Assembly (NCBI GenBank): GCA_024223715.1 | Contig: JAAEOA010000202.1 | Coordinates: forward strand, 6,779-70,778 | Source of the DNA: a bacterium | Lineage (GTDB): Bacteria; Krumholzibacteriota; Krumholzibacteriia; LZORAL124-64-63 | DNA length: 64,000 bases | Direction of reading: 5' to 3' | Part shown: positions 1 to 64,000 of the stretch, piece by piece | How the letters are laid out: each line of letters begins with the position of its first letter | Position numbering within the stretch: the first letter of the stretch is position 1 | The notes under the pieces: generated by a model | What the model was told of the DNA's origin: nothing | The model's database searches: none | The model's input: only the letters and a program-made list of their open reading frames with translations | Translations under genes and position numbers: made by a program

Positions 1-28
1 GTTCGACTCCGAGCCGAGGGGAAATCAA

Positions 29-1837
29 ATGTTCGAAATGCTTCGCTCAAAAGCAAAGATCTTTTACTGGGTCATTGCTGTCAGTTTTATCCTATTTGGT
101 GTGGTTTTTTCCTACGGAGGAGCCACCAGTGGTTGTCAAAGCGACAGCGGCAACAACCCTCAAAATGTTGGTTTGGTAGGAAAAGTCAATGGAGCCGAAC
201 TAACGGGCTCCCAGTACGAAAACATGTATGCTCGTATTATGGAGTATAACCGGGCGCAAAGCCAGGGCCGTGAAATTAACGCTAACCAGGTCGCCGGTGC
301 CCGCCAGCAGGCATGGGATCAACTGGTCCGTCTGCAACTTCAAACTCAGGCCATTGCTGATAATAAAATTGAAGTTTCCAATGCTGAAATTTTGGCTCGA
401 TTTGAAAATAACCCTCCCCCGGCCTTGCTTCAAAATTACCGGGACCCTGAAACCGGCGCCGTAGATATCCAAAAATACTACGCCGATTTGCAGAACCCCG
501 AAAATGACTGGTCCTTCGCTGAAGAATATGTTCGCGAAGTTATTCAGACAGAAAAACTGAAATCCATCATTACCGATGGTGTGGCAGTATCCGACGATGA
601 AGTCAGAAGCCAATATCTGGCTCAGAATGGAAAAGCTACCGCTGAGTACATCGGAGTTCTTTACAGCACTCTGAATTCGGTCTACCAGCCCACTGATGAA
701 GAAATCAATGCCTATTTCCAGAGTCATGGCGATGACTACCTGCGGAAAGAAAAAGTATCAACCAAGGTTGTTCGCTTTAACAAAGAAGCCAGTGACGCTG
801 ATTGGCAAAGTGCTTTGGCACAGATTTCTGAAATCCGCACTGAAATTGAAAACGGCAGCGTCACCTTCGCAGATGCCGCAGCTCGTTACAGTGAAGATGG
901 CAGTGCCTCCATTGGTGGCGACCTCGGGACTTTCGACCGTAACCGCATGGTCCCGGAATTCACAGAGTCCTCTTTCAGCCTGGACGTTGGCGTGATCAGC
1001 GAACCGGTGCGTACTAAATTTGGATACCACCTTATTGAAGTGACCGAACAACACTTCGATGATGAGACCAAAGAACTGTTTGAAGTCACCGCTCGTCATA
1101 TCCTGTTGAAAGTGGTGGCCAGCGATAACACAGTGGGCCTGATCAACGACTCGGCTCAGAACTTTGCTGACCGTGTTAATGGTGGAAACTTCGTTACCAC
1201 AGCTGAAGCCGAAGCCATGGATCTGCTAAGCCCTGAAGCCTTCATTGAAGGACGTGACATTCCGGGCCTTCCTCTGTCCCTGGCAGGAAGCCTCTGGGCT
1301 CACCGCGCCAACCCTGGCGATGTCAGCCCTGTATTCAGCAACCGTGACTTCTTCTACGTAGTTTTGGCCGGAGAAAAAATTCCAGCCGGTCCTGCCGATC
1401 TTGATGAAGTCAAAAGTCAAGTCGTTCTGGCTCTGCAAAAAGTGAACAATAAAAATCTGGCTTCAGCTCAACTGAGCCCTGCCGTTGGTGAAATTCAAAT
1501 GGGACGCACCATGGCTGAAGTCTCTGCCGACACTGAATTGGCTCACGCCCTTACCGACACCTTCACTTATAATGGAAACGTGAAGGATGTTGGTTACGGT
1601 ACCGACTTCAACAAACTCGCCATTGAAGGCGAAGTGGGAACTCTGGTTCCCGAGGTTGAAACTCTGCGGGGCTTGTTCGCCTTGACTCCAACCTGGATCT
1701 CTGCTTTCGATCAGGCTGACTACGATCAGCGTCAGGTAGATATTCGCAGTTATCTTTTGAGCCAGGCTCAGAACGAGAAAATGGAAGAATTCTACACAGC
1801 CATGCTTGAAGCTGCTGATGTGGAAGACTACCGGTAG
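29..1837 (+). CDS. ppiD: PpiD-like periplasmic chaperone / parvulin-type peptidyl-prolyl isomerase
   Basis: 602-aa ORF. N-terminal membrane anchor MLRSKAKIFYWVIAVSFILFGVVF. Parvulin signature GGDLGTFDRNRMVPEF...FGYHLIEV. GAGGGG SD at 16-21, 7 nt before the ATG. Confidence 0.8.
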   Translation: MFEMLRSKAKIFYWVIAVSFILFGVVFSYGGATSGCQSDSGNNPQNVGLVGKVNGAELTGSQYENMYARIMEYNRAQSQGREINANQVAGARQQAWDQLVRLQLQTQAIADNKIEVSNAEILARFENNPPPALLQNYRDPETGAVDIQKYYADLQNPENDWSFAEEYVREVIQTEKLKSIITDGVAVSDDEVRSQYLAQNGKATAEYIGVLYSTLNSVYQPTDEEINAYFQSHGDDYLRKEKVSTKVVRFNKEASDADWQSALAQISEIRTEIENGSVTFADAAARYSEDGSASIGGDLGTFDRNRMVPEFTESSFSLDVGVISEPVRTKFGYHLIEVTEQHFDDETKELFEVTARHILLKVVASDNTVGLINDSAQNFADRVNGGNFVTTAEAEAMDLLSPEAFIEGRDIPGLPLSLAGSLWAHRANPGDVSPVFSNRDFFYVVLAGEKIPAGPADLDEVKSQVVLALQKVNNKNLASAQLSPAVGEIQMGRTMAEVSADTELAHALTDTFTYNGNVKDVGYGTDFNKLAIEGEVGTLVPEVETLRGLFALTPTWISAFDQADYDQRQVDIRSYLLSQAQNEKMEEFYTAMLEAADVEDYR

Positions 1838-1865
1838 GTTTTTTTCTCGGCGTTTGGAAAGCACA

Positions 1866-1911
1866 ATAAAAAGAGCCCGGAATCATTCAGGATTCCGGGC
1901 TCTTTCTTTTT
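1866..1911. terminator. Bidirectional intrinsic terminator between convergent ppiD and the 143-aa gene
   Basis: Perfect 14-bp stem aagagcccggaatc (1871-1884) / gattccgggctctt (1891-1904). A-rich upstream and tcttttt downstream. Confidence 0.75.
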
Positions 1912-1926
1912 AGTATCTGTGAAAAC

Positions 1927-2358
1927 TCAATCATCTCCAAAGGGATTACGAGGTTTTTCTTTTTTAAACTCTTCTAATTCCTGATCCATTTTATTGATGC
2001 GATCCTGACGATTTTTTTCATGCTCTCCGGAATCAAAAAGTTGGGCCATTTTCCGTGCCTCTTCTTCTTTTGCCAAATCAAAAGCCGCCAGGTCATCGGA
2101 AATTTGCGGGCCGGAGTCTTCGGGCAAATCATCGATAAGCTGATAATTCTTTACCTCTGCATGAATTTCGTAAGCACTTTCGACTATGAGAACAATGCCC
2201 ATTTCAGCCAGAGTATTAAGATCCAGCCGAATGGAACTCTCATTGGTATTCAACAAGTCAGCCATTTCCGCTGGAGTTGGCGGACGGTCCAGGGAATATT
2301 CCAGAATACGGATGGCAGCCACCAGTAAATGGGCTTCGTTTCGAGTCAGGTTCGTCAT
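1927..2358 (-). CDS. Hypothetical 143-aa protein: possible winged-helix N-terminus plus acidic coiled-coil C-terminus
   Basis: The ATG at 2358 overlaps the TGA of the upstream exonuclease gene (ATGA), so the ORF-track start at 2505 is an artefactual extension. Sequence: MTNLTRNEAHLLVAAIRILEYSL...; the C-terminus is rich in E, K and D. I recognise no family. Confidence 0.55.
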   Translation of the reverse strand: MTNLTRNEAHLLVAAIRILEYSLDRPPTPAEMADLLNTNESSIRLDLNTLAEMGIVLIVESAYEIHAEVKNYQLIDDLPEDSGPQISDDLAAFDLAKEEEARKMAQLFDSGEHEKNRQDRINKMDQELEEFKKEKPRNPFGDD

Positions 2359-3557
2359 ATCAGTTTCCCTTTTTTGATTGACTGAATTTTCTTTTCCAGC
2401 CGTTTCAAACGGCTGCCTTCTTCGCTGAGTTTTGCATGGCCCAGGGCACGATGGTAATCCACAAGTCTGTGCTCGTAAAGTATGGCTGCTTCCCGGTGCA
2501 GCCAAGCATCTTTGAGTCCATTCTCAAAGGCCTTGGTTAAAATGAACTGAACCTTTTTCCAAGATTGAACGCGTTTCAAAATTCTAATGGAATCGGCAAT
2601 AAATTTTTCATGGGCAAAACCATCAGACAGTTCAATTCCCGGTTGGTTTAAGGCGCTGTCAATCCATTGGCCGGCAGTAATATTTTGCCGGGATTTTTCG
2701 CATATTCTAGCTAAGGACCATGCCAGAACCCACGAATCCTGAGCAGCAGGATAGTTATGAATAATTTGAGCTTTTTCCACCACACGAATGAAAATCTCCG
2801 CCATTCCCACAAGATCTTTTTGGTTATGGTGCAGAACTCTTTCCATAAGTTCGGGATTTCCGTCCTGAAGAAAATCGAACCAGGTTTGCGGTATTAGAGC
2901 GCCGTCAATATCTCCCGATCCACGTTGGCGTCCCAGCAATCCTTTTTCAAGAGTTTGTTGACGACAATTCTCAAAACTTCGGCCCCAAATTCGCCTGCCG
3001 GGAACCAGTAAATCCCAGCTCACTAATTGGGCACAGGGATCGGGCATGCGGTTCATCAGGGCCCGGGTTCGAATGAGGGGTAAATCGAATGAAGCGCCAT
3101 TGAAGGTCATAACTACTTTGAATTTTTTGCCCAATTCCTCCAGATAGTCAAGCATACTGATTTCATGAGCAAAATCGGGCAGGAAGTATTGTCTGGAAAT
3201 AAAACGGGGTCCTTCGAACCACCCCACGCCCACTAAAAAAGCAAGGGTCCCGGTGCCTCCGGCAAGGCCGGTGGTTTCTGTGTCCAGAAACAGAATTTCA
3301 GAAATTTTCGGAGATGCTTCTTCTGCTTTTGTGAAAAAACCTTTCAGACTTGGGATCTCGACAAAAGGAATGGCCAATTCATCTGTGTAATCCCGAATAT
3401 AAACCGGCCATTTTTCATCGTTGGCTTTTTTTAATTTCAGATTTATTAAAGACTCTTCCGGCAATATTCCAGAAAAGCGTTTCCTGCTTTCAGCAGAATC
3501 CTGCTTCTTTTTTTTGTTCAAATTATTAATGCCAGCCAAACGTTTGCGTAAATCCAT
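2355..3557 (-). CDS. RNase H-fold DEDDh 3'-5' exonuclease with helical/TPR-like C-terminus, YprB/MrfB-like
   Basis: ExoI LFLDTETTGL, ExoII TFNGASFDLPLI, ExoIII HHNQKDLVGM. 1-nt gap after the helicase gene. This pairing is typical of YprA/YprB. Confidence 0.7.
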   Translation of the reverse strand: MDLRKRLAGINNLNKKKKQDSAESRKRFSGILPEESLINLKLKKANDEKWPVYIRDYTDELAIPFVEIPSLKGFFTKAEEASPKISEILFLDTETTGLAGGTGTLAFLVGVGWFEGPRFISRQYFLPDFAHEISMLDYLEELGKKFKVVMTFNGASFDLPLIRTRALMNRMPDPCAQLVSWDLLVPGRRIWGRSFENCRQQTLEKGLLGRQRGSGDIDGALIPQTWFDFLQDGNPELMERVLHHNQKDLVGMAEIFIRVVEKAQIIHNYPAAQDSWVLAWSLARICEKSRQNITAGQWIDSALNQPGIELSDGFAHEKFIADSIRILKRVQSWKKVQFILTKAFENGLKDAWLHREAAILYEHRLVDYHRALGHAKLSEEGSRLKRLEKKIQSIKKGKLI

Positions 3558-3558
3558 A

Positions 3559-5862
3559 TCAGCCCTCGGCAGCGGCGAAAACAGATTTATTCAATAGCCA
3601 GGCTGCAGCTTTTCGTGCTGTGCTGCCACTCTCAACAGCAGGACCTACGCATGAAGGACAACCTTTCTCGCAGGGACAACCATGAAGGTGTTCCCGGGCC
3701 GACAGACAGATTTCAGAAAACTGTTGATGAATGCGTCTGGCATACCCAACACCACCGGGAAACGCGTCGTATATATACAAAGTGGGTTTGCCGGTGAACG
3801 GTGACCGCACCATGGCAGTTGAATGCAAATCCGATGGGTCAGCCATAATAAAAACAGGCGCGACTCGGCTCAATAAATGGGCCAGACCCTTGAGGCCATC
3901 GCCAAGATCGAGTCCATCGGCACTCATTTCTTCAGTAACTTCTTCAGGCAGCTCCCACCAGAAGCTTACCGTATGCATTTCCATTTCCGGCAAATGAACT
4001 CTGCCGGATCCAACATTTTCATGGGTGCCCAGTTTGATTTTCTTAAAAACAGTAACCTTGGAGACCAGCCCTACTTCCCCCACGGCCAAATCGCCATAAG
4101 TGAAAGGCAGGGTATCATCGGCGGTAAGGGTTTTTAATTCACTTTTGCGCTGGGCGTCGGTGTAGTACTCAACCTGAACGGGTTTGACGTGGGCCTCACG
4201 GCGATCCCAGTCCAGTTTATCTACATGGAATTGCTGGGCTCCATGTAAATAGACAGCATCGTCATGTAACATTTCCTGGGCACTGAACAAGTCCATTTCG
4301 CCAATGATGCGACCACCGGGCACGCTCTGGTTGATGATCACTACGTTGTCTGGAGCAGCGCTGCGCAGGCTCACATCTTCGGCGGGATAGGTGTCGGCCA
4401 TCCAGTGGAATCGGTCGCCACTACGGTGCAGGACTCCCTGCTCCACTAAATAGTCGAGAATTTCCATAACCGGCTGGTCGCCATAATTTTCATCGGTTGT
4501 AAAAGGAAGCTCAAAAGCCGCGCATTTTAAATGGCTGATGAGAATGACCAGGTTGTTCGCATCCAGGGTGGCGTGTTCGGGACTGCGCCCGAAAAAATAA
4601 TCGGGATTGTTGATGATGTACTGATCGGCTGGGCTGCTGGAAGCAACAAGAACAACCGCACTGAGGTTTTGCCGACGTCCGGCCCGGCCAGCCTGCTGCC
4701 AGGTACTGGCCACTGTACCGGCATAGCCAGCCATGACGCACACATCCAGACGCCCGATATCTATTCCCAGCTCAAGAGCATTTGTGGAAACCACAGTACC
4801 CACAGAACCGTCTCGCAAACCTTGCTCAATGGCCCGTCTTTCAAGAGGTAGATAACCGCCCCGATAACCGCGAACATCGCCATTTTTGATACCTACCCGG
4901 CGGCCCGCTTTTTCCAGGTACGTTAGCAACAGCTCCACTCGCATGCGGCTGCGGGCAAAAACTATTTGCTGGGCACCACTGTTCATAAATCGTTCAGCAA
5001 TGCGACGGGTAGTTTTCACTACCGATTGTCGAATGCCAAGCTCCTGGTTAACCACCGGAGGATTGTAAAAAATAAAGTGTTTTTCACCCCTTGGAGCACC
5101 ATTGCGGTCCACTTCAGCCATGGGCAGACCGGTCAAACGCTGAGCCAGCTCAGCTGGATTGGCAATGGTTGCCGAACAGCAAATGAACTGCGGATGGCTG
5201 CCATAAAACTCTGCCACCCTCTTGAGCCGCCTGATAACATTGGCAACATGGGAACCAAAAACACCGCGATACTGATGAACCTCATCCACAACCACGTATT
5301 TCAGGTTCTCAAATAGCTTAACCCACAAGGTATGATGAGGCAGAATTCCCTGGTGCAGCATGTCCGGGTTGGTGACAACAATATGCCCGCTACTGCGAAT
5401 GGCCCGCCGGGCGGTTTCCGGTGTATCGCCATCGAAAGTAAAAGTTTTTATATCCACACCCAGATCGCCCACAATACCGTGCACTTCGTGCATCTGGTCC
5501 TGGCTGAGGGCTTTGGTGGGAAAGAGATACAGAGCCCTGGCCTGAGAGTTATCTAAAATTGTGTTCAAAACAGGAAGATTATAACAAAGAGTTTTGCCAC
5601 TGGCGGTAGGCGTGGGAACTACAAAGGATTTTCCCTCAGCGGCTAATTTTACCGATTCAGCCTGATGGCTGTAAAGTTGGTCAATGCCACGCTGCTGCAT
5701 GACATTAACCAGACTGGGATCCAATAAATCGGGATAAGGTTCATAAACCGGTGATTCGGGAGGCAGAGTTTGCCAGCGAGTCACATTGCGTGTAAATCGG
5801 CCATCGGCTTTCAGTTGGTCCAGTAATTGAGCGAGGTTCAACAGCCACTCCCTTTGCTTCAA
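3559..5862 (-). CDS. DEAD/DEAH-box helicase with C-terminal DUF1998-type zinc cluster, YprA/MrfA-like
   Basis: Walker A PTASGKT, DEVH box VVDEVHQY, SAT-like CSATIANP, motif VI QQAGRAGRR, C-terminal HGCPCEKGCPSCVGP. The annotated start is TTG, so the 5' end is uncertain. Confidence 0.8.
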   Translation of the reverse strand: MKQREWLLNLAQLLDQLKADGRFTRNVTRWQTLPPESPVYEPYPDLLDPSLVNVMQQRGIDQLYSHQAESVKLAAEGKSFVVPTPTASGKTLCYNLPVLNTILDNSQARALYLFPTKALSQDQMHEVHGIVGDLGVDIKTFTFDGDTPETARRAIRSSGHIVVTNPDMLHQGILPHHTLWVKLFENLKYVVVDEVHQYRGVFGSHVANVIRRLKRVAEFYGSHPQFICCSATIANPAELAQRLTGLPMAEVDRNGAPRGEKHFIFYNPPVVNQELGIRQSVVKTTRRIAERFMNSGAQQIVFARSRMRVELLLTYLEKAGRRVGIKNGDVRGYRGGYLPLERRAIEQGLRDGSVGTVVSTNALELGIDIGRLDVCVMAGYAGTVASTWQQAGRAGRRQNLSAVVLVASSSPADQYIINNPDYFFGRSPEHATLDANNLVILISHLKCAAFELPFTTDENYGDQPVMEILDYLVEQGVLHRSGDRFHWMADTYPAEDVSLRSAAPDNVVIINQSVPGGRIIGEMDLFSAQEMLHDDAVYLHGAQQFHVDKLDWDRREAHVKPVQVEYYTDAQRKSELKTLTADDTLPFTYGDLAVGEVGLVSKVTVFKKIKLGTHENVGSGRVHLPEMEMHTVSFWWELPEEVTEEMSADGLDLGDGLKGLAHLLSRVAPVFIMADPSDLHSTAMVRSPFTGKPTLYIYDAFPGGVGYARRIHQQFSEICLSAREHLHGCPCEKGCPSCVGPAVESGSTARKAAAWLLNKSVFAAAEG

Positions 5863-5890
5863 ACTATCGGGATAGCAGCCTGTTTTGCCG

Positions 5891-6121
5891 TCAATCCTCT
5901 TTGGAGTCTTCTTTCATTTCTCGGTTCACGTCGTCCAGCTCACGTTTCACTTCATCGGAAGCTTCACGGGTGGCAGACTTGAAAGATCTTAAGGACTTGC
6001 CCACCGACTCAGCCAGTTCAGGCAATCTTTTGGGTCCAAAAAAGATAAGGACCAATACCAGAATCACTACAATTTCGGGCCAGCCAAGGCCACCGAAAGG
6101 CATGGCGATAAAGGGAATCAT
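5891..6121 (-). CDS. tatA: Twin-arginine translocase subunit TatA/E
   Basis: 76 aa. FGGLGWPEIVVILVLVLIFFGPKRLPEL followed by an amphipathic helix. AGGAGG SD 5 nt upstream of the ATG at 6121. Confidence 0.85.
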   Translation of the reverse strand: MIPFIAMPFGGLGWPEIVVILVLVLIFFGPKRLPELAESVGKSLRSFKSATREASDEVKRELDDVNREMKEDSKED

Positions 6122-6140
6122 GAGCAGCCTCCTATTTTAT

Positions 6141-6404
6141 TCAACGGTACCAACGCAGCATTTGTGAAGCTACGAATACGCCGATGACACTCATCAGGTT
6201 AAAGTGAATCTGGAATCCAAACGTCAGATCGATGATGACCAGATTCAAATGCACAACATCGGGGCCAAAGGTTATGTATCTGACGAAGAGCTGTTCAGCA
6301 ACAGAACCTTCACTAAGGAACAGACCAATCACTTCACTGATGGTTGCTCCTATCAAAACACCCAAAACCAAAGTGAGCACCACAGTGCCCATGGACTTTT
6401 TCAT
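6141..6404 (-). CDS. Small membrane protein (DUF4321-like, recalled from memory only)
   Basis: 87 aa with two hydrophobic segments. Lies directly upstream of tatA on the same strand. Confidence 0.5.
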   Translation of the reverse strand: MKKSMGTVVLTLVLGVLIGATISEVIGLFLSEGSVAEQLFVRYITFGPDVVHLNLVIIDLTFGFQIHFNLMSVIGVFVASQMLRWYR

Positions 6405-6568
6405 TTATCAAACTACTTTCAATCACGGTTTTAAACCACTGCAGGATACTATTGAAGAGTAGCTGCAGGTAATAAATGCCTGATGTTAATCAAAAACATC
6501 CGGTTGGTTACTAGAAGTATAGTCCGCTCCTGCCCTTGAAACCACCATTTTGTTGAAAAAAACACAAC

Positions 6569-7045
6569 CTATTGACTAAGTGCTGCCTTGATCTTGGCAT
6601 GGTCCTGCCCCAATACAAGAACCGCATCTTCAGTCATTCTTTCATCCCATTGGCGAATGATGGGTATGGAACCAAATTCCTTAGCCAGAATTTCGGCTTT
6701 TTCCAGGTCAAGACGCCGGCAAATCAGCATAGATTCGGGCCAAGACCCTGCTGCACTTCCGTTGGCATTGCCAACTCCTTCAACAACACAGCCGCGAGGA
6801 GCAACCAAAAGACTGAATTGGCGAGCCAGCCCATTTTCACCCGTACCATTGAGAATGCGTAGATGAACCGGCTGTTCAAAAATTGGTGTTTCGCCCCCGC
6901 TCGCGTTTAGACTATTTGTATCAAAATCGCCAGGCAGAGCCAAATTCCAACCAGAAGGCAAAGGAGATCCGGCGGCAAGCCAAAAAGAAATACCACAAAC
7001 AATGACCATGAGAAAAAGCCAGAAATTCAAGGAGCGAAGAATCAC
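6569..7045 (-). CDS. Membrane-anchored LytR_C (LytR/CpsA/Psr C-terminal)-like domain protein
   Basis: C-terminal region LRILNGTGENGLARQF...VLVLGQD resembles the LytR_C domain. I chose the GTG at 7045: it forms a GTGA overlap with the HIT stop, is preceded by GGAGGA, and yields an N-terminal TM helix ILRSLNFWLFLMVIVCGISFWLAA. The ORF-track start at 7234 would overlap the HIT gene. Confidence 0.5.
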   Translation of the reverse strand: MILRSLNFWLFLMVIVCGISFWLAAGSPLPSGWNLALPGDFDTNSLNASGGETPIFEQPVHLRILNGTGENGLARQFSLLVAPRGCVVEGVGNANGSAAGSWPESMLICRRLDLEKAEILAKEFGSIPIIRQWDERMTEDAVLVLGQDHAKIKAALSQ

Positions 7046-7548
7046 AGTTCCTCCGCCAGCCGTTTGACCACCGGTAGCAATTTTTCGTAAGTCATGTCCA
7101 GAGTTTGAGGCATAACCCTTGTTTCGCCAATGGTGCTCATGAAGTTTGTATCGCCAGTCCAGCGAGGAAGCATATGCAGGTGCAGATGTTTGGGAATTCC
7201 AGCTCCAGCACTTTGTCCCCCATTGTATCCGCAATTAATTCCATCGGGAGCAAAAACTTCATTCAGAGCTTTCTCCATTATTCTCAAAAACTGTCCCATT
7301 TCAGCCAGCTCTTCTGCATTGCAATTGCCCAGCATAGGCTGATGCCGATTGCTGATCAGAAGAATGTGACCGCTGTTGTAAGGGTACAGATTGAGAATCA
7401 AATACCAGTGCTGTCCCCGGTGCAGAACAAAGTGTTCTTTTTCATCGCATTTGAGCCGGTTGCAAAACACACAACCTTCTTCCTTAATTTGTCCTGTCAC
7501 GTAATCGAACCTCCAGGGTGTGCAAAGTCGTTCCATGGTCTTCCTCAA
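7042..7548 (-). CDS. HIT (histidine triad) family nucleotide hydrolase/transferase
   Basis: Histidine triad HLHLHMLPR, plus N-terminal CVFC and the HWYLILNLYPYN motif. Confidence 0.8.
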   Translation of the reverse strand: MRKTMERLCTPWRFDYVTGQIKEEGCVFCNRLKCDEKEHFVLHRGQHWYLILNLYPYNSGHILLISNRHQPMLGNCNAEELAEMGQFLRIMEKALNEVFAPDGINCGYNGGQSAGAGIPKHLHLHMLPRWTGDTNFMSTIGETRVMPQTLDMTYEKLLPVVKRLAEEL

Positions 7549-7557
7549 ATCCCCTGG

Positions 7558-8295
7558 TTATTGCCTTTTGTTCAACAATTCAGCCGCACGACCCAATTCA
7601 TCTACTGTGTTAATACCAACAACCTCATCTGGATCATTGGTGATGACCGCTTCCACCGGATGACCGTTCTCAACCAGCCAGGCTACGGTATCAGTAAGAT
7701 AATACTCGCCCTGCCGGTTATCGGTGGTCAAATTATCCAGGGCCTCGAGCAACAGGTCAGTTCGGTAACAGAAAACACCAGTATTGTATTCACCAACTGC
7801 AAGCTCTTCATCAGTGGCATCGACAGCTTCGACTATTTTGGTCACCCGTCCAGCTTCATCCTTTATGATGCGTCCGTAAGCTGCTGCATCGTCAACCACG
7901 CAAGTCAGCACTACGGCAGCGGCTTTGGATTCAACGGTGCCATCAACCAAACGCTTGAGGGTCTCAGTACGCAGAAGAGGAACATCTCCAGCCAGAACCA
8001 CACAGTAACCACCCTCACGCAAAGCCGGGACAGCCATTTGAACCGCATGGCCAGTACCTAATTGTGGTTCCTGCAAAACAAATTCAATTCCTGCCCGTTT
8101 GCAGGTTTCTTCCACCAAATCAGCCTTGTGGCCCACAACCACAACCATACGGTCAATGCCCGCCGCAGCAGAGGTATCCATAACGTGATCCAGCAGGGAA
8201 CGCCCATTCAATTCATGAAGGACCTTGGGCAAATCTGACTTCATGCGAGTGCCTTTGCCGGCTGCCAGAATAACTGCATCAATAGTTGGATTCAT
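7558..8295 (-). CDS. Sugar-1-phosphate nucleotidyltransferase, GlmU N-terminal-domain-like (no left-handed beta-helix acetyltransferase domain)
   Basis: AVILAAGKGTRMKSDLPKVLH signature and QEPQLGTGHAV. Only 245 aa. ATGA overlap with the panC stop. Confidence 0.7.
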   Translation of the reverse strand: MNPTIDAVILAAGKGTRMKSDLPKVLHELNGRSLLDHVMDTSAAAGIDRMVVVVGHKADLVEETCKRAGIEFVLQEPQLGTGHAVQMAVPALREGGYCVVLAGDVPLLRTETLKRLVDGTVESKAAAVVLTCVVDDAAAYGRIIKDEAGRVTKIVEAVDATDEELAVGEYNTGVFCYRTDLLLEALDNLTTDNRQGEYYLTDTVAWLVENGHPVEAVITNDPDEVVGINTVDELGRAAELLNKRQ

Positions 8296-9188
8296 GATTT
8301 CCTCCCGGTTCCCAACAAATAGCTGTCGGCAACCTGATTATTTTTCAGTTCCAGAACAAGATTATCGATTAGCCGAGCCGGTCCAACTTTGGCAGCAACA
8401 GCCAAAAGGATTTTCCCGGTCAAAGTTTCTTCAATTTCCAAATTGGGCACCTGGCGAACTTCTGCATAGTCGAGAGCATCGGCTGTTTGCAAAATTTCTT
8501 CCATGGTCCCAACAATCTCTTTACGTTGACAACAACCTTTTACCAGAAGGTCTTTGGCTTTGTTGAGAGCCTGAGACAAACATAGAGCCTGCTGCCGTTG
8601 TTCATTGGATAAATACCGATTGCGTGACGACATAGCCAGGCCATCGGATTCGCGCAAGGTGGGTGCATCGATAAGCTCGATGTTCATTTTCAAATCTTCA
8701 ACCATTTGGCCTATAACCAGACACTGCTGGGCATCTTTGCGACCAAAAATTGCAATATCGGGTTGTACCAACCCAAAAAGTTTGGCCACCACAGTTAGAA
8801 CTCCCGAAAAATGATCGGGTCGACTGCCTCCGCAAAGACCCATTCCCCGATGTCCCGGTTGCACCATGACCCCTTGAGGCGCGCCATAAATTTCTGAAAC
8901 TTCCGGAGCGAACACACCGGCAACAGGATAGTCCTTTAACAATTCCAAATCACGATCCAAAGTCCGAGGATAAGAATCAAAATCTTCGTTGGGTCCAAAT
9001 TGTGTTGGGTTCACAAAAATAGTCACCACCGCAGTGCCTAATTCGCTTGCTCTTTCCACCAGACTTAAATGACCCTGATGAAGCGCTCCCATGGTCGGAA
9101 CCAAAACAATGGGTCCTTTCGAACGCAGTGAGTCCAGATTTTTTAGATCTTTCCGGGTGTGCCAGAGTTCCAACTCAGCCCTTTCCAT
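8292..9188 (-). CDS. panC: Pantoate--beta-alanine ligase
   Basis: VPTMGALHQGHLSLV HIGH-type motif, FVNPTQFGPNEDF, GRKDAQQ. Confidence 0.9.
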   Translation of the reverse strand: MERAELELWHTRKDLKNLDSLRSKGPIVLVPTMGALHQGHLSLVERASELGTAVVTIFVNPTQFGPNEDFDSYPRTLDRDLELLKDYPVAGVFAPEVSEIYGAPQGVMVQPGHRGMGLCGGSRPDHFSGVLTVVAKLFGLVQPDIAIFGRKDAQQCLVIGQMVEDLKMNIELIDAPTLRESDGLAMSSRNRYLSNEQRQQALCLSQALNKAKDLLVKGCCQRKEIVGTMEEILQTADALDYAEVRQVPNLEIEETLTGKILLAVAAKVGPARLIDNLVLELKNNQVADSYLLGTGRKS

Positions 9189-10104
9189 TTTCCATGTCTG
9201 CCAGGTAACCGGCTTCTTTTTCCTCTTTGTGTTTCAGGCTTGAACCAGGCTGGGCTGCGTTATTCAAACCCTTTCCTGTTGAGGCCGATTCACTCGTGTA
9301 ACAGTGTTCAGGGCCAGGAAAAACACCTTCGCGTACGTCCTGGGTATATTGAGCAATTGCCTCGCGGGCCTGCTCGCCAAGGTTGGCGTAACGCTTGACA
9401 AATTTTGGACTCAGACCATCGAACAGGCCCAGCATGTCATGAAAAACCAGAACCTGTCCATCGCAATCGGGACCGGCACCAATGCCAATGGTGGGTATGT
9501 TTACCGCTTCGGAAATTCTTTGTGCCAAATCCGAAGGAATGCATTCCAGGATCAGGGAAAAACAACCGGCATCGGCCAGAAGTCGAGCTTCGTCAACCAT
9601 ACGGGCAGCAGCTTTTGAGCCGCGACCTTGCACCCGATAACCCCCGAGACGGTTGACCGATTGCGGAGTGAGCCCTAAATGGCCCATAACAGGAATTTCA
9701 GCAGCCAGCAGCGCCTCAATGGTTTGCAGACGCTGGCGTCCGCCTTCAACTTTTACAGCAGAAGCGCCACCCTCTTTAACCAAGCGCAAAGCATTGCGAA
9801 CTGTTTCTTCACTGGAGATGTGGAAACTGCCGTAAGGCATATCAGCAATAACTGGAATTTGGGGTCTGGCTCGGGTAACAGCTTTGCAGTGATGCAAAAC
9901 GTCATCAAGAGTTACCGGAAGGGTGTTCTCGTGACCGAGAACAACCATTCCAAGAGAGTCGCCGACCAAAATAGCATCAGCCCCGCCAGCGGAAACAATC
10001 AGAGCACTGGTCAAATCGTAAGCGGTGACCACAGAGAGTTTTTTACCCTGTTTCTTATTGCGACCAAAAACCCTCAAGGTCTGGGGTTTATCCTGCCTAT
10101 TCAT
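9175..10104 (-). CDS. panB: 3-methyl-2-oxobutanoate hydroxymethyltransferase, with a ~45-aa C-terminal extension
   Basis: VTAYD...LVGDSLGMVVLGHENTLPVTLDD...GHLGLTPQS...GGYRVQGR matches PanB throughout. 14-nt overlap with panC. Confidence 0.9.
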   Translation of the reverse strand: MNRQDKPQTLRVFGRNKKQGKKLSVVTAYDLTSALIVSAGGADAILVGDSLGMVVLGHENTLPVTLDDVLHHCKAVTRARPQIPVIADMPYGSFHISSEETVRNALRLVKEGGASAVKVEGGRQRLQTIEALLAAEIPVMGHLGLTPQSVNRLGGYRVQGRGSKAAARMVDEARLLADAGCFSLILECIPSDLAQRISEAVNIPTIGIGAGPDCDGQVLVFHDMLGLFDGLSPKFVKRYANLGEQAREAIAQYTQDVREGVFPGPEHCYTSESASTGKGLNNAAQPGSSLKHKEEKEAGYLADMENGKG

Positions 10105-10118
10105 TTGGAGAACATCCC

Positions 10119-10766
10119 TTACATTCCATTGCTCGTATCCGGAGCAAAATATCGGGTCCCGGTAAAACTTTCCTGAATTTGCTCAAAAAGCAAATCGAAG
10201 TCACCGGGCACGTTGACAAAATCAAGATTGTCGGTGTTGACCACCAACAGGGGTGCGTCTTTGTAATGATGGAAAAAATAACTGTAAGCGCCGTTGAGCG
10301 CATCCAGATAACCGGCATCCATGTCCTGTTCGAAGCTGCGACCTCGCCAGTTAATGCGCTGTAAAAGAACTTCGGTGCGAGCCTGCAGGTAAATAACCAA
10401 CCCAGGTTTGCGGACCCTTTGTTCCAGAATGGTGGCCAGTTGATTGTACAACGTCAGCTCATCGTCACCCAAATTCAGATTGGCAAAAATTCGGTCTTTG
10501 GCAAAAAGATAATCTGAAATGAGAGTGCTATTGAACAAATCATCCTGGAAAAGGTCCTGCTGCTGGCGGAAACGGCTCAGTAGAAAGAAAATCTGAGTTT
10601 GGAAAGCAAAAGCAGATCGGTCGAGATAGAAGCTGGAAAGGAAAGGATTCTCCTCCACGACTTCAAGATTCAGTCGGCCGTCGGTTTTGGTCGAGAGCAA
10701 CTTGCTGAGGCTGGTTTTACCCACCCCAATAACACCTTCAACCACAATGTAATCCCAGGGGAGCAA
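10119..10766 (-). CDS. Deoxynucleoside kinase family protein
   Basis: P-loop EGVIGVGKTSL and the DR-type motif FAKDRIFA. The TTG at 10766 follows GGAGGA and lies 1 nt after the folK stop. The ORF-track start at 10793 is also TTG. Confidence 0.7.
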   Translation of the reverse strand: MLPWDYIVVEGVIGVGKTSLSKLLSTKTDGRLNLEVVEENPFLSSFYLDRSAFAFQTQIFFLLSRFRQQQDLFQDDLFNSTLISDYLFAKDRIFANLNLGDDELTLYNQLATILEQRVRKPGLVIYLQARTEVLLQRINWRGRSFEQDMDAGYLDALNGAYSYFFHHYKDAPLLVVNTDNLDFVNVPGDFDLLFEQIQESFTGTRYFAPDTSNGM

Positions 10767-10767
10767 T

Positions 10768-11313
10768 TCATTCCTCCGTGATACGGCCGGCAATTTCCGA
10801 CTCCTGTTTCATTCCGAGTTTCATTCCGAGACACAACCTAACCGACTCTGCCTCTTTACGCTTTATTTTCGCACACAATTTCGCCACTGTCTCCCCTAAA
10901 TTGGGGATATTTTTTTCAGGTGCAATTTCTTTCAATGGCAAAAGCACAAAAAGTCGCTGGTGCAGGCGCGGATGCGGCACTTCAAGATCACCCTGAAAAA
11001 AAACTTCATCATCGGCCAGCAAAATATCCACATCCAAGGGACGTGGCTTCATATGTCCATCAGGTCGACGCCCGGCAGCCCTTTCCTGATCCTGAAATTC
11101 AGCCATTAAACGCAGCAAAGGCACTTCGCTGCGAAGACAGAGGCAAGCATTGAGGTAATCGTCCTGCTCACCTGGCCCCACATATTCAGTCTCGTATACA
11201 GAGCTGGTTTTTAACAATTGCAGCAGTGGGTTTTCCTGCACCCAGGACACAAATTTCTGCAGATGGGCTAACCTGTCGCCCTGATTACTGCCAATTCCCA
11301 AATAAAGGTCCAT
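10768..11313 (-). CDS. folK: 2-amino-4-hydroxy-6-hydroxymethyldihydropteridine diphosphokinase (HPPK)
   Basis: LGIGSNQGDR, SSVYETEYVGP, RPLDVDILL, PHPRLHQRLFVLLPL. Confidence 0.85.
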   Translation of the reverse strand: MDLYLGIGSNQGDRLAHLQKFVSWVQENPLLQLLKTSSVYETEYVGPGEQDDYLNACLCLRSEVPLLRLMAEFQDQERAAGRRPDGHMKPRPLDVDILLADDEVFFQGDLEVPHPRLHQRLFVLLPLKEIAPEKNIPNLGETVAKLCAKIKRKEAESVRLCLGMKLGMKQESEIAGRITEE

Positions 11314-11314
11314 A

Positions 11315-11707
11315 TCAGCCCTGGTCCAAAGATAGAAACCATTGACGATTGCGTATTAGAGTTACCGCAGCCTGCCCCTTAAAACCTGGAATGGGTGGAT
11401 GAATTTTCTCCACCATTACTTCCACAGATTCAGCAGTTGTTTCCCTCAACAGAACTTCACAAAGAGTGCCTGCCATTTTTTCTATGAGATTAAATTTTTC
11501 ATTTTTTAGAGAATCGCAAACCAGTTGGTGAACCTCTGCATAATTGATGGCTTCTTCCAGGTTGTCGCCCATCGCTGCTGAAGAAAAATCGCCGAGCAAA
11601 TGGACAGTCACGTTAAAGTTCTGCCCCAGCTCTTTTTCTGCGGCCAAAACTCCATGGTAACCAAAAACCTGGATTCCTTTCAGGGAAATGCGATCCATTA
11701 TTTCCAT
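11315..11707 (-). CDS. folB: Dihydroneopterin aldolase
   Basis: ISLKGIQVFGYHGVLAAEKELGQNFNVTV. Adjacent to folK. Confidence 0.8.
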   Translation of the reverse strand: MEIMDRISLKGIQVFGYHGVLAAEKELGQNFNVTVHLLGDFSSAAMGDNLEEAINYAEVHQLVCDSLKNEKFNLIEKMAGTLCEVLLRETTAESVEVMVEKIHPPIPGFKGQAAVTLIRNRQWFLSLDQG

Positions 11708-12861
11708 TCTCCCAAACGACGGGCCCCTTCGGCAATGGCTTCATCGCTGGCAGTAAGACTGATTCGGAACCAACCTTCCCCCCCGCTTCCAAAACCAAGA
11801 CCAGGAGTAATAACGGTGCCAATTTCCTTGAGAGCACGACCACAAAAATCTATGGAAGATTCATTTCCAGGAACTCTGGCCCAGACATAAAATGTGCTTG
11901 GTGAAGGGAAAACTTCCACACCCATTTTTTCCAAAGCCTGGTTGATGATGCGGCGGCGCTCAGGATAAACGGCCATAACTTCCTGAAGCAAATCTTCGAA
12001 TGCGTCGCCAAGGGCAAAAGCTGCAGTTTCCTGTACTGCAGAAAAAACACCACTGTCCATACTTTCTTTGACACGACCCAAATCGCCCACCAGTTCAGGA
12101 TGCCCAGCTGCAAAAGCAATACGCCAGCCGGTCATGTTGAACATCTTGCTTAAGCTGTGCAACTCAATGACTCGATCCTGTGAAGGATTGGCTACGTTCA
12201 GCAAACTGAGGGCGGCTTTGCCTCCGGGAATCACTTCCAAATAAGCAGCATCATTGACCAAACGAATGTTTCGCTCAGAACAGAAAGCAATCATTTCCTG
12301 CCAGAATTTTCGGTCTGCTGTTGCACCCGTGGGATTGTTGGGATAGTTAAGGAAAATCATTTTGGTGCGTTCATCGGCCAGTTGTTTCAGTTCGCTGAAA
12401 TCGGGCAGGAATCCATTCTCCGCTTTAAGCCTGAAAGTGCGAGGATCGCCGCCAGCCAGCAAAGTGGACTGCCCGTATACCGGATAGCCCAAATCAGGGA
12501 TCAGAGTATTGTCGCCCTCCTCAACACAAGTGGTTGGCAAGTGCCCCAGACCTTCTTTGCTGCCAATAAGAATCAGAGTCTGGGTATCCGGGTCAATGTC
12601 GACCCCATGACGTGCTCCTAACCAGGCAGCAATAGCCTGCCGCAAACGAGGCATTCCCCGCTGAGCAGGGTATCGGTGGAAAGCCGGATCAGCAACTGCG
12701 GCAGCCATGACCTCGACAAGAGCCTGAGGCGTAGGCCGGTCAGGATCACCAATGCCAAGGTCAACCACATCAACGCCTGCGGCTAAAGCTGCGGCTTTGG
12801 CCTTATCAATGGCGGAAAACAAATAGGGGGGCAATTTATCCAGACGTCCCAAGGAGGGCAC
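11698..12861 (-). CDS. dapL: Class I/II aminotransferase, LL-diaminopimelate aminotransferase (DapL) type
   Basis: N-terminal LPPYLFSAIDKAK...VVDLGIGDPDRPTP and the PLP-lysine motif SLSKMFNMTGWRIAF. Confidence 0.65.
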   Translation of the reverse strand: MPSLGRLDKLPPYLFSAIDKAKAAALAAGVDVVDLGIGDPDRPTPQALVEVMAAAVADPAFHRYPAQRGMPRLRQAIAAWLGARHGVDIDPDTQTLILIGSKEGLGHLPTTCVEEGDNTLIPDLGYPVYGQSTLLAGGDPRTFRLKAENGFLPDFSELKQLADERTKMIFLNYPNNPTGATADRKFWQEMIAFCSERNIRLVNDAAYLEVIPGGKAALSLLNVANPSQDRVIELHSLSKMFNMTGWRIAFAAGHPELVGDLGRVKESMDSGVFSAVQETAAFALGDAFEDLLQEVMAVYPERRRIINQALEKMGVEVFPSPSTFYVWARVPGNESSIDFCGRALKEIGTVITPGLGFGSGGEGWFRISLTASDEAIAEGARRLGEWK

Positions 12862-12913
12862 CTTTCGTCAGATGAGTGACCTATTAAGCCAAATTCATCG
12901 TTATTTCTGCAAA

Positions 12914-12949
12914 TAAAAAAATCCGCGGATCCTTAAAAAGATCCGCGGA
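12914..12949 (-). terminator. Intrinsic terminator after the TPR gene
   Basis: Minus strand: perfect 10-bp stem tccgcggatc / gatccgcgga followed by ttttttt. Confidence 0.8.
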
Positions 12950-12989
12950 CAGAATATGGCACAATTGTGCTGATTCAGCTACCCATTGA

Positions 12990-14165
12990 TTACTTTTGGG
13001 CGGCTTTTTTACGCTGGGCGTCGGTCATTTTCAGGAAATCTTCCATGCGCCCAACCTGAGTGCGGGCCGGACCGGCATATGTCCGGCTGCCACTGCTGGC
13101 AGCAACCTGGAATTTCGACTTGGCCCCAGCAAAATCTTCCTGACACTCCAGGGCCAGACCCCATGAGTAGTACAGGCTGGCCAACTTCTCTTTACTCTGA
13201 CCAGCCATGCGCTTACTTCCGGAAGCGGCTTTTTGAGCTGCGGCGGAACATTGACCGGCTTCAACCATAACCTGAATCATGGTGCCATAATTTTTTGCAT
13301 CGCTTGGTTTTAATTCGAAGTATTTGTTGTATGCCTTGATGCTGCCAGCTTTGTCACCGGCGCCATCGCTGGCCCGGGCCAAGGTCAACCACGCGTTAGG
13401 TTGTTTGGGATCTTTGGCCAACATTCTTTTCAGGAGTACTGAAGCTTCCTGATATTGCTTGGCCGCCATCTTCTTTTTGACCAGATCATAAGTAGTTGAA
13501 CCACCAGCGGCGCCACTGTATTCGTTCATCAGATTTTTGTAATAGTTGGCTTTATCGACATTACCATTTATTTGCTGCTGCTTGGCCGCTGCATCGGCAG
13601 ATTTGGCCAACTGCTTCAAAATTGGATCTTTGTATTGGGGACACACACCAAGAGCACGTTGCAAAGTCTCCACAGAATCAGTGTGGTACTTGGTTGCATA
13701 GTGCATAACACCAAGATTAAACAAGACACCACAATCGTCCGGTTCCAGTTTTTCTGCTTTCATGTATTCAGCACGGGCTTGTTTGTATTGCTTCAATTTT
13801 GCGTAGGCTTTGGCCAGATTGGCAAAATCTCCAGCCTGTACATCTTTTCCCCGCAGTTGAACGACTTTGGAGAACCATTTGGCAGCAATATCAAAATTGC
13901 CTTTACCCATAAAAGCAGTGCCCAGTCCACGGCTGGCTTCAACATGCTCAGGGCATACTTCAACAATGGAATTCATGCGGGCAATAGCCTGATCCCATTG
14001 TTTGCCATTAATAAATTGTTCAGCTGATTTATATGCCAAATTTGCTTCATGCATTTGACCCGGCTGGCAGGCTGCCTGGACCGAACCATGAAAAGATGCA
14101 GAAGCAAGAGTGCCCAGAAGTAAAACCAGGGCGAAAAGAACAGGGGTCATCTTGAGTCGGGACAC
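12990..14165 (-). CDS. Secreted tetratricopeptide (TPR) repeat protein
   Basis: Repeated A/Y/L-rich 34-aa helical units (e.g. AKAYAKLKQYKQARAEYMKAEKLEPDD). The GTG at 14165 lies 8 nt after GGAGG and gives the signal peptide MSRLKMTPVLFALVLLLGTLASA. The ORF-track start at 14273 runs through a terminator. Confidence 0.7.
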   Translation of the reverse strand: MSRLKMTPVLFALVLLLGTLASASFHGSVQAACQPGQMHEANLAYKSAEQFINGKQWDQAIARMNSIVEVCPEHVEASRGLGTAFMGKGNFDIAAKWFSKVVQLRGKDVQAGDFANLAKAYAKLKQYKQARAEYMKAEKLEPDDCGVLFNLGVMHYATKYHTDSVETLQRALGVCPQYKDPILKQLAKSADAAAKQQQINGNVDKANYYKNLMNEYSGAAGGSTTYDLVKKKMAAKQYQEASVLLKRMLAKDPKQPNAWLTLARASDGAGDKAGSIKAYNKYFELKPSDAKNYGTMIQVMVEAGQCSAAAQKAASGSKRMAGQSKEKLASLYYSWGLALECQEDFAGAKSKFQVAASSGSRTYAGPARTQVGRMEDFLKMTDAQRKKAAQK

Positions 14166-14249
14166 GGAACGAACCTCCAAATGGGGTAAAATCGGGCTGT
14201 TTAAGTGGGTTGCGATGCCCATACCAGGGAAATTCCCCGTTAAACGCAT

Positions 14250-14271
14250 AAAAAAAGTCCCGAGCTGGGAC
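14250..14271 (-). terminator. Intrinsic terminator after yqeB
   Basis: Minus strand: gtccc-agctc-gggac followed by ttttttt. Confidence 0.6.
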
Positions 14272-14346
14272 AATCCCAGTGAGGTGGGACGCCTGACTAG
14301 AGTAAGGCTTTTCCCACCGGTTTGTCAATAAGTGCCGAAACCGAAA

Positions 14347-15144
14347 TCAGCTATCTGGCAAAATTCCAGCGCCCAGCAAAGCCTCCAAAACTCCTCCGCC
14401 TATGGCCAGGGCCTTGTCTGTTGCCAGGGCGGGATTCACTTCAGATCCACGAGGATCAACATCTGCAACCTTTTCTCCGGCAGAAAGTTCCGCTTTCGGA
14501 TGAACCAACCCGCGCAGACAACCGGTCAACCGGCTAAAAACTTCTTCACCTGCGACATGACCAAGGCATTGTCCTTCTATAACCTGATCGCCAATTTTGA
14601 CAATGGAAATCATTTTCCCCTTACAAGGAGAATAAATCACTCTGCGGGAAGCCTGTCCGCCAACCACGCCGGGAGTGCCAGTATTAGGGAAGGCCTGCCC
14701 TGCACTGATGACCTCACCCAGACGCGCACCTCTATGAGTTTCGATAATTCTATCGGCATTAACTCCGCATTGAAAACCAGGCCCCAGGCCCACAATAAAA
14801 GGAAGAACTTTTGCTAATGGCTGGGGTGCTTTTTTGGTCATCCTGGCATCGATTAGAGCCGCAGGGCTGACATCGACAATCATTTCACCCATTGGGTCAA
14901 CAACAACCTGGATAACACCTTTCAAGTTGTTTTCAATTTTTTGACAAAGCCGGCCTTGAACACCCTCAACTTCGGTATTGCCATCAAAAACGGCTTCGCT
15001 GAAACAAACCTGCCGACGCACAGCAAGAGGGTTTGAAATCTCGGCCATTATCACTCGGTAATTGGAACGAATGAGGCGCAAAGCCACACCAGAGGCCAGT
15101 TCCCCGGCTCCCTGAATCCAGATAAGGCTACCTTGGTTACTCAT
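14347..15144 (-). CDS. yqeB: YqeB-family accessory protein of selenium-dependent molybdenum hydroxylase systems
   Basis: IWIQGAGELASGVALRLIRSNYRVIMAEISNPLAVRRQVCFSEAVFDG matches my recollection of the YqeB/EF2563 family. The ATG at 15144 overlaps the xdhC stop by 8 nt. Confidence 0.65.
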   Translation of the reverse strand: MSNQGSLIWIQGAGELASGVALRLIRSNYRVIMAEISNPLAVRRQVCFSEAVFDGNTEVEGVQGRLCQKIENNLKGVIQVVVDPMGEMIVDVSPAALIDARMTKKAPQPLAKVLPFIVGLGPGFQCGVNADRIIETHRGARLGEVISAGQAFPNTGTPGVVGGQASRRVIYSPCKGKMISIVKIGDQVIEGQCLGHVAGEEVFSRLTGCLRGLVHPKAELSAGEKVADVDPRGSEVNPALATDKALAIGGGVLEALLGAGILPDS

Positions 15145-16030
15145 TGGGTTTACTGTTGGTCTTGGGTTTGCGAGCACAGTGCAAGGGCAAACCAATTTTT
15201 TCATTGTTTTCGTTTGTTATATACTCAACCCCACGCAGAATGGACTGGGCTTCAGCAAAAATACTGAGAGCAATTTCCACTGGGGTTTCCGCTGCCATAT
15301 CCAAACCCGCCGGAGTGCTGACCATGGCCATACGGCGGGAATAATCCTGATCCAGATCGGCAACCATTTTGCGCAATTTTAAAGCTTTTGATCGGCTGCC
15401 AAGAAGTCCCAAATACTTAAATTCAACCCCAGAATTAAGCTCCATTTCAAGAATGGCCTGCAAATAGGCGGCGTCCAATTCATGATTCCTGCTGGCCAGC
15501 AATAAAGCCGATCCGGGCTGGATTGACAGATTTTCAATTATTTCCGCTGGTTCGCTGAGTATCGTTTTTACACCTGGGTTGTTATTCCAGGTGTTCAAAA
15601 ACTCTGGGCGGTCATCAATTAAAGTAAAATGGAAAGGCAGAACCGAACCGACCTGCACCATGGCCGAGCCTACATGCCCAGCACCAATAACCACAAAAGA
15701 TGCTGACTCAAGGACAGGCTCAAGGAAAACTTCCATACTGCCACCGCAAACGCCCAGGCCTTTGGCCAGGTTCAGTTGTAACCTGCGGCATTGCCGATCC
15801 TGAAAAACCAACTGAGCTTCTTCAAGAACCCTCTTTTCACTATTTCCACCCCCGATACTGCCGGTCACTGTGCCATCGGCATGAATAACCATCTTGCTGC
15901 CCTCGTGGCGGGGTGTCGAAAGATGAGTTTGCACCACGGTGACCAAAACACCATCCTGGTTAAGCTGAGTCATTTGAGCCAAGGTTTCATAAACACCAAG
16001 GGTTGAGATGGGTGGTTTTGAATTAGTCAT
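15137..16030 (-). CDS. XdhC/CoxI-family molybdenum-cofactor insertion chaperone
   Basis: N-domain VLVTVVQTHLSTPRHEGSKMVIHADGTVTGSIGGG and Rossmann-like VVIGAGHVGSAMV. The ATG at 16030 overlaps the upstream stop by 8 nt. Confidence 0.75.
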   Translation of the reverse strand: MTNSKPPISTLGVYETLAQMTQLNQDGVLVTVVQTHLSTPRHEGSKMVIHADGTVTGSIGGGNSEKRVLEEAQLVFQDRQCRRLQLNLAKGLGVCGGSMEVFLEPVLESASFVVIGAGHVGSAMVQVGSVLPFHFTLIDDRPEFLNTWNNNPGVKTILSEPAEIIENLSIQPGSALLLASRNHELDAAYLQAILEMELNSGVEFKYLGLLGSRSKALKLRKMVADLDQDYSRRMAMVSTPAGLDMAAETPVEIALSIFAEAQSILRGVEYITNENNEKIGLPLHCARKPKTNSKPNE

Positions 16031-16670
16031 TACTGGGGTCTTTCGGTTTCTGATGACAGCATAAATCAGAAGGAGCATCAAAATCAGCACATACGCCAGG
16101 ATCATTCACAGGCAAAACGTCCATGGGCAATACAGTACTACAAGCTTCTGCTTTTTGCCAAGCATGAGACATGGAGCTGGTTGAATTTTTGCCGGCCAGG
16201 ACGGACTTCAACACTGAGACAGAAAAAATTACAGGGTGCCCGGGTTGATTGTTAAACGTCGGCCTGAGTGCCGCTAAAGATTTACCGTGAAAATGATTCA
16301 ACAGCCGGGTAATCGTATCAGTTTTTACCAAAGGCAAATCAACAGGATGGGCCAATATTGTTTTAATATTTGGCTGGTTATTTTCAATCCAATTCAAGGC
16401 CAATTGCAGGGTCAGGGCAGTATCTCCACCCTCGGATTCAGCCAGAAGATGCACTGCGGAATCTTGGACTTCATTCTGGTAGATAGATTTTTCTTTCGCT
16501 TGCACCACCAGCAGAATTTGCAGGCCTTTGTGATTATATATTTTTGTAATTTCACTAACAAAAGAAGAATCCTGGCCAGGTAGTCGGCACAAACCTTTGG
16601 GGCTTCCCATGCGCTGACTGTTGCCACGGGCCATGATCACCGCAAGCGTGGGTTGGGAGTTATTGGTCAT
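16023..16670 (-). CDS. MobA/MocA-like nucleotidyltransferase (molybdenum cofactor nucleotidylyltransferase family)
   Basis: LAVIMARGNSQRMGSPKGL N-terminal signature. ATGA overlap with the yqeC stop. Confidence 0.7.
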   Translation of the reverse strand: MTNNSQPTLAVIMARGNSQRMGSPKGLCRLPGQDSSFVSEITKIYNHKGLQILLVVQAKEKSIYQNEVQDSAVHLLAESEGGDTALTLQLALNWIENNQPNIKTILAHPVDLPLVKTDTITRLLNHFHGKSLAALRPTFNNQPGHPVIFSVSVLKSVLAGKNSTSSMSHAWQKAEACSTVLPMDVLPVNDPGVCADFDAPSDLCCHQKPKDPSND

Positions 16671-17458
16671 TTGCTGATCCCGTCTTCGGAACCCTCCTGG
16701 CGACAGGCCGTTCTGAAATACGGTTCATCGCCAGTGGTTTCACAAAATAAAACCAAAGGCAATCGATCTTCGAGCATGGCTCTACCCACAAAATCAAACA
16801 GACCAATGCTGTCGTCCTGTTCCCCCATTCCCGGTAAAGCGAGAACACAAGGCACTTCCTGGGGAATCTGGTCGAGATAGCCACCCTCAGCAGTAAGTAA
16901 AGTAAGGCTGTGGTCCCACAACCAGACATCGTCTGCTGAAAGATTTTTAAGGGGTTCGAATTTTTGTTTTCCAAAACGGTGAACCACTGCCCCTGCTTTT
17001 TCACCGACGGGTTTTTGGCTCATGGCCAAAACCGCCAATGATGTGCGAGCCGGCCAGACGGGTTCACCTGAACGGTAGAACTTAAGGGGCAACCCTGCCG
17101 ACCCGTCCACTTCGGCGACAATAACCCTGTCGTTAAAGCGCTCGCCCAAACGATCCACGTCGGTAGCTGCCAAACCCCGCCATTTCCCGTCACTGGTGGT
17201 TCCGTCCCGCAGATAGAAAATACCTGGCAGTTCACTTCCAGAATGTGTTTCAAGTTCAGACAGGTCGAATACCGGGAAGCCAGACACCGCTTCGCTGCGA
17301 GTGGTATTGGTCAGAATAGCCCGAATATTTTCTGATTTTAAAACTTCTCCCATAGCCTTCAAGATACTGGTCTTACCTCCAGAGCCACAAATGCCCACCA
17401 CATGACCACCGTCACGAGGAAGAAAAAGGTGCCAGGGATCGACAAATGAAAAATTCAC
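16667..17458 (-). CDS. yqeC: YqeC-family P-loop accessory protein of selenium-dependent molybdenum hydroxylase systems
   Basis: VVGICGSGGKTSILKAMGE P-loop. Size of 263 aa and the yqeB/xdhC context fit. GTG start forms a GTGA overlap with the GT4 stop. Confidence 0.6.
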   Translation of the reverse strand: MNFSFVDPWHLFLPRDGGHVVGICGSGGKTSILKAMGEVLKSENIRAILTNTTRSEAVSGFPVFDLSELETHSGSELPGIFYLRDGTTSDGKWRGLAATDVDRLGERFNDRVIVAEVDGSAGLPLKFYRSGEPVWPARTSLAVLAMSQKPVGEKAGAVVHRFGKQKFEPLKNLSADDVWLWDHSLTLLTAEGGYLDQIPQEVPCVLALPGMGEQDDSIGLFDFVGRAMLEDRLPLVLFCETTGDEPYFRTACRQEGSEDGISK

Positions 17459-18603
17459 GAAACACCTTCCTGATTCGGAAAATCAAGTAGCTCTTGGTAC
17501 CATTTCTTCACCCGATTACCCATGATTTCCCGGGTGTAATGTTGTTGAAATCGTTCACGGGCCTTTTGGCCCAGCCGGGCAGTAAGATCATCATCTTCTA
17601 TAAGCGTTGTTATAGCGGCAGCAAGGGATTTACTGTCGTTTGGGGGAACCAGCAGGCAGGTTTCACCATCAACTCCCACTTCGGCCACACCCGAATTGAG
17701 CCGAGTGGCAATAACGGCCAGTCCGGAGGCCATGGCCTCTAATTGTACTAGTCCAAAAGTTTCGCTTTCGTTAATGCTGGGCAAAATCAGGGCTCTGGCT
17801 TTGGACATAAGGTTAGCCAATTGGGCGGGTTCGCACGAACCGTGGAAAAACACACGGGACGACAACCCAAGTTGCTGAACCTGATTCTGCAATTCCAGCA
17901 GCAGGGGGCCCTCGCCCACTACATCCAGTTTGCATTCACCTGATAGCTGTAAGGCGGTGAGCAAAACACTCAGGCCTTTATAAGGAACCAATCGTCCAAT
18001 GAATAAGAAATTTCCTGATCTTTGAGGGGCAATTTCAAGCCAGGGGTGGCCCTCTATTCCAAAAGGAATAATTTCTGCCTGCTGGCCACTTACTTTTAAA
18101 AGACTCGATGACTGAGCCAGAGAAGCAGAAGAGACACAGATCCCCAGACTAGCCCCATAGCACTTACCGATCAGTGGACTGACCAGACGGGCGCCAAGTT
18201 TTTGACGGGTAATATCCGCATGATGCCAAACGACTAAGGGGGGCAGGTCTATTCTCCAAAAATTCTTCAGAAGGAACCAGACAAAAGCGGCCAGCGGATT
18301 GGGTTGGTGCAAATGAACCAGGTCGGGTCTAAACGATTCAATCTGTCGTCGCACAACATTGACCAGGCCCAGATTCATAGGTTGGGAATTGATGTGCCCC
18401 ACCCGGGCAGTGCGTATCAGCTTGCCGCTATTTTTCGTATTCAGCCCTTTTATGATTTGGGTTGAATCATGGGAATGTTCTGAAGATACGATGGCCTGAA
18501 CCTGCACACCGGCATCCAGAAGACCTGTCATCAGGTTTTCCAGTACGGTTTCCATTCCTCCCCTGTAAGGAGGATAGTATTTCCCTATGTGCAGAACTTT
18601 CAT
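17455..18603 (-). CDS. Glycosyltransferase family 4 (GT-B fold)
   Basis: MKVLHIGKYYPPYRGGME N-terminus and the C-terminal EtFGLVqLEAMASGlaViAT motif typical of GT4. Confidence 0.8.
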   Translation of the reverse strand: MKVLHIGKYYPPYRGGMETVLENLMTGLLDAGVQVQAIVSSEHSHDSTQIIKGLNTKNSGKLIRTARVGHINSQPMNLGLVNVVRRQIESFRPDLVHLHQPNPLAAFVWFLLKNFWRIDLPPLVVWHHADITRQKLGARLVSPLIGKCYGASLGICVSSASLAQSSSLLKVSGQQAEIIPFGIEGHPWLEIAPQRSGNFLFIGRLVPYKGLSVLLTALQLSGECKLDVVGEGPLLLELQNQVQQLGLSSRVFFHGSCEPAQLANLMSKARALILPSINESETFGLVQLEAMASGLAVIATRLNSGVAEVGVDGETCLLVPPNDSKSLAAAITTLIEDDDLTARLGQKARERFQQHYTREIMGNRVKKWYQELLDFPNQEGVS

Positions 18604-18635
18604 GGTCCAATGGTAACCTTTTTAGACTGTTTGCC

Positions 18636-18669
18636 CAATAGAAAACGGCCCCTCCGAAGAGAGGCCGTT
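18636..18669 (-). terminator. Intrinsic terminator after groEL
   Basis: Minus strand: aacggcctctc-ttcg-gaggggccgtt (one mismatch) followed by ttctatt. Confidence 0.65.
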
Positions 18670-18704
18670 ATTCTTGGCTTTCAGGCTGAGAAGCTGCTGG
18701 CTGA

Positions 18705-20393
<1,689 letters not shown>

Positions 20394-20438
20394 TTAAGTA
20401 GCTTGTTGTTCCCGAAATGACAGTCTTAGCCAAGGTTA

Positions 20439-20729
20439 TTAGCCAAGAATAGCCAGAACGTCACTTTCGCGCAGGATCAGGTAGTCTTCGCCTTCAACGC
20501 TGACTTCGGTGCCGGAGTATTTACCGTACATGACGGTGTCTCCAACGCTGACTTCCAGAGCAACCCGATCGCCATTTTCGCGAACGACGCCAGGACCGGC
20601 AGCTACGATTTTACCCTGTTGGGGTTTTTCTTTGGCGGTATCGGGAATGATGATTCCGCCTTTCATGGTTTCCTGCTCCATGGGAGCAACGATAACACGA
20701 TCAGCCAGGGGCTTGATGTTAAGAGCCAT
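20439..20729 (-). CDS. groS: Co-chaperonin GroES
   Basis: 96 aa. [10 protein letters not shown]...[24 protein letters not shown]. Confidence 0.97.
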
Positions 20730-20802
20730 TGTCTTCCTCCATCCGTGATATAAAGCTGGTTTGTCGGATTTGACGGGCCAGCCAAAACAATGCCGAGGTG
20801 CG

Positions 20803-20829
20803 TTAGCAGTCTCGACCTTCGATTGCTAA
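20803..20829 (-). promoter_or_regulatory. CIRCE-type HrcA operator upstream of groES
   Basis: TTAGCAGTC-N9-GATTGCTAA compared with the consensus TTAGCACTC-N9-GAGTGCTAA. Lies ~75-100 nt upstream of the groES start. Confidence 0.8.
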
Positions 20830-20942
20830 TCGCTTGGTAAGATACTATGGGTTTGCTTGGGTGCAAGGGAATTTAAAGGTTTTTAGGGAAAAAATGAGTT
20901 AGAGGTGGCAGGGGTGACAGAGTGGCAGGAAGCCCTCTCCTC

Positions 20943-21803
20943 TCAATGTGTTTTTTTGATCTTTGGGCGGTTGCGGGAATTAACCTTTAAATGAGTATGC
21001 AGATCTGTCAGTTTATCGGTGGAGATAAAATCAACTTCCATTTCCTGCAAAACCCGCCAAATGGCCTGCTGTTTTGTGGAATCCGGAACATCTGTGCCCC
21101 AAAACCTGACCCGCCTATTTTGACCATGGGTAAGCCTGACTATATTTTTTAACTTACTTGTTTCCTCATCTTGAAGGGTTGATTCACCCTGCCATTTAAA
21201 CTCCTCAGTCCAATCAGCACTGATTAAAGTGATAATGCTCTTGTTCGGGTGTTCCTCAATATCTGCCAATCGTCCATCGTAATCTGCAATGGGTTGTTTG
21301 CACCTGGACATGGAACGGAAATCTCGTTTTCCGGAAACCACCACCCTAACCAAACCCGTTTTTCTTGTCTCCGAATTACCGTGAGAGATGATGTCTTCAT
21401 AGCTCCACAACAACTGCAGTAACGCCTTCCAACTAATCTCAGCAGAAGATTTCACATCGACCAGCAGAATAACCCCAGCCCCATTTTCGTAAACACTGCC
21501 CCCATGCCGTTGCACCAACTGCCTCAAAGGATCCAGATAAAGTGACTTCAAAGTCCTTTCGGGTGAGCAATCTTCCCGGTCATGGGCCACCAGAAACTCA
21601 CCATCCACTAAATGAACATCAGCTTCAATGCTACTGAATCCATAGTGCAAAGCATCCCAAAGTGGATTTTCATGCTGGTAATCGTTATGGGCATGGGCAG
21701 AAAAAGGAAGAGGTGCGAAAGCAGGAATCGGCTGGCTGATGCCGGGTTGCCACCCCAGCAACAGTAAAGAAACAAAAATAAGAACCAAAAACCAGCTCTT
21801 CAT
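20943..21803 (-). CDS. Secreted glycerophosphodiester phosphodiesterase / PI-PLC-like (AIM6-type) family protein
   Basis: Signal peptide MKSWFLVLIFVSLLLLGW. HAHNDYQHENPLWDALHYGFSSIEADVHLVDGEFLVAHD. Confidence 0.6.
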   Translation of the reverse strand: MKSWFLVLIFVSLLLLGWQPGISQPIPAFAPLPFSAHAHNDYQHENPLWDALHYGFSSIEADVHLVDGEFLVAHDREDCSPERTLKSLYLDPLRQLVQRHGGSVYENGAGVILLVDVKSSAEISWKALLQLLWSYEDIISHGNSETRKTGLVRVVVSGKRDFRSMSRCKQPIADYDGRLADIEEHPNKSIITLISADWTEEFKWQGESTLQDEETSKLKNIVRLTHGQNRRVRFWGTDVPDSTKQQAIWRVLQEMEVDFISTDKLTDLHTHLKVNSRNRPKIKKTH

Positions 21804-21824
21804 ATTTAGGCCTTAAGCTTAAGG

Positions 21825-22409
21825 TCAGGACTCTTCAACCTCAACAGGAGGACCAACCACTTCGAAGGGTTCCTCCATCAGCAGTCCCCGATCAAGATAA
21901 ACCCGAAAATGATACAATCCGGGTTCCCGGGCCTTCTTTTCAGAAATGTTAAATTTGGATTCCATAGTGAATTCAGGTTCATCGGAAACCAGAGTATCAG
22001 CTTTGCTGTAATGCAGGTTTTCAGCCTTCAGCCAATTAATAACGGTTTGAAACTGACCATCCTGCAATTGACTTTGGCGCACTTCAGCAAATTTTCGAAA
22101 CATTTCTTTGCCATCAGGACGCAGCCAGGACAAATGGATGGTGTATGGGCGTTCGGTTTTGACGTTGTCAAAATCGACCAGGGCCCGAACATAAGATTTT
22201 TTCCGTACTTTAAATTCCGTTCCCTCACCTATGCGGCGGCCACTTTTGCGGCTTACCTTGCGGCACAGAGTGGTTTCCACTGAAAAAGCATCCCCGGGGA
22301 GCAGTTCTCCTTTTTCTGCCGCACGAACCTGCTTCAGCTCTTCACTGGAACAACCAGCAAATACAGCGGCAAAAATTAAGAACAACAAAAAAAACAAACG
22401 GGATTTCAA
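21825..22409 (-). CDS. Hypothetical lipoprotein
   Basis: The TTG at 22409 lies 6 nt after GGAGGG. Lipobox FAAVFAGC. I recognise no family. Confidence 0.55.
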   Translation of the reverse strand: MKSRLFFLLFLIFAAVFAGCSSEELKQVRAAEKGELLPGDAFSVETTLCRKVSRKSGRRIGEGTEFKVRKKSYVRALVDFDNVKTERPYTIHLSWLRPDGKEMFRKFAEVRQSQLQDGQFQTVINWLKAENLHYSKADTLVSDEPEFTMESKFNISEKKAREPGLYHFRVYLDRGLLMEEPFEVVGPPVEVEES

Positions 22410-22445
22410 GATTTCCCTCCGTGGGTCTTGGCAGAATTTGGAACT

Positions 22446-22473
22446 GGGGTCACCAGCAAATGCCGGTGACCCC
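22446..22473 (-). terminator. Terminator-like hairpin after the large C25 gene
   Basis: Perfect 9-bp stem ggggtcacc / ggtgacccc with a 10-nt loop. The trailing sequence is only weakly U-rich. Confidence 0.45.
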
Positions 22474-22499
22474 ATCGATCATTTTTCAGGAAATGAGAC

Positions 22500-25400
22500 C
22501 TACTTCAGCAGGGTCATTTTCCGAGTCAGGGTTCCACTATCGGTGATCAACCGGTAGAAGTACAGCCCGGATGCAACCCGGCCGTCCTGATCGTTTTTTC
22601 CGCTCCAGGCAATAGTATGAGTACCAGCTGTCTGACGACCCTGAATCAGGGTGCGCACCAGACGACCTTCCACATTATAAATGCGAAGAGTCACATTTTG
22701 TGCCGAAGGCAGAGCAAATTTAATTTCCGTGCGGGGGTTGAACGGGTTCGGGGAGTTTTGAGCCAACATCAGCTGGCTGCCGGGAACGTCGTTCACACCA
22801 CTGGTTCCACCAATGGTGAAACTGGCAGCGGAAACAGATTCAGTGCTGTTGCCAGCGGAATCATGAACAATAACTTTAATCAGGTTGTCGGAGCCGGGAG
22901 TCGAAGGAACTGTCCAACTGTAAGTGCCGTTGAAAGCACCTTCAGCTACGGTTTCATCGAAGCTGGAGCCGTTATTGGTGCTCAGCAGAATTTGAACATT
23001 AACCACACCGATGTCATCACTCTGGTTCCAGGTGATGTCGGTTTCAGAACCCATAGCCAGGGTTTCGCCACCGTTGGGTGTGTTCAGGCTAACGACAGGT
23101 GATTCACTGTCCGTAAGCTGAGGGAAGCTGGTAAGCATGAAGTCGTCGACTCCAGCTTCAACCACTGAACCCTGGCCATAATCACTGGCGACAAAACGGA
23201 ACTGGGTATTGTTGCCCAAGTCCATGTTATCGGCCAGAATGAAGGACATTTTCTCCCAGCTTCGGTTACTGGCCGAAGTGCTTTCCAGCTCGACCCAGGC
23301 ACCGCTTTGGGAAAGTGCCTGTACAACCCAGGTATCTTCTCCCGGGCTGTATCCCGTGTCGTTGGTATACCAGCGATAGTATTGAACTTCCAAACCATCG
23401 TAACCAGCAATATCGAACAGAGGTGACTGCAAAGTTGTAACTCCACCATCGATATCGTTGGCACCTTGTTCGCCACCAACAGGATCCTGGCCGGTGATCC
23501 AGCACATGGTTCCAGGATTGCTGTGATCGTCTTCAGGGGAAACTTCAGTTTGGCCGTTGAAGACACCAACAGGGTCAACATTGGTCCACAGACCGGAAGA
23601 AGCATTATCACCGCTAATTCCACCAGTCCAATCACTGGCATTTTCCATTTCAGCCGTGTACAGAATAGCAGTATCAGCAATCATGAAGCTGTACGGGGTG
23701 TACGGTGCCGATGCCGGTTCCATGGTATTAAAGGCCACTAGGTCAGTACTGGTCATCCAATACTGAATCAGGGTGCCGTCGGCTTGGCCGGGAATGGAGA
23801 CGCGCCATGTGTCCTCGGGTCCTTCAGCTTGTGGGGTCAACTCGAAAGGACCGCCGGTACTGCTACTGGTGTAGTAGAAATGTGTTTCCTGAATTCCGCT
23901 GTAATCGCTGACTTCATAAACCACATCGTAAGGACCAGCGGTGTCACCGGTGCTTTCAGGTTGTTGCTGCATGTCGAAAACCGGGCCGGCGTTATCGACC
24001 AGCGCGAAATCAACCACAGTTTCCATGTCTTCATTGATAACCACTCCGAAGGTGGTATCAGGAGCAAAAGAAGGATGATGCACGGCAACATTATAAGTGC
24101 CAACAGTCACGCCACTTTGGTAAAGACCATTTTCAGTACTCATCAGGCTTAAGCCGGTTCCCAGAATATTGACCGAGGCGCCATCGATGGGACCATTGTC
24201 GGCAACATTGGTCACGCTGCCACGCAGAATTCCCTGAGCCTGAGGAAGCACCGTGCGGAAGATAATGCTGCGGCCATCCACGAGGCTTGCAGCACCATTG
24301 GGATACAACTGGTAATAGGTATAAAGGACTGCATCGTCGCGGTCTTCATTTTGAATACCCACCGTAGCATAACCGGTTTCACCATCGGTATGGTTCACTT
24401 CCTGGTAGTTCATGGTGATGATGCCATCGCCTGTATCACCAGCATCGAAAGCGGGATCCTGAAGGATGACTTCAAAGGTTTCTTTGGCGCTGGAGTTGAC
24501 CGCATTGGCAACATTGTCCCACTGAATGACAAGCCGGTGATTGGCTTCGTCATACCAGGAGAAGATACCACTGTTACTGCTTTGTTCGTACAAATCGTCC
24601 CAGTAAACGGCAATTAAGTTGTCGGGGGTACCGGGGCTGGGCAGAGTCCAGTTGCGGTAATGACGCAAATCGGTGCCACCCATGCTGATCCAACCGTTGG
24701 AACAGACACTCATTTTGGTGAAAGTCTGGCCGTAGTAAGTGAACGGGAAAGGCAGATCTACAATGACAACATCATCTTGCCAGCGACCATTATCCTGCAG
24801 ACCCAGGCTGGTACCCGGTCCACCACTGTGAGGTGCAATTTCCACCCAGTCGTAAGTGGGTGCCAGAGCGTATTCGGTATCGGTATTGTCGAAGGCATAA
24901 TAACCGTGGTTGTCGGGTCCCACAGGATCGCTAGTTGAGGCGGTGCCAACAGTAACCAAAACAGGCAAACTGACGGTTCCGCCTTCATCAAAGACTAAAT
25001 CCATGGTTAAAGTGGCCGTATGACCAGGATAGCATTCAACACCAGCATTCAGAGTAAAGGTGTTAAGATCGTTTGAACCTCGAGAGCCGACGGTGATTGG
25101 ACCATAAGAGCCATCAGAATCGGTTACTGACAACCAGGTACTGTTGGAACTCAGGGTCGCTGTTGCACCACTGGTTGGAAGGTTACCAGTGTTACGCAGA
25201 TCAACTTCCAAAAAGGCGCTTTCACCCGGGTTGATGCTACCACCGGACAAAACATAACCTTCAACTTCAGCTGCGGGGCCAAAGATACTCAGATCTACTA
25301 AAGAGGTCCATTCATCTGAACCTGCAGTGGAGACCAGGTCGAGTGAAATAATGCTTCCACCCATGGCCGAAGGATCCACTTCCACAACATAGTTTTGTTG

Positions 25401-27656
25401 GCCATCGGTTGTAACGCCACTGCCAATGGAGCCGAAAGCTGCATCAGCCTGAACCACGGTTACCTGAGGATGGGAGCTGGACAAGTTGGCTGTAACGTTA
25501 TTCACGCCACCGGTGCCGTCATTAATCAGGCTGATGTCCAATTCCACGGTTTCGCCGGGGTTGATGTCGCCATCGTTATTTCCCTGGCTGTCACCGGAAT
25601 TATCGTCATCCTGGGTCATGCTGGCGAAATTGACCGAAGCGGGTAGATCACCAACATTAAGGACACCCAAATAAGGCCGGATGTTGCGACCGGTAACAGT
25701 CATTTCGTAAGTTCCGTCAGTAAGTCCGGTCAAAGGAAGATTGACACGACCGAAGGCATCGGTCACGGCACTGACCTGAATGACATCTTTTCGGTAAAGA
25801 GTCACCAAGGCGCCCTCTTTGGGACCACCATCGGAAACCACAACCGGCAGGCTGTTGGCGCCGGAGGTGATGGTATTGGCATAGTCGACAGAAACACTCC
25901 TAGGCAATCCGGACCACAAAGCAGTGGCAGGATCACCCATCAGGTTATTCCAGGTACACCAGACTTCAACCTGACTAGGTTCCCGGTCATAATAGTTGCT
26001 ATACATGTGAAGCTTTCCAGCAGTGAGACCAACACCTGCGCGGCTGTCGTCACTGTTGATCATGCTTTCGGCCACACCCTGAAAAACACAGTTATTGTAC
26101 CGGGTGTGTGTACCGATGGTTGCGGTTCCAATTGATCCGATACCACCACCGTTAGCATTCCGTAAGAAGGCTTCACTACGACAGTTGCCATCAGTTTCGA
26201 AACTACCCGTGTCACAGGTAACAACCAGGGCAAACGGAAGTTTTTCGCCGTTGTAAAGACTTCCAATATGGCCACTGCTCATACCACTCATGCCCCAGTA
26301 ACCACGGTAAGTAAAAAAGCTGATGCCACTGTTAATGGAACTCATCATCTGGCTTGAAAAATTACCGTTCCAAATGGTGTCTACACTGGTGTAGTGATGC
26401 TCAAGAAGTTGTTGCTTAACCCATTGGTTGATCCAGATGCAGGAATAACCGGAAGAAGCAGGGTCTCCGGCCAAAGCAGCTCGGGCAAACCACCCGGTAT
26501 CACTATCCAGGTAAGGGTCGCTTTCGTATTTGACAATTTTTGAAACAACGTCAGCAAGCTGACTGGTGCTTTCAACTGAAAGACGTCCCAGGTGAACATC
26601 GGAGAGGATGTCTCTTCCTTCAAGAAGGGTATAGCTATGATCACCTTCACCACCATAACCGGATTGGTTCTCGATGAAAGTGGGAATGCTGACCGAACCG
26701 TTTGCATCGCCAACAAGAGTGACAAACTCCAGAGGAATGCTCAGGTTGTTGTATTGAATCTGAAGGTAATTCCTTATTGACGAAGTAGTGTTTCCAGTTT
26801 CTGAGGTGCTGGCCACAACAACGTTATAACCCTGACGCGAGCGCCAGTCGATCAAAGGCTGAATGTTGTTAAGAACAGTGGAACTGGAAGGATAGATAAT
26901 AAGGTAAGTTCCCGGGCCCTGCATGACCTGGCCATTGCGTTGGTAGCCAATGACTTCATTTTCGTACAAGGTGGCAAAAGATTCAGGAATCAGACTCCCG
27001 GAATTGCTAACATTCTTGTCATTGGAGGCCACAAATTCAAATTCGGCGGAAATTTCAGCAGCAACGGTGAGTTTTCCATCGGCGGAATTCCACACAGCAG
27101 GACGGAAGCGCACAGGAACAACCCGAACACCACGCAACAAGCCAGGCTCTCCCACTTCAACCATGGGAAGGCTGGTAACCTGTTTATTACCGGAATAAAC
27201 AGCCATGTCTTTGGACAATGAATTGTCAGCCTGGTCTTTTAAGCCCTGGGTAGGCCAGGGCAGGAAAGGACCGTCAACCACAGTGTCCTGAGTTTGCAGG
27301 TTTTTCAACTGCAGGGTTTGGCCATTGGGGATCGCCACCAAACGGGTGATCAGAGGCAAAGCGGGCTGGCCCTCCAGGCCATCACTTTCAGCGCCAGGCA
27401 TATCGATCAGATGGTATTTCTGACCATTTTGGCTTTTCGAACCTAACTCCAGATATGGGGCCTGAAAGTTTAAAGTCATACCATTAGCAGATTTTGAAGC
27501 ACTTTCCACGGAAACTTTGGTTTCACCATTGGAGGCTGCCAAAGGAATCAGGTCGGTAGCTTCAGCTGCCAGAACCATAGATCCAGTCAAAATCAGGCAT
27601 AATGCTATAACAGACATGAAGAAAGGCAAAGAAGCGACCCGGCGCCACTGAAACAT
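22500..27656 (-). CDS. Giant (1718 aa) secreted gingipain-like peptidase C25 family protein with Ig-like/CARDB-like, carboxypeptidase-regulatory-like and MAM-like modules, ending in a FlgD-Ig/T9SS-type C-terminal domain
   Basis: C25 N-terminal hallmarks YLIIYPSSS...IQPLIDWRSRQGYNVVV and LVGDANGSVSIPTF...GEGDHSYTLL...HLGRLSV; Cys motif LVVTCDTGSF. C-terminus NSPNPFNPRTEIKFALP...LRIYNVEGRLVRTL...SGLYFYRL...TRKMTLLK. The ATG at 27656 lies 5 nt after GGAGG and gives the signal peptide MFQWRRVASLPFFMSVIALCLILTGSMVLAAEA. Confidence 0.8.
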   Translation of the reverse strand: MFQWRRVASLPFFMSVIALCLILTGSMVLAAEATDLIPLAASNGETKVSVESASKSANGMTLNFQAPYLELGSKSQNGQKYHLIDMPGAESDGLEGQPALPLITRLVAIPNGQTLQLKNLQTQDTVVDGPFLPWPTQGLKDQADNSLSKDMAVYSGNKQVTSLPMVEVGEPGLLRGVRVVPVRFRPAVWNSADGKLTVAAEISAEFEFVASNDKNVSNSGSLIPESFATLYENEVIGYQRNGQVMQGPGTYLIIYPSSSTVLNNIQPLIDWRSRQGYNVVVASTSETGNTTSSIRNYLQIQYNNLSIPLEFVTLVGDANGSVSIPTFIENQSGYGGEGDHSYTLLEGRDILSDVHLGRLSVESTSQLADVVSKIVKYESDPYLDSDTGWFARAALAGDPASSGYSCIWINQWVKQQLLEHHYTSVDTIWNGNFSSQMMSSINSGISFFTYRGYWGMSGMSSGHIGSLYNGEKLPFALVVTCDTGSFETDGNCRSEAFLRNANGGGIGSIGTATIGTHTRYNNCVFQGVAESMINSDDSRAGVGLTAGKLHMYSNYYDREPSQVEVWCTWNNLMGDPATALWSGLPRSVSVDYANTITSGANSLPVVVSDGGPKEGALVTLYRKDVIQVSAVTDAFGRVNLPLTGLTDGTYEMTVTGRNIRPYLGVLNVGDLPASVNFASMTQDDDNSGDSQGNNDGDINPGETVELDISLINDGTGGVNNVTANLSSSHPQVTVVQADAAFGSIGSGVTTDGQQNYVVEVDPSAMGGSIISLDLVSTAGSDEWTSLVDLSIFGPAAEVEGYVLSGGSINPGESAFLEVDLRNTGNLPTSGATATLSSNSTWLSVTDSDGSYGPITVGSRGSNDLNTFTLNAGVECYPGHTATLTMDLVFDEGGTVSLPVLVTVGTASTSDPVGPDNHGYYAFDNTDTEYALAPTYDWVEIAPHSGGPGTSLGLQDNGRWQDDVVIVDLPFPFTYYGQTFTKMSVCSNGWISMGGTDLRHYRNWTLPSPGTPDNLIAVYWDDLYEQSSNSGIFSWYDEANHRLVIQWDNVANAVNSSAKETFEVILQDPAFDAGDTGDGIITMNYQEVNHTDGETGYATVGIQNEDRDDAVLYTYYQLYPNGAASLVDGRSIIFRTVLPQAQGILRGSVTNVADNGPIDGASVNILGTGLSLMSTENGLYQSGVTVGTYNVAVHHPSFAPDTTFGVVINEDMETVVDFALVDNAGPVFDMQQQPESTGDTAGPYDVVYEVSDYSGIQETHFYYTSSSTGGPFELTPQAEGPEDTWRVSIPGQADGTLIQYWMTSTDLVAFNTMEPASAPYTPYSFMIADTAILYTAEMENASDWTGGISGDNASSGLWTNVDPVGVFNGQTEVSPEDDHSNPGTMCWITGQDPVGGEQGANDIDGGVTTLQSPLFDIAGYDGLEVQYYRWYTNDTGYSPGEDTWVVQALSQSGAWVELESTSASNRSWEKMSFILADNMDLGNNTQFRFVASDYGQGSVVEAGVDDFMLTSFPQLTDSESPVVSLNTPNGGETLAMGSETDITWNQSDDIGVVNVQILLSTNNGSSFDETVAEGAFNGTYSWTVPSTPGSDNLIKVIVHDSAGNSTESVSAASFTIGGTSGVNDVPGSQLMLAQNSPNPFNPRTEIKFALPSAQNVTLRIYNVEGRLVRTLIQGRQTAGTHTIAWSGKNDQDGRVASGLYFYRLITDSGTLTRKMTLLK

Positions 27657-28115
27657 AATGTCCTCCAATCCGGATGGAAACCTGGGAAACCAGAGAGTCG
27701 TGTCCGGCTTGAGTAAAATGTGAAGGAATTGAGCGAGTTCAACCCCGGCGTGAAGAAATGAATTTGATGCAACAAACTCCATTTCACCTTTAACTATAAT
27801 ATTATACCAGAAGTACACAGGGAAATGTTCAGGTTTATCTTCACATTTCCGCAACATTTAAGGTCTTTTGGAACCATAAAACATGTATCCATAATATATT
27901 ATCACGCAAAAGTTAATCTTTACCTCTGGATTCAACCTAGTTGTGTTTGGTATACTTATTATCAACTTTTGAGCGCGCAATTGCAATTTACCGGAAATTA
28001 CTCCGGATTGCTTTCTGAACCTCGTACGCCTCATTGAATCGCCCCTTGGAATTAGCGAGTCAACAGCTGGTTTCCGTACCGAAGGCGCGGGGTCTGAAAA
28101 TTGAAAGGATCGATC

Positions 28116-29753
28116 ATGAAACGAATTCTAATTTTGGCTATTATCAGCTCACTTTTTTGTCTGGGTATAGCCCGGGCTGCGGTGATAAATGTACCAGCCG
28201 ACTATACTAACATTCACGATGCAGTACAAGCTGCCCAGACGGGCGATACCGTTTTGGTAGCAGCTGGTACTTACAATGATTGTACTCACCCAACTGAAGG
28301 GCCTGAATCCACCCCCGCTTGCGTTATCATGAAATCTGGGGTCACTCTTCGGGGTGCAGGACCTGAATTAACCATTATCGATGCCCAGGAAGCTGGTCGC
28401 GGTATTTTTATTGAAGGTGTATCCGATTGTAGTGTTGAAAACCTGCAAGTCACCGGAGCATATGCAGCAATATATGGAGCTGGCCTTTTGATACGCCAAG
28501 TGGACTCATCGGTGGAAATTTCCGACGTAAGAGTAACCGGCTGTACTGATGGTGGTGTTGTGACAATTAATTATAGCCATCCAGTCTTGCGACGGGTGAC
28601 CATGGACCACAACGAAGCCAAACAGGGTGGCGGTCTGGCTATTGAAGAAGACAGCAATCCATCGGTTATCGACTGCATTGTCGATAATAATGAAGCTCCC
28701 AGCGGTGCTGGTATTTTTATCAGGCAAAATTGTGAACCCACCATTGATGGAACGGTCGTTAAAAACAATACCATCAACGCCAACTGGGGAAACGGCGGTG
28801 GCATATCTGTGCAAAGTAGTTCACCCACCATTACAAATTGTGAAATTCTGAACAATACGACCTTGGGTTATGGAGGCGGCATCGCCTTTCTGGATAACTC
28901 CACGGGCCTGATGGAAGATTGCCTCATTAAAGGCAACAACGCTTCTTTTACTTACAGTCAGGGTGGCGGAGTTTCTACTCAGACCAGCAGCCCAATTTTT
29001 CGTCGGGTTGTAATTGCCGAAAACACTGCCAGTGGTTATTATGCTGAAGGTGGCGGACTGGATATCAGCTTTGGCCCTGCCCCTACTCTGGAAAGTTGCA
29101 CCATCGTGGGTAATTCCACCAGCGGCAACGGTTTTGGTGGTGGAATTGCTATTCAATGGAATGCAAATCCTATCATTGACAAATGCATCATTTCCGGTTC
29201 CACTGCCGGTCAGGGAATTTTTTGCTCCAGCGCCACACCAGTGGTCAGTTGCACCAACATTTTTGGAAACGCCGGTGGTGACGATGTATGCGGAACCGAC
29301 AACGGCGGGAATTTTTCTGCTGATCCGTTATTCTGTGGCATTGAAGGCTCTGAATACAACCTTAACAGCAACAGTCCGTGTGCCCCCGGTAACCATCCCG
29401 GTGGTTTGTGTGATGGTGAATTGATTGGCGCCAAAACCGCTGGTTGCGGTGAGTCGCCCGCTCCCATGCCTGGTTTGCAGGGATTGACTCTGGGTAACCA
29501 CCCGAATCCTTTCAACCCACGCACCACCATCTTCTTTGAATTACCCAAAGCCGGAGCCGCTACCCTGCGTATTTACGACATGGCTGGTCGTCTGGTTCAA
29601 ATCCGCTCCTGGGACAGCTTGCCCCAGGGTCGTACCGAATTTCAATGGAACGGTCTTGATCGACAAGGCCGCGCCCAATCCAGTGGTGTTTACCTGTACC
29701 GGGTAGATACCAGCGATGAATCCCTCAGTCAAAGGATGAGTCTGATCAGATGA
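28116..29753 (+). CDS. Secreted right-handed parallel beta-helix repeat protein with FlgD-Ig/T9SS-type C-terminal domain
   Basis: Signal peptide MKRILILAIISSLFCLGIARA. Repeated N-x-A-x-x-GGG(I/L) coils. C-terminus NHPNPFNPRTTIFFELP...LRIYDMAGRLV...GVYLYRV...QRMSLIR. AAGGA SD before the ATG at 28116. Confidence 0.75.
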   Translation: MKRILILAIISSLFCLGIARAAVINVPADYTNIHDAVQAAQTGDTVLVAAGTYNDCTHPTEGPESTPACVIMKSGVTLRGAGPELTIIDAQEAGRGIFIEGVSDCSVENLQVTGAYAAIYGAGLLIRQVDSSVEISDVRVTGCTDGGVVTINYSHPVLRRVTMDHNEAKQGGGLAIEEDSNPSVIDCIVDNNEAPSGAGIFIRQNCEPTIDGTVVKNNTINANWGNGGGISVQSSSPTITNCEILNNTTLGYGGGIAFLDNSTGLMEDCLIKGNNASFTYSQGGGVSTQTSSPIFRRVVIAENTASGYYAEGGGLDISFGPAPTLESCTIVGNSTSGNGFGGGIAIQWNANPIIDKCIISGSTAGQGIFCSSATPVVSCTNIFGNAGGDDVCGTDNGGNFSADPLFCGIEGSEYNLNSNSPCAPGNHPGGLCDGELIGAKTAGCGESPAPMPGLQGLTLGNHPNPFNPRTTIFFELPKAGAATLRIYDMAGRLVQIRSWDSLPQGRTEFQWNGLDRQGRAQSSGVYLYRVDTSDESLSQRMSLIR

Positions 29754-32700
29754 TGCGAACCAATAATTTCGCCCGCCCAAACAAAACGATCTTCATTGTG
29801 GCTGCCTTAATGGCAGTCACAGTGGGATCGGTTTTTTGTGAAGAACTCGATATCCCTGCTGACCAGCAAAAAGCAGCAAAAATTCTGAGTGCCCGTATTT
29901 CTGATGGTGTAAGTCAGCTTCAGATATCAGCTACCGGACGCAATGCAGAAAACAGCCAGGATGAGCAAGACCGCAGTATTCTGGTAGCTTTGCCCCAGGG
30001 CACAACCAGCTATCAGGTTAATGTTGAAGGTTCATCTTCCATTCAGGCTACAGCTCCTGGTGGCATGATGATCATGCGGGGCCAACCGGTCATCCGAGTA
30101 AAAACCAGCGGTTCTTCTGAAACCCCGGTCAACGTTTCGATCACTCACAATGGTTCGTGGGTACAGAACCGGAACCAGCGACTGGCTTCCACGGCCATGC
30201 AGTCGGCTTTGGGCCAAACTCTGCCTGCGGCTTATTCCAATGCTGTGAATACCGGCGGTTCTTATCTTGTAGTCTACGCCCCAACTTTTTCCAATGCGGT
30301 TGCCCCGTTGGTGGAATGGAAAACCCTTAAGGGTTTTAATGTAAGAACGGTATCGACCAGTGTTACGGGGGCATCTACTGAAGGCATTAAGGAATATATC
30401 CAAAATGCTTACGATACGTGGGACTCTCCCCCGGAGTACGTCCTTTTGGTTGCCGATGTTGACCAAATCCCCACTTACAACTTCTACAGCAACCCGTCGG
30501 ACCAGCCGTATGTGCAACTCGATGGAGATGACTGGATCATGGATGCCATGATCGGTCGATTGCCCGTGGAAAACGAAAACGAAGCTCAGACTTTAATCAA
30601 CAAGATCATCAATTACGAACGCCACCCGGAAATGGCTGGCGATACCTGGCAAACCCGCTCCCTGATGGTTGCCGGTGTTTACGCTTCAGACACTCCGGGA
30701 TATACCGTCGATTTTTGCGGCGAGCAGCTGGAGAATATTGGTTTCCAGAATCCCATCGGCGTATCATCTCCTCCGCTTCCTTCTTTGCAGGGTGCCATGG
30801 TGGTTCGCAATACAATCAATACCGGCGTAGGTTTTGTGGTTTATCGCGGCTGGGCTTACGGAACCGCAGGATGGGATCCACCAACCTTCACCGTGAACGA
30901 TATTCCCGCCCTCGATACTAACAACATGACGCCAATTGTCATGAGTTTCGTTTGCCTGAATGGTGACTACACTTCCAGCAGTGCCTGCTTTGGTGAGGTT
31001 TTCGTACGTCAGGGGTCTCCCGACGAACCAGGTAAAGGCGCCGTGGCATTTATTGGCAACGGTGAACACTGGTCGCACACTCGTTATAATGATGCAATGG
31101 CCATCAGTATTTTTGAACGCATTGAAGATGAAAACATCACTGACCTGGGTACTTTGCTGAACTCCGGAAAAATGCGCTTCATGGATTATTTCCCCAACGA
31201 AATTAACGTAGGCGACGGTACGGGCGATGATGAAGAGTGTGTGGAATTTTATTTCCACATTTACAACCTGCTGGGTGACCCGGCCATGAAATTCTGGCGT
31301 CAACTTCCTGAAGAAATCCAGGTCACTCACGCCACCAGTTTGGCCGCTGGATCCAATAGCTTGAACGTTAATGTTGTCAGCGATGATGAAGCTGCTGCTA
31401 TTGAAGGAGCCCGCGTAGGCATCGTTCAAAACGGCGTATTACTGGGGTCCGGAATCACCGATGGCAATGGCGATGTGGATATTCTTTTGACCCCAGTGCA
31501 AGAGGGTTCTGATGTCAGCATTACCGTTTCAGAAGCAGGTGTGGTTCCTTACGAAGGAAGCATTACAACTGGAACGGCTTCAATTTTCCTGGCCACAACT
31601 GAAGTGGCTGTTGACGATGCTGTCGGCAATGCTGACGGTTTTGTCAATCCCGGAGAAACTTTGGCCCTGACTGCCACGGTACAGAATTATGGCAGCAGTG
31701 CCAGTGGTGCCTTCACTCTTTCCATTTCTGAAATTACCGGCCCGGCAGTTGCCGCCAACGATGAAGCCCACTTCCCCGGTGTTGCTGGTGGATCCTCAGA
31801 AGTGGCACCCTCGGCCCTTGGTTTAGTAGTGGATACAAACGCTGCCGATGGCTCTGTTATTTCCCTGAAAATGGACGCTCTTAGAACTGGTGAACAACAC
31901 GATTATTCCACAGCCACTTTTTTGGTAAAAGCACCGGCTTGGGAAGTTGTGAGTTTTGCCGATGTCAATGGTGATGCGCCTCAGGCAGGGCAGACCACCA
32001 ATTTGGCCCTGACTGTGCGAAACACCGGAAGTGTTGATGCCCTTGGCGGTAATGTCACGTTGAATCTATTGACTGACGGTGCCTCCCTCGGAACAACTAC
32101 GGCGGTTTTACCGGCTTGTGCTGTGGGCGCAACGGTAACAACCGAAGCCGTCCTGGATCTCTCTGTTGAAGCGACGACCGGCACTAATACCAATATGACT
32201 TTTGACCTTCAGGTCAGCACCACAACAGGTTATGAAACAGAAACCACGTGTGCTGCCGTTGTTGGACCAGTCAATGTTTCGGCTCCGGTTGGACCCGACA
32301 ACTACGGTTATTTCGCCTACGACAGTGCCGACTTTGATTACCCGGACAGTCGCCCCACTTACACTTGGCAGGAAATTTCTTCGGAAATGGGTGGATCCGG
32401 AACCAAGCTCGACTTCCCCATTGAAAATGAAGTGGTTTGGATGGTTGTTGACCTTCCCTTCACGTTCCAATATTACGGTCAGGATTACACCCAAATCAGG
32501 GTCAGTGATAATGGCTGGGTAAGCTTCGATACGGGTTCAGACTATGATTTCTACAACTGGTCCATTCCCTCTCAATACGGTGTGGAAGCCCTGGTTGCTC
32601 CTTTCTGGGACAACTTGAATCCAGTCCCTCCAGCTCCGGAGGAACAGAATGTTAATGGTATCGACCCGGACGGAATCTACACCTTCGACGACACCGACAA

Positions 32701-33565
32701 CGGCGCCTTCGTGGTGGAATGGAGCCGCTTGCCTCACTACAAACCGGAAATTCTGGGATTCCAGACTTTCCAGTTGGTCCTTTTGGACCCTGCTCAGCAT
32801 TCCACCGCCTCAGGTGATGGTGAAATGCTGTTCTACTACCGTCAGGTAAACAACAATGACCATTTGCGAATGTTTGCCACCGTGGGTATTGAATCCCCCG
32901 ATGGTACCGATGGATTGCAATTGAGTTACGGTAACATCAATGCCAACGGAATGGCTCCGTTGCAACCTGGACTGGCTGTTCGTGTGACTACGGAGTCACC
33001 TGTTCGAGTGCCTTTTGCAGTGCAGTCCATGAATGCAGTCAACAACGATGGACAGGTTTCAATTACCTGGCAAACCGCAGATGATCGTCCGGTTCTCGGA
33101 TGGCATTTGCATCGTATTTCCGATGGACAGCGCCAACAGTTGACCGATTCGCCCCTGCCCGGCGAAACCCGTCACTTCAACACCTTGATTCAGGATGATT
33201 CCGACGCCACTTACCAGTTGACTGCCCTTCACCCCTATGGAGTGACCAGTCAACCAGGCCAGACGGAAGTAACCAGCAGTAGCTCCCTGAAACTGGCCTT
33301 GTATCCGGCTCACCCCAACCCGGCTGTGGGATCGACCAGCATTGGCTTTTCCTTGCCGCAAAACACCCAGGCTCGCCTGAGAGTTTATGATGTGGCAGGT
33401 CGATTGGTGCGTACCTTGGTCGATGGCCAGGTAGGTTCTGGAGAAGGTATTAAAATCTGGGATGGTCGCGATGACCTGGGTGCCCAGGCTGCCGGTGGAA
33501 TTTATTTTTACCGCCTCGAAGCCGGCACCAAAACCCTGACCCGGAAAATGATTCTGGTTCGATAA
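29750..33565 (+). CDS. Secreted gingipain-like peptidase C25 family protein (1271 aa) with FlgD-Ig/T9SS-type C-terminal domain
   Basis: SYLVVYAPTFSNAVAPLVEWKTLKGFNVRTV, LLVADVDQIPTY...MIGRLPV, Cys motif MSFVCLNGDY. C-terminus AHPNPAVGSTSIGFSLP...LRVYDVAGRLVRTL...GIYFYRLE...TRKMILVR. ATGA overlap with the beta-helix gene. Confidence 0.8.
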   Translation: MMRTNNFARPNKTIFIVAALMAVTVGSVFCEELDIPADQQKAAKILSARISDGVSQLQISATGRNAENSQDEQDRSILVALPQGTTSYQVNVEGSSSIQATAPGGMMIMRGQPVIRVKTSGSSETPVNVSITHNGSWVQNRNQRLASTAMQSALGQTLPAAYSNAVNTGGSYLVVYAPTFSNAVAPLVEWKTLKGFNVRTVSTSVTGASTEGIKEYIQNAYDTWDSPPEYVLLVADVDQIPTYNFYSNPSDQPYVQLDGDDWIMDAMIGRLPVENENEAQTLINKIINYERHPEMAGDTWQTRSLMVAGVYASDTPGYTVDFCGEQLENIGFQNPIGVSSPPLPSLQGAMVVRNTINTGVGFVVYRGWAYGTAGWDPPTFTVNDIPALDTNNMTPIVMSFVCLNGDYTSSSACFGEVFVRQGSPDEPGKGAVAFIGNGEHWSHTRYNDAMAISIFERIEDENITDLGTLLNSGKMRFMDYFPNEINVGDGTGDDEECVEFYFHIYNLLGDPAMKFWRQLPEEIQVTHATSLAAGSNSLNVNVVSDDEAAAIEGARVGIVQNGVLLGSGITDGNGDVDILLTPVQEGSDVSITVSEAGVVPYEGSITTGTASIFLATTEVAVDDAVGNADGFVNPGETLALTATVQNYGSSASGAFTLSISEITGPAVAANDEAHFPGVAGGSSEVAPSALGLVVDTNAADGSVISLKMDALRTGEQHDYSTATFLVKAPAWEVVSFADVNGDAPQAGQTTNLALTVRNTGSVDALGGNVTLNLLTDGASLGTTTAVLPACAVGATVTTEAVLDLSVEATTGTNTNMTFDLQVSTTTGYETETTCAAVVGPVNVSAPVGPDNYGYFAYDSADFDYPDSRPTYTWQEISSEMGGSGTKLDFPIENEVVWMVVDLPFTFQYYGQDYTQIRVSDNGWVSFDTGSDYDFYNWSIPSQYGVEALVAPFWDNLNPVPPAPEEQNVNGIDPDGIYTFDDTDNGAFVVEWSRLPHYKPEILGFQTFQLVLLDPAQHSTASGDGEMLFYYRQVNNNDHLRMFATVGIESPDGTDGLQLSYGNINANGMAPLQPGLAVRVTTESPVRVPFAVQSMNAVNNDGQVSITWQTADDRPVLGWHLHRISDGQRQQLTDSPLPGETRHFNTLIQDDSDATYQLTALHPYGVTSQPGQTEVTSSSSLKLALYPAHPNPAVGSTSIGFSLPQNTQARLRVYDVAGRLVRTLVDGQVGSGEGIKIWDGRDDLGAQAAGGIYFYRLEAGTKTLTRKMILVR

Positions 33566-33579
33566 TTCACTGAGATGGA

Positions 33580-33606
33580 CCACCGGCAAATTAACCTTGC
33601 CGGTGG
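33580..33606 (+). terminator. Hairpin (terminator or attenuator-like) between the C25 gene and pgsB
   Basis: Perfect 10-bp stem ccaccggcaa / ttgccggtgg with a 7-nt loop. There is no clear U-tract. It overlaps the ORF-track TTG start of pgsB. Confidence 0.5.
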
Positions 33607-33651
33607 TTGGTCCTCACTCAGGTCTTAAGTGATCTATGGAAATGGTCTGAC

Positions 33652-34833
33652 GTGCAACTGGTGTTGCTCCTGCTGGTGATAATAACCGCCCTCGGTATGT
33701 GGGAAATGTTTCGGCATGCCTATCATCGCAGGAAAATCCCCATTCGAATTCATGTAAATGGCAGCCGCGGAAAATCATCCGTGGCCCGGCTTATTGCCGC
33801 TGGGTTGAAAGCCGGAGGCATTGCAGTGGTTGGCAAAACCACCGGCAGTGCAGCTGCAGTTATTAATACTGACGGCAGTGAAACTCCAGTGGTTCGCCGG
33901 GGCGCTCCTAACATTAAAGAACAGTTGGGAGTTTTTCGCCGGGCCGCCAGACAAAACCCGAAAGCTTTGGTTATTGAATGCATGGCCGTTCGTCCGGACC
34001 TGCAATCAGTTTGTGAGCACTCCATTGTTAAAGCCACCCACGGAGTTATCACAAATGTCAGGCCCGATCACCTGGAAGTTATGGGCCCCACCATGGATGA
34101 TGTGGCCGCCAGTTTAGCCGGCACCGTGCCCTCAGGAAGCCATTTGTTCACCGCTGAAGACCGGTACGACGGATTCCTTGCCAAACGAGCCAAAAGGTCT
34201 CGCAGCAAGTTCACGCTCAGCACGGCAGAAACAGTGTCTGAAAAGGAAATGGAAAATTTTTCTTACGAAGAGTTTCCTGAAAATGTGAGTTTGGCTTTGG
34301 ATGTTTGCCAATCTGTTGGCATTACCAGAGATGTTGCCCTGCATGGTATGTGGTCCGTCACGCCAGATGTTGGTGCCATGACCCGCTGGGTTTTTGACGA
34401 AAAAACGGACAACTCAGAAACTCAACGCATTGAATTTATTAATGGCTTTGCGGCCAACGATCCGGACAGCTATGTACGGGTTTGGAAACGTTTGGGTTTG
34501 AATGAAAATCCTGAAAATGTAATTCTGCTGATGAACATTCGTTCAGACCGCCAACGCCGCAGCAAAGATATGGCGCCGCTTTTTGGTAAGGAATTGTCCG
34601 CTGCGCATTATGTGCTTATTGGTGAAGAAACCGCCCTTTTTGCAGATATGATCCGTCGCGGTGGAGTTTCCGCCGATACCATTTACAACTACAGTCATCT
34701 TGAAGCAACCGAACTTTGGGACCGCCTTGTTGGATTGGGTAACGATGGTTGCCAGGTTGTTGGCGTGGGTAACATTGCGGGCATTGGCAACCGCCTTCTC
34801 GACCATTTGCGTCAGAAGGAGAAGGTTCAATGA
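33652..34833 (+). CDS. pgsB: Poly-gamma-glutamate synthase subunit PgsB/CapB (Mur-ligase family amide ligase)
   Basis: N-terminal TM helix followed by RKIPIRIHVNGSRGKSSVARL, which parallels Bacillus CapB ...LPVRVNINGIRGKSTVTRL. Followed by pgsC. The start is uncertain: GTG at 33652 is preferred, because the TTG at 33607 lies inside the hairpin. Confidence 0.8.
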   Translation: MQLVLLLLVIITALGMWEMFRHAYHRRKIPIRIHVNGSRGKSSVARLIAAGLKAGGIAVVGKTTGSAAAVINTDGSETPVVRRGAPNIKEQLGVFRRAARQNPKALVIECMAVRPDLQSVCEHSIVKATHGVITNVRPDHLEVMGPTMDDVAASLAGTVPSGSHLFTAEDRYDGFLAKRAKRSRSKFTLSTAETVSEKEMENFSYEEFPENVSLALDVCQSVGITRDVALHGMWSVTPDVGAMTRWVFDEKTDNSETQRIEFINGFAANDPDSYVRVWKRLGLNENPENVILLMNIRSDRQRRSKDMAPLFGKELSAAHYVLIGEETALFADMIRRGGVSADTIYNYSHLEATELWDRLVGLGNDGCQVVGVGNIAGIGNRLLDHLRQKEKVQ

Positions 34834-35303
34834 TTTACCAAAGCATAGGCCTGGGTCTGGTTGTCGCCCTTGTTTTTTCCGAAATTCTGGGATTGGCTGC
34901 CGGTGGTCTGGTTGTACCCGGTTACATTGCCTTGTATCTGGATCAGCCTTTGCGCATTCTGGGGACTATTCTGGCCTCGTTGGTTACTTATGGTTTCATT
35001 CGAATTCTGGGGCGCTTTATTTTGCTCTACGGTCGACGCACCATGGTTTTTAGTGTTCTTTCCGGCTTCCTCTTTGGTTACCTGACACGGTATATTCTCG
35101 TCTTCAACGATGTTCTTAATTTGGGCGTGGACACAAGCGTGATCCAGTCCATTGGCTACATTATTCCCGGGCTTATTGCCTACTGGATGATGCGCCAGGG
35201 CATTGTCGAAACCCTCTGCACCATGATCATGGCCTCGTTTATTGTACGACTGGCCCTGGTCACTGCCTACGGAGGTAAGCTCATTGAGCTGGCGATTGGA
35301 TAA
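34830..35303 (+). CDS. pgsC: Poly-gamma-glutamate synthase membrane subunit PgsC/CapC
   Basis: 157 aa, polytopic. MIYQSIGLGLVVALVFSEILGLAAGGLVVPGYIALYLDQP. ATGA overlap with pgsB. Confidence 0.8.
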   Translation: MIYQSIGLGLVVALVFSEILGLAAGGLVVPGYIALYLDQPLRILGTILASLVTYGFIRILGRFILLYGRRTMVFSVLSGFLFGYLTRYILVFNDVLNLGVDTSVIQSIGYIIPGLIAYWMMRQGIVETLCTMIMASFIVRLALVTAYGGKLIELAIG

Positions 35304-37299
35304 CCGGCGCAGATTCATTCTTATGTGCCTTGCAGTGGTAGCTTTGCTGATGCAAATGGTGCTGGACATGACTCGTACGCCTACTCAACAACGGGATTTC
35401 GATCTCAAACTGGATGCAGCCCAAAGAGCTGAAAAAGCTTTTGCCGCCGTGCGTCAATCCCGAGGGCTGGAAAATGCCAGCCTTGACCTGGTCAATGACC
35501 CCGCCGGCACCGGTTTGATTGGACCTGAAATTAGTCCCATCACCAACGCAACCGGGAATCTGGATGCCAAATTGACCAGCTTGAATCCCAATTTTGCAGC
35601 GGTTATCGTTCAGTATTTTCGTCAAGCGGGATTAAAACCAGGTGATCCCATAGCCGTGGCTGTCAGTGGTTCTTTTCCGGGAATGAATATCGCTGTTTTT
35701 GCTGCTGCTGAGGCAATGGATTTACGACCAGTTGTTATCACTTCCGTGGGTGCTTCAAACTGGGGTGCCAACAGTCCTGACTTTACCTGGTTGGACATGG
35801 AAACCCTCTTTTTTGATAAGGGTATTTTCCACACCCGCAGCCTCGCGGCCACTTTTGGTGGTGGCGACGATATGGGCCGTGGACTCAGCCCCCACGGCAG
35901 ACAGTTGGTCCAAGCAAGCATCGAACGCAATGATGTTCCATTCCTGGAATCGGATAACATCGAAAAAGCCATTGAAGGCCGCATGACTTTTTACGAAAAA
36001 GCGTCCCGGGGACGGCCTTATCGATTGTATGTGAATGTTGGTGGTGGTGTGGCCAGTTTGGGCAGCAGCCATAACAAGAGTCTGCTTCCGGCGGGAATCA
36101 ATTTTGACCTTGGTGCTCATAACTGGCCCCGTAAAGGTTCTCTCATCCTGTTTTCTGAAAAAGGTGTACCGGTGGTTCATTTGTTGCGCATCACCTCTCT
36201 GGCCCGGGAATATGGCCTTCCGGTTGCCCCGGATTTCCAACCTCAGCCCGGTGAAGGTGAAGTTTTTGTCAGAGACATGTACCGCTGGCCCCTGGCTGCT
36301 GGTTTCCTGGTCATTTATTGCCTGGCCTGTGTTCTCATACTGGCGCCTGAAATCAGAAGAGGATTGTTCGACAAATTAGGACGCCGGCCCGTGGCTTCTG
36401 TTATTTCTTTTATTGTTTTCGGTTTGATTTCCACCAGCCACTATTCAGCCCTTGCGGAAGTAAGCTGGCGTGGAATCGAGCCTCAATCCGCCTTGGGCGA
36501 TGTTTGTCTCGACAACGGGAATCAGCAATTCAATTACTTGTTATTGGATCCGGCAAAAGGAATGGAATACAAAGTCAACGGGCCAAGACGGGTCAAATTG
36601 ATTACCCGGTATATTAGTGGACCCGGTGATCCGGAACGCCAACGTTATAATGTTTCCCTACAGCTGGACGGCGAGGAAATACTAAAAAAAAGCTTCCGCA
36701 GCAAACCCATGGCCGGGGTCACTGTGTGTAACCAAGGTGCCGGAGTTTCAACTTTGCGCCGGGCCTACGTCGATATTCCCAAAGGCGCCCATATCTTATC
36801 CATTACCGCTCAGAGCCAAGGCAGCGGCGATGTTGTGGGAAGGGTTTTTAAAGCCAGCAAAAGGAAATCTACCGGTACGGTTCCGTTTTCACCCGAAGGT
36901 TATCTGGAATTGGCCACCCTGCAATTTGAAAGCGGCTCTCAAAGCACATATTATCGTTTTGAAGCCGGATCACCTCTGACCTTTTCGGTAACCGGGCCGA
37001 CCAAACTACAGGTACGCACCCGTCTTGATTTTGAAACCGGAATGCTCGGCAGCCAGAAATATGCTGTTGAAGTTTATTGCGATGGTGAACTGTATCGGGC
37101 TTTTCACTACGATGTGACCCGACTGGCCAATGCCTTTTATCCGACTCAGCTGGACCTTCTGCCTGGAGTTCGAAAGAAGCTCAGCATAAAGGTGCCGGCA
37201 GGAAAACATAGTTACGAAGTGCGATGCGTTCGTCCCGATAATTGTGGTATCGCCGCTCAAATACGCATTCCAAGGAAGGACTTGCAAGGAACCCAATGA
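35296..37299 (+). CDS. Fusion membrane protein. The N-terminal ~350 aa resemble the 'poly-gamma-glutamate system protein' that accompanies PgsBC in genomes lacking CapA. This is followed by two TM helices and a ~280-aa C-terminal domain of unknown function (two beta-sandwich-like repeats).
   Basis: The TTG at 35296 overlaps the pgsC end by 8 nt and gives MDNRRRFILMCLAVVALLMQMVL as an anchor; an alternative ATG is at 35323. TM helices WPLAAGFLVIYCLACVLILAP and VASVISFIVFGLISTSHY. The family call is from memory and was not computed. Confidence 0.55.
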   Translation: MDNRRRFILMCLAVVALLMQMVLDMTRTPTQQRDFDLKLDAAQRAEKAFAAVRQSRGLENASLDLVNDPAGTGLIGPEISPITNATGNLDAKLTSLNPNFAAVIVQYFRQAGLKPGDPIAVAVSGSFPGMNIAVFAAAEAMDLRPVVITSVGASNWGANSPDFTWLDMETLFFDKGIFHTRSLAATFGGGDDMGRGLSPHGRQLVQASIERNDVPFLESDNIEKAIEGRMTFYEKASRGRPYRLYVNVGGGVASLGSSHNKSLLPAGINFDLGAHNWPRKGSLILFSEKGVPVVHLLRITSLAREYGLPVAPDFQPQPGEGEVFVRDMYRWPLAAGFLVIYCLACVLILAPEIRRGLFDKLGRRPVASVISFIVFGLISTSHYSALAEVSWRGIEPQSALGDVCLDNGNQQFNYLLLDPAKGMEYKVNGPRRVKLITRYISGPGDPERQRYNVSLQLDGEEILKKSFRSKPMAGVTVCNQGAGVSTLRRAYVDIPKGAHILSITAQSQGSGDVVGRVFKASKRKSTGTVPFSPEGYLELATLQFESGSQSTYYRFEAGSPLTFSVTGPTKLQVRTRLDFETGMLGSQKYAVEVYCDGELYRAFHYDVTRLANAFYPTQLDLLPGVRKKLSIKVPAGKHSYEVRCVRPDNCGIAAQIRIPRKDLQGTQ

Positions 37300-38855
37300 A
37301 GATAACAATCGCCCCAAATCTCAACATCAGATCAACTCTTGCTGTGTTGATTTTCCTCTTTATTCCCACCTTGGGCTTTTCGGCGGCATTGACCGCCCTG
37401 CGGCCCTTGGGTCAGGTGGAAGAAGTAGCCATTGGCAAGAAGGAAAAAGTTTATCTGGTTGTTGGTGACAGTACAGTCAAGGTGCCCATTATTGGGCCCG
37501 GGCAAATTACTGGTTATGCCAGAGTTGCCATGCCTACGGAAGGGAGTGCTGCCATTGGCGGTACTCTGACCTTGGGTGGTCTTCCAGGCGCCCCTCAGAA
37601 GCTCCCTTTCCAGTTTAAGGCATCCCGGAGATCCTCCTGGTCAGACAGCAGACCTGGTGCACCGAGCGGAGGTCGAAAATTCATACTCGAAGTTCCCGAA
37701 GGTGAATTCAACCTTTCTTTAAATGGCTCAGCCACCAGCGGTGACCCTATTCTCGTTATTCTCTACTACGATGGCCCAGCCCAACCTGATTTGCCCGGTT
37801 TGGCTAAATCTGCACCTGTGGCAAAAACGCCAAAAAAGAAAAAGAAGAATTCCGTATCATGGCTGAGCAACGCCAGTCTTGATGTTATTTATAACAGCAA
37901 TATTCTGGGCAACAGTCCAGACTACGTCGACGAGTTTGAAAGTGGGTTTAATGCCTACAAGTTCAAACACGATACTACTGACGATATGGTTATTGCTCCG
38001 TCGTTTAATATTGAAGCCAGAGTCAAGTGGTTCTCCTTTGGACAAAGCCGCTTTAAATTTAGAGTCAAACACTGGATGTATGCCGTAAACCCAATCAAAA
38101 CCAATACTGATTTTGATTTTTACATTCGGCAACTCCTGGGTAAGAAAAGTAGTCTTGAGCTTTATTTGCACACTGCTCCGGCCCAGTACATTCGGGAGTT
38201 ATCAGACCGATCACCCTTTGATGATCCTGACTCTGATTTGGTTTACCACGAGTTTCGTTTCCAGCGCAACATCTGGAATTTGACCTGGCGGCAAAAACTG
38301 AATAATAAGTTGAGCTTCAAGTTGTTGTACGAAGAGAATTATCGTTATTACAATGAATGGTTCGTTGAGAACGATATTGAAGCTTGGGAAATCCGGGGGA
38401 ACATTACCTGGAAACTCAACCGTTCCATGACCTGGAACTTCGATTACAGCTATGAAGATGCCACAGCCCGGGCTATTGATACGGTCGGAGAATTGCCTGG
38501 CAATTCCGATGATTCAGATGGCTCGTATGCACGTGACCTCTACCGTATTGGTGTTGACCTCAAGCACAGTTCTTTCAAGAAATACGTGGACCGGATTGGC
38601 CTGAGCTTCCTGTTCATGGATTATTACTTTACCACCGACAAAACTCTGGCTGAAGATCCTTTCCATGCAGGAAGGCGCGATGTTTTCTACAAAGGAACCA
38701 TCGAAGTCAGGAAAAAAATTGCAAAACCTCTCACGTTAAAATTGGCCGTGCGGCGCACCGAGCGCGTTGTCTATTCCCCCTGGGAAGGCGACATCACCAC
38801 GGACAAAGACTTTTCCCAATGGCTGTTCTGGTTCAGTCTGAATTACCGCTTTTAA
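37296..38855 (+). CDS. Outer-membrane beta-barrel protein with an N-terminal periplasmic beta-sandwich-like domain and a lysine-rich linker
   Basis: ATGA overlap with the previous gene. Signal peptide MKITIAPNLNIRSTLAVLIFLFIPTLGFSA. Linker TPKKKKKNS. Alternating amphipathic strands across ~320 aa. C-terminal OMP signature FWFSLNYRF. Confidence 0.65.
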   Translation: MKITIAPNLNIRSTLAVLIFLFIPTLGFSAALTALRPLGQVEEVAIGKKEKVYLVVGDSTVKVPIIGPGQITGYARVAMPTEGSAAIGGTLTLGGLPGAPQKLPFQFKASRRSSWSDSRPGAPSGGRKFILEVPEGEFNLSLNGSATSGDPILVILYYDGPAQPDLPGLAKSAPVAKTPKKKKKNSVSWLSNASLDVIYNSNILGNSPDYVDEFESGFNAYKFKHDTTDDMVIAPSFNIEARVKWFSFGQSRFKFRVKHWMYAVNPIKTNTDFDFYIRQLLGKKSSLELYLHTAPAQYIRELSDRSPFDDPDSDLVYHEFRFQRNIWNLTWRQKLNNKLSFKLLYEENYRYYNEWFVENDIEAWEIRGNITWKLNRSMTWNFDYSYEDATARAIDTVGELPGNSDDSDGSYARDLYRIGVDLKHSSFKKYVDRIGLSFLFMDYYFTTDKTLAEDPFHAGRRDVFYKGTIEVRKKIAKPLTLKLAVRRTERVVYSPWEGDITTDKDFSQWLFWFSLNYRF

Positions 38856-38864
38856 GGAGTAACC

Positions 38865-41312
38865 ATGCGTTCGCGCCCTAATAACTTTAGCCTTCTGTTC
38901 TTTGCTTTGCTGATCTTGCTTGTTTGGGTTGGTTGTGCCCAACAGGATTTGTACGAACCACCGGGATCACCTTTTGAAGAGGTGGGACGGGTTCCTTTGC
39001 CCAGTGAAAACGAAGGCGTGGCCATAATTGGTCGTTATGCTTTTGTAGCTGGTGGTCAGGCAGGCCTGCACTCCATCGACTTCACCGACCCGCGCAATCC
39101 TGTTTTGCTGCAAACTCTGAATACTCTCAAATACAGTGAGAGCGTGGAAGTGGTTCGTTCCTTTGTTGACCATCAGCTCCAGGACATTGCTCTGGTTGTT
39201 GAAGGCACCGAAGGTATTACCAGCTACGATATTACTGACCCCGGAAACATGACCAGCTTTAACAGTGGCACCACTGCGGTCTTTGGAAATCGGGTATACG
39301 TAGATCAGCCAGAAGATCCAGATGAGCCTTTCGTAGCTTTCCTTGCTGAAAGCTGGAAAGGCGTTCGCATTTTTGAAAGCATTCCCGCCCAGCCCGGTAT
39401 TCTGGCCTATAATGGTGTTTTTGTAGGCACCCAGGGTTACGCCGAAGGCATTGAAGTGCGCAATGGTTATGCTTATGTGGCTGACGATGAAATGGGACTT
39501 GCCGTCCTGGACGTGCGCATTCTCGACCTCGATGCCGTTAGCCTCGTCAGTTGGGCCGATACTCCCGGCGAAGCCCTTGATGTGGTTCTCGAAGGTGATT
39601 ACGCTTACGTTGCCGATGGTAAAAAAGGCCTCGCAATTTTCCGTATCAATGAAGGCGATACTCCTGAACCAGTTGCCAATCTCGACCTGACCGGGGACTG
39701 CCAATCGGTGGCTGTTCGTGACGGTCTGGTGGCCTTGGCCGGCCGTTGGGGTGGAACCATTTTTGTTGATGTTTCCAATCCCTCCGATCCCATTTTCTTG
39801 GGACGCTCCCTTGGATATTCCATGGATCTGGCCATCAGCAGCGAAGGATTTATTCTTGTTGCCGATAAAGACAATGGCCTGATTGTTCTTCAAGGCCCCG
39901 GTGAATTTACTGACAACACTCCCCCTTCTCCCGTCAGAAGCCTGACGACCCAGAGTTTTGGCATTGGCGCTGTTCGCTTGAACTGGTTTGCCACCGGCGA
40001 CGATGGCATGATGGGGCAAGCCTCCAGTCTGGACATCAGATACTCTGAAACACCCATCGTTGATGAAGCCAGCTGGGATGCTGCCACCATTGTCACCGGT
40101 GTTCCATTGCCAGACCCGCCAGGAACAGAAATGAGCTTTGTCGTATCTGAGCTTAGCGATGGAGAAAAACACTTTGCCATACGCTTCTCTGATGAAGTCG
40201 GCCACATATCTTCTCTCAGTAACCCTGTTTCCGGAATTCCGGGAGAAGGCATCCTGCTTCTCGATGGCAGCCTTGATATTCAGGGCGGAACCACCGAAGA
40301 CACTTACACTTACGGTGTGACATATATTTTTGATGAAGCCCCAACGGTTCATCAGGTGGTTATTGACGGCACTGCTTTCGAAATGTCCGTTGCGGAAACC
40401 AAGATTGATGAAATTGCCTACACTTATCAGACTCAGTTGCCCGCTGGTTCTCACACCTATTCCTTCAATTTCGAAGTTGCCGACCCTGAGGTTCCTCCGG
40501 CAACAACGGAAGAGACCACCGGCCCTCTTATTGGCAGTCTGGTTTTCACCATGGGCAGTTCAGACACTGAAAACACTCTGGACCCAAATTACGAACCAGG
40601 ACGCCAGACTGACGAATGGCAACACACTGTCGTTCTTTCCAATACAATCGAATCATTGGTCAGCGAAGTGACTCAAGCTCAGTGGACATCACTCGGATTC
40701 GTCAATCCCAGCTCCTTTTCTGGTGCCAATCGTCCGGTGGAATCAGTAACCTGGTTGCAAGCAGTTCAGTACTGCAACGCTCTTTCTGCTGATGATGGCC
40801 TCACCAGTGCCTACGACATTGCCGGTGAAACCGTAACCTGGGATCAGGAAGCCGATGGCTGGCGTTTGCCTACCGAAGCTGAATGGGAATGGCTGTGCCG
40901 TTCAGGTAGCACCACCACCTTCGCCGGCGGCCCATTGACCGGCAGAGTTTGCAATGTGGACCCGGTCCTGGATGCCATGGGTTGGTATTGCGGTAGCACT
41001 TTTGCCGACGATCCTTCCACCAGTGATGTCTCTCAAAAAACCGCCAACAGTGCCGGCTTGTATGATATGCACGGCAATGTCTGGGAATGGTGCTGGGATT
41101 GGTACGGTGACTACCGTGTGGCCGACGAAGACGGCGACGGTGTCGTTCTTGACCCCACTGGTGCACACAGTGGAACTCAACGAGTTGTCCGCGGTGGAAG
41201 CTGGTACGGTGGCAGTGAAGATTGCCGCAGTGCCAACCGAGAATCCCGTTTCACCGATTCAGCAGATGATGTTGTGGGCCTGCGCGTGGTCCGAACCATC
41301 TTCAGCAAATAG
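38865..41312 (+). CDS. Lipoprotein: LVIVD-repeat beta-propeller + FN3/Ig-like modules + C-terminal FGE-sulfatase (SUMF1/GldK/EgtB-type) domain
   Basis: AAGGAG SD. Lipobox LLVWVGC. Repeats YAFVAGGQAGLHSIDF, YAYVADDEMGLAVLDV, YAYVADGKKGLAIFRI, ILVADKDNGLIVLQG. FGE-fold motifs RPVESVTWLQAVQYCNALS, GWRLPTEAEWEW, LYDMHGNVWEWCWDWY, RVVRGGSWYG. Confidence 0.7.
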   Translation: MRSRPNNFSLLFFALLILLVWVGCAQQDLYEPPGSPFEEVGRVPLPSENEGVAIIGRYAFVAGGQAGLHSIDFTDPRNPVLLQTLNTLKYSESVEVVRSFVDHQLQDIALVVEGTEGITSYDITDPGNMTSFNSGTTAVFGNRVYVDQPEDPDEPFVAFLAESWKGVRIFESIPAQPGILAYNGVFVGTQGYAEGIEVRNGYAYVADDEMGLAVLDVRILDLDAVSLVSWADTPGEALDVVLEGDYAYVADGKKGLAIFRINEGDTPEPVANLDLTGDCQSVAVRDGLVALAGRWGGTIFVDVSNPSDPIFLGRSLGYSMDLAISSEGFILVADKDNGLIVLQGPGEFTDNTPPSPVRSLTTQSFGIGAVRLNWFATGDDGMMGQASSLDIRYSETPIVDEASWDAATIVTGVPLPDPPGTEMSFVVSELSDGEKHFAIRFSDEVGHISSLSNPVSGIPGEGILLLDGSLDIQGGTTEDTYTYGVTYIFDEAPTVHQVVIDGTAFEMSVAETKIDEIAYTYQTQLPAGSHTYSFNFEVADPEVPPATTEETTGPLIGSLVFTMGSSDTENTLDPNYEPGRQTDEWQHTVVLSNTIESLVSEVTQAQWTSLGFVNPSSFSGANRPVESVTWLQAVQYCNALSADDGLTSAYDIAGETVTWDQEADGWRLPTEAEWEWLCRSGSTTTFAGGPLTGRVCNVDPVLDAMGWYCGSTFADDPSTSDVSQKTANSAGLYDMHGNVWEWCWDWYGDYRVADEDGDGVVLDPTGAHSGTQRVVRGGSWYGGSEDCRSANRESRFTDSADDVVGLRVVRTIFSK

Positions 41313-41319
41313 GAAAGTC

Positions 41320-42414
41320 ATGGCTGAAAAAAAACGTTTCACATTCATTGACGAATTCCGGGGCCTCATCGGTGTGATGATGGCCCTGGGGCACAGCAAT
41401 TATTATTTCAATTCGGCATGGTTAACGTTAGATCCCCTGGATCCGTTTTTCAGCAACTTACCTCAGTTCCTTCTGAGGTACATGGGATACCTGTGCGCCC
41501 CTGGTTTTCTAATGATGAATGGGGCCATGATTTATTATGTTTTTCATCGTCGTATGAAAAACGGCGAAGGATTGGGTTCCATTCGTTGGGGATTCATCCA
41601 ACGGGGCCTTTTCCTCATTGCGGTTCAATTGGTTTGGGTGAATGCTTCTTGGGGTGGATTCAGCAGACTGCGGTTGGGCCATTTTGGCATCATTGCCACT
41701 ATTGGCACCAGCATGTTACTGCTGATTTGGATTGTAACCTGGAAATGGCAATGGCGGGCTCTAACGGCGGCTGTTCTTTTCATAGTTCATCCATTCCTTC
41801 TGAAAATTCCTTACGACATGGATGGGCCTGCCCACTATGTCATGCAGTTTTTCGTAGATTCCGGCCATTTCAACAAATACCCTGTTTTGCCATGGTTCGC
41901 TCTGGCGATAGTGGGTAGTGTGATGGCCCATTTCTGGTTTGAAGGCTGGAAGGACCCAGACATACGGGCTCGAAATTCTGTCTTAACCGGATTAAGCCTA
42001 ATTGCCTTAGCCTATGTGGTTCGTTTCGGACACGGTTTTGGAAACATTTTTGCCTGGGATACTTTCTTCAGTTACTCCTTCTTTCTGGTGCAGAAATATC
42101 CACCCAGCCTGGCTCACCAACTCTGGTTATCAGGAACGGTAATCTCATTGGTCGGCGCATTCAGTTACATTGATCAAAGAAGTCCAATCTTGCGCCCCTT
42201 GGCCAACGTGGGCCGAGTTCCGTTGTTTTTCTATGCAGTTCACATTCCCCTGCTATCAATTTTTTCCCGCAGGTTTGGTTTCTTCTATCACGAAGGAGCC
42301 GTTATGGAATCGCTCATTGGCTGGGTTGTCCTTTTGGCTGTTATGTACCCGCTGGCACTGTGGTTTGGTGGGGTTAAAAAACGATCCAGGGCCTGGATTA
42401 TTCGCATGATCTAG
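41320..42414 (+). CDS. Polytopic membrane acyltransferase-like protein (DUF1624 / heparan-alpha-glucosaminide N-acetyltransferase-like)
   Basis: AGGAAA SD. N-terminal KKRFTFIDEFRGLIGVMMALGH motif followed by about 9-10 hydrophobic helices. The ORF-track start at 40954 lies inside the previous gene. Confidence 0.55.
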   Translation: MAEKKRFTFIDEFRGLIGVMMALGHSNYYFNSAWLTLDPLDPFFSNLPQFLLRYMGYLCAPGFLMMNGAMIYYVFHRRMKNGEGLGSIRWGFIQRGLFLIAVQLVWVNASWGGFSRLRLGHFGIIATIGTSMLLLIWIVTWKWQWRALTAAVLFIVHPFLLKIPYDMDGPAHYVMQFFVDSGHFNKYPVLPWFALAIVGSVMAHFWFEGWKDPDIRARNSVLTGLSLIALAYVVRFGHGFGNIFAWDTFFSYSFFLVQKYPPSLAHQLWLSGTVISLVGAFSYIDQRSPILRPLANVGRVPLFFYAVHIPLLSIFSRRFGFFYHEGAVMESLIGWVVLLAVMYPLALWFGGVKKRSRAWIIRMI

Positions 42415-42528
42415 GTTGGAAAGAATTTGAAAAATCGTCCCCTCTTGGGGAAACCCTGGAAGAGCCATCCAGGACAGGACTGGTGACATTAAGCTATGCT
42501 GGTTTCAGTTCACCATGATCAAAAAAAA

Positions 42529-43314
42529 TCAGACTTGTTTATTCAATCCAGCCAAAAAGACCGCACCCCGTAAAGTCCATGCCGGATCAACAATGCGATC
42601 GTCCAGAGGCAATAATGAACTGAGCCCGCCAGTCAGAATAACAGGCAAATCGCCATAAGACTCTTTTAGTTTATTTAGGGTCCATTCAATGGAACCCCAG
42701 CCAGCCAACCAGGCTCCGTTTTTCATGGCCTCCTCTGTGTGGCGACCCACAGTTGAAGGCGTTTTTCCAAAAGAAAACGTTTCCAGCATAGCTCCTTTGG
42801 CTCCCATTTGGCGGGAACTGAATTCCATGCCCGGTGAAATGAGGCCCCCTTTAAAAACGCCATCGAGTAAAAGGTCAAAAGTAGTCGCTGTGCCTGCATC
42901 AACAACAACGGCCGAAGTCAGGCCAATACCCAAAGCAGCAGCGATGTTGCAGACCCGGTCCGGTCCCATTGTTTCCTGATGAATGATTTCATGATCACAA
43001 GGCAATTCAGAGACCTGCCCCACAACCAAAATATCCGGCCATAAGTTACGAATAATTTCAGTGACGGAAGGAACTACCGAAATCAGGATTTTTTCAGATG
43101 AAGGTGGCGCATCCAATCGGGAAATTTGGTCGATAAAATTTCCAGTATCAGAAGATACATTTGCAGTGGGAATACTTCCCAGTGGTTGAAACTCAAGGTC
43201 ATTTAAAAGGAATTCAGATCCCTTCGGACCGAACTTGCAATAAGCGGCTTCCTGTTTTAAAGCAGATATCTTGACCTGTGAATTTCCCGCATCGATGACA
43301 ATCCTGGAAGCCAT
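42529..43314 (-). CDS. coaX: Type III pantothenate kinase
   Basis: IVIDAGNSQVKIS, VVVDAGTATTFD, ILTGGLSSLL. Confidence 0.85.
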   Translation of the reverse strand: MASRIVIDAGNSQVKISALKQEAAYCKFGPKGSEFLLNDLEFQPLGSIPTANVSSDTGNFIDQISRLDAPPSSEKILISVVPSVTEIIRNLWPDILVVGQVSELPCDHEIIHQETMGPDRVCNIAAALGIGLTSAVVVDAGTATTFDLLLDGVFKGGLISPGMEFSSRQMGAKGAMLETFSFGKTPSTVGRHTEEAMKNGAWLAGWGSIEWTLNKLKESYGDLPVILTGGLSSLLPLDDRIVDPAWTLRGAVFLAGLNKQV

Positions 43315-44216
43315 CAGTCTTCACCTTCTTCAACAGGCAGGAGGTGCACATCGCCTGCATGAATGATAGTAGATTGACCCTGATCATCTTCCATAAGCAA
43401 AGCCCCTTCAGGACCTATGCCCATGGATCTCCCCTCAAAAAATGAGTTCCCCGAGCGAATTCTTACTCTTTTACCCAGAAGGCAATCCAAAGCCGAGAGC
43501 GACGATTGCCATGCCAGCCATCCTTCCCTGGCGAATCGATCAAATTCGTCTTCCACACGCCTGACAATGCAACCGGCAATTGATCCAAGTTTGTGTTTTT
43601 GCCCGGTTTCCAGAAAAATGCTGGTCGCTGTGTTTCTTAATTCGGTTGGGAATGACTTTTTATCAGTGAGAATATTCAGGCCCAGCCCGGCAATCAAATG
43701 CCCAGAGGTGCCTGTCTGTTCCATCAAAAGACCACCCAATTTACATCTTCCAACCATAATATCATTGGGCCATTTTAATCGGGCATCGAGGTTAAATTCT
43801 TCACGTAGGGCCAGGACGACCATCAAACCGAGCCAAACGGAAAAACCTTTTTGAGCAGAAGCGGGGTGATCTGGTATCACCACCGAAAGGTGCAGTCCCC
43901 CACAATCAATCCACTGGCGGCCCTGGCGGCCTTTGCCAGCACTTTGGTGACGGGAAACAACAACAGTCCCCCTTTGAAGATTGGCCACCGGATCGAGGTA
44001 ACCAAGATCAGAAGCTTTCCATCCCCAATCCTGCCATTGGCAAATACGACCTTCAGCGGCAGGGCCTCTTCCTAACAGGAATTCATTGGTACTGGGAACA
44101 TTTTCCAGGAGAAACAGCTGGGCACCAGTCCTGCGAAATCGTACTCCGGACTCAAAAACATCGAGTCCGAACCAATCTCGGTGAACCGAATTGTTTTTCC
44201 GATTGTCGTGCATCAT
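43314..44216 (-). CDS. birA: Biotin--[acetyl-CoA-carboxylase] ligase (no N-terminal HTH recognisable)
   Basis: VVVSRHQSAGKGRQGRQW biotin-binding loop and KWPNDIMVG. 1-nt overlap with coaX and ATGA overlap with nadC. Confidence 0.85.
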   Translation of the reverse strand: MMHDNRKNNSVHRDWFGLDVFESGVRFRRTGAQLFLLENVPSTNEFLLGRGPAAEGRICQWQDWGWKASDLGYLDPVANLQRGTVVVSRHQSAGKGRQGRQWIDCGGLHLSVVIPDHPASAQKGFSVWLGLMVVLALREEFNLDARLKWPNDIMVGRCKLGGLLMEQTGTSGHLIAGLGLNILTDKKSFPTELRNTATSIFLETGQKHKLGSIAGCIVRRVEDEFDRFAREGWLAWQSSLSALDCLLGKRVRIRSGNSFFEGRSMGIGPEGALLMEDDQGQSTIIHAGDVHLLPVEEGED

Positions 44217-45070
44217 GAATTCATGTCCAATCCCAGATCCAAGGCTTGAATGGAGTGTGTCAGTCGTCCCACAGAAGCAGCATCAACACCCGCCTGAGAA
44301 TACCCGCCAATTGTTTCCAGAGTCACGTTTCCGGAACTTTCCAGCATACTGTTTGACTGGGCTTCGTTTCGTAACTGCACCGCCTGCTGAGTCTCGGAAA
44401 AAGAAAAATTATCCAACATTATCCATTCCACATTCAACTTTAATACCTGGTTTAATTGATCAATCGTATCGACTTCCACTTCAATCGCCAGTTTGGGATA
44501 TTGCTGACGACCTGCAGCAACAAGATCCGCCACACGGTTACCGGCTGCAGCCCAGTGATTGTCCTTGAGCATGATTCGGTCGTACAAGCCCATTCGATGG
44601 TTGTGTCCCCCTCCGCAACGCACTGCATATTTGGCCAGATGCCTGTAGCCTGGAAGAGTTTTCCGTGTATCGAGAACTTTACAGTGTGTGCCTTTTACCT
44701 GGGCGACATAAAGAGAAGTCAGAGAAGCAATTCCACTCAGGTTTTGCATAAAATTCAATAGAATTCTCTCGCCCGTCAAAATGGATGCTGCCGGACCTTC
44801 CAACACAGCCACAACATCGCCAACTTGAACAGGTGTTCCATCCGGTGCAATGGTCTCGATGTTGACTTGAGTATTCATCTGTTCAAAAAGAATATCCAAC
44901 AGTGGTAAGCCTGCCACAACCCCAGGTTCGCGAGCGGAAATTTCAGCCCTAATGACCTGGCCGTCATTGACGGTAATGCTCGTGGTAGCATCGCCGGATC
45001 CTAAATCTTCCATTAGGCTCATGCGTATCAGTTGTTCCGTATAGTCATCCGCTGGAAATTGCAAATCCAT
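44213..45070 (-). CDS. nadC: Nicotinate-nucleotide diphosphorylase (carboxylating), i.e. quinolinate phosphoribosyltransferase
   Basis: ERILLNFMQNLSGIAS, VLDTRKTLPGYR, GGGHNHRMGLYDRIMLKDNH, IMLDNF. Confidence 0.85.
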   Translation of the reverse strand: MDLQFPADDYTEQLIRMSLMEDLGSGDATTSITVNDGQVIRAEISAREPGVVAGLPLLDILFEQMNTQVNIETIAPDGTPVQVGDVVAVLEGPAASILTGERILLNFMQNLSGIASLTSLYVAQVKGTHCKVLDTRKTLPGYRHLAKYAVRCGGGHNHRMGLYDRIMLKDNHWAAAGNRVADLVAAGRQQYPKLAIEVEVDTIDQLNQVLKLNVEWIMLDNFSFSETQQAVQLRNEAQSNSMLESSGNVTLETIGGYSQAGVDAASVGRLTHSIQALDLGLDMNS

Positions 45071-45092
45071 TGTACTCTCTTTTTCTGACGAC

Positions 45093-47102
45093 CTATTCGG
45101 TGCCCAGGCCCCACTGGGCCTTCATGTCTTCCATACGATCGCGCAGGGCCGCAGCCTTTTCAAATTCCAGATTTTTAGCCGCTGTTTTCATGGCGTCGTG
45201 AAGCATCTCAATGGTATCGCGGGGTGAGAAATCACCAGCCATAATTTTTTCCCAGGGCATTTCTTCGACTTGGGCATCGGGAGTATCGCCATGACCTGAG
45301 GCGGCCATGGTCGATTGTAAAATTTCCTCACGACTTTTGACAATAGTGCGCGGAACTATGCCGTGTTTTTCATTGTAAGCCATCTGAATTTTGCGGCGGC
45401 GATTTGTTTCCTTAATGGCCAGGTCCATGCTTCTGGTAACCTTATCGGCATACATAATAACTTGGCCATCGGAATTCCTTGCAGCGCGACCAGCGGTTTG
45501 AATGAGGCTTCTTTCCGAACGCAGAAAACCTTCACGGTCTGCATCAAGAATGGCAACCAGAGCCACTTCAGGCAAATCCAGTCCCTCACGCAATAGGTTT
45601 ACACCCACCAGAACATCGTTGTCTCCGAGTCGCAGTTTTCGTAAAATTTCTATTCGGTCCAAAGCAGAAATATCAGAATGAAGATAAGAAACTTTCACAC
45701 CGGCCAGAGCCAGATATTCACTCAAATCCTCACTCATTTTTTTTGTCAGGGTCGTGACCAGAACCCTTTGGTTTCGACCAACCACAACTCTGATTTTTTC
45801 CAACAAATCGTCCACCTGATTTGTCACGGGCAGGACTGTAATGGCCGGGTCCAGCAATCCGGTGGGTCGAATGACCTGCTCCACAACCACGCCATGACTT
45901 TTTTCCAATTCATAGTCGGCAGGAGTAGCGGAAACAAAAACCGTTTGGGGCATTATATTTTCAAACTCTTCAAAAATAAGTGGACGATTGTCCATTGCAC
46001 TGGGCAACCGAAAACCATGTTCAACCAGATTCACTTTTCGTGAACGATCACCATAATACATGGCCCCTATCTGTGGAATAGTGGCATGGCTTTCATCAAT
46101 AAACATCAAATAATCGTCAGGAAAATAGTCAAGCAAACACGCCGGTCGTGTTCCCGGCTCCCTTTTATCGAAATATCGTGAATAATTCTCCACCCCGGCG
46201 CAATGACCAATTTGAGTGATCATTTCCATATCGTAGCGTACTCGTGAGGCCAGACGGTGCGCTTCCAGACCTTTTCCCAATTCATCTAATTCACCCAGCC
46301 GAATTTCAAGATCCCTGCCGATGGCATCAACAATGGACCCCACTCCACCCCGTTCGGTAACAAACTGGGTGGCTGGATAGATCATTGCATTGCTGGCTTC
46401 ACCCAGGCCTTTGCCGGTCAAAGGATCAATCCAACTGAGAGCCTCAATTTCGTCTCCAAATAACTCAACCCTGAGCACCCGTTCTTCAAAAGCTGAACGA
46501 ATTTCAACCGTATCACCCCTGACGCGAAAAGTTCCATAAGTGGGATCAATGTCATTTCTCGAATATTGAATATCCACAAGGTTATTCAACAAATCGTCCC
46601 GATCAATTTCCTGACCGACTTCCAGGCTGATCATGCTGCTGCGAAAAGTTTCCGGGTTTCCCACACCATAAATGGCTGAAACACTGGCCACCACAATGAC
46701 ATCTCGACGGGCAAGCAGGCTGCTGGTTGCCCTCAGGCGCAGCCGTTCGATTTCATCATTAATACTTGTATCTTTTTCGATGTAAGTATTGGTCGTGGGA
46801 ATAAAGGCTTCGGGTTGATAATAGTCATAGTAGGAAATAAAAAACTCTACGGCATTTTTGGGAAAGAACCCCTTCAATTCACCGTACAGTTGGGCCGCCA
46901 GAGTTTTGTTGTGACTGAAAATCAAGGCCGGACGATCCAATTGTTCGATCATATTGGCCATGGTAAATGTTTTACCTGAGCCGGTAACTCCGAGAAGTGT
47001 TTGGTATTGATGATTATTATTGGCGGCGGCCACCAACTGCTTGATGGCCTCTGGTTGGTCACCAGTGGGTTTAAATTGTGATGACAGCTGAAACATCCCC
47101 AT
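45093..47102 (-). CDS. uvrB: Excinuclease ABC subunit B
   Basis: FKPTGDQPEAI, GVTGSGKTFT, DESH, beta-hairpin region YYDYYQPEA, C-terminal UVR domain FEKAAALRDR. Confidence 0.97.
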   Translation of the reverse strand: MGMFQLSSQFKPTGDQPEAIKQLVAAANNNHQYQTLLGVTGSGKTFTMANMIEQLDRPALIFSHNKTLAAQLYGELKGFFPKNAVEFFISYYDYYQPEAFIPTTNTYIEKDTSINDEIERLRLRATSSLLARRDVIVVASVSAIYGVGNPETFRSSMISLEVGQEIDRDDLLNNLVDIQYSRNDIDPTYGTFRVRGDTVEIRSAFEERVLRVELFGDEIEALSWIDPLTGKGLGEASNAMIYPATQFVTERGGVGSIVDAIGRDLEIRLGELDELGKGLEAHRLASRVRYDMEMITQIGHCAGVENYSRYFDKREPGTRPACLLDYFPDDYLMFIDESHATIPQIGAMYYGDRSRKVNLVEHGFRLPSAMDNRPLIFEEFENIMPQTVFVSATPADYELEKSHGVVVEQVIRPTGLLDPAITVLPVTNQVDDLLEKIRVVVGRNQRVLVTTLTKKMSEDLSEYLALAGVKVSYLHSDISALDRIEILRKLRLGDNDVLVGVNLLREGLDLPEVALVAILDADREGFLRSERSLIQTAGRAARNSDGQVIMYADKVTRSMDLAIKETNRRRKIQMAYNEKHGIVPRTIVKSREEILQSTMAASGHGDTPDAQVEEMPWEKIMAGDFSPRDTIEMLHDAMKTAAKNLEFEKAAALRDRMEDMKAQWGLGTE

Positions 47103-47105
47103 GCT

Positions 47106-48197
47106 TTAATTCCCAGCTGCTTTTCTCAGAAGAATAGGATCCAATAAAATGGTTTGACCGGATGCAAAGGGTCTCAGGTCTTGAACCAGACCATTGAAGG
47201 TCAATTCCACACCATCAAGAAGACCCAATTCAATACTGAAATGGTCGTCAGCACCCCAGTATACAACAAATCCCTGAGCAGAACTATAGGCTTGGCCTGC
47301 AGCCGGCTGTTCTGGCAAAACCCACTCTTCCGTTTCGTCTTCATTTGGGAAAATGGCCTTGGAAAAACCCGCCTCTGCATCTCGCCGAACCGAGAACACG
47401 CCGGGTTCCGGGCAAATCAATCGAATTACGTAAGGCCATTGTTTGTCATTGTCGAAAACCAAAGACGGATCGCACGGGTGGACATTGGGAAGAGAAATAG
47501 TGGAGACATTTATTGGAATTTCTTTGTCTTCCTGAAATACGACATTTGTACCTTTCAGAGGTTCATTTGTTGCAAGAGAAATGCTCCAGCCCGGAGCTAA
47601 AGTATCAGGAGTGGATTCAACTGAATTGCCAACTGTTGAAATCTGAGTTGAATCCTGAGCTGAATCAGGAGTTGTCACCGGGTTTGTTTCTGGATCAGCA
47701 GCAGGAATAACTGACGGGATTGACACCTCCCCGCTTTGATCAAGAACCTCCATGGTCTCGGTATTCAGCAGGATTTTTTCTTCCGGAATTGACTCCTTGT
47801 CATCCAGCCAAAAATAACCGCCAATAACGACAGCTACCAAGAATAAACCGGCCCCGATCCAGTCCCATGGAAGGCCCACTCTTTTTATTTCCACATCATT
47901 TTCGTTCCAGGCCCCAGCAACAGCACTTTCTGCGGCCGCGGAAGTTGCACCAGTAAAGGTTTCGTATATTTCGATCAGTTCTTCGGGTTCAAGCCCAACT
48001 TCGCTGCCATAAGCCCGCAGGAAACTCTTAACATACAAATCGCCCGATACTCGGTGATATTCGTCCATTTCGATGGCCCGCAGCATATTGAGCGGGATTT
48101 TGGTATTGTCGGCAACCTCTTCCAGAGTCAATTCAGCTTTGGTGCGAGCTGCAGCAAGCATTTCACCAGGAGTCAGGTTTTCATCTCTATCAGCCAT
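47106..48197 (-). CDS. RodZ-like HTH (XRE-type) membrane protein with DUF4115-like C-terminus
   Basis: N-terminal GEMLAAARTKAELTLEEVADNTKIPLNMLRAIEMDEY and a single TM helix WIGAGLFLVAVVIGGYFWL. Confidence 0.65.
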   Translation of the reverse strand: MADRDENLTPGEMLAAARTKAELTLEEVADNTKIPLNMLRAIEMDEYHRVSGDLYVKSFLRAYGSEVGLEPEELIEIYETFTGATSAAAESAVAGAWNENDVEIKRVGLPWDWIGAGLFLVAVVIGGYFWLDDKESIPEEKILLNTETMEVLDQSGEVSIPSVIPAADPETNPVTTPDSAQDSTQISTVGNSVESTPDTLAPGWSISLATNEPLKGTNVVFQEDKEIPINVSTISLPNVHPCDPSLVFDNDKQWPYVIRLICPEPGVFSVRRDAEAGFSKAIFPNEDETEEWVLPEQPAAGQAYSSAQGFVVYWGADDHFSIELGLLDGVELTFNGLVQDLRPFASGQTILLDPILLRKAAGN

Positions 48198-48211
48198 GAG
48201 ATCCTTCCTAA

Positions 48212-50968
48212 TCAGCTGCCAAGAGCTTTGATGCGATCCGCCAGAGTGGTTGCTTTGTTTTCGTTTTCAGCCAATAGGTCCTTCTGCTGTTGAACCACGT
48301 GGTCAGGAGCATTATCTGTAAATTTTTTGTTGCCCAGTTTGGCTCGGCAACCTTTCATCCATCCTTCAAGCTTACCCAGTTCTTTTTCCAGTCTTGCTTT
48401 TTCTTTTTCCAGATCAACCAGCCCTTTCATGGGCAGGAAAATTTCAACGGTTCCGCAAACTCCAACACCAGCGGGTGAAGGATCTTCGCCGCCACAAATG
48501 ACGTCCACAGTTTCCATTTTTGCCAACAGAGCCACCAGGGAACTTACGTTTTGCATCGGCGCAATTTCGCTTTCCTGGGGAACCCGCAAAATTGCCAAGC
48601 CACGTTTTCCGGGAGGAACGCCAAGTTCGTTTCGAACATTGCGCACAACGTTAACCAGTTCTTTTACTTCCTCAAAGTCCTCAAAGGACTTTTTGAAGGG
48701 TGCTTCATCTTCAAGAACAGGATATGATGAGGTCATCAGATAGCCTTTACTGGCTGGCAACCAACTCCACAATTCTTCAGTAATAAATGGCATTAAAGGA
48801 TGAAGCAATTTATAACTTACACCCAAGACAAGTACCGCAATGCTCAAAGAAACACCCTGATTATCAGAATCACGCATTCGGGGCTTGGTTGCTTCCAAAT
48901 ACCAATCACAAAATTCATGACGGAAAAAATTGAACACACTATAAGCTGAATCATTCAACCTGCGCTTGTCCATATTGTCGTTGGCTTCAGCCACTGTCTG
49001 CAGCAATCGTGACAAAACCCAGCGATCTTCCAGAGTAAGGTCTTCATTGGAAATGCTAACAGCTAAATCTCCGCCAAAGACACCGGCCCACATATCGGCC
49101 ACCAAACGTCCTGGTTCATCGTCGTAGTCATACGCATCGCCCATATCAGAAAAATTGAGTGTACGTGGAGGCACTGCATCGGACCAGGCTTCGGCAGGCA
49201 AGCCGGCTTCATCCCAGGCCGTCAGTACCAATTTTGTGGCCTGGAAGATCTTATTGCAGAAATTTCTTCCCACTTCAAGAGTGCTTTCAGTAAAGAAAAT
49301 GTCCTGACCGGTAGGAGTCAACATGACCAGGCTGCAACGCAAGGCATCGGCCCCGTAGGTGTCGATCAAATCGATGGGATCTGGGCTATTACCCAGAGAT
49401 TTGCTCATTTTCTGCCCTTTTTCATCGCGCACAATGCCGGTGAACAGGACTTCACTGAACGGTTTTTCATCCATAAATTCGTAACTGGCCATAACCATGC
49501 GGGCCACCCAAAAGAAAATGATATCCGCCGCTCTGACTAATAATGAAGTAGGATGATACTTTTTCAGTTCTTCATCGTTTTGTGGCCATCCCAAAGGAGA
49601 GAACGTCCATAGCCAGGAACTGAACCAGGTATCAAGAACATCTTCATCCTGAGTCAAATTGGCACAATTGCATTGACTGCAGGCAGCAGGAGCCTCACCG
49701 GAAGCCATTTCAAATCCACATTCATCGCAGTAATAAACAGGAATGCGATGTCCCCACCAAAGTTGCCGGCTGATGCACCAATCGCGGATGTTACTCATCC
49801 AGTTGTTATAAACCCCCACCCAACGCTCAGGGAAAAGGGTAATTTCACCATCTTTTACTGCCGCACGAGCAGGTTCGGCTAAATCGTCCATACGCAGGAA
49901 CCACTGTTTTGACAGATACGGTTCAATGACATGCCCACAACGGTCGTGGTGCCCCACCTGATGGATGTTTTTTTCAATCTTATCGAGCAATCCCAGTTCA
50001 TCCATGGCTTTCACGGTAGCTTTGCGGCACTCGTAACGATCCATTCCTTCAAACTGACCAGCTTCTGAGTTCATTTCGGCTGTTGGAGTCATGCATATGA
50101 CCTGGGGCAAATCGTTCCGGCGTCCCACTTCAAAATCGTTAGGGTCGTGGGCAGGGGTAATTTTCACAAACCCGGTTCCTTTTTCAGGATCCGCATGATG
50201 ATCCCCAATAATGGGGATGGTTCGTTCGGTCAAAGGCAAACGCACTTCCTTGCCAATAAGGTGCATTCGTTCGGGGTCTTCCGGGTGAACCGCCACTGCC
50301 ACATCCCCAAACATTGTTTCCGGTCGGGTCGTCGCAACGGTCACATGGCCTTCACCCTCAGCGAAGGGATAACGCAAATGCCAGAGGCTGCCTTCTTTTT
50401 CCTTATGCTCCACTTCATCATCACTGATAGCAGTCTGATCGTGGGGACACCAGTTGACCAAATATACATCCCTGTAAATAAGGTCTTTTTTCTTCAGAGC
50501 GATAAACGCATTCTTAACCGCTTCATTTCGCTCATCGTCCATTGTAAAAGCTTCACGTTCCCAATCCAGGGAACAGCCCAAACGGCGTATCTGCTGGGCA
50601 ATCCTGTCGTGAGTATGGTTTTTCCAGTCCCAGGCTTTTTCAAGGAAACCATCCCTGCCAAGATCGTGTTTGTTAATGCCATCGGCAGCCAGCTGTTTGC
50701 TCACAACCTGTTCGGTAGCAATGCTGGCGTGGTCCATTCCGGGTACCCAAAGAGCAGGACGGCCCCTCATGCGTGCCCAGCGAATTAGAACATCCTGGAT
50801 GGAATTGCCCAGGCAATGCCCCATATGAAGAATGCCGGTAACGTTGGGTGGCGGAAGTGTGATCACGAAAGGATCGGCTTCAAGAGTTTCATCGGGAGCG
50901 AACAAGCCGTCCTTTTCCCAGGCCTTATACCATTTATTTTCAATTCCTTCAGGGGAATACTGGGCCAT
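48212..50968 (-). CDS. valS: Valine--tRNA ligase
   Basis: PPPNVTGILHMGH (HIGH), KMSKSLGN (KMSKS), C-terminal coiled coil. The ATG at 50968 (MAQYSPEGIENKWYKAWE) is preferred over the ORF-track start at 51046. Confidence 0.95.
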   Translation of the reverse strand: MAQYSPEGIENKWYKAWEKDGLFAPDETLEADPFVITLPPPNVTGILHMGHCLGNSIQDVLIRWARMRGRPALWVPGMDHASIATEQVVSKQLAADGINKHDLGRDGFLEKAWDWKNHTHDRIAQQIRRLGCSLDWEREAFTMDDERNEAVKNAFIALKKKDLIYRDVYLVNWCPHDQTAISDDEVEHKEKEGSLWHLRYPFAEGEGHVTVATTRPETMFGDVAVAVHPEDPERMHLIGKEVRLPLTERTIPIIGDHHADPEKGTGFVKITPAHDPNDFEVGRRNDLPQVICMTPTAEMNSEAGQFEGMDRYECRKATVKAMDELGLLDKIEKNIHQVGHHDRCGHVIEPYLSKQWFLRMDDLAEPARAAVKDGEITLFPERWVGVYNNWMSNIRDWCISRQLWWGHRIPVYYCDECGFEMASGEAPAACSQCNCANLTQDEDVLDTWFSSWLWTFSPLGWPQNDEELKKYHPTSLLVRAADIIFFWVARMVMASYEFMDEKPFSEVLFTGIVRDEKGQKMSKSLGNSPDPIDLIDTYGADALRCSLVMLTPTGQDIFFTESTLEVGRNFCNKIFQATKLVLTAWDEAGLPAEAWSDAVPPRTLNFSDMGDAYDYDDEPGRLVADMWAGVFGGDLAVSISNEDLTLEDRWVLSRLLQTVAEANDNMDKRRLNDSAYSVFNFFRHEFCDWYLEATKPRMRDSDNQGVSLSIAVLVLGVSYKLLHPLMPFITEELWSWLPASKGYLMTSSYPVLEDEAPFKKSFEDFEEVKELVNVVRNVRNELGVPPGKRGLAILRVPQESEIAPMQNVSSLVALLAKMETVDVICGGEDPSPAGVGVCGTVEIFLPMKGLVDLEKEKARLEKELGKLEGWMKGCRAKLGNKKFTDNAPDHVVQQQKDLLAENENKATTLADRIKALGS

Positions 50969-51336
50969 TTGCCTGATTTCTTCCAAAACGTCACTCCCAT
51001 TTTTTACTGGCACAAAAAATATCTGCCAGGTACTACAGAATATCACTCAAACCTTAAATTCGAGCCAAAATATTATTCGACTTGCAAGTTAACACTTAGA
51101 TTGAAACTGGGCAACGGGTTTGCACAATCCAGATCAAGTAAAATAATCTCAAGACTACAAGACCGATTTTTCAATTTTACAATCAATTGTACAAAACGAC
51201 CAAAAAAAACCATGTTTTTTTACAGATATTACAAAAAAAAAGCTTTTCAAGCCTGTAAAGGTCCTGTACGTTCCAAAAGACAAGCCAACGTTCTCGCCCA
51301 AAACAACTCAAGAAATTGACATGAGGGGATTCCAAA

Positions 51337-51939
51337 ATGAAGAAAATTGCTTTTGCTCTGCTGTTAACCCTATTGGTTGCAGGTAACGCCTTTGCCCAGT
51401 TAGATCCGGATGATGATGGCATTGGCGTCTACTTTGACCCTTGTGCCTGTGTAAACTGCCTCGAGTTACCTGCTGGTGAACACCTTGGTTACCTGGTTAT
51501 CACTCACCCTACCAGTGAAGACGGCGTTCTTGGTTGGGAAGCTACAGTCTGGAATGAAGGCCCTGGCGTTGTGACTGAATGGGAACTGTTGGGGGATGCT
51601 ATCAATGTAGCCACCCGTGAAAACGAATTCATCGTTGGTCTGGGTTCACCAGAAATCAACCCATACACCTACCCTGCCGTAGTTGTTGCTGTGATGCACC
51701 TGTTCATCTTTGATGAAAGTGCTCCTGTTGAGTTCTTCATTGATGGTGTTTATTTCAACTCCATTCCTGGTGGCGAACAACCCAACTACCTTGATGGTGC
51801 TGATTATGAGATCATCAAGCCCCTGCAGCAGATCCAGGGCAGTGCTGATCTTCCTGTTGCCATCATCAATGGTGACTGTGACGGCGTAGTTGCAACTGAA
51901 AACACTACCTTCGATGGCCTGAAAGCCTTGTACCGGTAG
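51337..51939 (+). CDS. Hypothetical secreted protein (200 aa)
   Basis: GAGGGGA SD. Signal peptide MKKIAFALLLTLLVAGNAFAQ. Followed by a strong terminator. I recognise no family. Confidence 0.6.
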   Translation: MKKIAFALLLTLLVAGNAFAQLDPDDDGIGVYFDPCACVNCLELPAGEHLGYLVITHPTSEDGVLGWEATVWNEGPGVVTEWELLGDAINVATRENEFIVGLGSPEINPYTYPAVVVAVMHLFIFDESAPVEFFIDGVYFNSIPGGEQPNYLDGADYEIIKPLQQIQGSADLPVAIINGDCDGVVATENTTFDGLKALYR

Positions 51940-51963
51940 TTTGAATCTATTTGATTAATTGGT

Positions 51964-52005
51964 AAAAGAAGGCTGCAACCATTGTGGATTGCAGCCTTCT
52001 TTTTT
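51964..52005 (+). terminator. Intrinsic terminator
   Basis: Perfect 15-bp stem aaaagaaggctgcaa / ttgcagccttctttt running into a T-tract. Confidence 0.85.
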
Positions 52006-52091
52006 ATATTTATTAATTCATGGTACAGTTTTTCCAATCTCACCCGATTGAATTTGCAAACAACTATTCCTTTGTCCTGAAGGACCCGGTC

Positions 52092-53369
52092 ATGATTGCA
52101 CGAGTTAGTTCGGAAAAAAATTTTGAATCGAGAACTCAATCACTTGCCTCCATCAGCAGCATTTATATTTTATGTTTCATTTGCCTCCTGATGGTGACAT
52201 CCACGTATTGCCTTATGCCCGGCTTGGCTTTTGCCAGGACTTTTTCTGTCCCGGAAGACTCCCCTACTATTAAAGGGGCCATGATCAAGGCTCAACCTGG
52301 CGACATTGTACTGGTTTCCTGTGGTACATATTATGAACACGATATTCGTATGAAATCTGGTGTGGCCCTTTGGTCTGGAACCTTGCAACCGGGTTGCGTT
52401 ACCATAGATGCCCAAGGTAACGGCCGTCACTTCAACTTTGATAAAGCAGATACCAGCACCGCACTTGTTGGCTTCACCCTGACGGGCGGCTCAGCTCAGA
52501 ATAGCCCTTTTCCCGATGGCGGTTCTATTCTCTGTGTTGATTCAGCGCCACGAATCACTAACTGCGTTTTTACCAATAACACCGCCCACCAAGGCGGAGC
52601 CGTTTCCTGGGATTCCCAAAGCCACCCCATTTTTGACAACTGTTTATTCAAAAATAACAAAGCCCAATCCAACGGGGGTGCAGGATCCGGTCAGGGAAAA
52701 GCCACATTCAAAATATGCGCCTTTAAAAGCAATCTTGCCCTTATTGGCGGTGGCCTACATTTGGCACCAGGTTCGGTAATCCAACTTCTCAGCTCAACGT
52801 TTCAGGAAAACTCTGCAGGCAATACTGGTGGTGGCCTGCATGCCAAAAACGCCCAGTGCAATATTCAAAATTCAGTTTTTGCAGCAAATTGGGCTGGCCT
52901 CGGCGGCAGTGCACTCAGTTCTCAGGATTCCCAATTTGCCCTGACTCGCAGCACTCTTTATGGAAATACAAACGATTTTTCTGGAGCTGCCCTGGCTGTG
53001 ACAGGTAAAAAAGTTCAATTCAAAAACAGCATTATTGCCTTTAGCGGCGGTGCCGTCATTCGACCTGACAGTTCCATACCCCAATTCGAAGGTTGCAATA
53101 TTTTTGGAAACAAAGGTGGCGATTGGGTGGCCTCTTTACAGGATCAAGCCGGGACCAACGACAACATTTCTCAAGATCCTCTATTCTGTGCACCTGAATA
53201 TGGGAACTTCAGCCTCAATAAATTATCCACTTGTTTGCCCGGCAATAACCCATCGGGAAACAAAGGACTGGTCGGCGCCTTGGGTGCTGGTTGCGCCTCG
53301 TCGGGCCCGATCAAAGATAACCAAACCCCATCTGGTTCCGGATTTCGAGCAGTTTCTGCCGGCCTCTGA
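52092..53369 (+). CDS. Right-handed parallel beta-helix repeat protein (lacks the FlgD/T9SS-type C-terminal domain)
   Basis: Repeats FTNNTAHQGGAV, FKNNKAQSNGGAG, FKSNLALIGGGL, FQENSAGNTGGGL. GAAGGA SD before the ATG at 52092. Hydrophobic N-terminal region SISSIYILCFICLLMVTSTYCLMPGLAFA. Confidence 0.65.
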   Translation: MIARVSSEKNFESRTQSLASISSIYILCFICLLMVTSTYCLMPGLAFARTFSVPEDSPTIKGAMIKAQPGDIVLVSCGTYYEHDIRMKSGVALWSGTLQPGCVTIDAQGNGRHFNFDKADTSTALVGFTLTGGSAQNSPFPDGGSILCVDSAPRITNCVFTNNTAHQGGAVSWDSQSHPIFDNCLFKNNKAQSNGGAGSGQGKATFKICAFKSNLALIGGGLHLAPGSVIQLLSSTFQENSAGNTGGGLHAKNAQCNIQNSVFAANWAGLGGSALSSQDSQFALTRSTLYGNTNDFSGAALAVTGKKVQFKNSIIAFSGGAVIRPDSSIPQFEGCNIFGNKGGDWVASLQDQAGTNDNISQDPLFCAPEYGNFSLNKLSTCLPGNNPSGNKGLVGALGAGCASSGPIKDNQTPSGSGFRAVSAGL

Positions 53370-53450
53370 TTTGGCTTTGGATCAGCTGCTGTCTGTGGTA
53401 AACTGATTTTCACAATTAGAACCAACTAATAGCAGATTTGGACCGATAAT

Positions 53451-56012
53451 TTGGACCGCCAGTTTATCCAGAATGGTCCAGAGAGGGTTCAAGTGGCCAG
53501 GGATTTGCCCAATCAACTCAATTCTTTCGAGAAAATCACCCGATTAATTGGGTTAGTCCTTTTAGCCCCCATTTTGGCTTTAGCTACTATTCCAGTGGCA
53601 GTTCATATCAGTCAAAAATCAGACTTTGGATTTGCGGTGCATAAACGCACGATTCAGTCTGTGGTCCCCCAAGGCCCGGCAGACATGGCTGGTCTGATGC
53701 CCGGCGATTTTATTGTTCGAATCAATGACCACGTAATACCAAACATGGTCCATTATTACGTTCAGACCGCTGGGAATTACGACCAAACCCCGACCGTTTT
53801 TTTAATTGAACGCAACAACCGCCAACATACTCTGACAGCAGTACCTCGCCCGCCCGGACAATTAGTTATGACCAGCGCCTATAGTCTTTGGGTCTCAGGC
53901 CTTGGTTTTCTTGTTATTGGCTGGTGGGTTTTTTATCGTCGTAAAGATCTTGTGGCTCGTAACTTTTTTGCCTTGTGCTTAATGTTTGCATTCCTGTTGC
54001 TGGACATCCCAGACCTGCCACGTCTAGATTATATGACGGTAAAGGAAAATCTTCGCACCCTGCTCCAACTCCTATTGCCTGCCTATTTCCTCCGCTTTTT
54101 TCTCCAGTTCCCCAGCCCCAAATTGCGCCCTGGCGGGTCACTCAATCGGTGGCGTGTACTGCTTTTCCCAGGCTGGATTATTTTTGTCAGTTCTGTTCTT
54201 TTGGAATCATTTTCCAGCATCATTAATTCAGAACAACTTTCCCAGGCTCTCGATGTTTTAGCCCTCATTTATTCACTTGGGTTCTTCATTGCAGGCCTGT
54301 ATATATTCAGCAGAAGAATCATGCGCCGGGACCGCCCCATTCAAAGAACAAAAATGTTCGTGATCCTGGCTGGATTGCTGGCTGGCCTGGTTCCCTTCCT
54401 GGCTGCCATGATCATTGGCAATCTTAACCCGGGCAGCAGTCTGCCCCAATGGCAATACCTCTCTTTCAGTCTTTTGCTGGTTCCCATTAGTTTCGGCTTG
54501 TCCATAATGCGGTATGGGGCGTTGGACAAACCTTTTGTTCTTAGAATCAGTCTAATTTACGGTGTTCTTACGCTTCTGGTTCTGGGTGTGTATTTTGTTG
54601 TCGTCATGGGCGTTGGGCAACTCCTGGCCCGTCTTTTCAGTGTCTCCACCTATCCGGTTCTTTTGCTGGTCGTTGCCGCCACAAGTCTGACCATTCTTCC
54701 TCTACGCCGAATCATTCAAACCTGGATTGATAATACTTTCTACCCGGGCCGTCGAACCAACCGCCAGGCCATTCGTGATCTTGGGCAAAGTCTTACTTCA
54801 GTCATTGATCCTGAATTGGTTAAACAAAATCTGCTTCAGGGCCTTATGGATCTCTTTCACCCTGAAAAACTGACTCTGTTTTTTTCCAAAGACAACCAAA
54901 CTGATCAGTACACTGCGTTTCAGGAGCACCTGTCGCACATATCAGTTAACGAAGCGGGCCTCAACATAAAAAAAGACAGCAGTCTGGCCCTGCTCTTGAA
55001 CCGTTTGCGTCGTCCAGTTTTTGCTGAAGAGGTTGAAGATATTCTTTTTTCAGGTGAAGCAGATACAGAATCGTTGTCTCTTCTTACTCGTGCGAAAATT
55101 AATTTGCTGGTGCCCCTGATTTCAGCTAATCGCCTTCTGGGGTTCCTCGCTTTTGGACCAAAAAAAGGTGGGTCTCTTTACAGTCAGGAAGACCTTAGTC
55201 ATTTGAACGACTTTTCTCTTCAGGCCGGATCACTACTGGAAAGCCGCCTGCTTTATAAAGACAGCTTGCAGCGCAAACGAACTGAAACCGAATTGGAACT
55301 TGCCCGCAATATCCAACACGGTTTGCTTCCATCTGAACCGTTGGAAGATGAGTGTTTTGTTATTGCCGGTCGTCAGGAATCATGTCGCAAAGTTGGTGGT
55401 GATTATTTTGATTACTTCCTGCGAAAAGATGGCACTCTTGGATTTGCCCTCGCCGATGTTTGTGGCAAAGGAATTCCCGCAGCTCTGCATATGACATCTC
55501 TTCGTGTTGCCTTTCGCCAGGAAGCTGATGCTGAAGATTTGCCACACCTGGTTATTAAACGACTCAACAATACCGTTTTCAAACTTGTGGCACCCGAGCA
55601 GTTCATTTGTTTTTTTTATGGTATCTGGAATCCTGTCAGCGGGGTTTTAAGTTACTGCAATGCGGGTAGCGAACAGCCAATCCTCAGCAATCCTGACCGT
55701 CGTTACAATCAGTATCTGAGCAAAGGCGGGCCTGTTCTCGGTGTCATGGAAGATTTTGATTATCTGCAGGGATCCCTCTTGCTTGAACCCAAAGACCGGC
55801 TATTTCTTTATACCGATGGCCTTACCGATGAACAGAACCCAGAAGATGAATTTTTCGATTTAACCCGCCTGCAGGACCATTTGCACAAAAATCGTGAAGA
55901 TACTCCGACCGAGCTCCTTGGCAAGATATTCTCCGCAATCAATGCTTTTGGGGGCCCTGATCGAACAGACGATAAAACCGCCATCTCCCTGGAAATAAAG
56001 AAATTAAAGTAA
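53451..56012 (+). CDS. PDZ domain - polytopic membrane - GAF-like - PP2C/SpoIIE-family serine phosphatase
   Basis: PDZ motif VVPQGPADMAGLMPGDFIVRIND, about 8-10 TM helices, and the SpoIIE domain LARNIQHGLLP...GGDYFDYF...LADVCGKGIPAALHMT...LFLYTDGLTD. The start is TTG, so the 5' end is uncertain. Confidence 0.75.
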   Translation: MDRQFIQNGPERVQVARDLPNQLNSFEKITRLIGLVLLAPILALATIPVAVHISQKSDFGFAVHKRTIQSVVPQGPADMAGLMPGDFIVRINDHVIPNMVHYYVQTAGNYDQTPTVFLIERNNRQHTLTAVPRPPGQLVMTSAYSLWVSGLGFLVIGWWVFYRRKDLVARNFFALCLMFAFLLLDIPDLPRLDYMTVKENLRTLLQLLLPAYFLRFFLQFPSPKLRPGGSLNRWRVLLFPGWIIFVSSVLLESFSSIINSEQLSQALDVLALIYSLGFFIAGLYIFSRRIMRRDRPIQRTKMFVILAGLLAGLVPFLAAMIIGNLNPGSSLPQWQYLSFSLLLVPISFGLSIMRYGALDKPFVLRISLIYGVLTLLVLGVYFVVVMGVGQLLARLFSVSTYPVLLLVVAATSLTILPLRRIIQTWIDNTFYPGRRTNRQAIRDLGQSLTSVIDPELVKQNLLQGLMDLFHPEKLTLFFSKDNQTDQYTAFQEHLSHISVNEAGLNIKKDSSLALLLNRLRRPVFAEEVEDILFSGEADTESLSLLTRAKINLLVPLISANRLLGFLAFGPKKGGSLYSQEDLSHLNDFSLQAGSLLESRLLYKDSLQRKRTETELELARNIQHGLLPSEPLEDECFVIAGRQESCRKVGGDYFDYFLRKDGTLGFALADVCGKGIPAALHMTSLRVAFRQEADAEDLPHLVIKRLNNTVFKLVAPEQFICFFYGIWNPVSGVLSYCNAGSEQPILSNPDRRYNQYLSKGGPVLGVMEDFDYLQGSLLLEPKDRLFLYTDGLTDEQNPEDEFFDLTRLQDHLHKNREDTPTELLGKIFSAINAFGGPDRTDDKTAISLEIKKLK

Positions 56013-56165
56013 TCCTTACACTTCGGCCCTTTTCTTGCTCAAGTCCATAGAGAAAGGGTCGATCTAATATAATTTTACTTTTCCTGCTTAAGGCCCTTTC
56101 TGGACATGTCGATCAATTTAATGTCCACGACAGTTCACCTTAAGTAAAGGAAAGGGGGGGGCACG

Positions 56166-56234
56166 ATGGGACCAGAAATATATTTTGTCATGGGTCTATC
56201 ACTTATCGACCTCTGGTGGTGGTTGAGAAAATGA
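56166..56234 (+). CDS. Candidate 22-codon small ORF (MGPEIYFVMGLSLIDLWWWLRK)
   Basis: Purine-rich SD aaaggaaagggggggg ends 5 nt before the ATG. Three consecutive TGG codons lie just before the stop. An intrinsic terminator sits 14 nt downstream. Not in the ORF track because it is under 60 aa. Confidence 0.35.
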   Translation: MGPEIYFVMGLSLIDLWWWLRK

Positions 56235-56247
56235 TCATATCTCGTTT

Positions 56248-56291
56248 GACCCCTGCCTAGCAACCCATGTTGCAGTCAGGGGTCTTTTTTT
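56248..56291 (+). terminator. Intrinsic terminator (+ strand) abutting the crcB stop codon
   Basis: gacccctg...gcaac-ccat-gttgc...caggggtc extended stem followed by ttttttt. Confidence 0.75.
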
Positions 56292-56679
56292 ATGCCAAAC
56301 TATGAGCGACAAACCGGGCCGTACCCCATCCCATCCAAACAGCCAGCAATCCCAGTATTAGATTCAAAGCAATATTGATGAAAGCCAAATGAGGCTGTCC
56401 CTGTTGAATAAATTTTAAAGTTTCAAATCCAAAAGTGGAAAAAGTTGTGAAAGCTCCCAGGAAACCCACCGCAACAAATAGTCGAACCGAAGAATTGACC
56501 ACCTGAGTTTGGTTTTCCAGTTCCAGGATTATTCCCAAAGCAAGGCAACCAATAACATTGACTAATAAAGTTCCATAGGCAAAGTGGTTACCCAGCAAGC
56601 GCTGCGCACCAAGAGAAACCCCATAGCGGGATATTGCACCCAGGGCTCCTGCCAAACCAATCAAAATAAAGGGACGCAA
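56290..56679 (-). CDS. crcB: Fluoride ion channel CrcB/Fluc
   Basis: GLAGALGAISRYG and GFLGAFTTFSTFGFE motifs, 4 TM helices. The TTG at 56679 lies 5 nt after GGAGG. The ORF-track TTG at 56709 lies in the loop of the upstream hairpin. Confidence 0.85.
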   Translation of the reverse strand: MRPFILIGLAGALGAISRYGVSLGAQRLLGNHFAYGTLLVNVIGCLALGIILELENQTQVVNSSVRLFVAVGFLGAFTTFSTFGFETLKFIQQGQPHLAFINIALNLILGLLAVWMGWGTARFVAHSLA

Positions 56680-56697
56680 ATAACCCTCCAATAAACA

Positions 56698-56716
56698 GGG
56701 GCGGTTCAACCGCCCC
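56698..56716 (-). terminator. GC-rich hairpin between the tlpA-like gene and crcB (terminator or attenuator-like)
   Basis: Minus strand: ggggcgg-ttgaa-ccgcccc followed by tgtttatt. Confidence 0.5.
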
Positions 56717-56735
56717 GTTAACTTTCAAACTTAAA

Positions 56736-57248
56736 TCAGCTTCCCAGCAATTTTATTACTTCATTTTCATAAACGTCGCGTGAGTGACCACCCACCCATT
56801 TTTTAACGATGACACCGTTTTTATCGATCAGGAAAGTTGTAGGAATGCTGCGTACACCACCAAAGGCATTGATAACATCCTGATCAGAAATAACCATCGG
56901 GAACGTCAGGTGGTTGTTCTGAACGTAAGTGCGCACAGCAGCTTCACCTTTTCTTGCGAAGGCAACACCTACGACAACCAAGTCATCGGGATAGGTTTCG
57001 CTGATGGCGTTCAGGTGAGGCAGGGCAATGCGGCATGGCCCACACCAGGTATCCCAAAAATCGATAATCACGGCTTTACCCTTGAGGCTACTGAGTTGAA
57101 GCGTACCCCCAGCAAGGTTGGCAAGATTAAAATCAGGGGCAAGATTGCCTTCTTCACCACCAACGGGTATGTCAGCAACCGGTTCAGGAGTTTCTTTTTC
57201 TCCGCAACCGGAACAAAAGACTATCAACAAAACGGCTATCAGAGCCAT
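56736..57248 (-). CDS. TlpA/ResA-like thiol:disulfide oxidoreductase lipoprotein (thioredoxin fold)
   Basis: WDTWCGPC active site. The ATG at 57248 gives MALIAVLLIVFCSGC (lipobox). Confidence 0.8.
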   Translation of the reverse strand: MALIAVLLIVFCSGCGEKETPEPVADIPVGGEEGNLAPDFNLANLAGGTLQLSSLKGKAVIIDFWDTWCGPCRIALPHLNAISETYPDDLVVVGVAFARKGEAAVRTYVQNNHLTFPMVISDQDVINAFGGVRSIPTTFLIDKNGVIVKKWVGGHSRDVYENEVIKLLGS

Positions 57249-57543
57249 TGTAGGGAATAATTTTTGAATTTTTGAAAACACTGGATGCCTGCCTTTTGGA
57301 TTAAGCAACTGAAGAGCCCGAGCTCTGGAAGAAAAGGAATTTCTCTTAAAATATGGGGAAATTGCAATTTTTTGCAACCATTACCCTGAATTGTACTTAA
57401 AAGGCTCTCTAACCCTTGTATTAGTTCACAGAATTACTATAGTAACTGGTTGGAAGATTCATTTTGCCTGTTTCGCCCATGTAACTCACCTAAAGAGCCA
57501 GGGGAAACAGCGCCCACACTCGCATTGGCCAAGGAACATAACC

Positions 57544-59352
57544 ATGAAGATAAATCCCCGTCACGATCTGGTTCTATTGCTTTTCATGGCAACCGCCATT
57601 TTTGCAACTTTTGCAGAAGCCGCGGAGACCTCAATCAAGCCAGAATCCGTGCCCGAAAAGGTTGAAATAGGAAAAAACATTGAACTCCTGTTCGAAGTGA
57701 CTCTGCCTGCCGGGACAAGCCTCGATGCAGAAAAACTTGTTTTGAAAGCTGAATCTCCCGGTGGTGATCCATTCTTTTCGACACCCTACCCTCACAAAGT
57801 CATCTCATCACAGGCCGGTAGCGCCACTGTGGAATGGGTGGCTCCTTTGCCGGAAGACTTGGAACCTGGCGATTTCCCTTTATTAATCACCCTTGCGGCA
57901 AAAGATACAGCCGGCACCGATTTAAAGGCCTCCTGGACGGGCAATATCACTGTTGATTTTGGTGATGAATGGTCTGCCAATAAAATCAGCCACTTCATTG
58001 AAAAAAACGGATTGTTCCTTTATCTGTTGCTCCTTTTTGGTTTTGGCATGGTAATGAGCCTGTCCCCCTGCATTTATCCGATGATTCCCGTCACCTTGGC
58101 AGTGGTGGGCACCCAAAGCAAAGAGAAGGGCATCCTTCATGGGTTGGGACTTTCCCTGACCTACGTTGTGGGAATGGCTCTTGTTTTTGCTCTCATCGGT
58201 TATCTCAGTGCCACTGCGTTCAGCGGCATTATTGCCTTCATGCAAAGCCCTTGGGTTATGGTCCCTTTTGCATTGCTTATGCTGGCTCTTTCTTTCAGCA
58301 TGTTTGGCGTCTACGAACTGCAAGCGCCTCAATTCCTTCGTGACAAACTTGGTGGATCCGGCGGTGGAGAGAGCCGCACAGGCCTCATTGGTATTTTCCT
58401 GATGGGCATGGCTTCGGGTCTGGTGGCGTCCCCTTGTGTGGGTCCGGTCCTTGGTGGCCTGCTGTTAATGCTTGCCACCACCGGTGATGGCCTTTTGGCT
58501 TTCATTAGTCTGTTCACCTTCGGAATGGGTATGGGTGTATTGCTCATTGGTGTGGGCACTTTCCCCGCACTTTGGGGAGCCATGCCCAATGCTGGCGGCT
58601 GGATGGAAACAATCAACAAAGCAATGGGACTTTTGCTCGTGGGAATGGCTCTTTATTTTGTTCGCCCGGCTATTGTTATTCCGGAACAATACTATTATCC
58701 GCTGGTAGGAGCAGTCCTGGTTTTGGTTGCTACTTTCATGGGAACTTTTGATGCCCAGCCAGAGGGCGCCTCATGGTGGGATCGAACCCGCAAAGCTTTG
58801 GGAATACTGGTCCTCGTTTCAGGTCTGATAGTCTTCGTAGGCAGCAACATGCAATTTGGTTTCCTTGGCCAAAGCCTGCGCAGCATTCAACCCGAAACCA
58901 TTATTTCAGCTCCTTCAAAAACCATAGCCTCAACTCCTTCAAAAAACACTGAAACACCCAACGTCCCCTTGCCTGAAAAAGTTCAGTGGGAGAAAATTCA
59001 CACAGGAGAAAATGTTCAGGCTTTCCTGGATGCCAAACGCGCCGAAGCAAAAGCCGCCGGTAAACCGGTTATGATCGACTTCTGGGCCACTTGGTGTGTG
59101 TACTGCAAGAAGCTGGACAAAGCCGTATGGAACCAGCCACCGGTGGTCGAAGAAAGCTTGCGCTTTGTGACCATAAAAATCGACGCCACCAAAGCTGACG
59201 ATGAAGAGATGACAGCGATCAAAACAGCTTTTAAGGTGCCTGGTTTGCCCCGGGTCATCTTCATTGACAGCCGGGGTGAAGTTTTGCATGGCCAAACCGT
59301 GGGTTTCACCCCTCCTGAAGAGATGCTTGAAATCATGAAGAGTATTCGATAA
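57544..59352 (+). CDS. dsbD: Thiol:disulfide interchange protein DsbD (periplasmic N-domain, CcdA-like TM core, C-terminal thioredoxin)
   Basis: TM cysteines LSPCIYPMIPV and ASPCVGPVLG. C-terminal FWATWCVYCK. AAGGAA SD before the ATG at 57544. Confidence 0.85.
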   Translation: MKINPRHDLVLLLFMATAIFATFAEAAETSIKPESVPEKVEIGKNIELLFEVTLPAGTSLDAEKLVLKAESPGGDPFFSTPYPHKVISSQAGSATVEWVAPLPEDLEPGDFPLLITLAAKDTAGTDLKASWTGNITVDFGDEWSANKISHFIEKNGLFLYLLLLFGFGMVMSLSPCIYPMIPVTLAVVGTQSKEKGILHGLGLSLTYVVGMALVFALIGYLSATAFSGIIAFMQSPWVMVPFALLMLALSFSMFGVYELQAPQFLRDKLGGSGGGESRTGLIGIFLMGMASGLVASPCVGPVLGGLLLMLATTGDGLLAFISLFTFGMGMGVLLIGVGTFPALWGAMPNAGGWMETINKAMGLLLVGMALYFVRPAIVIPEQYYYPLVGAVLVLVATFMGTFDAQPEGASWWDRTRKALGILVLVSGLIVFVGSNMQFGFLGQSLRSIQPETIISAPSKTIASTPSKNTETPNVPLPEKVQWEKIHTGENVQAFLDAKRAEAKAAGKPVMIDFWATWCVYCKKLDKAVWNQPPVVEESLRFVTIKIDATKADDEEMTAIKTAFKVPGLPRVIFIDSRGEVLHGQTVGFTPPEEMLEIMKSIR

Positions 59353-59366
59353 TTCTGAATGTAAAC

Positions 59367-59396
59367 AAAAAGGCCCCGGAATTCCGGGGCCTTTTT
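59367..59396. terminator. Bidirectional intrinsic terminator
   Basis: Perfect 30-nt palindrome aaaaaggccccggaattccggggccttttt between convergent genes. Confidence 0.85.
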
Positions 59397-59402
59397 GTAT
59401 TT

Positions 59403-59429
59403 TTATTGGAGTTATTGGAGTTATTGGAA
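59403..59429. repeat. 3 x 9-bp tandem repeat TTATTGGAG / TTATTGGAG / TTATTGGAA
   Basis: Read directly from the sequence. On the minus strand each unit carries an in-frame TAA, and the first serves as the stop codon of the 59421-60221 gene. Confidence 0.9.
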
Positions 59430-60221
59430 ACGAACCTCATTGCCATAATCCATATCGTAAACCTTTACCGGCCCGCTGAAACCATTTTCGGTTATGATTT
59501 CCAAAATCCCATCGCCGTCGATGTCCAGCAATTCAATAATGCTATAAAAAGATTCTTCTTCCCACTCAATGCTGCCGGAAACGGCATCAATAACCTGTCC
59601 GGAATTCAAAACCACTTCCATCTGGCCGTCGCCATCAACATCACCACAACGCATCATGGTAGCATCGTGGGTATTAATGCTTGACCATTCCTTGTTGAAG
59701 GTTTCACCATCTACGTAGTGAATTCTATTGTCGGCCAGAAAGACAATTTCACGACTGGCATCTTCATCCATATCCATAGTAGTAAAGCACTGAATATTTT
59801 GATATTCCCCAGCCAAAGACTCCCAGAGCAAAGTATAGTTATCCATGGACCAGACATAAATTTTTCCGTTATTGGTTCGGCATAGGATGGCATCTTCAAG
59901 CGAATCGCCACTTAGATCTGCAGTAAGAACCTCATCAGGAATACCACTTAGTTGATTGCTTTTCCAAACCCGCTCAGCACCCCGAACTGTGTGCTTAAAT
60001 ACCAAAACTGTGCCAAATCTCTCACCCAGGGCGCTGTACATCCCCGACTCACCATGCAAGGGCTCATAGGCCACAAGGTGATCAAGTCGATCAGCGGCCC
60101 AGTCCAGTTGCCGGTATTGCTCATAGGTCAGTTCATCCTGACCCAGAACGCAGTTCGGTATTAATAGCATCAAGCAAAAGAAACTGTTGAATATTAAAAG
60201 AGCCGAACGACTGAAAGACAT
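59421..60221 (-). CDS. Secreted FG-GAP/VCBS-like repeat (beta-propeller) protein
   Basis: Repeats with Ca-binding-like loops ADLSGDSLEDAI, MDMDEDASREIV, GDVDGDGQMEVV, LDIDGDGILEII. The ATG at 60221 is preceded by GAGGTGG and gives the signal peptide MSFSRSALLIFNSFFCLMLLIPNCVLG. Confidence 0.6.
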   Translation of the reverse strand: MSFSRSALLIFNSFFCLMLLIPNCVLGQDELTYEQYRQLDWAADRLDHLVAYEPLHGESGMYSALGERFGTVLVFKHTVRGAERVWKSNQLSGIPDEVLTADLSGDSLEDAILCRTNNGKIYVWSMDNYTLLWESLAGEYQNIQCFTTMDMDEDASREIVFLADNRIHYVDGETFNKEWSSINTHDATMMRCGDVDGDGQMEVVLNSGQVIDAVSGSIEWEEESFYSIIELLDIDGDGILEIITENGFSGPVKVYDMDYGNEVRFQ

Positions 60222-60333
60222 AATCCACCTCATTGTTGGCATTGGGCAGGGGTTTGTTCAGGTTCAAGTATAAAGCAGACCACTAAATACTCACAGGTAT
60301 TTCAACACAATAATTGCAGGATGTTCCCAGCCT

Positions 60334-60939
60334 TTACCAGGGAATAGGGATTCCGGCCCCCACTTGCAGGGAATAATTGGTATAATTAAAATCATAATGA
60401 TCGAAATATCGATACTGAGCTTTCACCCAGAACAGGTACCGTTCTTTCAAAGTTCGTTCAAATCCAACCTCGCCCAGCCAAGACCAATATTTGACTCGTT
60501 TTTCAGCAGAATAGTTGGCTTTGCTGGCCCCCATCCCGGCTCCCACAAAAAATGATCCGAGGGCCTGGTTGGGCCGCATATCCTTGAAATATTTCCGAAA
60601 AATTACATCGGCCGACAATATTGACTCATCATTATCAGACAATTTCAAAAAATCTGCCTGAAGAATAAAGGAAGAATTCCACCTGTACAAAAAGGGCAGG
60701 ATATCCGCGGCTGAACCTGGACGAAATTCAAAGATTGCACCGTAACCCGGTTGACTCCCATCAAATTCAATGCCTAGCCCAAATTGACCATAGAGGCCCA
60801 AAAACATGGGTGAATCTACAGATGGGCCCAGATTCGAACCCGGCATGCTTAACCTGGGGTTGTCCCCGGCCCTGGCTGATAAACTTCCGCACAGAAGGAC
60901 AATTACCAACCATGAGATGAAGGTTTGTTTATTTAACAT
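60334..60939 (-). CDS. Small outer-membrane beta-barrel protein (OmpW/OmpA-barrel-like size class)
   Basis: Signal peptide MLNKQTFISWLVIVLLCGSLSARA. Alternating aromatic/hydrophobic strands. Aromatic C-terminus GAGIPIPW. Confidence 0.55.
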   Translation of the reverse strand: MLNKQTFISWLVIVLLCGSLSARAGDNPRLSMPGSNLGPSVDSPMFLGLYGQFGLGIEFDGSQPGYGAIFEFRPGSAADILPFLYRWNSSFILQADFLKLSDNDESILSADVIFRKYFKDMRPNQALGSFFVGAGMGASKANYSAEKRVKYWSWLGEVGFERTLKERYLFWVKAQYRYFDHYDFNYTNYSLQVGAGIPIPW

Positions 60940-61101
60940 ACGCAATAGCAAGACCTTTCGAAGATTTTGGATTCACCCTTAAGGCTAAAGCAAATCAAGT
61001 GCCTGTTTGGGCATATTTTTCGAAACTTCTGGTAAAGACTGAGCCCACCTCCTAAACTCAAATAGTCTCATATCAACGCCCCTCAACAAGAAAATGTATT
61101 A

Positions 61102-61746
61102 ATGAGCGGTTCTCTGCCTCCAGATAGTTATTTTACTCTTTCTTCTACCACCGAAGCAGAAGCTAAAATCAAACGCTCTCGTTTCATTGCTCTGTCCGGA
61201 CCCGCTGAAAATGAAGAGGCAGCAAAAGAATTCCTTGGAAACGTCAGGAAGAAGTACCACGATGCCCGCCATGTTTGTCATGGCTGGAAATTTGGACTGC
61301 CTGGCAATGTCATCGAAAAAGGAAACGATGATGGCGAGCCTTCAGGCACCGGCGGTGAACCCATTTTGAACTCCATCAGACGCAGCAGCCTGACCGATGT
61401 CGTAGTGGCTGTAGTCCGTTATTATGGAGGCATAAAACTAGGTACCGGTGGGCTGGGCAGGGCTTATGGAGGAACTGCCGACCAAGTATTGGCAATAGCC
61501 CATCGTCGAGAAGTTTTATTGGGCAAGGAGTTCAGTCTTCAATTCCCATACGCTCAACAAAAAAACCTGCAACACCTGTTGGAAAATTTTCGGGGCAGGA
61601 CACTACAGGAAGATTACGGTGCAGAAGTAACCTGGAGATTGTGGCTTCCACATTCCACCAGTTCAAATTTCCTAAAAGAATTGACGGAAGTTTCTGCAGG
61701 AAAGCTCATTCCCACTTTGTTGAGTGTTGGGCCCAGGGAAACCTGA
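61102..61746 (+). CDS. yigZ: YigZ / IMPACT-family (UPF0029) protein
   Basis: KRSRFIAL...YHDARHVCHGWKFG...DDGEPSGTGGEPIL...VVAVVRYYGGIKLGTGGLGRAY. Confidence 0.8.
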   Translation: MSGSLPPDSYFTLSSTTEAEAKIKRSRFIALSGPAENEEAAKEFLGNVRKKYHDARHVCHGWKFGLPGNVIEKGNDDGEPSGTGGEPILNSIRRSSLTDVVVAVVRYYGGIKLGTGGLGRAYGGTADQVLAIAHRREVLLGKEFSLQFPYAQQKNLQHLLENFRGRTLQEDYGAEVTWRLWLPHSTSSNFLKELTEVSAGKLIPTLLSVGPRET

Positions 61747-61766
61747 AGAAAAGCCCTGTTAATATT

Positions 61767-61798
61767 AAAAAAGCCCCGCCAAACAGGCAGGGCTTTTT
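61767..61798. terminator. Bidirectional intrinsic terminator between yigZ and the sigma factor gene
   Basis: aaaaaagccccgcc-aaaca-ggcagggcttttt (one mismatch in the stem). Confidence 0.7.
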
Positions 61799-61853
61799 GT
61801 AGTCTTCCAAACAATTTTCTACGCATCTGAGTCAGGACTCAGACAACCACAAT

Positions 61854-62924
61854 TTATTGCGGATTGTCTTCATCAGCATAATCGAGCATATACTTGAAAG
61901 TTTTGCTGGATCGAATTTTATCGAAAGCCTCTTCTTTAATTTGGCGGATCCGCTCACGGGTAAGGCCCATGATCCGTCCAATTTCTTCAAGAGTCATTTC
62001 TTTATCGGTTCCGAGGCCATAATACAAACGCAGGACTTTTGCTTCACGGGTTTTCAGATCCCCGAGCATGCGGCCAATGCTGCTGTTCAGGTCATCTTCC
62101 ATAACTTTATTGTCAGGCCCAACACCTTTTTCGTCTTCCAGGAAGTCGAGATAGGTGCTGTCTTCATCATTCCCAACAAAATCATCCAGGAAGAAGTTGT
62201 CCTGCATCAGAGGAAGGGTATCCTTAACTTCAGATACTGACAGTCCAAGCTTGGCTGCAATTTCTTCAGCTTCGGGTTTGCGACGCAATTTCTGTTGCAG
62301 CTCACCACTGGCTTTTTTGATTTGGTTCAATACCCGGGCTCGATTCAAAGGCATACGCACAATTTTACTGTGGTTGGCCAAAGCCGCCAGAATGGATTGA
62401 CGAATCCACCAAACGGCATAACTGATGAATTTAAACCCACGAGTTTCGTCGAAACGTTGGGCGGCCTTAAGCAGGCCAAGATTTCCTTCATTGATCAAAT
62501 CTTCCAGGGGAACACCGTAATGTGCGTACTCCTTGGCAATGGACACCACAAAACGAAGATTGGCCTTCACGAGTTTGTGCAGACTTTCACTGTCATTCTG
62601 GTGGATGCCACGAGCCAGTTCGCATTCTTCAGCACGAGTCAGCAAGTTATAAGCTTTAACTTCCTGAAAATATAAATCAAGATTGCTCATCAATTGAGCT
62701 GCAGGTACAACCTGGCTAGTTGCCACTTTGGCTGAACCCCGTTTGGCAGTAACTTTTTTAGTTGAAGTTTTTGCTGCCACTTTTGTTTTCCGGCCTTTGC
62801 CGGTTGTTTTTGCCTTGGAAGCGGCGGACTTAGTTGCGGCTGAAATGCTTTTTCCAGCTTTGGTTTTCTTTACAGAAGTTGCCGCAGTAGTCTTTTTCGC
62901 CTTGGTATTTGTCGCCTTGGCCAT
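61854..62924 (-). CDS. Sigma-70 family RNA polymerase sigma factor (RpoD-like regions 1.2-4.2) with a Lys/Ala/Thr-rich ~75-aa N-terminal tail
   Basis: Region 2 LVKANLRFVVSIAKEY...EGNLGLLKAAQRFDETRGFKFISYAVWWIRQSI. Region 4.2 TLEEIGRIMGLTRERIRQIKEEAF. The ATG at 62924 (MAKATNTKAKK...) follows GAGAGGAAAG. Confidence 0.8.
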   Translation of the reverse strand: MAKATNTKAKKTTAATSVKKTKAGKSISAATKSAASKAKTTGKGRKTKVAAKTSTKKVTAKRGSAKVATSQVVPAAQLMSNLDLYFQEVKAYNLLTRAEECELARGIHQNDSESLHKLVKANLRFVVSIAKEYAHYGVPLEDLINEGNLGLLKAAQRFDETRGFKFISYAVWWIRQSILAALANHSKIVRMPLNRARVLNQIKKASGELQQKLRRKPEAEEIAAKLGLSVSEVKDTLPLMQDNFFLDDFVGNDEDSTYLDFLEDEKGVGPDNKVMEDDLNSSIGRMLGDLKTREAKVLRLYYGLGTDKEMTLEEIGRIMGLTRERIRQIKEEAFDKIRSSKTFKYMLDYADEDNPQ

Positions 62925-63274
62925 TTGAATCTTTCCTCTCATCATTTCTTTTTTAGCTCTGCCGCTGTGGGGTGGCCGAGCAATCTGTTTGTTCTCCCTT
63001 AACAATAATTATACCAAAACCACTTACTTGAATTAACTTTATTTCCCAAACGTAACTGGCTGTATTCTCTGCACTTGCGCCACTGAGCCTCCTGTGTCTT
63101 TTTTGACAGCTGAGGCACCCTCTTCATTTTTCGACATTTTGTCAATTGGCGTCCTGTAGCTGCCGTCACTTTGTCAAATTAAAATTTGTTTTTTTCTTTT
63201 ATCCTTTTCATACTAGATTAGATTATTCTTCTTTTGGTCGGAAGTTCGGAAGTTATTCCAGAGTGAGTCCAGAA

Positions 63275-64000
63275 ATGCCCCCCAGCAGCTCCATCAATTC
63301 CAATAAATCATCAGATCAATGGCTAACATCCCTGGGTCTGGTGCTTTCTGTGTTGATCCCTGTTATTATTGGGGTCTTGTTTTCCCTGCACAGTTTGGGT
63401 GAACTGGACATCTGGTTTCATTACCAGTCTGGTCAGGACATTTTAAGCAACCACACTCTATCCGATACCAACGATTACTCATTTAACGAACCCGACCATC
63501 TCTGGACCAATCATGAGTGGCTTTTCCAGATCCTGATTGCACCATGGGGCGCCAATCAGGGTGACCCCGGCCCAATGGTTAACCATTGGGTATTGCTGAG
63601 GGTCGTTCTGACTTTGGTTTTGCTGGCCATCCTTTTCCTGGGTGTAGCACCTTGGCGGGCTCCACCCATCTTATTGATTGGGCTCTCGCCCGGACTACTT
63701 CTGGGAGTTTTCCTCCTGTGGACCCGTCTTCTGATCAGGCCTGAATTGATCTCCTTCATCTTCCTGGTACTTTTTATTAGGGTTTTGGATAAGGACAACT
63801 CCCTACAATCCACTGCCTCTTGGTTTTCAAGACATCAAAAAGGCGGACAGCTGTTTATTATTGCCCTTTTGTGGGCTCAATTTCACGGATTCAGTGCATT
63901 AACCCTGGGACTCCTTCTCCTGGCAATAGCTCTGAGTCTGGTTCCCTTTTCTCAGATTCCCAAAAATTCATTAAAGAACAATCTGATTTATCTTTCCCTC
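63275..64000 (+). CDS. Polytopic membrane protein, 5' partial (runs off the window); possibly a GT-C-type glycosyltransferase-like protein
   Basis: I translated this by hand from the ATG at 63275: 242 codons with no stop up to the window end. MPPSSSINSNKSSDQWLTSLGLVLSVLIPVIIGVLF..., with at least 5 hydrophobic helices. It is not in the ORF track because it has no stop. The functional guess is weak. Confidence 0.5.
   Translation, partial: MPPSSSINSNKSSDQWLTSLGLVLSVLIPVIIGVLFSLHSLGELDIWFHYQSGQDILSNHTLSDTNDYSFNEPDHLWTNHEWLFQILIAPWGANQGDPGPMVNHWVLLRVVLTLVLLAILFLGVAPWRAPPILLIGLSPGLLLGVFLLWTRLLIRPELISFIFLVLFIRVLDKDNSLQSTASWFSRHQKGGQLFIIALLWAQFHGFSALTLGLLLLAIALSLVPFSQIPKNSLKNNLIYLSL

Follow-up and report, generated by a model that had tools for sequence, protein, structure and literature searches.

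Poly-gamma-glutamate (PGA) synthesis is familiar from the PgsBCA(E)/CapBCADE systems of Bacillus, which is monoderm. Gram-negative producers have been described as well. Fusobacterium nucleatum is cited as a proven one (PMC4928254, through its ref. 3), and a preprint on Cloacimonadota gives CapB–CapC–PgsF as the typical organization of Gram-negative PGA producers (10.1101/2025.11.11.687785). Francisella has capBC together with a protein annotated as a member of family TIGR04332, for which the NCBI name is ‘poly-gamma-glutamate system protein’ (PMC5362203).

If PGA is made by cells with two membranes, how does it leave them? An earlier, sequence-only reading of the DNA analysed here held that, to its knowledge, no such trans-envelope PGA route had been described for Gram-negative-type cells. 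As regards the outer membrane this stands; we found no published account in the literature of an outer-membrane PGA route or of the cluster described below. As regards PGA production itself it does not, given the citation of F. nucleatum as a producer (PMC4928254, ref. 3). We propose the cluster as the first concrete candidate for the exit of PGA from two-membrane cells.

The locus and its synthase genes

The window, the whole 64,000-nucleotide stretch of DNA that was analysed, comes from a member of the Krumholzibacteriota. Six closely packed open reading frames occupy its + strand from 33652 to 42414, all six with the ends first assigned to them. Both of the reported ATGA overlaps are present: that of pgsB and pgsC at 34830–34833, with GAAGGAGAAGG just 5' of it, and that of genes 3 and 4 at 37296–37299. 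So are the gaps of 9 nt between genes 4 and 5 (GGAGTAACC) and of 7 nt between genes 5 and 6 (TAGGAAAGTCATG). The 8-nt overlap reported for genes 2 and 3 is uncertain. It requires a TTG start at 35296, while the public gene call for the identical gene 3 protein (P0093), at 658 aa, implies an ATG at 35323 and hence a 19-nt gap. The start of gene 1 is ambiguous too (GTG 33652 or TTG 33607); in the version that starts at 33652, residue 3 is the first to match TIGR04012. Between the coupled genes there is no spare reading-frame space, for example for CapD or for the small peptide PgsE/CapE.

What bounds the block? Upstream, between a C25-like gene and pgsB, lies a + strand stem-loop (33578–33608) with a 12-bp core and a folding energy of –29.2 kcal/mol (z = –5.4); none of 200 shuffles folds equally well. 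The stem-loop lacks a U-tract and was not called in a terminator scan. GC-rich hairpins, unrelated in sequence, stand at the equivalent position in many related loci. The hairpin had been taken as the upstream boundary. It is real and strong, but it is not a functional boundary, since two genes for cargo of type IX secretion (T9SS) that lie further upstream are conserved partners of the cluster. Downstream, convergent coaX was correctly recognized (42529–43314, – strand, Pan_kinase match). The surroundings are housekeeping genes and the GC content is uniform; the locus is thus not an island.

Gene 1 (33652–34833, + strand, alternative start 33607) encodes PgsB/CapB, a membrane-anchored gamma-glutamyl ligase of the Mur-ligase family (393 aa; TIGR04012, Mur_ligase_M). 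It matches TIGR04012 at equivalog level (421.6 bits, cut-off 222.7, model positions 2–380 of 380), and pgsC adjoins it. Gene 2 (34830–35303, + strand) encodes PgsC/CapC, a small polytopic membrane subunit of 157 aa with multiple hydrophobic segments, at 119.5 bits against TIGR04011 (cut-off 96.45) and 113 bits against PF14102 (CapC; cut-off 27). The features on which these two genes had first been named, the transmembrane helix (residues 1–19) and Mur-ligase P-loop HVNGSRGKSS of gene 1 and the CapC domain of gene 2, are all there, and the profile searches place both proteins above the curated equivalog cut-offs. The reported lack of a CapA-type protein is likewise correct: a Pfam search found no CapA/PGA_cap domain (PF09587) in any of the six proteins. 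Among the related loci its one appearance was in a distant locus, on a T9SS-tailed protein.

The N-terminal part of gene 3 (35296–36375, + strand) is the TIGR04332 ‘poly-gamma-glutamate system protein’ (324.6 bits, cut-off 100, residues 9–313). In the AlphaFold2 model, a periplasmic alpha/beta domain (28–328) stands between two transmembrane helices (2–25 and 331–349). About 300 further residues follow the match, in keeping with the first description of a PGA-system-like membrane protein with an extra domain. To judge from its profile match, gene 3 belongs to an annotated family already known, which here occupies the position of CapA, and the third component is not new. TIGR04332 adjoins pgsC in the window and in 74 of 74 related loci (best 80 of 281 genome matches).

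The C-terminal part (36376–37299, + strand) begins with a relic signal peptide (...HYSALA/EV) and continues, after residues of low confidence (361–388), into two predicted periplasmic beta-sandwiches of the jelly-roll type (389–522 and 528–659). The two match one another (hhalign probability 98%, E 2e-13), and Foldseek pairs them with CBM51, CBM22, PNGase F and BcsB, the last a periplasmic subunit that guides cellulose. TIGR04332 and the jelly-rolls form one gene or two, TIGR04332 being a separate gene in many relatives, where the stand-alone jelly-roll proteins have classical AxA signal peptides. The jelly-roll part occurs in 77 of 77 loci (best 80 of 281).

Barrel, lipoprotein, acyltransferase and T9SS cargo

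Is the product of gene 4 (37296–38855, + strand) a membrane barrel, as first supposed? AlphaFold2 predicts one with confidence (pLDDT 89.7): behind a signal peptide, seen as a hydrophobic N-terminus, come a periplasmic jelly-roll domain (about residues 30–165), a Lys-rich linker and a 14-strand beta-barrel (187–519). The best Foldseek matches of the barrel in the PDB are porin-type (OmpG, CymA, FadL, PgaA and BcsC), the C-terminal end ...FWFSLNYRF, with its final aromatic residue, is present, and some homologues match PF13505. In outer-membrane proteins generally, an even number of strands leaves the N-terminal domain in the periplasm; this domain should therefore be periplasmic. It is related to the gene 3 jelly-rolls (hhalign probability 96%, E 2e-9 and 9e-9), and the homology suggests a periplasmic bridge. 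A Pfam search found no TPR domain in the six proteins; gene 4 has the jelly-roll N-domain in its place.

Gene 5 (38865–41312, + strand) encodes a lipoprotein of 815 aa with an LVIVD beta-propeller (PF08309, 90.5 bits), a middle domain and, at the C-terminus, an FGE-sulfatase/C-type-lectin-like domain (PF03781, 111.9 bits, residues 594–810). The lipobox (...VWVGC) and both named domains bear out its first description. Of solved structures, the non-enzymatic TvpA (2y3c, 9e-25) and PorK (about 1e-12) come nearest to the FGE domain, both ahead of true FGEs. Read from the translation alone, its motif is GGSWYGGSEDCRSANR, with a single Cys. We also considered gene 5 as the T9SS ring lipoprotein PorK/GldK. 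At 67.5 bits against GldK TIGR03525, over the C-terminal 190 residues only, it falls below the equivalog cut-off of 350, and we rejected this assignment.

Gene 6 (41320–42414, + strand) encodes a polytopic membrane acyltransferase of 364 aa with several hydrophobic segments. Its earlier label, DUF1624-like, agrees with the match to PF07786 (HGSNAT_cat; 53.9 bits, cut-off 22). No solved structural relative of it was found.

Upstream of the hairpin, three genes encode proteins with the Por_Secre_tail of T9SS cargo. Nearest to pgsB is a gingipain-like protein of 1271 aa (29750–33565, + strand; Peptidase_C25, 193 bits). Aligned with RgpB (1cvr), it has Trp368 opposite the catalytic His211 and Cys402 opposite Cys244. 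The His of the catalytic dyad is thus missing, as it is from all 52 pgs-adjoining orthologues (W in 44, E in 7, Q in 1), in which the Cys is invariant. A C25 catalytic domain lies inside the locus in 41 of 43 cases (best 80 of 281), its gene shifting position and strand but still linked. The preceding gene (28101–29753, + strand) overlaps it by 4 nt and encodes a right-handed beta-helix protein of 550 aa with a T9SS C-terminal sorting domain (Pfam: Beta_helix, NosD, FlgD_ig, Por_Secre_tail). It recurs in 27 of the 38 related loci with enough flanking DNA (best 80 of 281), and also in loci L001 and L002. We conclude that these two genes (28101–33565) are conserved partners of the pgs cluster. 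The third, divergent gene (22500–27857, – strand; Pfam: Peptidase_C25, Propeptide_C25, FlgD_ig, Por_Secre_tail) encodes a gingipain-like protein of 1785 aa with YRGY at the catalytic-His position. An opposite-strand C25 gene has the equivalent position in most Krumholzibacteriota-type loci (best 80 of 281), and the protein is possibly a peripheral partner of the cluster.

Conservation of the cluster

Do these genes belong together elsewhere? Our survey covers 80 species-level loci from several FCB-group phyla, the best 80 of 281 genome matches; the denominators below vary with the module. The genes downstream of pgsBC are its conserved neighbours, as the first reading had anticipated. In this set (best 80 of 281) the barrel follows pgsBC in 72 of 74 loci and the propeller is nearly universal (63 of 68), while the FGE domain is found in 44 of 62 and the acyltransferase in 45 of 57; the last varies in position and strand, and its linkage to the cluster persists. 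Taken module by module, the order PgsB–PgsC–TIGR04332–jelly-rolls–barrel is held in 68/68, 74/74, 77/77 and 72/74 loci (best 80 of 281). Krumholzibacteriota, Ignavibacteria, Bacteroidales, Eisenbacteria, TA06 and LCP-89 share it. A reverse search that started from barrels found them directly 3' of pgs genes in 34 of 36 metagenome loci and in 6 of 6 protein look-ups, and in 34 of the 36 metagenome loci a jelly-roll gene is directly 5' of the barrel. Barrels of only 22–33% identity keep the same position. A minimal form of five genes has the barrel but neither lipoprotein nor C25 protein.

The unit is accordingly not exactly the six genes of the sequence-only reading. The conserved core consists of five modules (PgsB, PgsC, TIGR04332, the jelly-rolls arranged in tandem in the periplasm, and the barrel); the presence of the accessory FGE domain and acyltransferase varies from lineage to lineage. 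Family membership, predicted folds, periplasmic targeting signals and conserved linkage are established directly.

A candidate export route and its relation to known systems

From these observations we infer the functional steps, the bridge and the product, and with them the export, modification and anchoring of a polymer by the cluster. On balance we think it probable that this chromosomal cluster, conserved in FCB-group phyla, makes PGA at the inner membrane and passes it through a dedicated outer-membrane pore. For PgsB, PgsC, TIGR04332 and the acyltransferase, the proposed roles follow what is established of their families. In the inner membrane, PgsB and PgsC would together make up the translocase and the ATP-dependent gamma-glutamyl ligase. 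The TIGR04332 protein would substitute for Bacillus PgsA/CapA, its alpha/beta domain facing the periplasm. Two CBM-like jelly-rolls, fused to it here and separately secreted in many relatives, would lie in the periplasm, and the outer-membrane protein would contribute the third, homologous one as its periplasmic N-domain. Together, the TIGR04332 and jelly-roll modules would take the nascent polyanion and pass it to the 14-strand barrel, the putative exit pore. The propeller/lectin-like lipoprotein may be an outer-membrane-attached scaffold or a polymer-binding partner. The HGSNAT-type acyltransferase may use cytoplasmic acyl-CoA to modify the polymer periplasmically. The sole free amine of gamma-PGA is its N-terminus, there being no hydroxyl or internal amine; capping of that N-terminus is therefore the most plausible modification. 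Finally, the T9SS would bring the His-less gingipain-like and beta-helix proteins to the surface, where the polymer could be bound, tethered or trimmed.

Export of this kind is supported by the equivalog-level matches of PgsB, PgsC and TIGR04332, by the porins and exopolysaccharide porins among the structural neighbours of the barrel, by the signal peptides, CBM-like folds and shared ancestry of the jelly-rolls, by the fusion and fission of gene 3, and by the conserved linkage in a setting that is not an island. Several observations count against it. The barrel has 14 strands, against 16–18 in known polymer-exporting barrels, and the charged residues conserved in it are of both signs (about 15 basic, about 18 acidic). 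A TPR scaffold is missing, as is any obvious energy coupling; the acyltransferase would find neither a hydroxyl nor an internal amine on gamma-PGA; and between one quarter and one third of loci are without the FGE domain and acyltransferase (best 80 of 281). Francisella has capBC with a TIGR04332-annotated protein, and we know of no PGA capsule demonstrated there.

Might the four downstream genes be chance neighbours of pgsBC in one genome? No Pfam or NCBIfam family ties genes 4–6 to PGA, but the two-way linkage across phyla outlasts rearrangement, fusion and fission of genes and divergence to about 25% identity. Chance is extremely improbable, and we reject it on the conserved linkage in the genome loci (best 80 of 281) and in 34 of 36 metagenome barrel loci. 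PGA may instead be made here while barrel, lipoprotein and jelly-rolls serve as capsule anchors, as sensors or in the uptake of PGA or glutamate, the polymer leaving elsewhere or staying in the periplasm. The structural neighbours of the barrel are mostly 14-strand uptake channels (OmpG, CymA, FadL), CBM-like folds are binding modules, the FGE-like domain is nearest to the ligand-binding, non-catalytic TvpA and PorK, and the conserved C25-like partner, without its catalytic His, resembles a binding protein. On the other hand, the barrel stands strictly right after the synthase genes, as in synthase-dependent secretion operons, and the translationally coupled junctions and the domain common to inner-membrane-side and outer-membrane proteins fit such operons likewise. 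No other conserved outer-membrane component occurs in the loci surveyed (best 80 of 281 genomes; 36 metagenome loci), and the minimal five-gene form retains the barrel while it drops the lipoprotein and the C25 protein. We judge anchoring, sensing or uptake rather unlikely.

We consider it distinctly unlikely that the PgsBC-type ligase makes no free homopolymer of high molecular weight but gamma-glutamylates an envelope acceptor (lipid, peptidoglycan or T9SS cargo), or builds a mixed or short polyamide on it, with the acyltransferase and C25-like proteins as co-builders of the conjugate. The persistent linkage of T9SS cargo (41 of 43; best 80 of 281), an HGSNAT-type acyltransferase without an obvious substrate in plain PGA, a T9SS-tailed CapA-domain protein in one related locus and a third component unlike Bacillus PgsA would all suit a conjugate. 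Yet PgsB and PgsC score far over equivalog cut-offs trained on PGA synthases, many loci do without the accessory genes while the five-gene core is constant, and the C25-like domain lacks the His required for sortase- or transpeptidase-type chemistry.

How does the proposed export machine compare with known systems? With Bacillus it shares equivalog PgsB and PgsC, the order B, C and then a third subunit that is anchored in the membrane and has an extracytoplasmic domain, and a secreted peptidase-family gene next to the operon, which in B. subtilis is pgdS. It differs in its third subunit (TIGR04332 here, the PF09587 PgsA/CapA domain in Bacillus), in its outer membrane and in four to six extra conserved genes (jelly-rolls, barrel, propeller lipoprotein, acyltransferase, T9SS cargo). 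The CapB–CapC–‘PgsF’/TIGR04332 loci of F. nucleatum, Cloacimonadota and Francisella (capBCA) have the same three inner-membrane components, PgsF being putatively TIGR04332. By their descriptions they consist of three genes with no outer-membrane component named, to which jelly-roll protein, barrel and lipoprotein are added here. The T9SS lipoproteins PorK/GldK offer a parallel for gene 5, an FGE-sulfatase-fold lipoprotein in an FCB-group bacterium with PorK among its closest solved relatives; unlike PorK, gene 5 has an N-terminal LVIVD propeller, and it belongs to a pgs locus, not to a por/gld operon.

The plan of the synthase-dependent exopolysaccharide systems (BcsA/B/C for cellulose, Alg8/44/K/E for alginate, PgaABCD for PNAG) is similar: an inner-membrane polymerase-translocase, a CBM-like periplasmic handler, a dedicated outer-membrane barrel, an outer-membrane lipoprotein and a membrane acyltransferase. 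Fold matches lead to the same systems, BcsB for the jelly-rolls and PgaA and BcsC for the barrel, while Pfam and NCBIfam searches with the six proteins detected no sequence homology to them. The product here would be a polyamide of a Mur-ligase-type enzyme, not that of a glycosyltransferase, and the porins AlgE, PgaA and BcsC have 16–18 strands and a periplasmic TPR scaffold, against 14 strands and no TPR domain in the six proteins. We tentatively suggest, at somewhat less than even confidence, a new class: an envelope-spanning polyamide-capsule secretion machine of the FCB group, with a repeated jelly-roll bridge on the inner- and outer-membrane sides and a 14-strand exit barrel with its propeller lipoprotein, coupled to the T9SS through catalytically disabled gingipain-like proteins that tether or organize polyglutamate. 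If true, this would place a new class of capsule export beside the polysaccharide routes of the Wzx/Wzy, ABC and synthase-dependent types.

The synthase genes and their chromosomal setting

All six forward-strand open reading frames ascribed to the candidate operon (genes 1–6: 33652–34833, 34830–35303, 35296–37299, 37296–38855, 38865–41312 and 41320–42414) are present in the window. Do they encode a poly-gamma-glutamate (γ-PGA) synthase, as the sequence-only reading had it? The product of gene 1 belongs to the PgsB family (TIGR04012, 421.6 bits against a cut-off of 222.7) and that of gene 2 to the PgsC family (TIGR04011, 119.5 against 96.45; PF14102, 113 bits). Residues 9–313 of gene 3 correspond to the ‘poly-gamma-glutamate system protein’ (TIGR04332, 324.6 against 100). 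A search of the PDB with the gene 3 sequence profile returned zero matches and a PHROGs search was likewise empty; the Foldseek list for this protein consists mostly of jelly-roll matches and gives no fold to the TIGR04332 α/β domain. The CapA-type protein reported as missing is indeed absent from the six, none of which matches PF09587. A related locus from a Bacteroidetes MAG (L084, GCA_019637975.1) encodes, at 15078–18074, a 998-aa protein bearing both a CapA/PGA_cap domain (PF09587) and a type IX secretion (T9SS) sorting tail, just downstream of its pgs–barrel–LVIVD–C25 block. Some lineages may thus send a CapA-like domain to the cell surface.

On reading the junctions we found the ATGA overlaps of pgsB with pgsC (34830–34833) and of gene 3 with gene 4 (37296–37299), a 9-nt gap with GGAG before gene 5, and a 7-nt gap before gene 6, where AGGA overlaps the stop codon. 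The 8-nt overlap claimed for genes 2 and 3 holds only with a TTG start at 35296; an identical public protein (P0093) of 658 aa implies an ATG start at 35323 instead, which leaves this junction in doubt. Gene 1 likewise has two possible starts (GTG at 33652 or TTG at 33607).

The convergent coaX, encoding a type III pantothenate kinase, marks the downstream edge as proposed. The region has an even GC content and the flanking genes are of the housekeeping kind (GroEL, ValRS, UvrB, a sigma-70 factor, pantoate ligase, biotin ligase); the block is thus part of the chromosomal core, not an island. The reverse-strand run at 42529–51046 (coaX, biotin ligase, nadC-like, uvrB, HTH_25, valS) is syntenic with the DNA downstream of the pgs cluster in L001, a Krumholzibacteria-like locus, which supports a stable chromosomal location of the cluster as well as the taxonomic placement. 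The closest locus, L003, has 76% identity in gene 3 and the same gene order, coaX included; by its likeness to this locus the window's organism is probably a member of the Krumholzibacteriota. Promoter and terminator scans gave hits at chance level, FCB-type promoters lying outside the coverage of the scan.

Predicted architecture of the envelope proteins

Is the product of gene 4 a membrane barrel? It has no match in Pfam, NCBIfam or PHROGs, and public records name it ‘hypothetical protein’. An AlphaFold2 model made from 48 homologues (mean pLDDT 89.7) predicts a signal-peptide helix, a β-sandwich at about residues 30–165 and, at residues 187–519, 14 long antiparallel strands, in agreement with the barrel claimed earlier. 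Foldseek against the PDB returned outer-membrane barrels exclusively, the 14-strand channels OmpG and CymA on top and, lower in the list, FadL, the PNAG exporter PgaA (4y25) and the cellulose exporter BcsC (6tzk). The C-terminus reads ...NYRF. Ahead of the first barrel strand lies a lysine-rich linker (37818–37853, residues ~175–186, ...AKTPKKKKKNS), which was considered as a polyanion-binding site. Among 139 homologues the linker has a median of 5 K/R per 26 residues, where 3.3 would be expected; in 57% of them at least 4 K/R fall within 10 residues, and in a few there is an acidic stretch instead. We set the linker aside as evidence, the enrichment being modest and some homologues lacking it.

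The AlphaFold2 model of gene 3 (pLDDT 86.4) comprises a transmembrane helix (residues 2–25), an α/β domain (28–328), a second transmembrane helix (331–349), a hydrophobic stretch of low confidence (361–388, ending ...HYSALA|EV) and two β-sandwich domains (389–522 and 528–659). What is the hydrophobic stretch? Gene 3 is represented by two genes in many relatives, as in L001 (7977–9991; 368 and 303 aa), and the downstream gene of such split pairs starts with a classical signal peptide and AxA site. By this comparison the internal stretch of gene 3, ...SVISFIVFGLISTSHYSALA|EV, looks like a retained (relic) signal peptide, possibly still cleavable, and the jelly-rolls that follow it would be periplasmic.

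The two jelly-rolls of gene 3 are homologous to one another (profile–profile, 98%, E 2e-13), and the N-domain of the barrel is homologous to both (96.2%, E 2e-9; 95.7%, E 9e-9). The latter relationship is seen only by profile–profile comparison, a direct BLASTP between the C-domain of gene 3 and the N-domain of the barrel giving nothing significant (E 0.65). A β-barrel with an even number of strands has both its termini in the periplasm; with the even number predicted here, all three jelly-roll copies would face that compartment. Foldseek neighbours of the jelly-roll fold include CBM51, CBM22, PNGase F and the periplasmic cellulose-synthase subunit BcsB, a likeness that we weigh lightly, as generic to the fold.

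Gene 5 encodes the propeller/FGE-fold lipoprotein that had been described (LVIVD 90.5 bits, FGE-sulfatase 111.9 bits, lipobox ...VWVGC). The nearest solved relatives of its FGE domain are the ligand-binding Treponema TvpA (9e-25) and the T9SS protein PorK (about 1e-12), with true formylglycine-generating enzymes ranking behind both. The protein is not itself assigned as PorK/GldK, scoring 67.5 bits against an equivalog cut-off of 350. TvpA, the best PDB match, is a target of diversity-generating retroelements, and such an element was therefore considered here. It is rejected: the whole window holds zero direct repeats of at least 40 nt that might serve as template, and hence no sign of such an element. 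The product of gene 6, earlier noted as a DUF1624-like membrane acyltransferase, is one by PF07786 (HGSNAT_cat, 53.9 against 22); it has no solved relative.

Conservation of the cluster and its upstream partners

How widely do these genes travel together? A homologue search of a 5.8-billion-protein collection detected 92 barrels and 423 gene 3 proteins, many of the two kinds on contigs of the same size. With each GTDB species represented by one genome, a gene 3 profile matched 281 species, and in the best 80 of these 281 loci open reading frames were called and searched with the window proteins and family HMMs. By record title the 80 include Krumholzibacteriota, Latescibacterota, Eisenbacteria, Ignavibacteria, Bacteroidales/Lentimicrobiaceae, TA06 and LCP-89; several ENA records that bear the label ‘Fibrobacteraceae’ are probably members of these clades too. 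Among the loci whose flanking DNA reached far enough for a count, PgsB was found in 68/68, PgsC in 74/74, the jelly-roll protein in 77/77, the barrel in 72/74 (its N-domain in 32/74), the LVIVD propeller in 63/68, the FGE domain in 44/62 and the acyltransferase in 45/57. Of the downstream genes, all previously put forward as partners of pgsBC, the barrel and propeller are thus conserved neighbours, the FGE domain and acyltransferase accessories. The minimal form is of five genes, PgsB–PgsC–TIGR04332–jelly-roll–barrel.

Six of six barrel homologues looked up singly lie directly after PgsB–PgsC–TIGR04332–jelly-roll, four of them being only 23–26% identical to barrels of the window's clade or belonging to the LCP-89 clade; a seventh, on a truncated contig, still has the propeller/FGE lipoprotein and acyltransferase downstream. 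A barrel-anchored metagenome scan placed the jelly-roll gene immediately upstream in 34 of the 36 loci with upstream DNA, and the other two (L122, L126) have the acyltransferase there, on the opposite strand. The order is permuted in L048, L056 and L072, some of them labelled Eisenbacteria, to C25–barrel–LVIVD/FGE–acyltransferase–PgsB–PgsC–gene 3. The acyltransferase switches end and strand between loci and remains linked.

The hairpin that was to bound the block upstream exists (33578–33608, −29.2 kcal/mol, z = −5.4, with 0/200 shuffles as stable); it has no U-tract and the terminator scan did not flag it. As a functional limit of the block it does not stand. Upstream of it two genes that overlap by 4 nt encode a right-handed β-helix protein and a 1271-aa Peptidase_C25 protein (29750–33565, forward strand), both with type IX secretion C-terminal domains, and the pair occupies the same position in L001 and L002. 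Among related loci with enough flank the C25 catalytic domain stays linked in 41/43 and the β-helix gene in 27/38. In many Krumholzibacteriota-type loci (L005, L015, L016, L019–L025) a GC-rich hairpin is again found between pgsB and the stop codon of the C25-like gene, its sequence unrelated to that in the window; the recurrence suggests a conserved regulatory or mRNA-stabilising element, not a functional operon boundary.

What role might be played by the C25-like partner? Aligned with gingipain R (1cvr), it keeps the catalytic Cys (Cys402), with the catalytic His211 replaced by Trp368. In 52 orthologues adjoining pgs loci the Cys is invariant and the place of the His is taken by W in 44, by E in 7 and by Q in 1. 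These partners are therefore not canonical proteases, which weakens the case for an active protease or sortase analogous to CapD/PgdS; a surface binding or tethering role seems more plausible than hydrolysis. A second C25 T9SS cargo (22500–27857, reverse strand) also lacks the canonical His (motif YRGY) and keeps the Cys. Downstream of this large gene lie two reverse-strand open reading frames without Pfam match (20943–21803, 286 aa; 21825–22475, 216 aa).

A putative export route and known systems

If the synthase is a familiar one, what do the other proteins do? The linkage is kept through divergence, rearrangement and fusion/fission, strong comparative evidence that the cluster is one functional unit with a core and accessories; a chance neighbourhood is thereby refuted. 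We consider that this unit probably pairs a PGA synthase with its own module for export across the outer membrane. The same envelope proteins might instead retain, sense or re-import the polymer, which we hold to be unlikely, and it is rather improbable that the ligase makes a conjugate or a non-canonical polyamide on an envelope acceptor.

In Bacillus PgsBCA, the membrane-located, ATP-dependent ligase consists of PgsB and PgsC, and the third subunit assists in removing the chain and translocating it (PMC4928254). In the export reading, the TIGR04332 protein would stand in place of that subunit and the nascent polyanion would enter the periplasm, where the tandem jelly-rolls would handle the chain and pass it to their homologue at the barrel's N-terminus or, where a lineage has a barrel with no such N-domain, straight to the barrel. 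The chain would leave via the 14-strand pore, with the propeller lipoprotein as an outer-membrane partner. Enzymes of the HGSNAT family N-acetylate an amine across a membrane with cytoplasmic acetyl-CoA as donor. The single free amine of γ-PGA is at the N-terminus, and this end should be the first to emerge if the chain grows at its C-terminus; our best guess is therefore that the accessory acyltransferase caps the N-terminus of the polymer.

To our knowledge no route of γ-PGA across an outer membrane has been described. The cluster supplies named candidates for every missing export step, whose conservation extends, within the 281 species-level genome matches, to several FCB-group phyla at least; its five-gene minimal version could be cloned. 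A connection of PGA capsules with type IX secretion is also hinted at, and the cluster could aid both the engineering of PGA production in Gram-negative hosts and the understanding of surface biology in bacteria that are abundant, though uncultured, in sediment, sludge and digesters.

How does it compare with known systems? Bioinformatic cataloguing has placed capBC-type systems in many diderm phyla, and published PGA capsule models contain CapB/C (with A/E) only and no outer-membrane component (PMC5542703). Gram-negative PGA production is known, PMC4928254 citing F. nucleatum, and in Francisella the annotation of ‘capA’ reads poly-gamma-glutamate system protein (PMC5362203). Our search of the open-access and bioRxiv literature for an outer-membrane PGA route, TIGR04332, PgsF, and PGA in Krumholzibacteriota or with T9SS found the cluster undescribed, an indication and not proof; the jelly-roll protein, barrel, propeller lipoprotein and T9SS link had no description within the same scope. 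The synthase is known; the trans-envelope module is new. Papers on Cloacimonadota give a three-gene CapB–CapC–PgsF operon as typical of Gram-negative producers (10.1101/2025.11.11.687785; see also PMC8542988), and published accounts of Gram-negative loci go no further than three genes (10.1101/2025.11.11.687785). The cluster described here has a putative outer-membrane module besides. The synthase-dependent secretion of exopolysaccharides (BcsA/B/C, Alg, Pga) follows a parallel logic with no sequence homology to the cluster, a logic that would here be carried over from polysaccharides to a polyamide.
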